A stretch of DNA of 64,000 bases from Eutreptiella sp. 'Long Island Sound 2002'. Taxonomy: Eukaryota > Protista > Euglenida. Positions 1-64,000 of this stretch are shown here, piece after piece. The position numbers and the translations under genes are program-made. Within the stretch, counting starts at the first letter, position 1, and each line of letters opens with the position of its first letter. The stretch lies in NCBI GenBank assembly GCA_964036045.1, contig OZ038378.1, forward strand, positions 171,678,001 to 171,742,000. The letters run 5' to 3'. The notes beneath the pieces were generated by a model, which searched no databases, was not told where the DNA came from, and saw nothing but the letters and a program-made list of their open reading frames with translations.

Positions 1-65
1 ACATGTATTGGACCCAATATATTTGGGTTCCATGTGTTAAAGAACACATGAAAATATATTAAGGG

Positions 66-500
66 CTACTCGGGAACCTCAATCTCACAAGTATGTTCAC
101 GCATGCAACCTGAACACAAGTAAAGGCCACATGTGGAGCATTCGGAGGTGTCCCTTTTGCGGCAAACTTGGCAGAGATAGGTATCATCACCATCCTCATC
201 AACCTCGGGAGCCTCTTCCTCTGCCCAAATGGAAGAAGGAATGTGTTCCCATGGGCCATAGGGCTGATACCGTTTTTGTCTCTGCAACATACATTGTGAA
301 AAATGGAGAAGGATGTGTGTGTTGGCATGCAAGTCTTGATGTGACCCCAGCCAAATGTTGCGAACCACTCTCCAAGACTGAAATGTACAATGCCAACGGC
401 ACACTATGACAAGGCTGTGTGGGTGCCCATGCCCATCATACACCCCAAAAACTATGTACCGGCAGTGGAAAATAGCCCACTTTTCATACAGCGCGCGCAC
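66..500 (-). pseudogene. C-terminal fragment of a probable Harbinger/ISL2EU-related transposon protein ending in an acidic patch and a Cys/His zinc-finger (B-box-like) tail
   Basis: ORF ends EEEAPEVDEDGDDTYL-CQVCRKRDTSECSTCGLYLCSGCMREHTC, the same acidic + CxxC..CxxC..C..HxC architecture as the tail of the Harbinger-like element at 60377-61068 (QDEAEDEAEV-CVLCCQKRSTVAVCDECKEHYFTECIDTHTC). No catalytic core recognisable upstream. Confidence 0.35.
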
Positions 501-1020
501 AGCGCACAGTGCGCCCCCTGAAGCACCATGCTCATATTTTGCACCATTGAAGCATCACGCTTATATTTGATGCTGATGAACCTGTCGCCAAGGGGCGAGG
601 GGCCAACAACAACACCATCTACCATGTCCCCAGTGGACCGCGTGCACTTCAGGGGGTACCCAGGTGAAAGAAGAGGCATTCAGGATTGCGGGACAGGGAA
701 TGGGAATCTTCCTGAGGAAAAAGGTACACAATTGGGCACTCAAAGTGGCACGGCACTGCACAAAACAAACTAAAACCCCATTTTGCACCGTAAAATTGAT
801 GGTGCAAAAAATGACGGTTTCACCAGGAAGTGGTGCTTGGACAATGGCGGTGCTTGGACAAGGAGGGGGGGGGGTACATTGTGCAAGCAGCAAAGACACA
901 GGAGAAACTCAATATCCAACCTTCTGAGTGAATTTGGAAAACAGAAAGTGACGGTTCCCTCACCCCCCCCCAGTTGCTGTTCAACGGCAGTTACTATTCA
1001 AGGGGGGCGGTTATGATGGT

Positions 1021-1345
1021 TCAGCGCAGTCCTTAAGAGAAAAAAAAACTGTTACGAAACGGCAGTGTTGCAAAAAAAAACTGCGTGTAACTCATGTGGT
1101 CAACCATGGTTGGTGGTGATTGGCGGTTGGCGGTTGGCGGCGATTGTCGGTTGGTGGTTGGTGATTGGTGGTTGGTGGCGGTTGGCGGTGGTTGGTGGTT
1201 TGTGATTGGTGGTTGGTGGCGGTTGGCACTGGTTGGCGGTTGGCAGTTGGTCGCCGCTGGCGGCTGGCAGCAGTTGGGGGTTGGGGGTTGGTGGTGGTTT
1301 GGTGGTTGGTGGTCTCTCGGGGCGGTCCTTAAGGGCGGTCCTTAG
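1021..1345 (+). repeat. Low-complexity (GGCGGTT/GGTGGTT)n repeat bounded by GTCCTTAAG-type motifs
   Basis: Tandem GG(C/T)GGTT units at about 1105-1312; gtccttaag at about 1030, and ggcggtccttaagggcggtccttag at about 1321-1345. Confidence 0.7.
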
Positions 1346-1356
1346 GCCAAGTATTT

Positions 1357-2143
1357 GCACTGCGTGCGCACTGCGTGTGCACTGCGTGGGCACTGCGTGC
1401 GCACTGCGTGCATACTACGCACGCAGAGGCCGGGATACTCACCCAAGAATACCTGTCACCTGAGTGGTTGCACAGCGAAGCAGCAAAGCCCACATGAGAA
1501 TGACGAAACTGCCTTCAACTTGGTACTCCACCGTCCCTATGAACAAACCACTCAGCCTCGTAAAGTCCGCTTGCTTCGAGTGTTTCGGTGCCCGTGGCTT
1601 CGCTCTTGGAAGCGGATGAGGTGTCCCTTGACTCGGAGCGCGGGGAATGCGTTGTCCGTGGCCTCTTGGGTGATGGGGACCGCGAATAGGGTGAAGGGGA
1701 GGGCGGTGGTTATTCTGAGCGTGGACACGACACACTTGTTGATGGCGAGCGAGATCAGTGATGTGGTGGGGATGAAGGCCGTACCACAAACTCCTCAAGG
1801 TCCGCGGGCTATGTATGGCTACATCACCCCTGCCTTCTCGGGGTCCCAATAGTGGGGAGAGTTCAATATGGGGGATGGAAAATGGGTAAAAATGGTTGAC
1901 ATTGGGCAACAAAGGGTGACAATTCAAATGTGCCACATCCCAAATGCATGGGAAGCTAAAAAAAACCCAGTATGGAACCAAAAACTTGTCAAAAGGGGCC
2001 AAAAGTAGGGTCTGAGTATTGGCCAACATTCAAAACTTCGCACTGCGTGCGCACTGCGTGCGCACTGCGTGTGCACTGCGTGCGCACTGCGTGCATGGCA
2101 TTCCCTTAGCAAAAAAAAAACTGGGTTCTTTAAGGACCGCCCT
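1357..2143. repeat. Two (GCACTGCGTGC)-type tandem clusters (about 1357-1412 and 2040-2096) with an inverted TTAAGGACCGCCC motif at the right end
   Basis: Direct reading: repeated gcactgcgtg(c/t/g) units in both clusters; ttaaggaccgccc at about 2130 is the reverse complement of gggcggtccttaa at about 1320. Confidence 0.6.
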
Positions 2144-2955
2144 GCGATGGTTGCAATTGTTGCCAGCACATAAGAGCGCTGCAATTCTTAGTCGAACCAA
2201 GTGTCCACCCGGAAAACCTGCCTCCGGCTATCTAAATCGTGACAGGCGAACCGAAAAAAGTCGAGCTACAGCACCGAAATTTGAAGTAACAAAAAATTTA
2301 ACCTCGATTTCCGGTCCGTGAGACACAAACTGAGGGGAAACGTAGCCGAAAAACAATAGTCAAAAGTGGGGTATTTACTATGGGAAGGGAAGAAATGTGG
2401 TGGGAGAACCTCGAGATCGGGGGTAGGGGACATAGCTGATTTGTAGGGGGTAGGGTAGAGGGGAAAATTGAGATGGACAATTGAAAACATTTTAAAAACC
2501 TCATAGAAACCTGACAGTTATTGACAACGCATAAACGTCACACGCAAAACAGGCACGCAGAGCATAGGGCCAAAACGAATAAGGACAATTTCTGATGATC
2601 TCTTTCAAATGATGCCATCTGTGTACTCGGTGATTGTGCCGAGCAGCTCAAGGAGTGCTCACTTCAAGTAACGATGAGCCTTTCAGCAGTGAAAGACATA
2701 TTACTCCGGGCAAGATGCTATCGAAATTTCGATAGCATAATATAGAAAGGAATCTGTCGTCGATGCCTATCGAAATCTCGATAGGATTAAAACATAAAAA
2801 TCTGACGGGCGGGGGCCAATCGAAATTTCGATTGACGAAAACACAGCATCGGTGGTCATCGAAACAAGGTTTCTATCGAAATTTCGATAGAGAAAGCAAC
2901 AACATATCACCAGGAGAAATAAAAAACGGAGACTAGAAATATGACATATGCTCGA

Positions 2956-5888
2956 TTACTTCTTGGTGGTAGCCCGACTCGGATGAGAATCCTTGTGGGG
3001 CGAGCCCTTCTTCTTGGGCTGATCCGTAGCAGCCTTCGACAACTTGGCCTGAAAATCAGCAAAAGCAGACTTCTTCTTCTCTTTTTCCTTCTGTGCTCCT
3101 TCTTTCTTACCTTTCGCCGATTCTTTTGCCGCCTGCTTTGCTGCTTCCTTCGCCGCCTTTTCGGATTCCTTCTGCAGAGGAAGGGTGAAAGAATGATTAA
3201 AGAAAATAAAACATCGAGGCAGATATGTAGATATAAACAGACATACTTTCTCTTGAGCAGCCGCTTTTTTCTCTTCTTTCGTCAAGGCCTTGCTGACTTT
3301 TTTCTCAGCGTCCTTCGCTGCCTTCGCTTCACCCTTGACTGTGTCCTTGTCTTCGTCATCGTCCGAAGAATCTGTGGCAGAACAAATAGTGAAGGAGAGG
3401 AACAAGACAAATTTGATGAGGTGTCTTTCAATGCATACCTTCGTCAGTGTCAGGAGCCTCAAGGGGATAACCCCGCTTCATTCTGTCGAGAACAAGATCC
3501 CATTGGATCGGTGGTAGGGCCTGTACCCTTTGAAGGCCAACTGAAACTGTAAGAAAAAGCGGAAAAAATGAGTTGAGGAGTTGATTGTACTAGCGCAGGA
3601 AGGGAGGCCTTGCAACATACCATCATCAGCAAACTTCGTCAATTGTTCTTTGCTCGGAGCCGTTGACAAACCAAGAAGAACGGCAACGTTAACGTGAGAA
3701 CGGAGACGAAGCCGGATGTTGCTCACCAGAACGGGAGATGTAGTCTGAACCGCAACCCAGATCTCGTTGACGCTTTCTTCGATAACATCCAATTTGAGTT
3801 GATGCATGATGCAGCCGAGAATCTTTGGAGGGAGTCGATTGTCATCTTCGGCCGGATTGTTGTACCGCTCGTCTTCGAAGGTAATGTACCTCGGGGGCTA
3901 AAAGAAAAACAATCGAAATTTCGATAGGAGGAAGTACGCAAAGCGACGCTATCGAAATTTCGATAGAACACACCTTCCATTCTTTGATATGGCGCAATGT
4001 CAAGACAACGAGCTGGAAAGTTGCCATGGTGTAATTGCTGGTCAAAATCCCTTTATTGTACAACGCGATGTCCCTGGTATAGAACTCATCATCCGTTGAC
4101 GCAGAGATGGCGTTCAGAACAACGCGGACGTCAGGACGATCTCCAACCAACAGCAGAACGGGCATCAACTCCTCATCAAGGACGTAAGACAACATCATTG
4201 GACACAGGGGGCGTCCCGCAGCGGTACCCTTCGGAATCTGATAGACGAGAATCCTCGGTTTCAGTCCAGAGATTGCAGCAGGGGTTGCACCGACAGCTGG
4301 CCCGATGCGGACTTCACAGACTGCCTCTCCGGGTTTGGTTTCACCAAGCGTTACTGTCAGACATTCTGCCGACGTACTTTTGATCACAGGCTTCACCTTC
4401 GGTTGACTGAGGGATTCGCGGAGGGTCTTGAAATCCTCATCAGACCAGATGGGGGCCTTGCCTGATGGTCGTCCAAGGCGGCAAAGGATGCTGTTCGGTC
4501 CACTTCCAGCGCGGGATATGCACCTTGAAATCCTGGGGTGACAGTGATGACGTTATTCTCTTCCACTCTGCAAAGTTTTTCCGAGACTCGTGCACGAAGG
4601 GGTTGTCCGGATGTTCCAAATGCCAAGAACAAGTTCGCTGCTCCCGAAGTCTCCGAACGAAGGTCTTAAGCAATGGTGGCGTCAGACCTCCTTCCAGCAG
4701 CCTTTCACAGACCTGTGAAGATATGTCCGAAGATGACTGTGTTGTTTTAAATAAGAATGTCGCAAAGAAAGTAACTACCTGCGCAATCTCCGGCGGATAC
4801 AATCCCTCAAGCGGCTTGTAGTTGTTGAACACCGGGTTCAACTCGTCCTTCCCCTGAAGCTCGACGAGTTTCGGAATGATCGCTTTGTCCTCAACTTGGG
4901 AAACGAAACTTGCAAGAACCGTCCATCGCTTTACAACTTCTTCGTCTGTGCCGTGCACGGCAGTGTATCCGGTCTTGTGCATCATTGTCAGCGTTGCGGC
5001 CTTTGGGGTAGGTACTCCTGCATAGATAATAAGGAAAGAATTGGTGACGTAATGTTACCCGAAGTGGACCCGCTATCGAAATTTCGATAAAGACCTTTGA
5101 GGTGACACTCGGTGAACAGGCGATGGAGTCGTTGCTCAAACGTATGCTCAGATCCGCCATGGGATGCCCGGTTGTGATGCCCAGCGAGGGTTTGTCGAAT
5201 CCAAAAGGGTGTGTCCGCACTCAAAATCAACCCGTCGTACATCCTTGTCCAATGAGGCGGTGTCTTGCCTTCTTCTTCGTACTTCTTTCGTACATCCTGG
5301 GTCGTTTCGAAAGCATGTTGTCCACCCAGACACTTGAATGTAGCGCCTGACGAGGAATCGTACAATCAAAATTTCGATAGAAGGTACGATGTAATCGTCC
5401 GTAACGCAGCACGGCAATCAATCGAAATTTCGATAGCAAGGTACACCTGTTGGAAAGAGTAAACATTCGATGTATTTGTCCTTCGGTGGTGGAGCAGCAA
5501 GGATGTCATCACCAACCAACGCTTTCTTCTTGGTAGTAACCGTTCTTGTTTGACCGAAGCTCATGTCGCGGTCCAGTTCGATCTTCGAGTAATGAACAAG
5601 TTCTCGGGACTCAACCCAATCGTCGAGATAGACCTGAGAAGTATCGTGCCATTCCTCAACCTCTGCGGATGTCGCTGGTCTGCTCTGCTCTGCAACGATC
5701 TTCTTCTTCTTCTTCGGTGGAGGGGACTGAGAGAAAAGCGCAGCCTCGGAAGTATCCGTTCGGGGGCTTGCAGTGTCCGTTGAATGCGAATACGTTTGAG
5801 ATGGAGGCTCATCAGAGTCCCCTGCCGGCTGCGACCGCTTCTTCTTCTTGATCCGCTTCTTCGGTGACAAATGGGACTCACCGGACAT
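2956..5888 (-). CDS. Element 1 gene B (about 820 aa, 7 exons, one frameshift): basic/acidic N-terminus, ParB-like domain, degenerate amino-methyltransferase-like region, Lys/Ala/Glu-rich tail
   Basis: Exons 5888-5447, 5346-5095, 5017-3974, 3897-3621, 3546-3439, 3371-3247, 3171-2956. All six introns are GT..AG with pyrimidine tracts and join the track ORFs in frame (FPT/G/ATFKCLGGQH; HLK/G/VPTPK; EWK/PPRYITF; DD/V/SVGLQ; DE/D/SSDDD; QEK/KESEK). Total 2464 nt implies a single +1 frameshift at about 4450-4530. ParB-like call rests on IECLLF..F.CLGGQH and LAGHHN motifs (inference). The 3' half aligns by eye with element 2 remnants. Confidence 0.75.
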
Positions 5889-6327
5889 TGGGTAAATGTA
5901 CTGAGGGTGATTAACGAGGTAAAACCTGTGCGCAAACGAGCTGAGGAACTTGCAAATGGACGATTGGGGCGACGAAAGTGCTACTTTGCTTGTGAGACCG
6001 AATATTTCTGTGAAGGTTTTTCAGTACCTCTAAATGTGAAGCGATAAGCTCAGATTCATCGGTTACGTCCAACTTAGAGTCCAAATCTCGTAAATGCAAT
6101 CGAAATTTCGATAGACCGCAGACGAGGTACCGAGAAACGTTGTCTGATCAGGTTTACATAGACTTCGAAGGAGATGAAATAGATCCGATATGCATAATAT
6201 AGATCGAAGGAGCATTGGACCAAGCAAAGAGTGGGTATTACATGATGAAAGGATTCGATCAAGTACTTACGCACTGAAATTGCAACAAACAAACGCGCAA
6301 TCGAAATTTCGATAAGCGACTCAAATC

Positions 6328-8421
6328 TCAATGTTCAGCGGCAAGAAGCCGCGGACCTTCGGCCTCATCAACTATATGTTCGTCGTCCTCATCAGGTTCG
6401 CTCTCGCTGGATGGCGGGTCAAAGAGGGCAGGAGGCGGGCCTCGTGGCTGTCTACGAAGGCGTCCCTGGTATCTGTCCGGAGGGGGATGTGCTTCAAGCG
6501 ACCGTGTTGTCTGTAGTTTTTTCCAAGCTTTCACATAGGAAACACGATCAGCAAGAGGTGTTCTAGGAATGTGGGTCATATATTGATGGATTCCCTCTGT
6601 GACATCTCTGTGTTTGCACATTAACTTGAGAGCCCGAATCATGCACATATCAAGTAAGGGTGAATCAACAGTTAAGTCAAGTGGAGGAAGGTAACTGGGA
6701 TCCCATACAGGATCAGGTGTAACTGTCCTGTGTTTGGTCTGGAACCGTGTGAACGGCGTGTTGATATCCGCAGCCCGTTGAACAAATGAACGTATCGTAA
6801 TAACAAAATGTGTAACCAGATGTGGCTGGACCGAAGATCTGAGAACCCGTTCTTTCTGCAAGGGGGGAAGGGTGCAGTACACATCACTTGCGCGAGAAAG
6901 ATCTGTGACGTGTGGCAGCAGGGTGAGAGCATGTCCCAAACGTGACAAAGAGGCTTCACAACTTTCCTCAACGAACAGACAACCAGGAACCATGTCATAC
7001 CATAACTGCCATGTACCGAGTGCAGTGCATAAGGTCCGAACATACTCTATCTTGGGAGCATGCTTTTGTGTAAGGGAGACCAGTAAAAGCAGACAATGTT
7101 CAAGAACAGTGCGTGCGGTCTTCCCAGAATCCAGAGCAGCCCCGGCCCAGGTACATTCTCGAACCCCATACCCAATGGCCCAGAGTGCAGGTGTAAAAAC
7201 ATACAACAGACTGTACAGGGACTGAATCTTTTGATATGCCACAGTGTTTTCAAGATTCATTGGTCGTCTGAGGGTCGACAATCTATCTCTAGCTTCGGTG
7301 ATAAGACCTTTCAACACGTTGCCCGCTAACAAAAGACCGGCAAAAACCTTTTCCATGTATATGAGCTTCCGATGACAAGGAATGCTAGTCCGCACCGTGA
7401 TAAACGGTTTGAGCAGCCAAGAAATAACGGGAAAGAAACGCCTGAAAGTAATGTGTACACAGTATTTGTACGGATGCCAAATGCCATAAAGCAGTGGAAT
7501 GCGTTCCAAATGTGACCGGTAGTCAAGACTTCTGAGCTTCGCACCGTAAATGAAACGCAACACCGATGCATGTATTTTCATGTCGACCAGCAAAGGCAAA
7601 TCCCGGCCTGTATGAATCTGTATGCGACGCATCATCTCAATTAACTGCAGCAGCTCAGTGTTTGTGCTTGTTCGACACTCGTCCAGCAGCAGAGGTTTCC
7701 AAATTTGTGGATGCACGATACCTCTGGCGATGTCGAGTGGCGCACGGATGAAATGTGCCTGTAACGTCCCATCCGTAACAGCTGCAATAGTGTTCAGTAG
7801 ACCCCTGATGGAGGTCCGAATGCATCTCATGACACCTGGCAGTCTGAAAACTATGCGGCGCAATGTGAGATGTCCAGGAAATCGGGGCAGCAAGATTGTA
7901 AAGAGCACGGCTACGGCAGAACAGTCAAGATGTCCGGGCGGTCCATCGGGGTTCTGGAGGAATCGTTTTCTGAAAAAATTGTCCATCCAAATGCCAACAG
8001 AAGCAATGCTCATTGCATTCCAGAGGTCCATCGCTGCTGCAACACCAGATTCCTGCAGAGTCGGTATTCGAGGTGGAACTATGCCAAACCTTGCGAGTAA
8101 CTTCTGTTCGCGCTGCGAAACAGTAATATCCAGAGCCGGGCGAAAAGCGAGGGGTGCCGCACGCAGGTGCGGCACATGCCAGATGTTGAAGAGCTCCTGC
8201 TGGAGTACGCTGAGCCATCTGGGCAAAGGTGTACAGTTTCTGTTTGCAACCACCTGCTCAAATGTCTGGCGGCGGCGTTTGGTTATCCTTATTCCAAGGA
8301 CAAATTCAACAAATCGCCTTGACGTACCGCCTTCACAAGCATCTTCAATAATTTGGCGTCCATTCTCCCAAGAGTGCGAAGCGAGGAATCCTCGCACGTA
8401 GGCAATGAAATGGCCATCCAT
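6328..8421 (-). CDS. Element 1 gene A: 697-aa putative DDE-type transposase, intact single ORF
   Basis: Long uninterrupted ORF between TIRs. Candidate catalytic pattern W(M/L)DN ... PLL(V/I)DMK ... YG(I/V)WHPYKYC ... EESCEASLS; the first three motifs are conserved in the element 2 homolog. Transposase identity is inferred from context and D-D-H-E spacing. Confidence 0.7.
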   Translation of the reverse strand: MDGHFIAYVRGFLASHSWENGRQIIEDACEGGTSRRFVEFVLGIRITKRRRQTFEQVVANRNCTPLPRWLSVLQQELFNIWHVPHLRAAPLAFRPALDITVSQREQKLLARFGIVPPRIPTLQESGVAAAMDLWNAMSIASVGIWMDNFFRKRFLQNPDGPPGHLDCSAVAVLFTILLPRFPGHLTLRRIVFRLPGVMRCIRTSIRGLLNTIAAVTDGTLQAHFIRAPLDIARGIVHPQIWKPLLLDECRTSTNTELLQLIEMMRRIQIHTGRDLPLLVDMKIHASVLRFIYGAKLRSLDYRSHLERIPLLYGIWHPYKYCVHITFRRFFPVISWLLKPFITVRTSIPCHRKLIYMEKVFAGLLLAGNVLKGLITEARDRLSTLRRPMNLENTVAYQKIQSLYSLLYVFTPALWAIGYGVRECTWAGAALDSGKTARTVLEHCLLLLVSLTQKHAPKIEYVRTLCTALGTWQLWYDMVPGCLFVEESCEASLSRLGHALTLLPHVTDLSRASDVYCTLPPLQKERVLRSSVQPHLVTHFVITIRSFVQRAADINTPFTRFQTKHRTVTPDPVWDPSYLPPLDLTVDSPLLDMCMIRALKLMCKHRDVTEGIHQYMTHIPRTPLADRVSYVKAWKKLQTTRSLEAHPPPDRYQGRLRRQPRGPPPALFDPPSSESEPDEDDEHIVDEAEGPRLLAAEH

Positions 8422-9565
8422 CTTTGGCGTACATGAAACTCGTACATGAAGTAGAAGACAACAAATAGTCTAGTATTTAAAATCTTTGAAATCTGTCAGA
8501 CTGTCACTATCGAAAATTCGATTGCAGTTTAAACAGCCTATGCTTTACAGGGTAGTTATTCCTTTAGCGGCTATCTAAATTTCGATTGGACATTCCTATC
8601 GAAATTTCGATAGGAATTGAATTCCTTTTCTGTCGAATGCTCCTATCAAAATTTTGATTCGAGATGCTCCTATCGAAATTTCGATTGGTTTTAGAAATAA
8701 ATCGATCGTGTAGACATCTCCATCGGATAAAACATTCATATGTGTTTGATTTATTTTACCTCTTATTTCTTTTACCTTTATTTTTCTACAAAGTTGTAAT
8801 TTAAAATTCATATACTACTGTAGTACAACTATGTTCCGGTAAACCTTCGTGAAGGATTTTCATGGTTTGCTCTCTGAATGTCGTTAAAGACTTCCAATCG
8901 AAATTTCGATTGATCCATGCAAGGCAAATTGTCACGTAGCTTCGACAATCGAAATTTCGATAGCATCATTGCTTTTTCATTCTAATTTTCACATACACAG
9001 ACTATCAGGAGTCGGGTGGACAAACAGTTTGATGTAGCTAATCGTGCAACCGAAGTTTCGATACATGAGACTTCCTGCCTACATTGTGAACTTCCCTGCG
9101 TCTCTTTGCTGATCGAACAACAAACAACATGCAGCAATTCAAATGAAACACACTGAAGTGCATATATGCATGCGCGTGGTAACACGGTGGTACACAACTG
9201 CTCATGTACTTGCACAACCACTGTCTTTTTAGGACATTTCTTCTTTCCCGGGATTGGCTTCATGTTCTTTAACCGTGTTTTTCGCACCGTGTGACACGTC
9301 CCTTTTTTGGTCCACTGTCCGGTGACAGGGGCCCATTTTGGGTGGACACTTGGTTCGTCTAAGCAATTGAAACGGGGCATAATCCCTGTTCCTGTCAAGT
9401 GTTTCTCAATACAGTCCACAAAGCACAGAAGGATTTTATCCATACACACCAACATGACCATGCAAGCACCTGGAGACCAAAAATACCCCGTGCCCTACAG
9501 CCACCACAGTCCCCTCCAAGTCAAAACAGCTCCTGGAGAAAATGACAAAAAACAAGCATACCACG

Positions 9566-9566
<1 letters not shown>

Positions 9567-9596
<30 letters not shown>
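9567..9596. repeat. (CA)n microsatellite
   Basis: Direct reading. Confidence 0.95.
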
Positions 9597-9597
<1 letters not shown>

Positions 9598-10388
9598 CAC
9601 AGCACAGCACAACTTTCCATGCAGTCAAAAACACACAAGCACCAATACACGCTGGCATAGAGACCAGGACTCCACTGCTCATGTAGAAAGGTGATATATT
9701 TGTTGTGGTGTTGCTTATCAAAGAGCGGAAAGAAGAGCCCACCGTGCGCAGCGACCAATAATATTTCATCCTTTGACAACAAGGTGATTAGACATCATTT
9801 GAAGCCAAAAGCGCGCCGTTTGACCATTTTGACAAACAGCGTCAGAAAAAAAGCTGTCTGACCATGGGGTGGTCGCTGAGGATGCGCGAAGGGGAGGGTG
9901 GGGGGTACATGGGAGATGCAATATTAAACAGAACCAGCAGCGTGGATGGAAATGAGGGTCAAATCTGCCCCCATGACTGATGCACACACATCAATGCATG
10001 CACAACTTTTTGGGGGCAGTTTAAGCTGGCGAAGCCCTCTACCAGATAGCACTCAAGAAAACTGTCGAATCAAAGGATAAGAGTCCGATGCAACGTTTGT
10101 CCCACAAAGCAGTGGGTTTGCAGACACCACACATGGTGAGGATCAGTTCCGTCTTACACCAGGAAATGCGCCGGGAAAAAAATACACACAGTACGACACC
10201 AACGTACACGTCGTGCGCTTTTACTCACATGATCCAATGAACTGCTTTGGGGTGGCTTCTTGCTGCAGCATCCAGCACTAAAGGCAGACAGACTTTGCAC
10301 AGGACACTATTTTCTCAGCCTTGCTAATGATCGATGCTGGGCAAGTTTGTTTGGAACTGCATACGTGCATGTGCCCAGCAGGGATTCA

Positions 10389-11630
10389 GCTGACAGACGA
10401 TCCAGTGGACAGATATGATACACAGCACGTCCATGAGCATCAGATAATTCATTCCGCTGGAAGGATACGACACAGCAATGACTAATCTGATGAGTCTTTT
10501 TCGAATGTATGAGAATGAGGAGATGCAGTAGATTGCAAAAGGGCTCCAAATGCAATCGGCATGTTACCTCATCTATCCTGTATCCTACTGGCAGAACACG
10601 TTGATGACGGTCAAGCTAGGCACCACTCCAGTGTGGGCAGAGGTGTCAATGGTGTGTCCCTGTCACTTGGCGTCAGTTGGCAGTAAACGCTCTGATGCTC
10701 GACTGCTTTCAGCTGATCTGCCCTTGTACACTTAGAGACAGGAAACACCAGACAAGTAACATAAGAGATTACAACCGCCCCCCCCCTGTCCAGGAGACAC
10801 TTAGGTCCCGAATCAATATGGTTCAGATGCATACCGCACCTTGGCCATGCTGAGCCCTTGCACAGAAAGAGGGGGCGGGGGAGAAATTTGTGCGTGTAGC
10901 GGGTGGACAGAACGGCCATAATAATGCGAATCACCCTCAAAAGTGCACATGGCAATTTAGCAAAACGTGTAGATCAAACCCAAGCCCAGGGATCCTCAGT
11001 GCATCACTGCATGCGGTACCGAATCAAAATCAGGACCCCAATTTAACATCGTCGGACACCTGCTGTACCTTGGATAAGAGTGTCTCTTGGACAAAGGGGG
11101 TAGTAGTCCTAGCAGCCGACCCAAACACCTCCCGCCCCAGTCCAGCTCCAGTCCAGTCTTTTCCAGATCCGCCCCTTCCAAAAAGAGCTCCGAGGCCAAT
11201 CTCAGAGGAGGGTCTTGGGACGGGGCGGGCTGGAGTGACCCCATGATACAACAGAACAGAGGATGACCACACAGCACGGCAAAAAAAGCCTTGTTCTGAC
11301 CCCATGAAGGCTTGTGGGCACCTTCGGCACCACTTGTGCGGACCATTCGTGATGGACCTTTACCATAGAAAACCGTGTCACCTCATCCTGGCTCTAGAAG
11401 GCAGAGATATGTGGTTTGCTCATGTGCTTAGCAGCTGGTTGACTGCCTTTCATTCGAACCTCCATGTGAGGCAGGAAACGGCCGGTTGTGCCGACATCTA
11501 TTCACCCACTGGCATCAAAGATGTATCGGATCATATGCGATAGTAATGGATCCCAGCCAAATGATGGTGGAGGTGCCTTTGGTACCAACATTGCCACTTG
11601 AACTCATAAATAACGACAAATCAAATCAGC
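10389..11630 (+). repeat. Duplicated segment, copy 1 (near-identical to 26010-27251); homology resumes at about 11642-11681 and 22733-22960
   Basis: Constant offset of 15621 between start (gctgacagacgatcc) and end (tcaaatcagc). Identical ORFs appear in the track; one substitution seen (cagtaaacg vs caataaacg). Confidence 0.95.
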
Positions 11631-13139
11631 TTACCTGAACGCATAGCTGAAAGTCACACCGGAATAGAAATGGGCTGCCATCTTAGACGGCTGAACCCCT
11701 ACCTACAAATTTTAATTTCTCTTAAAGAAAACACTTGGAAAAAACACGTTTCAAAATGGTACTTCAAACCAAAAAAATTTGAAATAAAAACCTACCCAGC
11801 AAAAACCCATCTCATCAGGCGAAATGCATTGCCAACACACGAAACAACCATTTGGGAAAATGTAAACAGAAATGGTCTATGAACCTCCCCTCTGCAAAAA
11901 ATCACACAAAGACTTGTTTCATAAACACCAGAGGTTACCAAGAGATGAACAGAAATGCATGATGTGGAATATGAACTGCCCTAATTGAAATAGCTTCTAC
12001 GATATGAAAAAACAAGACTTGCCGAAATTTCGGAAGACAACACGTCTGCCGAAATTTCGGCAGACATTCAGTACGTCGAAATATCGGATGAGATATGAAT
12101 GACATCAATCGAGCGATCTCTGCAATCGTACTTACCACAATATCCAAAATTAAATCGTTTGCCGAAATTTCGGAAGCTTTTCATCCGGTAAAATATTGGC
12201 CATGGACCCCATTACATCTGAAGCCACTAAAACAATACATGATGCACTGTTAGCAATAAAATAAAACGTCATACGTGACCCACTACCCTAAAAAAATGAA
12301 GAAACGCATGTTGTATGCAGCGAATAGCATAAATACGGAGTGACAAACAGAGAATACGAGCAACGCAAAACAAGGCAGTAAAAATCGAAAAGTCGTAGAA
12401 GATTACTCTGTCACAAATGTAGCGCAGAAGCACCCCGGCCCGTCCAAGACAGGTCAAAGTAAGTGATGGAGAAATAGACGGGACAAAAATTGATATATAC
12501 CAAACCACACAGACCAATCCCGCAAACCCAAAGTGACATATACACTTCTCGATAGCAAACATACCGCAATGCACGAAACGACGTGTACTGCAGTAGCCGA
12601 ATACACAGTACCTAACAACATAGGTCACCTGGAACATATGCAGTGGTATGACAGCAGAAGGCTGCACAGCCAATATATATGAAAAAAGGAGGTGCACCAG
12701 GAACATCCGCAACAGAGAAGTATATCTAACAACAAAATTTCAAAAGGCTGGTGTAGTCCACATTCTTGACCAAAGAACTGGACGTATTAATCCGACACGA
12801 AAAAAAAAGTTGTATAGATCCCAATCACAACCATTGCAGAATCCAGATAAACCAATAACGCAAATAGTGAACGACAACCTGCAAAGAGAGAAAGCGAAGG
12901 GAAAAATGTAACAAGCAGATGCGAACATAAATATCGAGAATGCAGCATACCACAGCTAGAACAATCAGTTCTTGCGGGCCAACTGGCTTTGAAATGCAGC
13001 GAACGACTTTGCTCCAGATTTACTCTTCTTTTCAGCCTGGCAATAGCGAGGGGCATGATGCAACACCAACTCCGAACGTCACAGTATTGTATACGTAGGG
13101 AGGCCGGCAACATGCAGACACGCAGTGCAGCATACTTCT

Positions 13140-14374
13140 TTCTTCTGCTTAGCCTCTGCAGCAGCAGCTTTCTTGGCGTCGGCCTCCTGCTTCTTTTTCT
13201 CCGCGGCCTCCGCTTTCGCCTTGGCAACGGACTCCTTCTCCTTCTTGGCGGCCTCCTTTGCGACGGCCTTCTGCTGCCGCTCAGATGCTGCCTTCTCCTT
13301 GGCGGTAGGTTCCTTGCCCGCTTTCTTAGGAGCCGAAGTGGCCCGAATAGGTTGGTCCTCTGTAACACGTTACATAGACAAATCCAAGAATGTGGTAGCG
13401 AGAGTGTCTTCCGAAATTTCGGAAGACAATAGATGATAACAAATGTTGAAAAGACGTAGCACTGTGTCCGGTATTGACTAGATGAATGCCGGGGTCATGC
13501 AGTATATTCAGTCAGCACACCACACCTTCTTCTTCACTCTCCTCAGAAGACGATTCATCGACCCCTTCTGGAGGATACAAAGGCTCACCATTCAGCAACC
13601 TCTGGCCGATCAGTGTCCAAGGAGGCCGATCCCGATTGTCACACTCCACCAGATTGGTTGTAATCTCCGCCTCCAGAGTGTTCGTAGTTGCAGAATTCAG
13701 CCCCAAATGTACAATACTTGCCGGAGTATGAAGCCGCACGCGCAAATCTGCCGTCAGTCTGGGCTTATCGGAAACCACAAGCGCCCACATAACAGGACTT
13801 TTCTCGGCCCCATATGCGTTGATAACCGTTCCCGCAATTTCGAGCGGCAGATCTGACGTCATAGTGTCACAGAAAGTGACATATCTGGGCAGGGTATACT
13901 GAAAGAAGATGGATAAGGAACGGAAGGATAAGGTTTTATGAGAAGGAGCAGTACATTGTACGCCAACACACCCGTGGCAGTTTGTGGGCGAGGATGAGCA
14001 TCGTCGTGGCGTGCATGCTGTAGTGGAGGGTGAACATTCCAGTGTTGTACACTGCCAGTCGGAGCACATGAAGACTCTCAACATCGCAGGCAGCCTTCAA
14101 CTGGGAACCATAGCTGGTTGCATCTGACTCGGAACCATGGATCACAACGGTGGTGCCATCGCAAAGTGCTTTGCTGATCAAATTGTGAAACCCACCAATG
14201 TGGTTCTTCGGGACTTCAACGAATACCACATCGAAGTTCAGAGTCGCAACCTCAGGGGGAATTGGTGCACCAGGGGTTCCATTCACAAGATAAATGATAC
14301 CTTCGCCCTGTGATCCTTCGCCACATGTGATTTTGGTCGGGTGTTTGTCGTCTCCAACCAGAACCTGTAACGTA
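13140..14374 (-). pseudogene. 3' remnant of element 2 gene B (homolog of element 1 gene B); N-terminal ParB-like part deleted
   Basis: Spliced segments give TKITCGEGSQGEGIIYLVNGTPGAPIPPEVATLNFDVVFVEVPK (element 1: LTVTLGETKPGEAVCEVRIGPAVGATPAAISGLKPRILVYQIPK), LPRYVTF (PPRYITF), LTADLRVRLH (LVSNIRLRLR), PPWTLIGQRLLNGEPL (IQWDLVLDRMKRGYPL), then an acidic patch and a K/A/E-rich tail. GT-AG introns fall at similar positions. Confidence 0.7.
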
Positions 14375-14935
14375 ACAATGTGACAGCAATATTTGACGAT
14401 GTCTCATCTTCTACTTGCAGCGCATATCGAAAGTGGAGAACGAATAGTTAGACAGTACTTGTACGGGTGCCACACCCCGTACACGATTGTTTGCACAAGC
14501 TGAGCACAAGAAAACTGCACAGGACGGGTGCGCTGCGGACCACTCCGCTGGATGCAGGACCCCACTCTGAAACGGACCCTAACCCTATACCCTAGTCCAC
14601 ACGCTGCAGCACGGTTAGATCCCCCACTCTACCCGAGGGAATCGGTTTCAAAAGGGAAAGGAAAGGGCATGTGCTCTCAGGGGGTCAGCCGGTCAGTGGG
14701 TGGGTGGGCGGGCAAAGACAGGAAAACTGCCTAAACATTGGAGACGCAAACAAAAGTTGAGACGAGGCACAACTAGTGTTTGCACAAGCTGAGCACAAGA
14801 AAACTGCACAGGACTTGGGTATTCATTCTCCGCCGTACCCAGTTCCCACACCACAGGTCCCACATCCGGATCCCAGCTCCCGAGGAATGTGAACTGAGGT
14901 ATTACTCAAGCAAAAGGCAAAGCAACAGAAGCAAC

Positions 14936-15075
14936 CCCCCCCCCCCCCACTACAACCAGGGGACCCGCCACCGTGCACTGTGGACCCGCATCTTCCCGAG
15001 ACACGGCGCCGCGCTCAATGGCAGAGGCCAGAGGCTGAAGTGGAGGGAGGGCAGGATTCGTGTCTTGCACCGGGC
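14936..15075 (-). repeat. Diverged internal duplicate of about 18852-18990 within the YR retrotransposon
   Basis: Both contain gacccgcatcttcccgagacacggcgccgcgctcaatggcagaggcca; translations LPPLQPLASAIERGAVSREDAGPQCTVAGPL vs LPPLPPLASAIERGAVSREDAGQLCAVAGPL. Confidence 0.85.
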
Positions 15076-15129
15076 CCAAATCAGCAACGCCACCTCCTGC
15101 GGACCCCTCCATCGGCCGCGCCGCACGGA

Positions 15130-15820
15130 CTCCACCACAGTGGACAGACCCAGGTGGTCACTACGGCCTTCGTGCCCCACGTACAAATAAGGCGGGTAAA
15201 TTGCATCAACCGGCCGGCAGCCCCAGCCGGACGCGGAGTGAGGCCGGCCCAAAAAGGTCTCCGCCATACCCATGTATCCACCACAGGGTCCACAACCTAA
15301 CCCCGGCGGACTCCTCCAGCGGCCATGCCGCCCCGGACAGCCACCACAGCGGGGAGATACAGGCGATCACGACGGTCGCCGTGCCATGCGGACAAAGAAG
15401 TGGGCAAATCGCACCAACCGGCCGTCAGTCCCAGCCGGATGCGGAGCGATGCTGGCCCAAAAAAGGTGAATAAATAAAGCACCCAGCGGCCGCGCCTCCA
15501 ACCAAGTAAAAAGACAACACAACATGCGCACCCAGCGGCCACGCCGTCGGAGTCAACCTCTGCAGAGGGTAGATACAGGCGAACACGACTGTCGCCGAGT
15601 CTCACTGACGGTAAAAGGCGGTCAGTCCCAGCACCCGGCCGTCATCTCCAGCGGAACGCGGACCGACGCAGCCCATAAGTACAAAACCAAATCAGCACCC
15701 AGCGGCCAAGCCGTCAGGGACACCCACTGCACTGGGCGGGCACAGACGACGACGACAGTCGTCAGTCCTCACGGGTTGAAGAGGCGGGCAAATTGCAACA
15801 CCAGCCCATATCGGGCCTGG
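15130..15820. repeat. Diverged tandem repeat of about 210 bp (3-4 units) in the 3' region of the YR retrotransposon
   Basis: Recurring gatacaggcga.cacgac.gtcgccg (about 15355, 15572) and gg(t/c)aaat(t/c)gca.caaccggccg.cag.cccagccgga.gcggag (about 15193, 15401, variants at about 15620 and 15787). Confidence 0.6.
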
Positions 15821-16361
15821 ATCCATATATAGGGTACAGCAACCCTGCGTCCCTGGTTCCAGTCCGTTAGGGAGACCACAGCGACTCCCTCCGGCAGCCT
15901 TACCTCCCAGACCTGGCAGCAGGCATGCCGCCCTGGGGGTTTGACGCCGCGGCCGTCGGGGGTCGTGCGGCGGTGCGGCGTGCCTCCCACGCGTGCGGCC
16001 ACGTCCCGGACCGCCCGTTCCAAAAATCCCTCCCTGTCGTCAGGGAGGGGGCACTGGGGGCACAGGCGCACCCCGTTGCCGAGCAGCACCCGGCGGATGG
16101 GCAGGCGCGCCAACCTGCCGCAAAGGCGGGTGCGGAGCACGCTGCCCCACTTCGCCGCCCGGCGCTGCTGGGCGTCCGCGGAACGCTGGTGCCGCTGTCC
16201 GCCATGGCGACCCTTCCGGTGGGCTCCGCGGGAACCCCGCCGCTTGTGGGCCCCACGCGAGCCCCGACGCTTGGTCATAGGTGCGGATAGCAATAAAAAA
16301 GGTTGCTACATGGAGGGCACATACTCTGCCGGCTCTGGTCTGCTGGGGGGGGGGGGGGAGG

Positions 16362-18357
16362 CTAGCATCCCCGGAGACACACCACCCCCCTCACCCGAGC
16401 CTCGCCCAGATTCTCCAGCAATGCATCCCACGTGCACCAAGCCTCGACTTCCGCTCTGGCCTGTGAGCCTCCGAACACTGACGTCACCCTGGACATAGGG
16501 TCTCCCGGCTGAAGCGCCGAGGGCACCCACACGAGGCGGAGCACGATCCCCGATACCCACAGGATTCTAGCCGACGACCGAAGGACCGTTTGGTGGTGGG
16601 TCAGATGGCTAGTCGCGCGCAGCCTGAGGACCTGAGCAATGGCCGCCTCACTGTCGCTACAGACCGTAACAGATCGGTGTCCCGTCCTGACTGCAAACCT
16701 GACAGCCCACGCCACTCCCCTCAGTTCCGTGGTTTGCTGGCTGGCGAAGCGGGCAGGAGGTGTCACATGCGTACGCACACCCACTCCCGGCACGAGCGCC
16801 CCAACCCTCCAGCACCCCGCATCGCGCGCTCCATCGACACAGATGACGACGCCCCCGCACCACAGAGATGATCGCGAAAGCCTATCCTCAGTCCCAAACT
16901 GGAGGGTCCTCAATTGCCGCCAGGCCTCCCCGCCCGGCGCCTGCCAGGGCTCGGCCGCCACCGCCACCAATGTTGCGAGGCTGCCCAGCATTTTCAGGGG
17001 GAAGCCCTGGGCCGGTTGTTTGACCCCCCCCACCGTCCTACCCCAGCGCAACCAGCAGTAGGCGCCCGCCGCGAAAGGGCAACCCAATCCCCTCGGACGC
17101 ACATGCCAATTCAGCAAACCCAGGAAGCTTTGGAGGTGCCGGTCGTTGCCTGCGCCAACCGCCAGCCTCAGCCATCCCGCCCACAACTGGAGCAGTGCTT
17201 GTTCATGGCTCCTGATCTGCCTGGCCTGCAAGTCGAGCTCCTTCCCCAGGAATGACGCCACAGGCACCGGGTCCAGGACACTCTTAGGACTTATGAGGAA
17301 CCCAGCCTCGATCAGGGCACGCACTGCCACTCGCCCCGCCTCCCTGAGCACCTCCCTATCAGTGAAGACGAGCAAAAAGTCATCGAGGTAGTGCACAAGG
17401 AGTATCTCGGGGGGCAGTACCCCCTGCAGAATGCGCGCCAAACTCGTTTGGCACAGATAGGGGCTGTATTTCCAGCCAAACGGTAGGCGCGACAGCGCCA
17501 CAGGCGGAGCCCCGGGGGCGGGCCGGAAGCGAAAAACCTGGCGCGCACCCTGGGGCAAGCAAAAGCTCCAGAACGCATTTTTGAGGTCAATGTGGAGGCC
17601 GTAGAGGTCCACATCAGGCGGGAATGCCGACAAGGACCTAGCCAAATCCTCCCAGGAATCCAATCTAAAAGTGGGGGGCTTGCCCCCGTCACTCTTGTTG
17701 ATCTTGACGCAACTCAAGATCAAGGAGACCTTCTCGGATGATTTGGGGATGACGAAGGGGTAACACGTGGGGGGGGGGGGGGTCAACCGGCTCCTCGTAG
17801 ACCCCCGCCCCCCTCAACGCTTGCACTATCCTCTGGACCTGCTGCGACACCCATCTGGTTGCCCCTCGGACCACCCTATCCCCGTCCTGCCACTCTTGCT
17901 CGACGTCAAAATCCTGGAGCCCTCCGTGGTAGAAGGGCGGTACGACAGCGTCCCACAGATCGTCCGGTAGCTGGTGGGAGCCTACCGGTCCCAACCCCCG
18001 GTCCAAAATGGCATCCTCGACCCCCCCCATGAACCGCGGAATGGGGGAGGTGTTGATATGGAGGCATGACTCCCAGGCGTCCGGGTGGAGCTTGCGCAAG
18101 GCGCCCAGGAGAGCGGGTAAAGCCCCTTGCAAGCGGAAATCCTCGGCTGTATCGAATACTCTATTCAACCACAAATCCACCCTCTTCGCAAACATCCACA
18201 AGCCACAACGTTCCCGCTCGGCTATCCAGTGAAAATGGGGGGTGAGCGCCTGCATGAACTCCAGGAAGAGGGGGGGCTGCTCCTGCACCCTCCCACCCCT
18301 GTCGGGACCCTTACAGAGGGGGGGGGGGGCGACGCCACTGGGCCCGCCCTCCCCCAA
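16362..18357 (-). CDS. Reverse transcriptase + RNase H (pol) of the YR retrotransposon; one frameshift in a 14-nt homopolymer at 17769-17782
   Basis: RT motifs IDLKNAFWS, LPFGWKYSP, YLDDFL, GFLISPKS, FLG; RNase H motifs VDGA, QQTTEL, CSDS, GDPMSR. ORF 17689-18357 (..GVYEEPVDPPPP) joins ORF 16362-17786 (TCYPFVIPK..) if the run is 13 rather than 14 nt. Confidence 0.9.
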
Positions 18358-20027
18358 GCCTTGGCCTTGAGGCGCTCAGCTGCAGCCACGAAGGCACCCT
18401 CCACCGGGCCTTGCGCCTCCGGCGTCCGGACACGCCCGCCCTGCCCGAGCTTGATGCGCTTGGGCTGCGGCGTTCCGATCTGCTGGGCCAAACGAGGTCT
18501 CCCAGCTTGACGGCGTGCGGGGGCTCGGGATCGCACGGCCTGCGTACCATCCAGGACCACCTTAGCGCGACGCGGCCCCGCGTATGTGCGGTAGACACGG
18601 CCCACCACTCCAGCTTTCGAGCCCGCTGCGGGTCCTCCTCTGACAGGGCCAACGGCTGCCCTGGAGGACCACGGCTTACGCTCCCGTCCAACGAACCTGG
18701 CAACTCCGGCCTGTCGACGCCCGGGGGAGCCCCTGGCGCTGCCGACTGCGAATTCGCCAGAGGGCTCGCTTCCGGAATCCTCGCTGTTGTCGTCGGTGTC
18801 CACGTCGGAATCGACATTGATGGGCCCGGCTGCCGTTCCCGGCCCGCACGCCCCCCCCCCCACGGCCACCAAAGGCCCCGCCACCGCGCACAGCTGACCC
18901 GCATCTTCCCGAGACACGGCGCCGCGCTCAATGGCAGAGGCCAAAGGAGGAAGTGGAGGGAGGGTAGGAGCTGTGTCAGGCCCCAGGCCCACCTCAGCAG
19001 AGCCGTCCCCTGGGGATTCCTCCAGCTCGGCCGCGGTTTGGTCTCCGTCGCCTCCTCCCCCAAGCGTGCCGCTCGCAGTGGATTCCAGCTTCTGACCTCG
19101 CGGAAGTCTCGGCTTGCGCTTGGTCGGGGTGTTGAGGGCGCTCGCGATACTGGGGAACATCGGGGATCCCCACAGGGCCAGGACGCCCACGCGTTCCGGA
19201 GTCGGCAAAGGCCCCTGGTCACGGGACCATGCGGGCAGCACCGTAGGGGCAACGACTCCCGGGTCTGACCATTTGGTGCCGTATTGCATCGCCACGGCCG
19301 TGCTCTGCCATCTGCCCCACCATTTGTAGTAGGCGAGGTCTGGCTTACGGGCCCAAGTCGCTGCGGCGCCTCCCCTGCGCAGGGCGTGCCACCTGGCTCG
19401 GAAGTGGGCGGTGCTCGCCAGGGTGTCGGCCATGCCTGCCTCCAACCCCGCTTCCCCTGACTGCCAGACGAGCATGTCTGAGGACCGGCCCAGCGAAACC
19501 ATGTGGCCATGAAGCCACGCCCGGACGCCGTCCGCATACCTGTACAGGGGGCGGGTGGTGTACCCCTCCTCCCCTGTCTTGGAGTTCCAAAACTGGACAA
19601 AGCCTGGCATAGCCAGGTCAGTAACCCTGATGCCAGCCGCTTCGCCCACCCGCAGGTAGCATACCCAGCTGATGATGGCCAATGCGCTGAACACCGCTCC
19701 GTGTCTGGAGTCTCTGGCCTTTTCGACCAGCTGGACCAAGCCTGCTGGGGACAGATAGGGCTGAGAGCCCGAGGATGCGGCTCCCGCCGCAATCCGTTTG
19801 TGCAAGGTGGTGACTGTTGGGGGCAGCCACTGGAGGTCCTCCACGGCTCTGACCGCGGAGGTAATACCCCGCAGGGCCGACGCTGTAGCGCCGGCTTGCG
19901 CCCGCTCCGCCAGGAGGCCTGCCAGTGCTGCGGCTGTATCAGGCGGGCCCGTGCGGTCCGCGTAAGCCGCCAAGGCCCGGAGTCGGGACGCGTACTGCGA
20001 GCGGGTTCGCGGTCTCCAGGACTGCAT
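18222..20027 (-). CDS. Tyrosine recombinase with long low-complexity C-terminal extension overlapping the pol ORF
   Basis: Catalytic R-K-H-R-W-Y pattern: YLRVGEA, NSKTG, HALRRGGA, WGRW, AMQY. Confidence 0.9.
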   Translation of the reverse strand: MQSWRPRTRSQYASRLRALAAYADRTGPPDTAAALAGLLAERAQAGATASALRGITSAVRAVEDLQWLPPTVTTLHKRIAAGAASSGSQPYLSPAGLVQLVEKARDSRHGAVFSALAIISWVCYLRVGEAAGIRVTDLAMPGFVQFWNSKTGEEGYTTRPLYRYADGVRAWLHGHMVSLGRSSDMLVWQSGEAGLEAGMADTLASTAHFRARWHALRRGGAAATWARKPDLAYYKWWGRWQSTAVAMQYGTKWSDPGVVAPTVLPAWSRDQGPLPTPERVGVLALWGSPMFPSIASALNTPTKRKPRLPRGQKLESTASGTLGGGGDGDQTAAELEESPGDGSAEVGLGPDTAPTLPPLPPLASAIERGAVSREDAGQLCAVAGPLVAVGGGACGPGTAAGPINVDSDVDTDDNSEDSGSEPSGEFAVGSARGSPGRRQAGVARFVGRERKPWSSRAAVGPVRGGPAAGSKAGVVGRVYRTYAGPRRAKVVLDGTQAVRSRAPARRQAGRPRLAQQIGTPQPKRIKLGQGGRVRTPEAQGPVEGAFVAAAERLKAKAWGRAGPVASPPPPSVRVPTGVGGCRSSPPSSWSSCRRSPPIFTG

Positions 20028-20162
20028 GGCACTTTCCTCCGGTGAGGAGGGGTCGTCTGACCGGGCTGCTGTCTCCCACCGGCGGGCGAGCGCCCGCAGC
20101 TCTGTCGCCGTGTCCGCAACGCCGGAGCCCGGGGCGGCCGGTCCGGGCTCCAGCCGGTCCTG

Positions 20163-20795
20163 TCAGGACCAGTGTGGGCATCTAAAGTGCCAGTGGCGTT
20201 CGTCGGGGGAGCCCCGCTGCGCGCACCTCTGGCCCCCTCCGCTCGGCGGCGAGTCCACAGGGATCCACTCGCCCTGCCTCGACTGCCATTGCAGTACTCC
20301 TCCCACCTCCCTGAATTTCACGCTCCGCCACGTGAACGCCGATCCTTGTTCCTTCCATGCCTCCTCCAGCGTGGCGTACTGGTTGGACTCGGAGCTGGTT
20401 TTTCCGTGCGTCCCTGCATACCTTCGGGCATACGCCGCCTGGGACTGGGACACGCAGTCCCAGACCCTCCACGCCAGCTGCTCTCCTGGGTCGACTGCGG
20501 CCTCCGTCGCCTGGCCGCCAAACTCACTTGGTCGGGGGATCTCCCCCACCTCACCAGCTCTAAGGCGCACGTACGCCTTGATGTTGGACAGCATGAGCCT
20601 CATCCACTGTGCCAACTGGGGCTTCTCGAGGGCTCGGTTTACTTCTGGTACGCTCAGTGGGGGCAGGCGGGGCCCCTCCTTCACTGCCACTCGGGCGAGT
20701 TGCTCTCTAAGTTCTTGAATTTCTTTGGCTTGCGCCGCCAGCCGCTCCTTGGCTGACTCTTGCTGGTTCTGATTAGGCTGCTCAACCCCGTCCAT
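20163..20795 (-). CDS. Gag-like ORF1 of the YR retrotransposon
   Basis: First ORF after repeat A1; N-terminal coiled-coil-like stretch (AKERLAAQAKEIQELREQL) and C-terminal Cys/His knuckle-like motif (CAQRGSPDERHWHFRC). Identity inferred from position. Confidence 0.65.
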   Translation of the reverse strand: MDGVEQPNQNQQESAKERLAAQAKEIQELREQLARVAVKEGPRLPPLSVPEVNRALEKPQLAQWMRLMLSNIKAYVRLRAGEVGEIPRPSEFGGQATEAAVDPGEQLAWRVWDCVSQSQAAYARRYAGTHGKTSSESNQYATLEEAWKEQGSAFTWRSVKFREVGGVLQWQSRQGEWIPVDSPPSGGGQRCAQRGSPDERHWHFRCPHWS

Positions 20796-20874
20796 GGGTT
20801 AACAAAAACAAAGACAGGAAAACTGCCTAAACATTGGAGACGCAAACAAAAGTTGAGACGAGGCACAACTAGTG

Positions 20875-21811
20875 GTATATGCTGCAGAAAATGCCTGAAG
20901 TTAAAATGCAGATAATCCTTCCCATACAGAAATCTCATTAAAGCATTGTGTACCTTCATGTCGATCAGCAATGGCATTGTTTTCCCGGTATGGCGCTGCA
21001 CCTCTGAGACCATGCCTAGTAGATCCAACAAATCTGCAGTACAACCACATCTTGTCCCAGAGATTTGAAAAGGATGCCACACCTGTCGTTGAACAACGTC
21101 ACGAACAATGTCCAGAGGAATGCGAATCCAACTCCTATCGGCTGTGAGAGCAGTTGCAATGGAATCTTTCAATGCCTGAAAAGACTCCTTGATTTTAAAT
21201 GCCAAAGCTGGTACTGCCAGACGCATTTCTCGCAGTGTCCTGTGGCCTGGAAAGTTGTTCAACCTTACGGTACGAAGGAGACATGTAGCAGTTGCATTGT
21301 GTGAGCGGTCTGAGTAGAAGGGATTCAACACAAAATGCTTGATGTAGACATTGTCAAGCCACATGCAGGTGCTCTTACCATCAATGCGATCCCAGAGTTG
21401 TTGTGCCTTGTTCGCAGCTCGTTCATACAGAGACACTTCCTGTCGGGCGACAATTCCGTAGTTCTTCAACACACGCTGTTGTGCGCGCGTGGCCGAGATG
21501 AACAGTTGTTCCGGTTGCAGCTGCCGGTATGGGACAACATGAGCAGACATTGAACGCCAGATACACATCACCTCTTTGGCAAAAATTGTAATCCACCTCT
21601 TCCTTGGTGTCACACCGACATCAGCCAGAAATTTGTTCCAGGATGGGCGTGTACTTTTTTCAGCTCGCATTTGGAGACAGAACAGCACAAATGTGGCACT
21701 GACACCACCGGCAGCCGCATCATGCAACATGTCAATGCCTGTGATCCATTCATGTCCCTGAATGAAGCTCCGAAGTGAACATACGAGATCGTGACCCGTA
21801 AATGAATTCAT
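20875..21811 (-). pseudogene. 5' half of element 2 transposase, disrupted by the YR retrotransposon; continues briefly at 14487-14440 then is deleted
   Basis: Aligns by eye with 6328-8421 (WLDN, PLDIVR, WHPF, PLLIDMKVH). Junction reconstruction gives HIPIVYGVWHPYKYCL. Confidence 0.85.
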
Positions 21812-22971
21812 TCATTCAGTGGATAGAAATCACTGTGGGACGAGGTTCCTTACAGCGTTAACATAGGACATGTACCTGACATCTTAAATTTTTTGGAATT
21901 CATTCAGCAATTGTAGCATTCACATATTTGTTGATTACTGTTCAGTGGGATGTGTGCAACTTGATTTACTTCGGGTGATCGGGTGAAGCAATGAAGGTAA
22001 TTCTTCCGAAATTTCGGTGGAGGAATTGCTATCTGAAATTTTGGTATTTGGTTTGTCTTTAGAAATTTTGTGACGGAAATTGTTTGTTTGTTTTGGTAAA
22101 CGTAATGTTTTCCGAAATTTCGGCAGACGGTTTACGATGTGTCTGTCTTCCGAAATTTCAGAAGACAATTGGGATTCCGAAATTTCGGAAGACCGTGTGT
22201 GTTCTGTGTTCACTTCAACGAATGAGGTGCCTTTCGAAATTTCGACAAGACTGAGATCTTCCGAAATTTCGGTAGACATTTCCTTTTCTAAAAAAACTGC
22301 ACAAATTTTTCTCTACCGATATGCGGATGATGAACGTGCAAATGCGTATACAATGTAGTACAATGCAGTACAAGCAATACAGTTCTTCTACATTGAGAGA
22401 TTTGATTTTGTTGTCGCTCTCCTTTCACACAGTAACAGGTTAAGTTAACTTTGTTACTTGGGGGTTTTGGGGTGTAATGTGCTAACTCATGCGCTTCTGT
22501 ACTGTGCCCACCTCCCTTAATTTCTACCCCTGCCTTCGTTATGCTCCTGCATTAGCTACATACCTGCAATCCATTTTTCCGAGTCATTCATACATTTGCA
22601 TAACCTTCATCCTCATATCATATGTTGCCCTATTTTCTCTATGGTCAAATACCCATTTCTACGCCACTTTTGAAAATTTCCGCTTTTTGCATTTTTGGGT
22701 TTAAAATCGGGGTTGGAGTTCAGCCGTCTAAGGCCATGTCAAGCACGTTGCTTGTAGCAGAAACAATGACCACAGCCATGACCCACCTCCTATTACCGAC
22801 TACAACCAGCTCACAAACGGGCGTTCTAGAATTCTTGGCCGCAAAAAGTGCAGGCCAAAAAGACAACCGTCACACAAATGGCGATGCAAAAACAAGGCTG
22901 TGCCAGCACAACGGAACGGCGTTAGGCTCCGTCGAGGTCACTGGGAGACGACCATGGATGGAAGAGACCTT

Positions 22972-23520
22972 GTACCCCCCCCCCCCCCCCCCTTGTCGTT
23001 CCCCACCCCAGGGAAGACGGTCCCCCACCACCCCCTGGGGGACGGTCACCAAGTGACGGTCCCCCAGAGGGGTGACCGTCCCCCACCCCCCCCTGGGGAA
23101 CCCCACCACCACCGTACACGCGGGGCGGAGAGGGAGCACGTGGCAGTGAGAGGCGCCGAACAGACGCACGGTCGTGCAAGACGGTCTTGCCATCATGGTC
23201 ATAAGTGATGCGGCGATATGCATCACCGTGCTCCGAATGTCCAACGACGTGCGCCAAAAAAGGTTCCCCCGTGGAGCGGATGAACATCACACTTGTCCCA
23301 AGGGAAACATGGTTGTGCTATCAAGTTCCATTTCAGCGAAAGTGAGCAAAATGTCCTGCCATGAGTGCAAGGGAAACAAGTGGCAGTGCCCCACAACACA
23401 GTCACCCACACAGCAACACAATGAGCCGCAACGAAAAATTTTGGGTTGACCAAGTGACGGTCCCCTACCCCCCCCCGGGAACGACAAGGGGTGGGGAAAG
23501 ACAAAGAGGGGGGGGTTATG
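22972..23520. mobile_element. Small MITE-like element
   Basis: Inverted ttgtcgttccc (about 22993) / gggaacgacaa (about 23478) next to terminal C/G runs; internal repeats of gtgacggtcccc. Homology between the duplicated segments ends just before it (22960). Confidence 0.4.
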
Positions 23521-23716
23521 AAATCATGATGATCATAATCACCACTGTGTGATGGTCATCATACGCCTCAGGGGATCAATTTCTGATACTGAGAGGGGTG
23601 GGGCTTCTGGCCTTCCTGGGATTTTGCCCGACCCGCCACCCACCAGATCAGAGAAATTCTATTGCCTTCGGCAAGTCCACTCGCAGAGAATCTACTCCAA
23701 GAACCGCACACACAAA

Positions 23717-25238
23717 ATAGGGGAAAAACGACATAAATACAGCCTAAAACATGCTTTACATACCTTGGATGGTCATTTTAAGTGATCACGGTATCGGAAC
23801 AATAAGTTTCGACGACTTGGATTTTTGAGCTACCCAGGGTGAAAAACTGCATCATGAGGGTGTGTACCCATCCCTTGGGAACCCCCCCCCCCCCCCTGAC
23901 CTAATACCCAAATAGGGTGAAAAACATATAAATACGGCCTAAAACATGCTTTACATACCTTGGATGGTCATATTGTGTGGTCACAATACCATAAAAACAA
24001 AATGCGAAAACTTCGATTTTTGAGCTCTACAGGGTGAAAAACTACATCAGCAGGTTGTGTACCCATCCCTTGGGAACCCCCCCCCCCCTGGACCCAATAC
24101 CCAAATAGGGTGAAAAACACCTAAATACGGCCTAAAACATGCTTTACATACCTTGGATGGTCATATTGTGTGGTCACAATACCATAAAAACAAAATGCGA
24201 AAACTTCGATTTTTGAGCTCTACAGGGTGAAAAACTACATCAGCAGGTTGTGTACCCATCCCTTGGGAACCCCCCCCCCCCTGGACCCAATACCCAAATA
24301 GGGTGAAAAACACCTAAATACGGCCTAAAACATGCTTTACATACCTTGGATGGTCATTTGAGGTGATCACAATATCATAAAAGCAACTTTCGAAAACTTC
24401 GATTTTTGAGCTGCCCAGGGTGAAAAACTACATTAGCAGGTTGTGTACCAATCCCTTGGGAACCCCCCCCCCCCCCCCGTGCGCCCAATACCCAAATAGG
24501 GTGAAAAACACCTAAATACGGCCTAAAACATGCTTTACATACCTTGGATGGTCATATTGTGTGGTCACAATATCAAAAAAGTAAGTTCGAAAACTTCGAT
24601 TTTTGAGCTGCCCGGGGTGAAAAACTGCAGTAGCAGGTTGTGGGCCGGCCCATTCACTAGGCCATTATTGGTGGAAACAGTCATTTCGCGTCTTTGGCAC
24701 GGGTTGTGACCGGCTCTCAGCAAGGCTACAGACTGCAAAAAACGTCCTTTCGTATCCTAGTAGGCATATACTGTCACAACATCCCCACTCACACCCCTCA
24801 GAGTGGGTACCACAGGGTCACCGAGGTCGCCAAAACCGCCAACATAGCAAAAATGGCTGAAAGGCGCATAAAGTGCACCAGAGCTCGTCCCACTCCGCCC
24901 CATACAAACCCCATGGAGTCGGGACCCGGGAACACTTTTTCAGCTCAAAATCGAAAAAAACCAAAAGATTCATGATTTTCGACCCAAAAAAAGGGGGGGT
25001 CATTTTTTCGACATTTTTGATCCCCCCCACCCCCCCCTCCCTCAAAAACTCCAAAAAAGTGGGTTTCAAGTGGGGGGGATCTGGGGAGGTCCGGACCACA
25101 AACTCATTGGGGGATGTGTTTATTGGACAAAATAATGATTTTACAAGGGGTTAAACTAACAATTCAACCCCTTGGGGTAGGGTATGCAAATAGGCCCAAA
25201 ATGGCCCAAAATGGGGGGTATGTGGCGTTTTCCCCTAT
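23717..25238. mobile_element. Non-autonomous TIR element carrying about 4.7 tandem copies of a unit of about 195 bp
   Basis: Imperfect TIRs ataggggaaaaacgacata (23717) / tatgtggcgttttcccctat (25219-25238). Units start at aaatac(a/g)gcctaaaacatg at 23735, 23930, 24123, 24316 and 24514. Confidence 0.7.
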
Positions 25239-26009
25239 ATACGCCTGCCTGGCTTTGATCTAACAACCTCTGCGAGGTGATTTCCTCCGGGGAAAACTGA
25301 AATCTATCAAAGGAGAAATGGACGCCGATTTCAGATACACAAACTTTTTTTTGGCCTCAGACCCACCCCCCAGCCACCCCACCCCTGGGCATAGTATCGA
25401 CTGGCCACTAGGCAATCCCCTGATACGCCCAATAATCTCTTCTGTGGGGGTCACAAATGCTGAAATTGAAAAATGCTGAATGCCATGCGCATCCTACTGC
25501 ACGCCAATAGCAACCAGTCGCATGTGGATCAGCTTGAGAAGCAGTGCAGGCAAACGCAAGGTGAGGGAGAGAGGGGAGAATGTGGAAGAAAATCAAGTGG
25601 AGCTAAAACAACGACGTCACCGTAAACATGGACGAGGCATTTCGCAGTCTCACGCGACTGGGCATTTCACTACGTAAAAGAAGCATCAGTAGGCGGACCA
25701 GAAATTGCAATATATACTGTGCCGAATTTACCGGGTTTTGAGATAAAAAATTACCTGATGAGAAGCCGCGTTTTTGAAAAGTGGACCTTGAAGAAGGCTC
25801 CTGGTCTGCACTTCACACCATGCTTTGATCACACCATGGGAGAGCACATGCACTGCAAGGGGGCAGTGGGGGTGCTTGGAGACCACTTGCCGTCCACCTG
25901 TAGTCTGTTTCTCTTCCTTGTCCTTTTCAATTGTCCAGTACCTTTGAACAATTGTGATGAACAGCGAAAGACCGGAAACACCAGACAAATAACATAAGAG
26001 ATTACTACC

Positions 26010-27897
26010 GCTGACAGACGATCCAGTGGACAGATATGATACACAGCACGTCCATGAGCATCAGATAATTCATTCCGCTGGAAGGATACGACACAGCAAT
26101 GACTAATCTGATGAGTCTTTTTCGAATGTATGAGAATGAGGAGATGCAGTAGATTGCAAAAGGGCTCCAAATGCAATCGGCATGTTACCTCATCTATCCT
26201 GTATCCTACTGGCAGAACACGTTGATGACGGTCAAGCTAGGCACCACTCCAGTGTGGGCAGAGGTGTCAATGGTGTGTCCCTGTCACTTGGCGTCAGTTG
26301 GCAATAAACGCTCTGATGCTCGACTGCTTTCAGCTGATCTGCCCTTGTACACTTAGAGACAGGAAACACCAGACAAGTAACATAAGAGATTACAACCGCC
26401 CCCCCCCTGTCCAGGAGACACTTAGGTCCCGAATCAATATGGTTCAGATGCATACCGCACCTTGGCCATGCTGAGCCCTTGCACAGAAAGAGGGGGCGGG
26501 GGAGAAATTTGTGCGTGTAGCGGGTGGACAGAACGGCCATAATAATGCGAATCACCCTCAAAAGTGCACATGGCAATTTAGCAAAACGTGTAGATCAAAC
26601 CCAAGCCCAGGGATCCTCAGTGCATCACTGCATGCGGTACCGAATCAAAATCAGGACCCCAATTTAACATCGTCGGACACCTGCTGTACCTTGGATAAGA
26701 GTGTCTCTTGGACAAAGGGGGTAGTAGTCCTAGCAGCCGACCCAAACACCTCCCGCCCCAGTCCAGCTCCAGTCCAGTCTTTTCCAGATCCGCCCCTTCC
26801 AAAAAGAGCTCCGAGGCCAATCTCAGAGGAGGGTCTTGGGACGGGGCGGGCTGGAGTGACCCCATGATACAACAGAACAGAGGATGACCACACAGCACGG
26901 CAAAAAAAGCCTTGTTCTGACCCCATGAAGGCTTGTGGGCACCTTCGGCACCACTTGTGCGGACCATTCGTGATGGACCTTTACCATAGAAAACCGTGTC
27001 ACCTCATCCTGGCTCTAGAAGGCAGAGATATGTGGTTTGCTCATGTGCTTAGCAGCTGGTTGACTGCCTTTCATTCGAACCTCCATGTGAGGCAGGAAAC
27101 GGCCGGTTGTGCCGACATCTATTCACCCACTGGCATCAAAGATGTATCGGATCATATGCGATAGTAATGGATCCCAGCCAAATGATGGTGGAGGTGCCTT
27201 TGGTACCAACATTGCCACTTGAACTCATAAATAACGACAAATCAAATCAGCAAACCAAAAACAAATCAGCAATATCAGACAGCACCAGCTGGCTCTGTGT
27301 CATTTTATCAGCTGTGACCCTGCAAAAAAAAAAAAATCATGGCTCGCTCCATTCTGGCGATCGCCCGCACTCTACCTCTATGTTCTCCTCTGCCTGTTCA
27401 TCTCCCTCTAAAGCGTCAGGCTTTCCAGGAATCTTCGACCTCATGCTCGTGGGTGTTAGCAATCAAAGCAAGCAGCGTGCCTCAGAAGGGCGAAAGCATG
27501 GACGCACACAAAAAACACAATCCTGCAGCAAACCTGCAAAATGGCGGTACTCACACGGGGACAGGGGTTTTTCGTAGTAAACGCATATCCCCATTTGGGA
27601 CCAGACGGCCATGCTGCGTAAAGCAACATTAGCCCATAGCTGAAAGTCACACCGGAATAGAAATGGGCTGCCGTGTCAAGCACGTTGCTTGTAGCAGAAA
27701 CAATGACCACAGCCATGACCCACCTCCTATTCCCGACTACAACCAGCTCACAAGCGGGCGTTCTAGAATTCTTGGCCGCAAAAAGTGCAGGCCAAAAAGA
27801 CAACCGTCACACAAATGGCGATGCAAAAACAAGGCTGTGCCAGCACAACGGAACGGCGTTAGGCTCCGTCGAGGTCACTGGGAGACGACCATGGATG
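26010..27897 (+). repeat. Duplicated segment, copy 2; carries the empty insertion site of element 2 and about 380 bp missing from copy 1
   Basis: 26010-27251 = 10389-11630; 27670-27897 = 22733-22960 (offset 4937); 27252 to about 27635 is absent from copy 1. Confidence 0.93.
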
Positions 27898-30329
27898 AAA
27901 AAGGGCGGTGATGCAAAAATTTAAGCACAATGGGAGGGGTTAAATGTCAACGAATGACCCACAGCACTGGACGTTCGAGCTGTGCCGCATAATATTATGG
28001 CCAGTGTGAATTTTAATTAGAAGTATCAAAGTTGCATCATGTCTCCACTCCGGGGGCTGTCCGCCCGCCAGGGCAAGGTCCTCACAAAGGCTCTGTCCGC
28101 AGCACCGCCGATGTTGATAGATACAACCTGGGGGATGCGGCTCAAAGACTGAGCCTTCACATAATCCGCATATAGCGGAGCCGGCACCGCATCTTCCCCA
28201 ACCCAAGGCTGCTGGACAGGGCGCGCATAGTTTGCAATCCGGCTCATTGCACGTTCCTGTTCAGCTGTTAGGGCGTTGAATTGATCCCAACACTTCCGAG
28301 CCTTGAAGAAAAAGCAGACATGGAGGAGGAGTGCCCAACCGGAGTGGTGTGAATGCCAGCTACACCGAACTTCAAATAGGCCAAATAGATAAATATGTGG
28401 AAAAGAGAAACAAATTAGACAGTTGCACAGGTTGCATGTGTTACAAAAACCACAGGCAGGTGGAACAAAACATGCACTGCTCAAGCGGAACAGATTTATT
28501 CATTGGCCACTTTCTCCACCAATGCCCCCTGTGGTGTGTGTATTTCTGTTGACCTACATGCTGCACATTTTTCTGCAAGTCCACATCCATGCAGCCCAAG
28601 AACTTGTGTTGCGCTGCCTTGCTAGGGTACTGCTTTCGAATGAAAAGTTGGCTTGAAAAGTGGCCAACTCAGTTTTGCTCAAGATTTTGTGCTCTGGGTG
28701 TTTGCACCAGGGTTGTTGCGAGCGGACGTTGCGGCCCTTCTTTGTCTTCTCCGGATACCTTGACCCATTCCTCACTCTCAGAACATGTGAGTAAAATTTT
28801 TTGTGTTGGTGGGTACTGGAATGTTGGAAATGTAAGTTTAAATGTGAGAATTTTTTTTTTGGTATAGTACCGAGCTAGTGCTGAAAACTTACTCAACATA
28901 TCTCCCAGGGACACGACAAACCTTCCAACTCAGTGTGTTTTGCAGAGTTCATGTCATTGTTGCCTCATTTGTGCCCACTGAGTGTCCTGCCCACTGAGTG
29001 TCCTGTTGGTGTGGGTATGTTGGGGATATTCAGAAAGCCCTTGAAAAGGGCTACTTGGAATACCCAAGTTTGCATGCTAAACACCTACCTGCTGCCCTAG
29101 TTTGTAAACAATCACTTGCCATCTCCACATACAAATTTTTGCCACGTGCTGTTGCCTGTCCCCGATGCACCTCAGAAGCCTTTAGTTCGAAAGCAGCACG
29201 CTGGTGGGATGAGGTGATCATGGGTGTGCACCTTGAAACAACACATTTTCAATCATCATAAACACCATGTGACAAACATGTTTCTTCTGGAGCCAATTGC
29301 CCAAAATCTGTTCCCAACCAGTCCACGAAACAATCCGTCAATACAATCCGTACAATCATTGTGGTCGTTCACCACAATATGTGGCACCACAATATGTGGA
29401 GTTGTGCTTCTACAATGCACAGACCTCAACCTCATCCCCACCATCATCATGTGTGGTAGCATCATCGGTTGCATCAAACATCAGGGGTAATGTGTTCCCA
29501 TGATCCATAATGGTGGGGTAACTGACCTACCTCTGTGGACCCTGGACCCTGATACAACAGCAAGGGCCATGCAGCCATATGTGTGGACCACAATATGAGA
29601 GGGGATATGCAACCATTTTGATCTAACCCCGCTTTGAGGAGACAAAGTAGAGAGGACCAAAATGGCTACATGGAGAGAATACAGTGGCAACATAATCCTT
29701 GCCATATTGGGGACTCCAAAGTGGAGAGGAATCAAGTGGCGACACAACTCCCATGCCATGTTGGGGTCCCTAGGTGGGGAAGTCTTGGATGACGCCTAGG
29801 AAAGCCTTGGTTGGGGGCATATGGGCCAAAAAAGATGCTGAACGCATAGCTGGCACAACAATGCCAACCCCCACCCCACCCCAAGTTCCTTTGTGCCCCC
29901 ATCCACTGTCACACAAAGCACTGGCCAACTAAGCCCACATACATCATAAACATACATTACAAAGTCAAGTACTGGTATGAACCACAGGCACAAGGCGGAC
30001 CCTGTGTACTAACAAGCCGAACTATCAACAACAGGCTTGGGGGACATGCACAGGGGCTTGGGGGGACCGCACATGGGCTGTGAAAAATGTAACTTGTGTA
30101 CAAAAAAATCGTCAAGTCATGTTTTTTTTTTGCGGTAAATGCATGTATTTTTTTTTTTGCGGTAAGTCGTGAAAATTACACAAAAAAAAAGGAAAAACCA
30201 ATAGAAATGCAACTTTCGCGATACTTGAGCAATATGTACAGCTGCCGGTTCCATACGGCACCCCATAGTGACCTTAACAATGGGACCGAGTCCACAAAGC
30301 ACCTTGTACTCTTTGTGGCCCCTGCCGCC

Positions 30330-31260
30330 TGGGGGTCCCCAACGCTTCAGAGCGGGGGGACGGAATCAATAGTGGCCCACAAATGGGCTGGGTGGCTACA
30401 TAACCCCTGCCACTTTGGGGGTCCCCAACGCTTCACAGCAGGGGACAGAATTAGAAGTGGCCCACAAATGGGCCGGGTGGCTACATAACCCCTGCCGCCT
30501 AGGGGGTCCCCAACGCTTTAGAGCGGGGGACAGAATCAGAAGTGGCCCACAAAAGGGCGGCCCCTGCATTCTCGGGGATCCCCAACAAAGGGCAAAGAAA
30601 ATCAGAAGTGGCTGCCTCACCCCTGCCTTCTCCGGGGCCCAAAAGAGGGCGGAATTGCTACATGTCCCCTGCATTCTCGGGGGTCCCCAACACCAAGCGC
30701 GGGGACAAAATCAGAAGTGGCTACCACACCCCTGCCTTCTCGGGGGCCCAAAAGAGGGCGGAATTGCTACATAACCCCTGCATTCTCGGGGATCCCCAAC
30801 AAAAGGGAAGATAAACACAAGTGGCTGCCTCACCCCTGCCTTCTCCGGGGCCCAAAAGAGGGCGGAATTGCTACATGTCCCCTGCATTCTCGGGGGTCCC
30901 CAACACCAAGCGCGGGGACAAAATCAGAAGTGGCTACCTCACCCTTGCCTTCTCGGGGGCCCAAAAGAGGGCGGAATTGCTACATAACCCCTGCATTCTC
31001 GGGGATCCCCAACAAAAGGGAAGATAATCGGAAGTGGCTGCCTCACCCCTGCCTTCTCGGGGCCAAAAAAGGGTGGAAGAGTGGTGCTACATAACCCCTG
31101 CATTCTCAGGGGTCCCCAACGCCAAGCGCGGGGACAAAATCAGAAGTGGCTACCTCACCCTTGCCTTCTCGGGGGCCCAAAAGAGGGCGGAATTGCTACA
31201 TAACCCCTGCATTCTCGGGGGTCTCCAACACCAAGTGCTGGGAGAAAATCAGAAATGGCC
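30330..31260 (+). repeat. Composite tandem repeat (units of about 80 bp, then about 105-bp subunits in a period of about 212 bp)
   Basis: Recurring ctacataacccctgc, ggggtccccaac and aatcagaagtggc; ccaaaagagggcggaattgctacat recurs at about 30638, 30747, 30850, 30960 and 31173. Confidence 0.85.
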
Positions 31261-31520
31261 CACAGGTGGGCACATCGCCTACATGCGGGTGCTTTCAGCA
31301 AAATTGGTAGCTTTTTTCTTTGCGGTAAGGTCTTGTAATTATTTTTTTTTGCGGTAAACGCGTGTGCAAAAAAATTGTCAAATTGTGTAATTCTTTTTTT
31401 TGTGGTGATGCGCGTAACGGGCTTACACGACTTACCGCAAAAAAAAACTACACGACGTGGCAATTTTTTTGTTACACGCATTTACCGCAAAAAAAATTCA
31501 ACCAATTACAACATACACCA

Positions 31521-34500
31521 TGGGCTTGGGGACGCGCACAGGGGCTTGGGGACGCGCACAGGGGCTGGGGGACGCGCACATGGGCTAGGGGATGCGCACA
31601 TGGGCTGGGGTACACACACAGGGCTGGTGGACGCGCACAGGGGCTGGAGGACGCGCACATGGGCTAGGGGATGCGCACATGGGCTGGGGTACACACACAG
31701 GGCTGGTGGACACGCACAGGGGCTGGGGGACACGCAACAGGGGCCGGGGGACGTGCACATGCACAGGGGCTGGGGTACGCGCACACTGGGGGGCACACAC
31801 AGGGGCTGGGGGACACGCAACAGGGGCCGGGGGACGTGCACATGCACAGGGGCTGGGGTACGCGCACAGGGACTGGGGGGCACACACAGGGGCTGGGGGA
31901 CACGCAACAGGGGCCGGGGGACGTGCACATGCACAGGGGCTGGGGTACGCGCACAGGGACTGGGGGGCACACACAGGGGCTGGGGGACACGCACAGGGGC
32001 CGGGGGACGTGCACATGCACAGGGGCTGGGGTACGCGCACAGGGACTGGGGGGCACACACAGGGGCTGGGGGACACGCAACAGGGGCCGGGGGACGTGCA
32101 CATGCACAGGGGCTGGGGTACGCGCACAGGGACTGGGGGGCACACACAGGGGCTGGGGGACACGCAACAGGGGCCGGGGGACGTGCACATGCACAGGGGC
32201 TGGGGTACGCGCACAGGGACTGGGGGGCACACACAGGGGCTGGGGGACACGCAACAGGGGCCGGGGGACGTGCACATGCACAGGGGCTGGGGTACGCGCA
32301 CAGGGACTGGGGGGCACACACAGGGGCTGGGGGACACGCACAGGGGCCGGGGGGACCCGCACAGGGGCTGGGGGATGCACACATGGACTGGGGGGCGCGC
32401 ACAGCGGCTGGGGGACGCGCACAGGGGCTGGGGGGCGCGCACAGCGGCTGGGGGACGAGCACAGGGGCCGGGGGGACCCGCACAGGGGCTGGGGGATGCA
32501 CACATGGACTGGGGGGCGCGCACAGCGGCTGGGGGACGCGCACAGGGGCTGGGGGGCGCGCACAGCGGCTGGGGGACGAGCACAGGGGCCGGGGGACGTG
32601 CACATGCACAGGGGCTGGGGGGCGCGCACAGGGACTGGGGGGCACACACAGGGGCTGGGGGACACGCAACAGGGGCCGGGGGGACCCGCACAGGGGCTGG
32701 GGTACGCGCACAGGGACTGGGGGGCACACACAGGGGCTGGGGGACACGCAACAGGGGCCGGGGGACGTGCACATGCACAGGGGCTGGGGTACGCGCACAG
32801 GGACTGGGGGGCACACACAGGGGCTGGGGGACACGCACAGGGGCCGGGGGGACCCGCACAGGGGCTGGGGGATGCACACATGGACTGGGGGGCGCGCACA
32901 GCGGCTGGGGGACGCGCACAGGGGCTGGGGGGCGCGCACAGCGGCTGGGGGACGAGCACAGGGGCCGGGGGGACCCGCACAGGGGCTGGGGGATGCACAC
33001 ATGGACTGGGGGGCGCGCACAGCGGCTGGGGGACGCGCACAGGGGCTGGGGGGCGCGCACAGGGGCTGGGGGACGAGCACAGGGGCCGGGGGACGTGCAC
33101 ATGCACAGGGGCTGGGGTACGCGCACAGGGACTGGGGGGCACACACAGGGGCTGGGGGACACGCAACAGGGGCCGGGGGGACCCGCACAGGGGCTGGGGT
33201 ACGCGCACAGGGACTGGGGGGCACACACAGGGGCTGGGGGACACGCAACAGGGGCCGGGGGACGTGCACATGCACAGGGGCTGGGGTACGCGCACAGGGA
33301 CTGGGGGGCACACACAGGGGCTGGGGGACACGCACAGGGGCCGGGGGGACCCGCACAGGGGCTGGGGGATGCACACATGGACTGGGGGGCGCGCACAGCG
33401 GCTGGGGGGCGTGCACAGGGGCTGGGGGGCGCGCACAGGGGCTGGGGGACGAGCACAGGGGCTGGGGGGCGTGCACAGGGGCTGGGGGACACGCAACAGG
33501 GGCCGGGGGACACGCAACAGGGGCCGGGGGACGTGCACATGCACAGGGGCTGGGGTACGCGCACAGGGACTGGGGGACGCGCACAGGGGCTGGGGGACAC
33601 GCAACAGGGGCCGGGGGACGTGCACATGCACAGGGGCTGGGGTACGCGCACAGGGACTGGGGGGCACACACAGGGGCTGGGGGACACGCAACAGGGGCCG
33701 GGGGACGTGCACATGCACATGGACTGGGGGGCGCGCACAGCGGCTGGGGGACGCGCACAGGGGCTGGGGGGCGCGCACAGCGGCTGGGGGACGAGCACAG
33801 GGGCTGGGGGGCGTGCACAGGGGCTGGGGGGCGCACACATGGGCTGGGGGACGCGCACAGGGGCTGGGGGGCGCGCACAGGGGCTGGGGAACGCGCACAG
33901 GGGCTGGGGGGCGCGCACAGGGGCTGGGGGACGCGCACAGGGGCTGGGGGGCGCGCACAGCGGCTGGGGGACGAGCACAGGGGCCGGGGGGACCCGCACA
34001 GGGGCTGGGGGATGCACACATGGACTGGGGGGCGCGCACAGCGGCTGGGGGACGCGCACAGGGGCTGGGGGGCGCGCACAGCGGCTGGGGGACGAGCACA
34101 GGGGCCGGGGGACGTGCACATGCACAGGGGCTGGGGGGCGCGCACAGGGACTGGGGGGCACACACAGGGGCTGGGGGACACGCAACAGGGGCCGGGGGGA
34201 CCCGCACAGGGGCTGGGGTACGCGCACAGGGACTGGGGGGCACACACAGGGGCTGGGGGACACGCAACAGGGGCCGGGGGACGTGCACATGCACAGGGGC
34301 TGGGGTACGCGCACAGGGACTGGGGGGCACACACAGGGGCTGGGGGACACGCACAGGGGCCGGGGGGACCCGCACAGGGGCTGGGGGATGCACACATGGA
34401 CTGGGGGGCGCGCACAGCGGCTGGGGGACGCGCACAGGGGCTGGGGGGCGCGCACAGCGGCTGGGGGACGAGCACAGGGGCCGGGGGGACCCGCACAGGG

Positions 34501-37500
34501 GCTGGGGGATGCACACATGGACTGGGGGGCGCGCACAGCGGCTGGGGGACGCGCACAGGGGCTGGGGGGCGCGCACAGCGGCTGGGGGACGAGCACAGGG
34601 GCCGGGGGACGTGCACATGCACAGGGGCTGGGGTACGCGCACAGGGACTGGGGGGCACACACAGGGGCTGGGGGACACGCAACAGGGGCCGGGGGGACCC
34701 GCACAGGGGCTGGGGTACGCGCACAGGGACTGGGGGGCACACACAGGGGCTGGGGGACACGCAACAGGGGCCGGGGGACGTGCACATGCACAGGGGCTGG
34801 GGTACGCGCACAGGGACTGGGGGGCACACACAGGGGCTGGGGGACACGCACAGGGGCCGGGGGGACCCGCACAGGGGCTGGGGGATGCACACATGGACTG
34901 GGGGGCGCGCACAGCGGCTGGGGGGCGTGCACAGGGGCTGGGGGGCGCGCACAGGGGCTGGGGGACGAGCACAGGGGCTGGGGGGCGTGCACAGGGGCTG
35001 GGGGACACGCAACAGGGGCCGGGGGACACGCAACAGGGGCCGGGGGACGTGCACATGCACAGGGGCTGGGGTACGCGCACAGGGACTGGGGGACGCGCAC
35101 AGGGGCTGGGGGACACGCAACAGGGGCCGGGGGACGTGCACATGCACAGGGGCTGGGGTACGCGCACAGGGACTGGGGGGCACACACAGGGGCTGGGGGA
35201 CACGCAACAGGGGCCGGGGGACGTGCACATGCACATGGACTGGGGGGCGCGCACAGCGGCTGGGGGACGCGCACAGGGGCTGGGGGGCGCGCACAGCGGC
35301 TGGGGGACGAGCACAGGGGCTGGGGGGCGTGCACAGGGGCTGGGGGGCGCACACATGGGCTGGGGGACGCGCACAGGGGCTGGGGGGCGCGCACAGGGGC
35401 TGGGGAACGCGCACAGGGGCTGGGGGGCGCGCACAGGGGCTGGGGGACGCGCACAGGGGCTGGGGGGCGCGCACAGCGGCTGGGGGACGAGCACAGGGGC
35501 CGGGGGGACCCGCACAGGGGCTGGGGGATGCACACATGGACTGGGGGGCGCGCACAGCGGCTGGGGGACGCGCACAGGGGCTGGGGGGCGCGCACAGCGG
35601 CTGGGGGACGAGCACAGGGGCCGGGGGACGTGCACATGCACAGGGGCTGGGGGGCGCGCACAGGGACTGGGGGGCACACACAGGGGCTGGGGGACACGCA
35701 ACAGGGGCCGGGGGGACCCGCACAGGGGCTGGGGTACGCGCACAGGGACTGGGGGGCACACACAGGGGCTGGGGGACACGCAACAGGGGCCGGGGGACGT
35801 GCACATGCACAGGGGCTGGGGTACGCGCACAGGGACTGGGGGGCACACACAGGGGCTGGGGGACACGCACAGGGGCCGGGGGGACCCGCACAGGGGCTGG
35901 GGGATGCACACATGGACTGGGGGGCGCGCACAGCGGCTGGGGGACGCGCACAGGGGCTGGGGGGCGCGCACAGCGGCTGGGGGACGAGCACAGGGGCCGG
36001 GGGGACCCGCACAGGGGCTGGGGGATGCACACATGGACTGGGGGGCGCGCACAGCGGCTGGGGGACGCGCACAGGGGCTGGGGGGCGCGCACAGGGGCTG
36101 GGGGACGAGCACAGGGGCCGGGGGACGTGCACATGCACAGGGGCTGGGGTACGCGCACAGGGACTGGGGGGCACACACAGGGGCTGGGGGACACGCAACA
36201 GGGGCCGGGGGGACCCGCACAGGGGCTGGGGTACGCGCACAGGGACTGGGGGGCACACACAGGGGCTGGGGGACACGCAACAGGGGCCGGGGGACGTGCA
36301 CATGCACAGGGGCTGGGGTACGCGCACAGGGACTGGGGGGCACACACAGGGGCTGGGGGACACGCACAGGGGCCGGGGGGACCCGCACAGGGGCTGGGGG
36401 ATGCACACATGGACTGGGGGGCGCGCACAGCGGCTGGGGGGCGTGCACAGGGGCTGGGGGGCGCGCACAGGGGCTGGGGGACGAGCACAGGGGCTGGGGG
36501 GCGTGCACAGGGGCTGGGGGACACGCAACAGGGGCCGGGGGACACGCAACAGGGGCCGGGGGACGTGCACATGCACAGGGGCTGGGGTACGCGCACAGGG
36601 ACTGGGGGACGCGCACAGGGGCTGGGGGACACGCAACAGGGGCCGGGGGACGTGCACATGCACAGGGGCTGGGGTACGCGCACAGGGACTGGGGGGCACA
36701 CACAGGGGCTGGGGGACACGCAACAGGGGCCGGGGGACGTGCACATGCACATGGACTGGGGGGCGCGCACAGCGGCTGGGGGACGCGCACAGGGGCTGGG
36801 GGGCGCGCACAGCGGCTGGGGGACGAGCACAGGGGCTGGGGGGCGTGCACAGGGGCTGGGGGGCGCACACATGGGCTGGGGGACGCGCACAGGGGCTGGG
36901 GGGCGCGCACAGGGGCTGGGGAACGCGCACAGGGGCTGGGGGGCGCGCACAGGGGCTGGGGGACGCGCACAGGGGCTGGGGGGCGCGCACAGCGGCTGGG
37001 GGACGAGCACAGGGGCCGGGGGGACCCGCACAGGGGCTGGGGGATGCACACATGGACTGGGGGGCGCGCACAGCGGCTGGGGGACGCGCACAGGGGCTGG
37101 GGGGCGCGCACAGCGGCTGGGGGACGAGCACAGGGGCCGGGGGACGTGCACATGCACAGGGGCTGGGGGGCGCGCACAGGGACTGGGGGGCACACACAGG
37201 GGCTGGGGGACACGCAACAGGGGCCGGGGGGACCCGCACAGGGGCTGGGGTACGCGCACAGGGACTGGGGGGCACACACAGGGGCTGGGGGACACGCAAC
37301 AGGGGCCGGGGGACGTGCACATGCACAGGGGCTGGGGTACGCGCACAGGGACTGGGGGGCACACACAGGGGCTGGGGGACACGCACAGGGGCCGGGGGGA
37401 CCCGCACAGGGGCTGGGGGATGCACACATGGACTGGGGGGCGCGCACAGCGGCTGGGGGGCGTGCACAGGGGCTGGGGGGCGCGCACAGGGGCTGGGGGA

Positions 37501-38072
37501 CGAGCACAGGGGCTGGGGGGCGTGCACAGGGGCTGGGGGACACGCAACAGGGGCCGGGGGACACGCAACAGGGGCCGGGGGACGTGCACATGCACAGGGG
37601 CTGGGGGGCGCGCACAGGGACTGGGGGACGCGCACAGGGGCTGGGGGACACGCAACAGGGGCCGGGGGACGTGCACATGCACAGGGGCTGGGGTACGCGC
37701 ACAGGGACTGGGGGACGCGCACAGGGGCTGGGGGACACGCAACAGGGGCCGGGGGACGTGCACATGCACAGGGGCTGGGGTACGCGCACAGGGACTGGGG
37801 GGCACACACAGGGGCTGGGGGACACGCAACAGGGGCCGGGGGACGTGCACATGCACATGGACTGGGGGGCGCGCACAGCGGCTGGGGGACGCGCACAGGG
37901 GCTGGGGGGCGCGCACAGCGGCTGGGGGACGAGCACAGGGGCTGGGGGGCGTGCACAGGGGCTGGGGGGCGCACACATGGGCTGGGGGACGCGCACAGGG
38001 GCTGGGGGGCGCGCACAGGGGCTGGGGAACGCGCACAGGGGCTGGGGGGCGCGCACAGGGGCTGGGGGATGC
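31521..38072 (+). repeat. G-rich minisatellite (monomer of about 20 nt, GGGCTGGGGG(G/A)CGCGCACAG, and variants) with 1516-bp higher-order repeat
   Basis: Marker gcgcacacat at 33831, 35347, 36863 (spacing 1516) and 37969; marker acatgcacat at 33711, 35227, 36743 and 37849. Confidence 0.97.
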
Positions 38073-39503
38073 GCGGATTCCAGTTGGCATACATAAACTG
38101 AAAGGAAATGGAATCAATCACGCCATGGGACCCCCCTGCCTCATATCTCCCTCCCACTGCATACCTCGTTCGAATGATCCTCCTGCTCCACAGCTTCTGC
38201 ATCCACTATGCAACTGTCGTCGACAAAAGTGATCTGCAATGGTGGTGGCAACCAGTGCACATGCAGAAACGTCGCACACAACCTCATCCGAAGTTTGCAG
38301 TGTCAGGGTGCATGTGAACGTTGATTGAATACATTTAAGGCCAAATGCAATCTGACAGCTTGAGAACACCAATCGCACAGCTTCGCCCTCGCATTGTTAC
38401 TGAATGAATGGCGAACGCAAAGTGATTTGAAGTGGTGCGTGTCCAAATTTGAAGATGATACCCGCCCTCTAGCCCTGTTCTGACGATGGACAAAGTGCTT
38501 GGCCGAATCCCAGAAGTGCAGCCCGGCTGGTCCCTGTCGTTGGACAAGCCCGTCGCTGTGTGTGAGCCGCACTGATGGCCATTAGTATCTCATGCTGCGG
38601 GACATGATGCTCAACTGCACAACTGTGACACCTGAGCACTTACAATCAGTCATTCGTGTGCCCTCTTTTCTATGCTTGGAGGTAAGACCTGCTGCGTGTT
38701 CGGTGGCGTTGCGCTGAATTGTGTGTTTTTGTGTGGTGCCTCGCGTGCTTTTTTGTTGTGTGTGTTGGTTGCGTCGCGTTGCGTCGTTTCCTTTCCTAGT
38801 CACAATATTTTTGGGTTTTGCAATTTCCCACCGTGGCCTCGAAGACCCGTCACAAAAAATGACCCCTCCACCAACCCCCATCACCACCTGGACCCCAAGG
38901 TGGCACCAAATTTTTTGCATCCCCGGCCTTGATTGAGTGTGTGGGTCTCATTTCTCCAACTTTTTTTTTGTTGGCCGGGACCTCTTGGCCTGCCCTACCC
39001 TCGATCCAGCAACCATCTCCGAGGCAAAGGTGCAGTCCAAAAACAACGGAGCCCAGGCAACGACTTTGGAGCACACCCTTGTACCGCTGGGGCTTTGGGA
39101 GCCGTTGATTTGATGCTCAGGTGGTATCGCCAGTTGGTGAGGCAACGTGGCACTTGCCTTGGGGACACTGATCGAGCCACGAGGTCGTTCCTTGTCACCA
39201 TTACCGACCTGGATCCGACGTGTGACGCTGGAAGGAGACTTCACTTCGTAGACGGCACTCGATGCTGCACACCCCATGGTTCGAAAACGCCTCTACGAAG
39301 AAAAGTCCCAAAACAACAACACAAGGTAAAGTGTGGGATTGCATGACATGCAACACTGCGATCCACAGCGTTGCTGGTTTTTGACTATGGACACACAATG
39401 CTAGAGTCAAAGCGAGACGCTCCACGACCACTGAAATAATAGAGAAAGGCCGTAGGGGGCATTGTCACATATTCGTGCTTTTGTACATGGTTGTGCGGAA
39501 TGT

Positions 39504-39504
<1 letters not shown>

Positions 39505-39588
<84 letters not shown>
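39505..39588. repeat. (CA)n microsatellite, about 42 units
   Basis: Direct reading. Confidence 0.97.
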
Positions 39589-39589
<1 letters not shown>

Positions 39590-40836
39590 CACACACGTCA
39601 ACTTCTCTTGTCTCCACTACCATTCGACATCACATGTGCGCATGGAGCCTCTTAGTACACCCGTATGTGCAGATTTGTGCAATACTCGAAGGCTTTCGAA
39701 GCTCCAATCTCTCAAAGGGGAAGCGTAAGAAATTTTGAAGGCACTCAACAACCGACGGATTGTTGCCGACCTCAACAAATATGGCATTCCCCGTTGGCAT
39801 TCCCCCCTTTTCCCAACTCCTAAGCAAAATTGGGGAGGAACAAGTGACGTCCCGTGTCCCAACGTCGTCCCACATGTCTTCACCAAGCCACTTTATGCCT
39901 TGATGGCCGAGCCTACCCTCCCCTTCCCCCCTTCTATTGCAAGCATGCCGGTTGTGCACCGTTGCTTCGTAGCCTCTTTTTGCAAGAGTACTGAGCAACA
40001 AGACGTTATGATCCACAGAAACAAAAACAGAAAAAGAAACACCAACCCATACCGAGACACCTACTACCTCACGTCACGCAACACCTGTACAAACCCAAAC
40101 ATTGCCTCCTTAGGAATCGAAGGCAACAACGGGACCCTCATCTCTTTCCCTTGTTCATCCACTCATGTCGGTGATCCCAACAATCGCGGACGAAATCCTC
40201 ATTGCTTTGCCCATTTTCCCCCGTTTAGCCATGCAAAGTATGGACCAAACACAGTGTTTCCATGGTCCGACTTAGTTAGCGTGTGGGTCGCGGAAACCAA
40301 TTAGCAGCCACCGATCCCTTGGGGCCTCGGTGATAAGCCTATCTCGCTTTTTGCCCGCTACCCCTCTAGTTCACCTTTACGCTACGACAATGTAGGCTTG
40401 AGCTAAATCACGCGCAACAAAGCATAGAGTGCAAGTCAACACGCAACGATCGTTGTGATGGATTGTGATTGCAATCATTGTGACAATCCTTTGTTTCATG
40501 CCACTTTGAACGGAATGGTGTTTCTTGGGACCCGAGTTTCGAAGATCAAGGCTCAAACATGTGGCATCAAATTACACCCGACTTATGTTCAGGTTGGGAT
40601 AATTGCACGTTCATTTGATGCTCTCATGATGGACTTCCACGCATGTTTCGGGCGGGCTTCACTTGCGCGTAGGTCGTGCTCAAACAATTTGTGTTTGGGA
40701 ACAACCCATGTGCACTAGCATGGCATCGGTTGAGAATTTGTCGGGATATTTTGCGCCCGTTTTCCAAATTAATTGCTATTTCCACCTTGAAATCTTTCAT
40801 AAAGTGCTTTTCCCCAAGTCGTCCTTTCCATAATCC

Positions 40837-41100
40837 TCATTTGTTGATGGGTGGGTGAATGCTTTGCGTTGTAATGATTTTTGGTGGTATGCAACCAATA
40901 CTAATCCTCCCAAAAACGGCATTTTGGGGGTTACTTTGTTGACGATGTGACGTTCTTGCGCATGGCTTTAAGTGGAAATAAGCCAATTCTATTGACTCAT
41001 TACTCCATGCATTCGTCAAATGGTCCGAAATGTCATCGCCACCATTGTCATGTATATCATGGCGTGTCCATAGCGCAAGCATTTTTCCAAGAGCTACCTA
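40837..41100 (-). pseudogene. Possible highly decayed LTR-retrotransposon integrase fragment
   Basis: GKMLALWT...DDISDHL...IELAY...ARTS...P.NAVFGR loosely matches the post-catalytic Ty3/Gypsy integrase pattern (MLR..DWD.HL..ELAYN..T..SPF..FGR). Weak, by eye only. Confidence 0.25.
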
Positions 41101-44100
41101 TTGATTGTAAAATAGTAAACAAGCGAGCTATCTCCGAGCAACCTTATACATTACAAAGCCAGATTGTCGTGTTCAACAAGGTCTTGGGTTGGCGAACAAA
41201 TCCTCTCAGTACCGATTTTCGGGTTCTCTTCAATATGCGCATCACCTGAAGAGCATGAGAATTATTTAAAAAAAACAAATCTCAATAAATCTCAACAAAT
41301 CTTTTAAGAAGGAGAAGGAGCCTACTACGACTAGTAGTACAACGAGTCTAGGCAAGCAAGTACTAAAGGGCACTAAAGTACTAGGCAAGAAAGATGTCGC
41401 GTAAGCCCGCGTATACAGTTCCTTTCCGTTAAGTTACAAAATCCACACATCTGGATGGGAATGTTGGTAACTTGCAACTTAGGACGGGCCAAGACAAAGT
41501 CGAGAATGTTCGGGTGCGGGGTGAACAAAAGCGTTTGGAACCACCGACACCACCAAGGAATCGATACACGTCGAGAACTTACAAATCATGGTTTTGAAAC
41601 TTACAACCCTGAGCTTACTCATAGTGATGCCGCTTGAAAGCCTGGTCGCTTCACGATTGCTCTGACGTTTGTTCCTTTTGACTATATTTCTTAAATGATG
41701 GTGAAAATTCGACTTCCACCTGTTTAACGAGTTTACTTCATGTCCCAGCCGGGGGGTTACGTACAGGAGGTACAAAGCAACCTTGTGCGTAACACACGGA
41801 TGCGTGCACCAATAAGAGGTACGAATGTATGAGCTGTCACTGCATAACTGATATGTATGTGCGTCCTGACTGATGTGCGATGCAACAACATAGAACACAG
41901 CCTCGGGAATGTGCCCTTTGTAGCAAGGCCCTTAGTCACTTTGGTCTAGATTCCCTACCCACATTCGTGCATGCATGGTGCTTTGTACTTGGGAGGGCCG
42001 GGCACACGACACACTTTAGCCATGTGAATCTATATGACTTGCCTTCCCAACTTCAGAAACACGGGAGCACATGTGACCAAGGTCTACCAAGGTCATAGCG
42101 TTGCATTTTTGACGTTTGCCCACGAGGCCCCAATATGTGGGGCATTTCCGCCTAGTAGTTTGGCCTAGCACCCTAGCAGGACTAGCAGGCCTAGCAGGAC
42201 AAAGGTGTTTCGGACTCCGAAGAACCCGAACAAGGTTTGGACCCGAACTCAAGGTTTGGACCCGAACTCAAGGTTTAGACCTTGTCCCCCAAAAGGACTT
42301 TTTGTCCAACATAGCTTGGGGGTGGGGGGCCTGTGCCACGGGAAGTGCGAATCAATGGTTGCCACATATGTGCGCTATTGAGCGTCGGCACATTCAAGGG
42401 GATTAGCCTACCGACCTGGCAAATTTGAGATGTTTTTCTGCGGGGGTGCCAGGTGAGTACGCGCCAACTTCCTCTCGAGGAGGGTATTTGATCACACACA
42501 CTTTCGATCGTTTTCACATAGTTTTTCACACAAACGTAGCCTTGGGAGCATCAACGGTCAAGGCTGTGATTTGTCACACATGTGCCTGATTCGGTTGCAA
42601 GGAAACTTGTGGAGTTTTCATAAAAATGTTTTCTTTACACAGCATCGCACACACCGGCATGATTGTTGATCAACCCGGTCTCCCTTTGAGCAACCAACAC
42701 AACCACAACTCAATGTTCATTTGGCAGTCTCTTTGCAAATCTAGCGCCCAACTATTCTTCGTGCCATGAAATCCCAAAGCATCAAAGTCACTTGTGACTT
42801 GCGTTCTCAAAAAACGGGTGTGTGTCATCCGACGACAAAGAGCATATTTTGCCTCAACAACAACAACAATAACAACGACAACAATGACGACAACAACGGC
42901 TGCTGTTATTAACCACAAAAGCCATTTGCCAACTGCTACGTTACATCCCACGAACTCCACAAGTGATGAACGAAAGCACCACGATATGTCTGGCATCTCG
43001 GCTTGGTTTGTTATGAAACTTTGATTAGGTCATCTACTTGTCTCGGATTGCCATGAAACGAAAAATAGATATTAGTGAAATGGTACCTGGTATTTGTGCT
43101 CGTTAGTACGTGACTTCTTTTGCGACAAACTCCCATGAAATTAGAGAACATGCATGAGGATGAAGGAGGTGGAAGGCTATCGATGCAAAACCCAAGGTGT
43201 GACCCATAAAACACCCAACGTACCACGTTCTCTCTCGTGTTGTAATACCTTTTGGTACCTCATGCAACGTCTCATGTGGCTTGCTTTGAGACACTACACT
43301 ACATGAAGCCAAGTAGTACACACCGTATCGCTTGCTCTACAGATTCAACAAGAGCCCGATTTTCGTAGAATAAAGTCCCATGCCCAAACATTGGTCGGGC
43401 ACCGGTGCGTATTTGAAAGATTCTCTTCCCACGTAGATTTCTTCAGTAGCGTATGTTTGCTTGAGGACAGAGCACGGCAAGCTGACACGGCAATATCTGG
43501 GAGTGGCCAAATAATTTGTGCTTTGTGTAACCGAGTAGTGTGGTCGAGTCTGAATCACGTGGGGTGTCGGGTGCATATGTGTGAAATAAATTTGACGTAC
43601 GTGATGCATATGTCACAAGGCCATTGGCATAATGTGGTATGATGTGTTGGGTGACATACAAGTCACATTGTGCAACCTCATGTTAATGATCATTTGCATA
43701 CTTGCGTTATGTTTTGACTATTAAGCCTATGTTCATTTTGGTTTGCATCGTGTACACATGTGAGTTCACTTGTTCTTTGTCAGGCTTGACTCTTGCAAAA
43801 GTGCATGACCAAGCCTCCGTTTTTGTTTTGTGCATTCAAGTTCTTTGTGAATGTTACATCCCAATTTTGTATTTGATTGGATGTTACATGGCTAGTCAAT
43901 TCAATAAAAATCTAGAGCACCACAACACACCATTGACAAACGAGGACCGTGCTTAGCCACTCCTTGCCATATCAATTGGGCTGCCAGCAATCTTAGTCTT
44001 AGTCTCCGTCTTAGTCTTGCAAGGGGTAGCAATTTCACCTTTTCTAAGTTGTTGAGCTTGTGATGTGCATGCTTCCACCGTGTTTGACATGGGTGACATT

Positions 44101-45567
44101 TGGTAGGAACATGGTAAATTGTGAAGTCTTATCACTTCGGGTTGAAGTTGCTTGTTGGTGTGTCCTCATGGTCATTTCCTTGTACAGTTATCCCCTTTGT
44201 TTTTTTCCTCTTTTGGCTTTCCACTCCGCCATGGAGCATGTGCGCACTTTTGAGGGTTTTCATTACAAAAGGGAGAGCTGCATTGAGGCCGAATGGGATG
44301 TTATTAGAAACCCCCTACTGCTCTTCCAAGAGCAAACGACAAGAAGATATGAGGTGTGAGAGTTACCATGTAGCCGTCATGCTACACTACGATGGGTGGC
44401 TGTATTAATTTTATTTAATGTATTCACGTCATGGTTTCCTCAAGGCCCTTTCCTCAAGGCCGCTGACGAAGAAACTTGATACCCACACCGATGGTGGAGT
44501 GGATAGTACGTTTCTCGGGTACCTACCCACGCCACACCCAAACGCCAGGGACCAATTGCATGGCTCTCATTCCCAACCCTACCACAAACCTCCCACCACC
44601 CACCCCCACGATCTCCCCATTTCCACCCTTTTTTCCCCTTGACCCCCAATTTCACCCCATTTCAGCCCATTTCCCCTGTTTTCCATTTTGGACAGTGGTG
44701 GATAATGGCAGACTGATGTCAATGGTTGGCAATTTGGCCCTGCACATTCAAGCTGTGGCTTCCCCAACTTGAAACAAATAGATGGCCCGTTTGTTGGGTC
44801 GCTCAACAGGGGTCGATTCATGCATTATGTTTCATCATGCGGCCCCATGTGTGAAGTGATTGGGAGTTTTTATGCCCCTAAAGGTATGCATACATGGAGG
44901 TGCCTAGATTGAAGCTCTTAATCGCAAGCAAAGCACAAAGAAGCCCTGCCATTTGGCCATGTTAGGTTTACTTGGTTTCGGACAGTTTGGTGGCTATAGC
45001 CCGAGTGACCGTGTTGTGTGCGAGCAAGGGACTCTGTGTGCAATGGCAAATTTGCGCAGGTTTTTCGTTTCTACTCCTTGTTCGCTTTGGATGTAGCAGT
45101 GTTTTGGGTCCATTAAGAAAGGAATCATCTGATCTGGCCAGTAGGACACGTGCGCTTTGCCCCAAAGAAAGAAAATTGCCCCCTTCCGCTGCCAACCCCT
45201 GATCTCGTGCTGGCCTGTGCCCCCTGGGGACAGCCCCCCCCCCCCCCTGCCAAAATGCTGGCTTTACACGTGCCCGCATATGCCATTGCATGTCCAAGCC
45301 CTATGCATGCCCCTCAAGTGCGTAGGGAAACGATAAATGTCATAAACGCTGCTGCAATTGGCAGAATTCCCGAATTGCGAATTTGTGACACAAGTTCCCC
45401 AAGTAGAGTATTCTGATTTCAAATCTGTGCAAAGTCGCCGATGGCCGCCACAACAGTGAGATTCCTACTGCACAGCATCGTGCAGCCTCTCCCTCATTGT
45501 CTTATCACAGCCGCTGTCATGTAGCTTCCTCCTGCTGCTGGCCTTCGCGTCAACAAGGCCATTCACC

Positions 45568-48500
45568 ATGACTGCAGGACGAGCACGACGCCGTCCACGC
45601 ATTCAAGGGCACCGTGGCGCACTGTATCTGGAGCCAGAAAACACTTTGGCTGCTTTCCGAAGTTGTTGTGAGATGGGTGCTGATTCAGTGGAGCTGGACG
45701 TGTTTGCGACAAAGGATGGCGAGCTTGTCGTGTTTCATGGCGGTGTGTCATGTGATGTTGCATTGCAGGCCTCGTGGGGTGATAGTGAAATGAGATGTAC
45801 TGTAAATCGCTGTACAACCACACCGTGTACATCCACTGGCATGCTGATGGAAGTGCAGAAGAACAGATGACATGACCAACCCCCGTCCCCCCCTCTTACT
45901 CGTACTTTAGGACCTCATTTAATTCGGTCCTAAATGTGAGGAAAGATGCTGGTTCATTGTGCACTTGTGGTGGATTGCTGAGTCACACAGCTGCCATTAT
46001 CAACTGGCTGATTTCTGTGCACACTTTCAGCTTCCATTCACGTTGTGTTGGGGTGCAACATCCTCCCTGCTCTGCAGTCTTTGACTGCAGCCTGGCGCAT
46101 TCGTAACAATACTGCCGCACGCAAGATGTGCCGTGTCTACGATACCAGGGAGCGTATGGCCTGCAGTAATTTGGGGCCTGGGCATATCTTGCACAGGGGT
46201 CAGAGGGTGTTGCCCCCGAAGACAGGGGCCATGCCACGCACCCCCGAGTCATGTGTACCCCTGCTCTGCAGCACAAGGACGGGATGGACGCGATGGGCTC
46301 TTATCCAACCTGATGGACGTGGCTCAGCTGGAGGATCCGGATGCACACGTCCAAGACCTGACGCTGCGTGAAGTGCAGGCGCTCCGGTTTCGCGAGACAG
46401 CCCCGGAGTTGGTGTGTGGCCCTGAAAGAGCCAGGGCATCCGCAGGCATTCCCACGTTGCGGGCAGCACTGGAGCTGTGCAAGAAGTATGGTGTTATGGT
46501 TACAGTGGAATTGAAAGGTGCTGTGGATCACTAAATGCCTGTGCTTTTTACATGGATTTTGATTCAGCAATGTAGGCAGGCAGGGCAGTCGTTACAGAGT
46601 GCCATATTGCTTTTGCACCGCCAAGGCCACCTGTTGCATCTTAAAGCCCAGAACCGACAGGGGCTGGCGGTTATTTCGGGGCAACAGATGCCATCGTGGA
46701 GTGTTTGTGCCTGCCACCCTGTGGACGGTCAGCGCCGAATCTCTGTCTCTACCCCTCGGCCGGAGGCTTCGGGCACTTCAGGACCGGCTTTATTCCTGGC
46801 GCCGATGGGGGATGGGGGGTGGCCAAATACAGATGTAAAAGGAAATTGGCACATTTGCCACTTGCACACCTGCAACCAAATACAACTGTATGCGTTTGGA
46901 ATCGCTGTACAAAATAGTTTTCTTGGGAAGGGTCCCATGAAAGTTAGATGGCACCATGTAATGCAACTAAAGTTAAGCGCTTAATTTTACTTTGTGGCAC
47001 AGAGTGCAGTGTCAAGGAAACTGTGTTTGTGTTCGGGGGGTGGATGCGCAGGTATTGTGCATAGTTCTCACTCCTGTGCATCGTTATTGACGGTTCCCAA
47101 CCAACCAATTGTGCCCGCCCAGGCCGGCCCCTGACCATGACCTCCGACCAGCTTCACTGACCGCGTGCGAACTCATTGAAGGCAGCCAGTCTTCCACTGC
47201 CTGGGTGCCAATCAAATGTCACCAATTGATGGGCACTGCCATACTGACGGCTGCATGGTACATTGCACAGCAGAACCAACCCAGTGTTGCAGTAGAGCTT
47301 GAAGTCGACCAGAACTGCCGTGCAGAGGAGGGACTGGGAGTGACCGAGCGCGACACTATCAAGGGCCTGTGTTTGGGGGGGGTGAGGGGGTAAGACCTAA
47401 ACAAGCAAAACCGGTGTCCAGTGCCATATTTTTCGTGTGACCTGCTTGTTGGTTGAGGCCATTCATAGCGAGGGAGAGGACGAGAGGGGGAGCGGGGGAT
47501 GTGCAATCTTGTGGATGCCAGTGAGTGGAATGCTTGTCCCACTGCTCACGATTGCGGCGATCTGGTCCTACTGCCTGCACTGGCGGTCTGTCCTGCTGCC
47601 GGCACTGGCAGGCTTCACAAGCATTTGGGCGGGAGTGTTCCTCAGAGGCTGGTTGGCCATCGGGGAATACAACCCATGTCCAGTGCCATGTTTTTTGTGT
47701 GACCTGCTTGTTGGTCGAGGTCATTGTTGAAGTACGAAGTCGCACCACCTGGTACCCGGTACAACAATCCGAAAAGTGAAGTTTTCTTGTGGACAGCGGG
47801 GCTGTCTTCACCTAGCACCTCGTGCAACAAGGAATCTGGCAACGTGCACCGCAGAAGGTAGTGGGAATTTAGTTCTCCCTCGATTTTTTTTTCCGGCAAA
47901 GGTTCGGAATGTGGTAAGTGGACGGGGAGGGGGGGTTCCATAAAGGCTGGTTGGGCACCGTGTAGTACAACTGGTGTCCAGTGGCATGAACAGGAGCTGA
48001 GAAGCCTGGATCTCCCGTGCCGATAAATTTTGATTTCAATCTTGACTTCTTTTCTTTCTAGTTATTGCATGATTTGCCTGGTTCAGGATGCCTCACTGTC
48101 AATTGCCAAGCCCCTGAGGCCATAGACACAGGGACAGTCGGTGAGCGTGGCAAGGGCCCCCCTCCTCGTTCTTGTAGAAATCCTGCCCAACCCCCCCACT
48201 TCATCCACATCGCAGAGTCCAAGGCGACAGAACCCGCACTGCAGCTCGTCCAGCAACTGCGGATGTTGGATCACGTACTGTTCTCCTCGTTTGAACATCC
48301 GTTGATCGCAAGGGTCAAGGAGCTGCAGCCCGCCGCTCGCACTGCAGCCCTCTTTCAGAGCCCCGTCCCACACGACTTTTTGAAGGTCACCCAAGCCCTG
48401 GGGGCCGATGAGGTGGACCTGGCATACGACGAGTGGACAGCGGAGCGTGTGCAGGTCCTGTCATAGGGTGGACGCATTTGTCGAGGGGCTTCGTTGTTTT

Positions 48501-49829
48501 TCCTTGGCAAACAAAGGGTAGCCAAAGGTAGCGGGTGGCCGGGTTACCTATGGTAATTAATGATGTTCTGATGTACTGATGTTGTTTGGTGATGGCCAGC
48601 TGAGGGTCGAGTTTATTGCTTCTTCTGTGGCACTTCCGTGGTCCTCCTCAGGGTTTCATGATCGGTCCGATCCCCACCACCACAGCTTTCTGTAGTATCT
48701 CCATCGCTGTAAGCAGCCAATGACCAGATTTCAGTGTCGATGATTGTGGTCATAGGGACGCAGTCTGCAACCCAGTCTGATCAAGGGACTACCCAGGAGG
48801 GAATAGGTTGATGGTTCACTGACTGGGTCACCAACATAGACTGGTTGCACCACAACCGACAACGATCTCAGTGCACTGCCAGCGGTTGATGGTGGCCACA
48901 TGGTGATGGGCAGTTGACCAGGGTCAGCAACAAAAGCTGGATGTTAACAAACTGCGGCTGAGGTTTTAGGGGGGAATGGAGTTTGGCAGTTTCTCGTTGC
49001 AAAGCCTGCGACGAGTCACTGATGAGCCGTCTTTCCTTCCGGCAATTATTTGATGTGTGGGAGAACCAGTGCAAGCAATGCTGCCATCCATCTCCCCCAC
49101 CCGGGCATTGGTGTTTGATTACTCGGCCACTCATGGTGAATCTCTGAAGTACACCCGCCCTGGTATTGAGGATCTTCTGAATGGAATCTTCACATCTTCC
49201 TGCATAGAATCCCATCAATCAAGCCGTCTTCCAAGGACTGCTGGTACATGGTGCTTGTTTTTCACTCCAGCACACTCATGCTGGTATGCTGATGAAGACG
49301 CTTGTAGGGCAGAGGAAGAATGTACGAGTGTGATTCTGAGTCTGAATCTGAGTAGGATGAAGGATGAGAATGACCTTGAGGCTGAGGATAAGAGAGGTTC
49401 ACGATGGTGATGTTCTCACAGAGGGAGGTGGCTATGCGTCCTGTTGCAGCCCACCGTATGTCTTGCTGCAGTCCCACGATCTGTGTATTGCTTGCTGTAT
49501 GGCCGTATGTGTGTGGGGGCACACCGTACGTATTGGGCCGTTTGAAAGGCTAGGGCCATGTGGCAGCTGGCCACCGTGTCATTGCATAGCCACGTCGACA
49601 TGAGTCTGCACTGTATCAACAGTACCCGCCCTGTGCCCCTGTCATATAGGTTTGTCAGAAAGCAGGGCTTGCTACAATGGCCTGGTGCAAGGGGCCCCTG
49701 GAGATGTCAGACAATGAGGCCGTATACAGAGCGATTGCAAAGACTGGGGTGGACGTCATGTGTGTCAACCGCCCCGAGTTGCTTGTTTCCATGTTGGTGC
49801 CCGCGCGCCGAAGAAGATGCCTCTGCTGA
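45568..49829 (+). CDS. Glycerophosphodiester phosphodiesterase (GDPD/GlpQ-UgpQ family), 4 exons, about 279 aa
   Basis: Exons 45568-45742, 46272-46517, 48216-48454, 49650-49829 with phase-consistent GT-AG introns. Motifs GHRG..EPENTLAAF, VELDV..TKDG..VVFH, IPTL, VELK, FSSF, AW...GVDVMCVNRP. Confidence 0.9.
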
Positions 49830-51122
49830 ACAGTGAGCGGATCAGGAGCTGCTACATGCACGTCTTTGTGGTTCCCAGGGGAAGTACACCGCTTCAGTGA
49901 TTCTCAAGATGCCCGAGCCTTGCACAGGGCCGCGACAAGCACGAGGTTGAGGATTGGCTTTGATGGACTGCGTGGCATTGGCCTGCTCTTGTGGGCGATC
50001 GCAACGACACTGTATGTCTGTTATGGGGCGTAAGCTGCTCGAGATGTACAGCAGGGATGCACTAGTGGTCCTTGACGTTCTGCACGCTTTGCTCTTCATT
50101 GGTTTGGCCGGAATGGCTGGCGAAACGTAGTGATTGGCACAAAGCGCAGGAAATCCACCGGAAACAGCTGCGGATCGGTGGCATGCTGCGGGGATCGGCG
50201 GGGCACAAGTGGTATTACCGCAGTCCAGTCGTGCTGTACCGTGCTCCGCTCTATGGTAGCACCACATCGGGCCTCTCGGGCTTCTCAGGCCGTGTCTGTA
50301 CAGTAATCGTCTCAGTGATCCATGTCCGTTGTGGCTGGTACTTTCAGCGCCTGGTGACAGGACAGCTAGGCTCCATCTCGGGGCCATGCGACGGGACTGT
50401 GTCGGGCGGTTGGGAGAAGGGACGGGGCATGTGCTATTCTGGTCTCGGCAGTCGTCAGGTGTGGTTTTGGGGTGGTGTGTATCCCAAAAATCCTCAGTGT
50501 GTATCAAGTGCATCCCAATAGCCGAACATGCTTATCTGGTGTGTATCCCAGAACCGTAAGTGTGCATCCAGTTTGCATCCTGCCGGTGCTGTCCGCTTGC
50601 CATGGTTGTGCCCTGTGCATTTTGGACCCTTCGTAGTGTGTGTCATGTGTGTCGCAGGGTTAAGACCAGGGTTCAAAAGTTTAGTGTGTATCTCATCACA
50701 TTTCTGTATATCCCGTGGAGACGGGATGCGCATTCGCTGGAAGCGTGACCCGGACCGGACCTCAACTCGGTTCACAAGCAGCATTTTTTTTTTGGAATGC
50801 TGCCGATGAGGATGATGGTTTTCGATTACCCTCACCCCAGTTTATTACTACGTCGTATTCTGGGCAAATGTCCATGGATTCGGACATGGCGCTTCGTGGG
50901 GGGCGTGCGAGATCGACTTTTCTGAGGGGGCTTGCTGCACCCTCCTCCGCAGAGGCTTGCCCCCCGTTACCCTCGGGCTTACCTAGGCGTGGATGATAAG
51001 GTTTGGAACCGGTTTTCCCGATTAATGGATTAATTGTCAATGTGACAATCGGACGGAAAAGTAAGGAATCGCATGGAATCAATTATTCCTGTGGCGGAGC
51101 GCCTGTGGCTCATGCAAACGAT

Positions 51123-51128
51123 CTATAT

Positions 51129-51163
<35 letters not shown>

Positions 51164-51190
51164 AATGTGTGTGTGTGTGTGTGTGTGTGT
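51123..51190. repeat. (TA)n/(TG)n compound microsatellite
   Basis: Direct reading. Confidence 0.9.
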
Positions 51191-52055
51191 ATGGGCGTTT
51201 TCAGGGGGGGGGGGGGGTTATAACCCCCTAATTCCATCCACTAATTTTTGGCGGTTGGATTTTTCGAGAAATATGGGGTGTTGAGGATGCCCCCCCCTAT
51301 TTTGAGGGTGCCCAATTCATTTCTGAAGTTTTCAGCTCATGGTTTGACGATATGTTTGAGAAAATCTGGATTTTGTTGAAATTTTGGCCATTTTCGGTTG
51401 CTGGTGCCAAGCTGGTGACAGGGGCCCAAATTGCAATATCCACGTCACCGGCACCGCTTTTTCTAGGTTTTTGGTGGGTTAGGCACCCCCCCCCCCCTAT
51501 TTTGGGGGTGGGTAATCCATTTTTGAAGGCTTTGGGGTGTGGTCTGATGGTATGTTGTGGCCATTTTCGTTTTTTTGTCTTTGTTGCATGTTCTTGGTGC
51601 CTGGAGATTGAAAAATCCAAACACGACACAACCCGTGACCATCCTGGCCCCATTTCTCAAAAATATCGTCCCCTACCCTACCCCAACCCATACATCTCTG
51701 AAAAGCCTTTTCCCAGACTGTTCCGAAAAGGTACAATACACCCCCCCTCCGGAACACCATGCTCCGTAAAATCAACCGACACTGTACGGCACAGCAAAAC
51801 AGGGCACCAGAACCTGCGTAGACCTGCTGAAAACCCCCAAACCTCTGACAGTCCCGGCCAAAATTCTCAAAAATATGGTCCCCTACCCCCCCCTCAACCC
51901 GTACATCTCTGAAATACCCTTTTCGATGGCATTCCGAAAAGGTATAACATACCCCTACCCACGGAACACCATATTCCGAGAAATCAGCCGACAACGCAAA
52001 AACCCCAGTTAGTGGATGGAATAACCCCCCCCCCCCCCCTGTGAAAACGCCCATA
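51190..52055. mobile_element. MITE-like element inserted at a TA/TG microsatellite
   Basis: Left tatgggcgttttca-G run-..ttccatccactaa; right ttagtggatggaa..-C run-tgtgaaaacgcccata. Internal diverged direct repeat of about 210 bp (about 51655 and 51865). Shares the terminal GGCGTTTT motif with 23717-25238. Confidence 0.75.
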
Positions 52056-53910
52056 TATATAGAGCAATCTGTTACAGACTGTTACAAGGCTATTTTCTCC
52101 AAAGTGCTGTGACAGATTTTCTTGACACTTTCGGGATCGTTCATTTATCACTGAAACCAACGATCCTGCAGTTTCTAGCAAATTCTGTCACAGGAATGTT
52201 ATGAAAATTGGCTTGCAAAGGTCCGTCACGGATTTGCCGGTGCTCTACCTAACAATTGGCAACATTGATTATGTGGAAAAAAATAATCGAAAAGCATTAA
52301 TTGTTATTTGAAAATCTGATTCCAAACCCTGTGGATGAGCACAAGTGCCACTCATGGGGGTTGAGGATTTGTGCATTTCGCTTCGTCTGTCATGAGTGCC
52401 ACTCAGGGGCTGTCATCACCTGTGTCAGCGTAGTTCTCATGGGCTTTGTCCACTTTTTCTGGTCGAAGCATCCCGCCCGTTCCCACGTGTTCTCGCTGCA
52501 CCCAGTCTCTGCCAGACATGTCTGGTTCTTCCCATTGTATCGAACCCCACTTCCCATCGACCTGTCTGTTGAAGGCTCTTAGGTCAGCGGTCATGTTGCT
52601 TGATCATTTAACGAAGGGTAACAGTTCGCTCCCGCCCGTCAGTCGGTTGTCATTGAATTTGCGTGTGGGTGCCGCTGGGTGCTGGGATCAGGGACCAGGA
52701 TTCAGCCAAACCCCAATGTTCATATGGCAAACTGACGTCCAAAGATGAATCGCTGAATGAGGGCATAGTGTACACTTTGCAAAGCTTCGTCAGCACAGCC
52801 AGTTGCACCACATTTGTCCGAAACCTTGCGCGCGGAAATGCTGGGCTGAGGAGCCCCCCCCCGCCCCCCGTGTCCAGGATCGGCGCCAGCGGTGAGCTGC
52901 CACCTGCGGGCGATTAAGCCCGACCACTGAACGCGAACCGCCAACCTCCGACAGTTGATGGTGAACCACAACCAGTTGGCAGTTGCCTGATTCTGTGACA
53001 AAGTAGGGGTTTTGGTACGCTGCTTGGACTGTAATTTTGGGCCCTTCGAGCCCATTCAAAAGCTGCGGTAAGAATTTTGGACTGCAATTTTGAACTTTTG
53101 GAACATTTGGACAAGATCTGTTTGGTTGGTTTTTTGTATTTTGTGATCCACGAATGTGAGGTAGGCCCCATGTAGTCATGTGCGGATCTGTGCATCCTGC
53201 GGACCAGACTCTTATGGCGGGTATAGGGCGCACTATTCCGTAATACTTCGCGGCAATTGGGCTTTTCTTATCAATTTGCAAGTGCTCCCGCCAGCAGGAT
53301 TTCCCAATCACTTGGTGTTGTGTCAGCTGGATCAAAATTGAAATTGTGGGTTTCTGACTGTTCAAAGATGCCCACAAAGCACCATGTCACTGAGGGTAAC
53401 AACCTACCCATCAATATATTGCATTGTGTTTTTCAATACAGCAGGTGTGATGCATTGTATCGTTGGAAGTGTTTGCGGTACACGAACATATACATGATAT
53501 GTGATATTCATGATGTATTACATTGTGTAGTGCGACACTATGTGTGTTGAATACATGTGATACATACCTGGTGTGGGTTGGTGCAATCGACAGGTGTGTG
53601 AGGTGGTATTTTTTTTTGTTTGCTCCTACTAATTGCTGCTCTTTTGCATCTTCCATCATGCAGATTACACATGGCAACAAGTGACATTCATTGATTGGCA
53701 AAGACCCAACTACCAACCCCAGTGGGGAGGGGGGGGGGGGGGGCTGAAACCGGTCCAGATGCGACCACCCACAAACTATGTGTCGAAAACCAACGGTTAG
53801 GTTCTTCCAGGGGCTGCCGCCAGGAGGAGGCTCGGGGGGGGGGGGGGGGGGGTTAGGTCCAAGGGGTGGGGGATGGGGGGTTTCCGGCACTACTGTCCAA
53901 ATAGGGATTT

Positions 53911-54541
53911 TACGACGCGTCGGGCCCCGACACCTCCCGACGCGTCGTACATCCCCGACGCGTCGGGCCCCGACACCTTGTACGACACTGTACGACGCGT
54001 CGTACATCCCCGACGCGTCGGGCCCCGACGCCTTGTACGACACTGTACGACGCGTCGTACAGTTTCTTAAGCAACACTCTGCCCCCCCCCCTCTCTTAAG
54101 CAACACTCTGCCCCCCCCCCCCCTCTCTTAAGCAACACTCTGCCCCCCCCCTTCTATTAAGCAACACTCTGCACAGGGGGAGGGCGGTCTGGGGTCTGTA
54201 GACACTGTGCACCACAGGTAGACGCGGCCTGCTAATTGTAGACACTGTCGGCATGTTGTAGACGCGAAGTGCCAATATTTGGGAAGGGGGCCGAAGGCCC
54301 CCTTCCCCCAAGACGGTCCGCTGCCATCGTTTACCCGCCTAGAGGGGGAGGGCGGTCGTACTATGTCGTACTGTGTCGTACGGTGTTGGTGCTGTACGAC
54401 ACCTTGTACGACACTGTACGACGCGTCGTACATCCCCGACGCGTCGGGCCCCGACGCCTTGTACGACACTGTACGACGCGTCGTACGCTCCCGACGCGTC
54501 GGGCCCCGACGCCTTGTACGACGCCCCGACGCGTCGTACAA
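53911..54541. repeat. Two clusters of CpG-rich palindromic units (about 56 bp) separated by four TTAAGCAACACTCTGC(C)n copies
   Basis: CGACGCGTCG, GTACGACGCGTCGTAC and GGGCCC recur at about 53911-54062 and 54405-54541; ttaagcaacactctgc occurs four times at about 54067-54172. Confidence 0.9.
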
Positions 54542-55924
54542 TGCATTTCCGACAGCACTCGTTTCCGGCAGGTGGGTGGGGCCAGACTACAACAAACCAA
54601 ATTGTGCACAATACAGGCCTGCTGCCAATCCAACACAAACCTCCCTCCCAAACCTGCCATAGTTGGTGGCAGGTGCGGGAGGGGGGTCACTGGGTGTGGC
54701 TAGTATTTGTGTTAAGGGGCACATGCCCCCCCCATCAATTCCGGGCATGCTATCATAAAACAGTGGCATCTGGAATCCCCCAAGCCCTCCTCCAGCGGCG
54801 GGTGGTTCAGTTCATTTCTGGACCCCAACCCCCGCGGCGTGGCCAGGGGTTCCAAAGGAGGGGGGGGGGGGGCAACCCCAGACCCCAAAATTCAGAAAAA
54901 TGAAAGTGGCATTGTCGGAATCAGCATTACGAGTCATCAGTCGTCTGGGATTCGATAAATTTCTTTTTGAGAATTTCCGACCTCCCAATCGTCCCAGTCA
55001 AGTGAGCCCCCCGCCTGGACCCCCCCACCCCCCCATCCCCAGGTGGGCGCACAATTCAAAATGTTCCATGAAAGCTGCGCCCACCCCCGTCACCTTAAAC
55101 GTTCACCGTCTCTTGAAAGGCCCTGTTAGCCCCATTTCCCCCTTCAGCGCATCTCTCGGGGTCGCCAAGTGCAGTTCAAACAGCGGACGGCGATTGACAG
55201 GCAGGGTACGCCACAGCTGTTCTCGGGCAAATGACAGCAGGGTCGACGCTGCCCCACACCCCAGGCCCTTGCTCATTTCGCCTACTCTGCATGCCATGCG
55301 ATTCTCATGTACACTTGGAGCTTCGGATGGAATCCAATCCGCAAACAGATGTTCGTTTGATTGTGGTGTTGCAATTTACACAGTGGCGGGAGTGAGGATG
55401 CTGATTGAACCTTTCCCCCAAACTCTGACACAGCCAAAAGCAGAACGTTCATAAAATTGTTTTAACAGAGGTGTCCATCAGAACAATTCAATGCTACACT
55501 CTGGAACAGCGCAAACGAGGCGTTTCAATATGGGCAAATTGCTTCAAACTCTGTTTGGAAACGATTTTTTGGACAAAATTTTGCCTTTTGTTCTCCAACA
55601 GCAGAAATTCCGTTTCGTGTGTCAACCTCAAGGCTTGCGCCGATGAGGGCCTCCATGACGCGTTGCAATACCAAGCCCAGGCTACCCCGCAGCTCCTCAT
55701 TGGGTACTGAATGTCTATGGACACATGAATTGTCAACGCAAATATGATGCCTATGACTGCACGAGCCGTTGGTTATCCAACCGTCGCAACAAACAAACGG
55801 CTGTTTCGATGAGCTCCTTTGGTTGTCAAATGAGTCCACAACACAAATGTACAGTACCTCCACCGCTTTAATGGTTGCCACTCTCTTCGTTCTTAGTGAC
55901 CCAATGAGTTAGCTCAGGTGCTCA

Positions 55925-58900
55925 ATGCGCCCGGATATCGAAAGCCTCTGCTCTGAGGCGCACGGCCACTATGAAAAGGGCCACTACGAGGATGCGCGGC
56001 GGACGTACGCCGCGGCACTGAATGCTGCGCACGCGGAGCCCGAACTTGAGTCCCACGTGCTGCGGGAGCGGGTCGCCACACTGATGGCCATGCAACTGCC
56101 GCAGTTAGCGCTGGGGGACGCCATCAATTCCGTTCTGCTATCCCCGAGCTGCGACGGGTACTACGGCATCGGACGCACGCAGCTCGCGATGGGCCTCCTC
56201 GCGAACGCCGTGGGGATGCTGTCCGCCGCGAGCCGCATGGCGCCGGACCGCGGCGACGTCCGCGAGATGCTGGAGGAGGCGCAGGCGCGCCACGAGAGTC
56301 AGCAAAGTGCGGGCGACCGCAGTACCATCCGCTACGATTTCTGGTTCCCGAAGCAGCAGCCGCGCAGCCGGGACGACAACATCAGTTGGATCCGGGAGCG
56401 GATCCGCAATCTCGCGGCGCCGGTGGAATGTGTCCATGTGGGGGCCAACGGCCGGAGCCTGGTGGCTACGGAGCCCATTGCAAAGGACACGCTTATTTTC
56501 GCTGAGTTTCCGTTCGCGAGCGGCACTGCGAATTCCAGCGTGTGCTCCTCGTGCTTCCGCGAGTTGCCCATGCCGCACATTACCTGCGAGCACTGCGAGC
56601 ACGAGCGGTACTGCTCCACCTCGTGCCAGGTGCGCGCGTGGCAGCAGTACCATCGCAAGCTGTGCACGCGCGACGAGCGTCTAGCACAGCTGCGCGTATA
56701 CTGCCGCGAGAAGCACAGCAAGGAGGACGCCAGCACACTGATGTTAATTCTGCGGCTCGCTGGAATTGCGCTCTCGGCTCCGGAGCCCAGTGGACCGGAA
56801 AACGGAGTCGCGACGCCCCCGCCGCCAGAAAACCTCGCGGACGTGCTCGCGCACCCGGGGATTGCACACTTTCAGAACCTGACGGAGGTCGAAGACGCAG
56901 ACTTGAGATCGGAGGCGATTTGCCACTCGCTGCGGAATATGGACCTGCGCGCCAACGACTTCGTGCAGCTCCGGACGCTTTTTGCGGAGTTCCTCGACCT
57001 CCGGGCCTTCGACTTCGAGTGGTTCTGGAACATGCATTTCATCATCAAGGTGCCTCTCAACATCGTGTGCGACCCCGGTCGCCGGGCGTTTCGAACAAGA
57101 AGACAGACTAGCCCGCAAGACGCCCGCCCCCGTTTATCTAGGATTCCAAAGAACAAGAAGACACACAGCATCCCAGTCCCATTCCAAACCCTGAAACACA
57201 GTTTTGCACAGATTGTGTGTTGGTCTAAGTCGATTCCCCTCCTGTTGTTTTATCGAGGCAAATCAGTACGTTTTGGATGTTGCTGTATTCACAACTGCCC
57301 GTGGGTATTACATGCCACCTTCAGACTGTGGTGCAATGAGGCACCGGAAAATTTCCCTGCCCCCCAGATTCACCGTCAAATGGTGCCATGATATCAGGTG
57401 CCCAGGGATTGCTCTCCCCCCCGCCGCCCCGGGTTATCTTTCTTCCGTTTGCCACTGTTGAAATCTGTGTGTACTTGGACGAGACATTGGCATCTGATGT
57501 TGGCAGTATGGACTTATTTGAACTGTTTCTAGAACAGTCTCAACGCCAGGCTACTCGGATTTGGGGTGGGGATTGCCATAAAGCACATCCTGTGTGGGCT
57601 GTACAATACGACACAACCATGAACAATGTCATGAATGTTGCATAACATGATATGATGTGTACAATCCATCTGCACCTCTCTCCCCGACGCTCCTTGGCTC
57701 CAGGTGGGCCTGTTTGCTCCTCTCCTTGTGCTATTCCAGACCGTTTGTCCCACTTGGCATGGTCCCGCGATCGCTTCATGCCTTTTTGTGGTTCACAATG
57801 GGCCAAAATGGGCTCAAAAATGGCTCCAATACATCAGAGCCGCCTGCCTGGTACCACTCGTGGGAAACTGCATTTTTCACCCGGTTTTGACCCATTTTAA
57901 AGGCATCCAGGTATTTGTAAAGTTCAAATGGGGCAAATGGACTCAAAATGGTCCAAAACCCCTCAATTGGGCATCCTAAGTGATCTAGGATCATTTCGGG
58001 GAAGCCTCATTTTTGACATGTTGTTGGTCCCAGAATGGCCTGAAGGTGGTTGATGTGGGGTTACAAGCAAAATGCTTGTGTGTAAACGCCCTGCTTGAAT
58101 GTTGTTGTTGCTTGCCCCAGATTTCTGGGGAGAGTGGTGTAGTAGAGCAGCAGTTCCACTGGCCTGGAATTCATCCCTCACCCCTCACCATGCTCAAACT
58201 CCTCTTTAGGAGCCATTTTAATCCTTGTGGACATTTATGGGTCAAAAATGAGTTAGAAATGTGTTTTCCCAAAATTCATCCTGGACCCCTTGGGATGCTC
58301 AGACAGAATGTTTCCAAGCCATTTTGAGCTTGCGCCAACCGCTTTTGCAAGGCCATACATTGTCCATGCTGGAACTGCGCGTTGGAGCCCTGTGACTGGG
58401 GAGAGGGGTGCAGATTGGACAGGCTCCAGCACAGTTCCTCCAACGAGATCTGTCTTTACGGAAGTCCCATGTACATCTCAATCCTTCATGTTTATTCCAT
58501 TTGACCGCTGTGTATGGCACTATGAGGAGCGTACATGCAGGTTTGGGATCATGGGATCGAAGTCCTCCCACCTGCGGGACCACACCAGGGTCCTCAACAA
58601 GAATCGCGCCATTTTGGGGGGATGGGGGTGAGGGGGATGGGGAGGCTGGCTACCCGTGACAATGTCACAGGTAGGATGTCACACGTGGCTTTTTGAGGCT
58701 GACAGTGACAGTGACAGTGACAGTCACTGTCACATCCGCGTGGACCAGTGGACCCGCGGACCTGTGACGTGTGACGCATGACAGGGGGGGGGGGGGCTGG
58801 CAAGGGGGACCAACCCCCCCCTTTCTTGAGAACTCTGGACCACACTCGCCCGCATTTTGAAAGGTTCCATGGCTCTCCCATTTGTGTTACAGTGCAATGC

Positions 58901-59192
58901 TTTCGGTGCTCTGCACGGCGAGGGCTCCACACTGTACGCCGTTGGGTGCATGATCAACCACAGCTGCAACCCCAACTGCCGCCACAGCTCCGGGGATGAC
59001 AGCAGCATGGTTGTCTACGCCGACCGCGACATTGCGGCTGGGGAAGAGCTCAGCATCTGCTATGGCAGCAACCCTGCCGGGCGCCGCAGCTGGCTGAGGC
59101 GGACCTTTGCATTTGACTGCGATTGCAAGGCTTGTGTCGAGGGAGACCTGGCTGGCGAGCAGTATCAGGGCAGGGCCGTAGCATTGCCGTGA
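55925..59192 (+). CDS. TPR + split SET/MYND (SMYD-like) lysine methyltransferase, 2 exons, about 474 aa
   Basis: Exons 55925-57049 and 58893-59192 (phase 0, AAG/GT..TTACAG/TGC). N-terminal TPR-like helices, SET-N GRSLVATEPI, MYND CSSC..CEHC..YCS..CQ..W..H...C, SET-C NHSCNPN, ELSICY and post-SET FDCDCKAC. Confidence 0.9.
57750..58390. repeat. Intronic repetitive element rich in CCAAAATGG/CCATTTTG motifs
   Basis: Repeated (c/t)caaaatgg and ccatttt(g/a) words within the SET gene intron; boundaries uncertain. Confidence 0.35.
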
Positions 59193-60376
59193 CCGGCTTG
59201 AGGCTGGGTATGCCCGCCCTCCGTGCCTGCACCTCTTGACCTCTTGAACCAACCCACGACTCAACATCAATTTCTTGCTCTGCTGAGGTGCAGCACGCAG
59301 TACCGCCATAATGGTGTCCACACTTCCTCAAGCTATCGTTCCATGGGATCAATAGTTGGGTCCACATTGATTTCACTCCACACAGCCTCCACTTGCCAAA
59401 CTTCAGCACCCATGGGCCATCCATTGGGTCATCAATGAGTTGTGCCATGACAGTTTCGAGGTCCCTTATGCCAACCACCCTTTTTCTTAGCAGTAGACCC
59501 TTGCACAAATTTGCATTGCTTCAACAACAACACTCGGTGGTTCACCCCCATCTCTTGAAACTGAGCCACTGCCGCATACAACATGAGTGTGTGTTTCCTC
59601 GACTCAAAATAGCAATTACACCATCAGCTCCTCTGTCCGCAAGGTTTGCAGCCCCAACACGATGCGCTCAGGGCGCCTTTTAACAACTCGGCACCACTGG
59701 GGTGGGGGGCTGGGGTGGGGTGGGGGGGTCCCACGCCACCCCCCCCCCCCCTACACACCCCCCTGGACCCACCCACCCACCACCGCCCCCTCCCTGAAAA
59801 GATTGGGCCAAATTTGCTTCCGGGCCTTCGGCCAATCAAAATTTTTTCTCCGGCACTTTCGCCGCCAATCAGTTTACACCAAAGCCTTTCTTCAGTGCCT
59901 CTAAGAGCTCAGTACCACTTGGGGGTGGGGGGGGGTGCTCAAGCCCCCCGTCTCTTAGACCCATCCAACACCCCCCCCCCTTTTAAATGGAGCCCCCGAT
60001 GCGCTGCAGTACCACCGCCATGATTCGGATCAGTTCCGAATCACAAAAGAGAGGTATTGGGCAGAATACAATTTGATAATCCACTGAAGTCATGAGAGAG
60101 TAGCATGTCCCCAGCAGATGCCAACAGCCAGTGGGTAGCTAGTGCATTGGGCGCGCACTACTTGTCGTGAGGAAGTCACACATTGGTCCGTTCACTTGAT
60201 GGGATGGTGGGGCACATGATACTTGTGGAGGAGCCAAGTTCTGCGGTTGACCGTAGGAATCCTCATATTTTGCAGAAATCCTTGATTCACAGGAAGAGGT
60301 ATCGTTTTACTGGAGGAGTATCAAAACAAATGCAAAAAGCACTTGTTTTATGCCTGGAACTCCTCAACTCCTCATA

Positions 60377-61068
60377 GGGGGAACGTTAGCGCGCCTGGCG
60401 CGCGCCGGGCATCTTTTGTGACCCGTGCCCCACCGGTGGACTGTTGCCGTTGATATGTTGGGAAACATTATATGGATTTGCCCCTTGGCCCCCGGGACAT
60501 GAGCAGATGTTTTGATTTGGGATGGGTATGGACCTTCTCGTACCCGAGGTGATTTCTTTGATTTCGAAGTTGGGGGCCATGATGGTGCTTATAAAGGCCG
60601 GATTCATGTCATTGTGCCATTCATTGGAAGAAAGAATGGCACTTTGACGGCCCGCCAACAATGTTACAATGACGTGCACGGGTGGTATAGGGCACGCATT
60701 GAGCAGCTGTTTGCTCGGTTGTGGCATGCAAGATGAGGCAGAGGATGAGGCAGAAGTGTGTGTGTTGTGTTGCCAGAAGCGCTCCACCGTCGCAGTTTGT
60801 GATGAGTGTAAGGAGCACTATTTTACTGAATGTATTGACACCCACACTTGTGGGACCAATGTTGTTTGTTGAGTACAATACAGATGACATTTGGAGTTGC
60901 TGAATTCACAGATATTGCTTTATTATGCAACGTGCTTTGTAGGGAAGGTGTGCAGTGCAACGTGGTCTACTTGGGGGGCTTCTCCATGAGAGGGTAAATC
61001 TGGGGCTGACGTTGGGATAGTTAATAGAAAAGTAGCGCGCTGGGCGCGCGCCGGGCAAACATTCCCCC
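60377..61068 (+). mobile_element. Internally deleted PIF/Harbinger-like DNA transposon (692 bp) with DDE_Tnp_4-type transposase remnant
   Basis: TIR GGGGGAA(C/T)GTT at 60377 and inverted at 61058-61068; 3-bp ATA on both sides. 60440-60730 translates VAVDMLGNIIWICPLAPGT*ADVLIW...HDGAYKG...VPF...LTARQQCYNDVHGWYRARIEQLFARLW, the Harbinger/ISL2EU core with one in-frame stop, followed in another frame by a Cys/His finger. Confidence 0.75.
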
Positions 61069-64000
61069 ATAGGGTTTGACCGTCTTACTAATCCAGAACT
61101 CCAAATTTTGCCATCCTCCGCAGTATTGTCCCCGCCACCTTCTACATGTCGCATGCCACCGCCACTGGGAAGTGGGCCCAATACCCCGCTCCATGACTTT
61201 TCATGCCCACCAGAACCCATGACCACCGGATGCAGGGACCCTTTGTCATGTATACTCAAAGCTGCACTCTAGCTCCCACAACCAGCACAACTGTGCCTCC
61301 AGATCAGGTTGCCCATCACAAGACGTACAAGTTGGGGATGTGTCTGAGACCGCCAATGGGCACAGCCATCCGAACTGATACCCCATGTCTGCCACGCTCT
61401 GGCCCTCATCCAAAGCAAATGAACACGGAGCACATGATGCAGAGATGGCCAACACACGAGCACAGCAACCCACACACTCATGCCATGTGGTCTGCGACAC
61501 GAAGAAGGACACACATTTGAATACCATAAAAATCCCAATGTTTTGCAAAAACCTAAAATTTCTCTGGGCCAATATCAATTTGTAGTGTGCAAATTTGTGC
61601 GAGAGCACCCCAAAACCACCCTAATGTCCGAAAAATTACTTATTATTTATTGTTTTTCTGCATCTTTGTTCTAAAAGCAGCTGTTGCACAACCAAATATG
61701 ACAGTGCAGGATCCCCGTCCAATAAAGCCTGCTTAGATGTTGGAGGACCCTTCCCTGACCCCCATCCCCCCCAAGAGGACGGAAAAGCTCAAATCCCTGC
61801 CGGACCGCATCTCTAAAACGCCAGGGGTATGCAGCATTGGCCATAGTACCCTTCCGCCCCCTTTGTGCCACATCACTGTGCTGGAGGCTCAAAACCTGCT
61901 GGCCCATGGGACCTTCCCCGGGTTGACGGCACGCTGCTCTGCTACGCTGCAGCAGAGGCTTTGAGCCACTGCCCCGGAGGCTCCGACCCTGTCTCTGGCA
62001 GTGGACAGCATGGGAACTATGTATCGACCATGTCCATTGGGTGTTCATGAGCATGCAATAAAACCCAGTCTGCGGAAAAGTGCGGGACACATAGAATCTC
62101 AAGGGCTATAAGTTGGTACAGATGAATGGCTGTAAATCGCATTGAAGAATTAAACAAGAAATTGATTGCGAAATAAAAGACAGTCCCGCCGACGTGAAGC
62201 GGCGCTCCATGGAGCTGTCCACAGCACTACCCACCCACTGTATGGCGCGGTACATGTCGCTACGGAACACTCAAAGGCGCACGCAGCGAAGGAAGTGCAA
62301 CCTCTTCCATGGCTGGCGCACAGTGGTCTTCTTTCAACGGCGGCTGCTGAGGTCATGCCGACTGATACAGGGTTCTGTGGGTGGAGGTCATAAGAGCCCT
62401 TGCCCCCCCCCCCCCCCCCGCCTTTAGGTTCGCAGCTGGGAATATGAAGACCAGAATGCCGAGCAGGCCACAGAATTGGTGCTCGGTTTGCGGGCCGGTG
62501 TTATTCTTCGCCGTGAACAATGATCGCATGGCCGTTTGCACTGGCTCGAGCCATTGGAGATGAAAAGCGATGATGGCCGTGGAAGGCAGGCGCGGCCTGA
62601 GCCAAGTGGTGGGTCCACGCCCGCCCTGAGCATGCCCCATTAGGGTCCTCTGTGAAAGATGCACAAACAAGGGTGTGTGAGAGGTCGCGGGGCAGCCAGA
62701 GCTGCCTCAGCATAAATGACCAGTCAGTGGCCTTGTTGTACGTCTTGGGCCCAGGGGTCCCGCCAGGCTGGCCCATAGCCCCCCCCCCAAGAAAGCCTAC
62801 AAGGAGGGCGCCAAAGGCACCGCAAATTTTTCTGAGCACCCACCCCTTACTCAAAACTGTCGGGATTTTCTGCCTAACGTACGATCAGCGCTACGTGACG
62901 ATCGTTACGAGGTTTTTATGTTGGGATCAGCCCCCCTTCCCCCCTCCTTTTCGACCGACAGTGGGGGGGGGGGGTGTGCAGTGAAGCCAGTCGCCCAGGG
63001 TTAGCGGGGGGGCACTGCGTGTTGTCGATGTAAATTGGGATGTCTGGAAAGCCCATTCTTCAGGTTTGGGTCGTCTCAAACGGTGCCGTAGATTGCGCAT
63101 TGTGAGGAGTGGCCCTTTGGCGGGGCAGGGCCCCCGCTCCAGCAGACCGTGCTTTTACCCCCCCCCCCTCTTCCTCTGGGAGGGGTAGTGCTGTGCTGAC
63201 TCTTGGGCTGGGGCCCCAAATTGACACTCAGACCTCAAAGCAGCCTCCTCTGCCCTCCATTCTGTACTGTAGCATGGGAACCCCTCCCCTAAGCCCTCTA
63301 ATGCCCCTCTACTGAATTACGGGTGGGTGTGGGCAGTTGCCCTCCTCCCTCTTTGCATGAAGAGTTCCAGGCGCAAAACACAGCATTCTGCCTCCGAATG
63401 AACCAGTTCCTACAGCTCTTGGTGAAGGGCTTTGTCCAACAAGGTCAGTTCTGCCTGAGGGGCCATGCACACTGTTTGTCTGCCAGTGGGATATGTCTAA
63501 GCGGAGTTAAACATGGTGCGTGTGGTTGTACAGGGTCTGCATGCCCGCTTCCCCTTGTGTCCTTGTGTCCCCTCCCCTCCCAGCTCCAACGTACATACCT
63601 CAAAATGATACGTGTACCTGGGTGATCCTTCTGAGGTATATGTGTTGGGGTGTTAACCCCCTTCGAGCGCCTGTGATTGCAATTATAGTTCAAGGGGAGT
63701 TGGAGAGAATCCCAGCCACAGCCCCCCCCCGCCCCCCCCACCACCACGGCGTCTTATATACTGAAGCACCTGCACTCCTAGGCCACCTTCTGAGCGCCTG
63801 AGTGATATATCCTGGCTAGTGTGCTGCTCTGCAGCCGTCGCCACCGTGAACAGTGATGAAGATGTGGGCTCATCAGCCATCGGATAGCTGACGGCTAAGT
63901 GCAATCCTGGAGCGTGAGCAAGTGGTCAGAGCAATGGGATGTTTGAGGCCCTGTCTGTCACCTGCCTCTAGTCGAGCGCGTTGTCCCAGAGGGTGATTAG

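Follow-up and report, generated by a model that had tools for sequence, protein, structure and literature searches.

Does a eukaryotic cut-and-paste transposon encode, in addition to its transposase, a protein that recognizes the DNA of its own element? This question was raised by positions 2187-9363 of the window, the whole 64-kb stretch of DNA that was analysed, for which a preliminary description had proposed a transposase, a ParB-like protein, and dispersed parS-like palindromes. The locus is a 7.2-kb cut-and-paste DNA transposon with two genes, referred to here as ORF A and gene B. The best explanation of the data, which we hold with about even confidence, is that the gene B protein would bind the family-specific palindromes of its own element as a mark of self.

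The element is bounded by 24-bp terminal inverted repeats with one mismatch (96% complementary), the left one, CTTAGTCGAACCAAGTGTCCACCC, at 2187-2210 on the plus strand and the right one at 9340-9363 on the minus strand. The target-site duplication CAATT was read from the sequence on both sides, at 2182-2186 and 9364-9368. The outermost bases within the coordinates first given for the element, CTTAG/CTAAG, belong to the inverted repeat and are not the target duplication. A second copy in the same genome (L001, positions 7060-14263) is 97% identical to the window element; the similarity is lost exactly at the inverted repeats, and L001 is flanked by its own 5-bp duplication, AAGCA. The clean inverted repeats and the 5-bp duplication of the preliminary description were both confirmed. 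In five independent insertions from three families, the 5-bp duplication was different each time and the terminal octamer CTTAGACG was common to all. The window element is a genuine mobile DNA element of a eukaryotic genome. Neither of the two sequenced copies is fully intact: gene B of the window is frameshifted, and ORF A of L001 carries an Asn at the invariant D280.

Two further families of the same genome and several metagenome relatives share the layout of the window element, and every family has a palindrome of its own. The window itself harbors one of these relatives, the family 2 element, at 11682-22732 on the minus strand, with the terminal octamer CTTAGACG, the duplication ATGGC, and 12 palindromes of the type CTtCCGAAATTTCGGaAG; part of its interior is deleted, and a retroelement is nested in it. 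For gene order, we counted every locus long enough to show gene B. A gene B homologue was found downstream of ORF A, on the same strand, in all seven such loci (L001, L002, L013, L003, L006, L007, and L008), with an ORF A identity of only 25-35% among them. The scan of JGI metagenomes with the ORF A alignment yielded four contigs, all short and none with a gene B that could be used. The second gene, which had been proposed to accompany the transposase, is co-inherited with ORF A.

ORF A, located at 6328-8421 on the minus strand, is an intact reading frame of 697 aa, as originally noted. In its AlphaFold model (pLDDT 78.6), the N-terminal 130 residues or so are helical and precede a catalytic core whose order of strands and helices is compatible with an RNase H-like fold, and a long helical insertion stands ahead of the candidate catalytic Glu. 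The candidate catalytic residues are D147 (strand 1), D280 (after strand 4), and E485 or E486 (helix start); D280 is invariant, and the others are conserved where the sequences extend that far. The Foldseek search with this model placed Hermes (probability 0.96) and the P-element transposase (probability 0.95, TM 0.42) at the top, with E-values of about 1e-2. No Pfam family was matched by 12 ORF A family members at E up to 10, hence none of the Pfam EnSpm/CACTA or Plavaka models; the PDB sequence search with ORF A returned nothing, and no BED finger, THAP finger, or hAT dimerisation domain was detected. From its model, ORF A is predicted to be a transposase of the DDE type, with a conserved Asp/Asp/Glu set on an RNase H-like core, and possibly outside the described classes.

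Gene B lies at 2956-5888 on the minus strand. The exon model was taken from L001, where the gene is intact and encodes 798 aa in 8 exons separated by seven GT-AG introns of 67-100 nt, and was mapped onto the window (exons 1-8 at 5447-5888, 5095-5346, 4779-5017, 3974-4712, 3621-3897, 3439-3546, 3247-3371, and 2956-3171). The multi-exon structure described earlier was retained, and the exon number was corrected from seven to eight. A possible additional intron formerly considered in exon 4, a 63-nt GT-AG candidate, was rejected, as its removal would leave the wrong phase and L001 reads straight through it. An additional G near 4462 puts the window copy out of frame, with a stop after residue 401. 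Intron 1 interrupts the ParB/Srx-like N-terminal domain, and this interruption is kept in most of the gene B-bearing lineages.

The tail of gene B is Lys/Glu/Ala-rich, and no domain was recognisable in the C-terminal 550 residues. No methyltransferase domain was detectable in gene B, no 2OG-oxygenase signal was obtained in Pfam or PDB, and no conserved His-x-Asp...His pattern was seen by eye in the C-terminal part of the three families inspected. Exon 4 had no match in the PDB sequence search, and a word-based protein search recovered nothing beyond its copies in the same genome. Chance matches were the only result of tblastn with exon 4 against phage records and with P0079, an intron-free gene B homologue from the same genome, against plasmid records. 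The C-terminal half shows a weak order of motifs, a D/E/Q-P/V-P/T-K/H/N stretch followed by a Ser-rich stretch at the FxGxG position; a decayed beta-class DNA methyltransferase was considered as a weak possibility on this basis and is not claimed.

The structure prediction and the Foldseek search for gene B were made on P0079 and not on the spliced protein of the window. The P0079 model (AlphaFold pLDDT 83.8) was compared with the PDB, and the best 50 matches were all ParB, Noc, KorB, PadC, sulfiredoxin, SbnI, SerK, or pNOB8 ParB-N, with probabilities mostly of 0.9-1.0 (lowest 0.35) and modest E-values of 2e-3 and weaker. A helix-turn-helix DNA-binding domain may follow the N-terminal domain: in a comparison of lengths, about 160 columns were aligned with ParB, Noc, and KorB, against about 100 residues of that domain. 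For KorB (8qa9), the TM score was 0.42 and the rmsd 4.6. Both window exons that were compared align to the P0079 family profile (E = 3e-14 and 3e-5). The stronger alignment is that of exon 2, whose 5096-5344 segment (minus strand) includes FKCLGGQH and forms the core of the ParB/Srx-like domain; hhalign placed it on P0079 residues 95-169 of family profile A5 with a probability of 98.2%.

Because the top 50 matches of P0079 agree and the window exons align to its family, the ParB-like reading of gene B, first suggested by a short motif, is supported, and a ParB/Srx structural match was found through the homologue model. We consider the N-terminal part of gene B to belong to the ParB/Srx superfamily, as supported by this model. 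At the sequence level, Pfam, NCBIfam, and PADLOC gave no significant family for any gene B exon piece or for 20 contiguous homologues, and the best Pfam score among the relatives was that of ParB_N on exon 2 of L003 (E = 0.32, 11.5 bits). The PDB profile search with exon 2 returned only matches to ribosomal protein S19e, which were judged spurious. Across 32 gene B homologues, GQxR, GGQH, and AG are invariant; the fuller motif SGQHR is retained in L003, L006, P0019, and P0020, and the Arg after the His occurs only in that lineage. The CTP-binding box GERR of ParB is replaced by GGQH(A/S/R) and ENxxR by AGxxQ/N. Since GERR is replaced, CTP-dependent clamping by gene B cannot be assumed.

The palindrome ATCGAAATTTCGAT (18 bp, up to 2 mismatches) occurs 19 times within the element, compared with about 0.11 matches expected by chance, and once, weakly, elsewhere in the 64-kb window. 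Coding sequence makes up 63% of the element, yet all 19 copies fall outside it (P about 8e-9). Four form a left subterminal cluster 3' of gene B at 2720-2888 (2720, 2769, 2819, and 2875), and eight form a right subterminal cluster 5' of ORF A at 8509-9062. Five are located in gene B introns at 3912-5434 (3912, 3951, 5075, 5365, and 5421), and two lie between ORF A and gene B at 6099-6313 (6099 and 6300). The preliminary description had counted about 19 palindromes confined to this element. The count was reproduced; the confinement did not hold for the 10-bp core, CGAAATTTCG, which is also present in 12 copies, with different flanks, in the family 2 element. Three families of one genome have the palindrome core in common and distinct flanks, each lineage with its own extended palindrome, as would be expected if a protein and its site co-evolve. 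Palindrome arrays with a spacing of 27-28 bp were seen among relatives. These data support the palindromes as a conserved, family-specific feature.

A mechanism that would join these observations can be proposed. The ORF A transposase would cut at ends starting with CTTAGACG, giving the 5-bp target duplications. The gene B product, which has two stretches rich in Lys close to the N terminus, would be nuclear; the ParB/Srx fold predicted for it would lead into helices matching the DNA-binding region of ParB, Noc, and KorB. As a dimer, it would bind family-specific palindromes of 18-24 bp, with CTATCGAAATTTCGATAG as the candidate site. Palindromes are present wherever the element is non-coding (subterminally on both sides, in the intergenic space, and in the gene B introns), and a multi-site complex may arise from them and mark the element as self. 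This mark could serve either the assembly of the cognate transposase on the right ends or the protection of the element from silencing, the latter a role that would be like that of the VANC proteins of Arabidopsis VANDAL elements. A wider version is held only tentatively, as possible rather than probable. It would place the element in an unclassified eukaryotic DDE superfamily (5-bp duplication, CTTAGACG ends, and a transposase without a profile), with a ParB/Srx protein that co-evolved with palindromes throughout the non-coding DNA and coats or marks the element as self, a eukaryotic ParB-parS-like assembly for transposition control or escape from silencing.

The strongest rival, which we rate as rather unlikely, assigns the palindromes to the ORF A transposase, like the subterminal repeats of hAT, P, and Mutator elements, and gives gene B a role in chromatin or DNA modification or as a nuclease. 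Palindrome density is indeed highest in the subterminal regions, which contain 12 of the 19 copies, and the internally deleted family 2 element retains both subterminal clusters. The helical N-terminal region of ORF A could equally read palindromes, and the Hermes and P-element structures were solved bound to transposon-end DNA (PDB entry descriptions). However, the other seven palindromes are found deep within the element, in introns and the intergenic space, where they are not needed for end recognition, and such internal spread was seen in all families. Perfect palindromes of 16-24 bp would also find a natural reader in a dimeric, ParB-type helix-turn-helix protein.

The palindromes might instead act as nucleic-acid structures, pre-mRNA hairpins or DNA cruciforms, in splicing, transcription, or termination, with no element protein reading them. 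Their location in introns and untranslated regions agrees with this, and CTATCG-AAATTT-CGATAG could give a 6-bp stem with a 6-nt loop, as judged from the letters. We consider this improbable, as it leaves unexplained both the common core with family-specific flanks in three families of the same genome and the arrays in the subterminal clusters, beyond both genes and outside the transcribed parts; moreover, the Rfam scan of the window returned no match. The chances are slimmer still that gene B works in partition or tethering as a genuine ParB-like factor and anchors excised or extrachromosomal copies, as in plasmid ParB-parS. The predicted ParB/Srx fold and the many parS-like palindromes speak for it, whereas a ParA-type partner gene is absent (the element has ORF A and gene B only, with no Pfam ATPase match), the GERR box is replaced, and the elements sit in the chromosomes as ordinary insertions flanked by target duplications. 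Equally remote is the possibility that gene B came from the host or was captured as a passenger and has no part in the life cycle of the element, as might be read from the frameshifted window copy and from the 528 hits of the exon-2 domain family, far above the 14 detected ORF A relatives, because the order and strand of the two genes are kept while the transposases have diverged, and the intron within the ParB-like domain is kept in most lineages.

The binding of its own palindromes by the gene B protein is our preferred reading, and the family is of interest beyond this locus. Few DNA transposons have accessory genes, and most of these genes lack an explanation; this family offers a compact test case, as two genes and a sharply defined palindrome are contained in 7-8 kb. 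Since the palindrome differs between sister families of the same genome, self-recognition by the ParB-like protein is directly testable. ORF A adds a transposase lineage unseen by current profile libraries, and the introns indicate that motifs resembling binding sites can persist in spliceosomal introns of the gene that possibly reads them.

Among known transposases, those of hAT (Hermes), P-element, and Transib/RAG1 resemble ORF A in the predicted RNase H-like core with a helical insertion. hAT elements differ by their 8-bp duplication, compared with 5 bp in our five insertions, and none of the 12 ORF A family members matched Pfam hAT. Transib elements have a 5-bp duplication, as here, and CAC-type ends, unlike CTTAGACG; HzTransib ranked 24 in the Foldseek search with the ORF A model, with a probability of 0.20, and Pfam RAG1 was not matched. 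EnSpm/CACTA elements, including Plavaka, and KDZ elements differ in that no Pfam match was found in the 12 members and the duplication is 5 bp, against the 3-bp duplication and CACTA ends expected for that class.

The bacterial ParB-parS systems (Noc, KorB) are similar in the modelled N-terminal fold, possibly in the helices behind it, and in their multi-copy perfect palindromes of 16-24 bp. Gene B also has a Gln-x-Arg in the loop that leads into helix 1; the QPR box of ParB occupies this place, and the two may be equivalent. In contrast to ParB, gene B lacks the GERR and ENxxR boxes and, within its 798 aa, has a large unrelated C-terminal part; the system has no ParA, a eukaryotic host, and spliceosomal introns.

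The preliminary description knew of no eukaryotic cut-and-paste transposon with this combination. The claim is weakened by two reports of 2025, and, since ParB-like proteins with inverted repeats in red and brown algal transposons have been published, the element does not constitute a category of its own. Petroll et al. 2025 (bioRxiv 10.1101/2025.02.11.637652; later Current Biology) described PAG3, a ParB-like accessory protein of red-algal giant Plavaka (EnSpm/CACTA) elements. Inverted-repeat arrays adjoin its gene, and the authors propose that it binds its own transposon, which sets a precedent for self-binding by gene B. The N-terminal domain of PAG3 is weakly ParB-like, without a Pfam/InterPro domain, as gene B is without a Pfam domain, and its best HHpred hit, 7BNR, is also in the Foldseek list of P0079. 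PAG3 was reported with a C-terminal 2OG-oxygenase domain and accompanies PAG1 and PAG2 in elements of 17-19 kb, whereas gene B belongs to elements of 7-8 kb with two genes only, a 5-bp duplication, and palindromes dispersed even into introns; this distinction follows the published description of PAG3. In the brown alga Ectocarpus, Sola1-1_Ec32 has a ParB-like and DNA methyltransferase accessory gene (PMC12477816), and ParB-HTH-Dam fusions occur in chlorophytes and chytrids (PMC12477816; PMC4738411). What they have in common with gene B is a prokaryote-derived ParB-type domain in an accessory protein of a transposon, with binding and modification of the element as the proposed function; gene B differs from them by having no detectable methyltransferase domain, and the transposase and duplication length differ.

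A parallel in function may be VANC, the anti-silencing protein of the Arabidopsis VANDAL (Mutator-like) elements, which binds family-specific motifs in its own non-coding regions (PMC5735166). VANC motifs are not palindromes, and there is no evidence for a relation to gene B in sequence or fold, so that the resemblance would be functional only. Both systems nevertheless combine an element-encoded accessory protein with short, family-specific, non-coding motifs, often in tandem arrays, which have diverged between related families of one genome.

The stretch at window 2187-9363 is a mobile element belonging to a family. Inverted repeats of 24 bp, with a single mismatch between them (pair I7 of the inverted-repeat search), form its ends, and the direct repeat CAATT flanks it on both sides (2182-2186 and 9364-9368). 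About 90 bp from its left end, units of the GCACTGCGTGC type are repeated in a short tandem array (2031-2097). The preliminary description of a DNA transposon with inverted ends, a 5-bp duplication and a 697-codon ORF was borne out in the window, and a second copy bears its own duplication. That copy was reached through P0001, the nearest database relative of ORF A (97% identity, from a cluster of 45 member sequences), which pointed to locus L001 on a different contig of the same assembly, ENA ERZ25074135. Across 7.2 kb the window and L001 copies share 97% identity, and the likeness ends precisely at the inverted repeats; the L001 copy is bordered by the 5-bp repeat AAGCA, unlike the CAATT of the window.

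Two sister families reside in the same genome. Family 2, reached via P0005, a relative at 33% protein identity, occupies L002 7008-15898 with the duplication AACAT, and family 3 occupies L013 5913-14037 with the duplication ACTTG. All three families start with CTTAGACG, and one family 1 end reads CTTAGTCG. Thus, five insertions across three families carry five distinct 5-bp duplications and a single common terminal octamer. The host is a eukaryote whose introns are short and of the GT-AG type, and relatives are also present in environmental metagenomes.

The window itself holds a second family 2 copy on the minus strand (11682-22732; duplication ATGGC), with 12 palindromes of the family 2 type. 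An internal loss of about 4.2 kb has removed from this copy the counterpart of L002 8900-13145, which comprises the bulk of ORF A and the initial gene B exons; the copy retains both subterminal palindrome clusters. Nested within it is a GC-rich (59-67%) insert of 6.4 kb (14490-20872) with long minus-strand ORFs, one of which encodes a reverse transcriptase (RVT_1, E = 5e-13). At the junction with the insert, two bases of the interrupted element seem to be duplicated.

The window is a repeat-rich region. A 6.5-kb satellite at 31522-38074, built of about 315 copies of the 20-bp unit GGGCTGGGGGACGCGCACAG with a 497-bp higher-order period, has 76% G+C and a strong strand skew. Further tandem repeats, one of 193 bp (4.8 copies) and others of 85, 109, and 213 bp, are found at 23715-24642 and 30319-31259. 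Eleven copies of a different palindrome, CGACGCGTCG, sit in a pair of short arrays built from a 55-bp repeat at 53913-54540, near which no match to the retrieved relatives of ORF A or gene B was found. Of the domains detected in the window, only a MYND zinc finger (E = 2e-6), in a 488-aa ORF at 55925-57391, looks like an ordinary host-type one.

Within the element, a search allowing up to two mismatches found 19 instances of the palindrome ATCGAAATTTCGAT, against about 0.11 expected by chance; the other 57 kb gave a single weak match. The earlier count of about 19 copies was reproduced. All 19 fall in non-coding DNA, though coding sequence makes up 63% of the element (P ~8e-9). Eight sites lie 5' of ORF A, two between ORF A and gene B, five in three gene B introns, and four 3' of gene B. 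The symmetrised family 1 consensus spans 18 bp, CtATCGAAATTTCGATaG; likeness drops off fast beyond it, so no longer repeat unit contains the motif.

Each related lineage has its own palindrome with the same pattern of distribution: CTtCCGAAATTTCGGaAG in family 2, TTCCAtTCGAAATTTCGAaTGGAA in family 3, tTGCGTAATTACGCAa at L003 (41 sites, in arrays with 28-bp spacing), ACGCGTAATTACGCGT at L006, TTAatGGCGCGCGCCatTAA at L007, and CGGCGAGGCCTCGCCG at L009. The subterminal palindromes of relatives are arrayed at regular intervals of 27-28 bp, with up to 10 consecutive sites (L003 1166-1443; L002 7470-7581 and 15492-15546). The central ten bases are common to the palindromes of the three same-genome families, and the flanks differ. 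Such a common core with distinct flanks is the outcome expected of co-evolution between a dimeric protein and its site, with the families avoiding cross-recognition.

Gene B lies downstream of ORF A on the minus strand, from window 5888 down to 2956. It had been described as a second gene of seven exons; the multi-exon structure was upheld, and the exon count was not, as the intact gene B of L001 has eight exons, with GT-AG introns of 67-100 nt, in a single 798-codon frame. The exons of the two copies are 97-99% identical. In the window, exon 4 carries an additional G near 4462 that breaks the frame, with a stop after residue 401. The conserved region covers residues ~95 to 250; the N terminus has two Lys-rich stretches nearby, and the tail is rich in Lys, Glu, and Ala. 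Domain searches detected no domain in the long middle part. By eye only, residues ~460-640 (L001 12100-12834, with equivalents in L002, L013, and L007) show a weakly conserved motif order: a hydrophobic strand ending in D/E/Q-P/V-P/T-K/H/N, then VV-x-HG, VYNTG, a Ser-rich stretch, and a conserved R-L. To the eye, this order bears a faint resemblance to that of a beta-class N6/N4 DNA methyltransferase minus its catalytic residues.

Exon 2 begins with FKCLGGQH, and exon 1 ends with the other half of the putative ParB-like domain, bearing an invariant G-Q-x-R; the phase-1 intron dividing the domain is the same one in most lineages. Because this intron splits the domain, sequence profiles on the separate exon pieces identified no ParB-type family. 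A profile of 16 exon-2 pieces (A3), searched against 1.84 billion representative proteins with E up to 1e-3, retrieved 528 relatives, many of them contiguous across the domain. Among them was P0079, the first exon of the family 3 gene B, which was modelled with 31 homologues (pLDDT 83.8). In Foldseek against the PDB, its best 50 matches were all members of the ParB/Srx superfamily: the Caulobacter, Bacillus, and Myxococcus ParB proteins, Noc, KorB, PadC, sulfiredoxin, SbnI, a serine kinase, and pNOB8 ParB-N. Probabilities were mostly 0.9-1.0 (weakest 0.35), with E from 2e-3, and the matches to ParB, Noc, and KorB span about 160 columns, more than the N-terminal domain would fill by itself. Against the family profile, window exon 2 aligns with P0079 residues 95-169 (probability 98.2%, E = 3e-14) and window exon 1 with residues 18-79 (probability 72%, E = 3e-5). 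The fold matches of the homologue and these alignments therefore support a ParB/Srx fold, and at this level the earlier reading of gene B as ParB-like is supported. The ParB Q-P-R position is occupied by G-Q-x-R, GERR is replaced by GGQH, with the Arg after it retained only in the L003/L006 lineage, and AG..Q/N takes the place of ENxxR. Judged from these residues, the nucleotide-binding boxes of ParB appear only partly kept, and CTP-dependent clamping cannot be assumed.

ORF A (6328-8421, minus strand) is uninterrupted over 697 codons. It falls in no Pfam family by sequence: ORF A and 11 relatives matched none even at E = 10, and PDB sequences searched by profile gave no match. Fourteen relatives were retrieved among 5.8 billion protein clusters, in a search confined to proteins that have short exact words in common with the query. 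Conserved motifs in the alignment are W-x-D-N (D147), R-x-P-L-D-x-x-R (226-233), P-L-L-V-D (D280), Y-G-x-W-H-x-Y-K (312-319), and E-E-S-x-E-A (485-490). In the AlphaFold model from the family alignment (mean pLDDT 78.6), the order of strands and helices is consistent with an RNase H-like core; strand 1 contains D147, D280 follows right after strand 4, a long helical insertion comes next, and the Glu pair opens a helix. The top match in Foldseek against the PDB was the Hermes hAT transposase (probability 0.96), followed by the P-element transposase (probability 0.95, TM 0.42), with Transib much weaker and all E-values around 1e-2. From the model, we concluded that ORF A is a predicted DDE transposase of the class with an insertion domain. 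The L001 ORF A (8001-10094) has Asn at the invariant Asp280 (LLVNMKIH) in a copy otherwise intact, gene B included, whereas the window copy shows the reverse, an intact ORF A and a frameshifted gene B.

We infer that the gene B protein binds the palindromes, and its function is proposed on the same footing. In the mechanism judged likeliest, ORF A would cut and join the DNA, and the gene B protein would enter the nucleus and occupy the palindromes as a dimer via the helices after the ParB-like domain, so that a multi-site complex might assemble across the entire element. The main rival is that the N-terminal helical region of the transposase itself reads the palindromes. Under binding by gene B, the maintenance of palindromes far from the ends, introns included, suggests a purpose of marking or coating the entire element, beyond the pairing of its ends. 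Two outcomes are plausible for such a complex: it could guide the cognate transposase towards the correct element, or it could keep the element clear of silencing, as VANC does on VANDAL elements. VANC targets are family-specific, non-coding, and often tandem (PMC5735166), and the palindromes are likewise family-specific and non-coding.

The preliminary description knew of no eukaryotic cut-and-paste transposon with this combination; however, precedents exist. Petroll et al. (bioRxiv 10.1101/2025.02.11.637652) described giant Plavaka elements of red algae whose accessory protein PAG3 combines an N-terminal domain of weak likeness to ParB (7BNR as the best HHpred hit) with a putative 2OG-oxygenase domain. 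Inverted-repeat arrays adjoin the PAG3 gene, self-binding was proposed, and PAG genes also occur in Zisupton, Mutator, and Fanzor-bearing elements. An Ectocarpus transposon survey reported a Sola1 element with a ParB-like and methyltransferase accessory gene (PMC12477816), and Iyer et al. reported ParB-HTH-Dam fusions in chlorophytes and chytrids (PMC4738411). The accessory system is thus of a recently described kind, gene B being compared with PAG3 by description only. Compared with these precedents, the element described here is small, with two genes only and 5-bp duplications; its transposase is unclassified and may represent a new lineage; no enzyme domain is recognisable in gene B; the palindromes lie dispersed, introns included; and the sister families show clear divergence of their sites.
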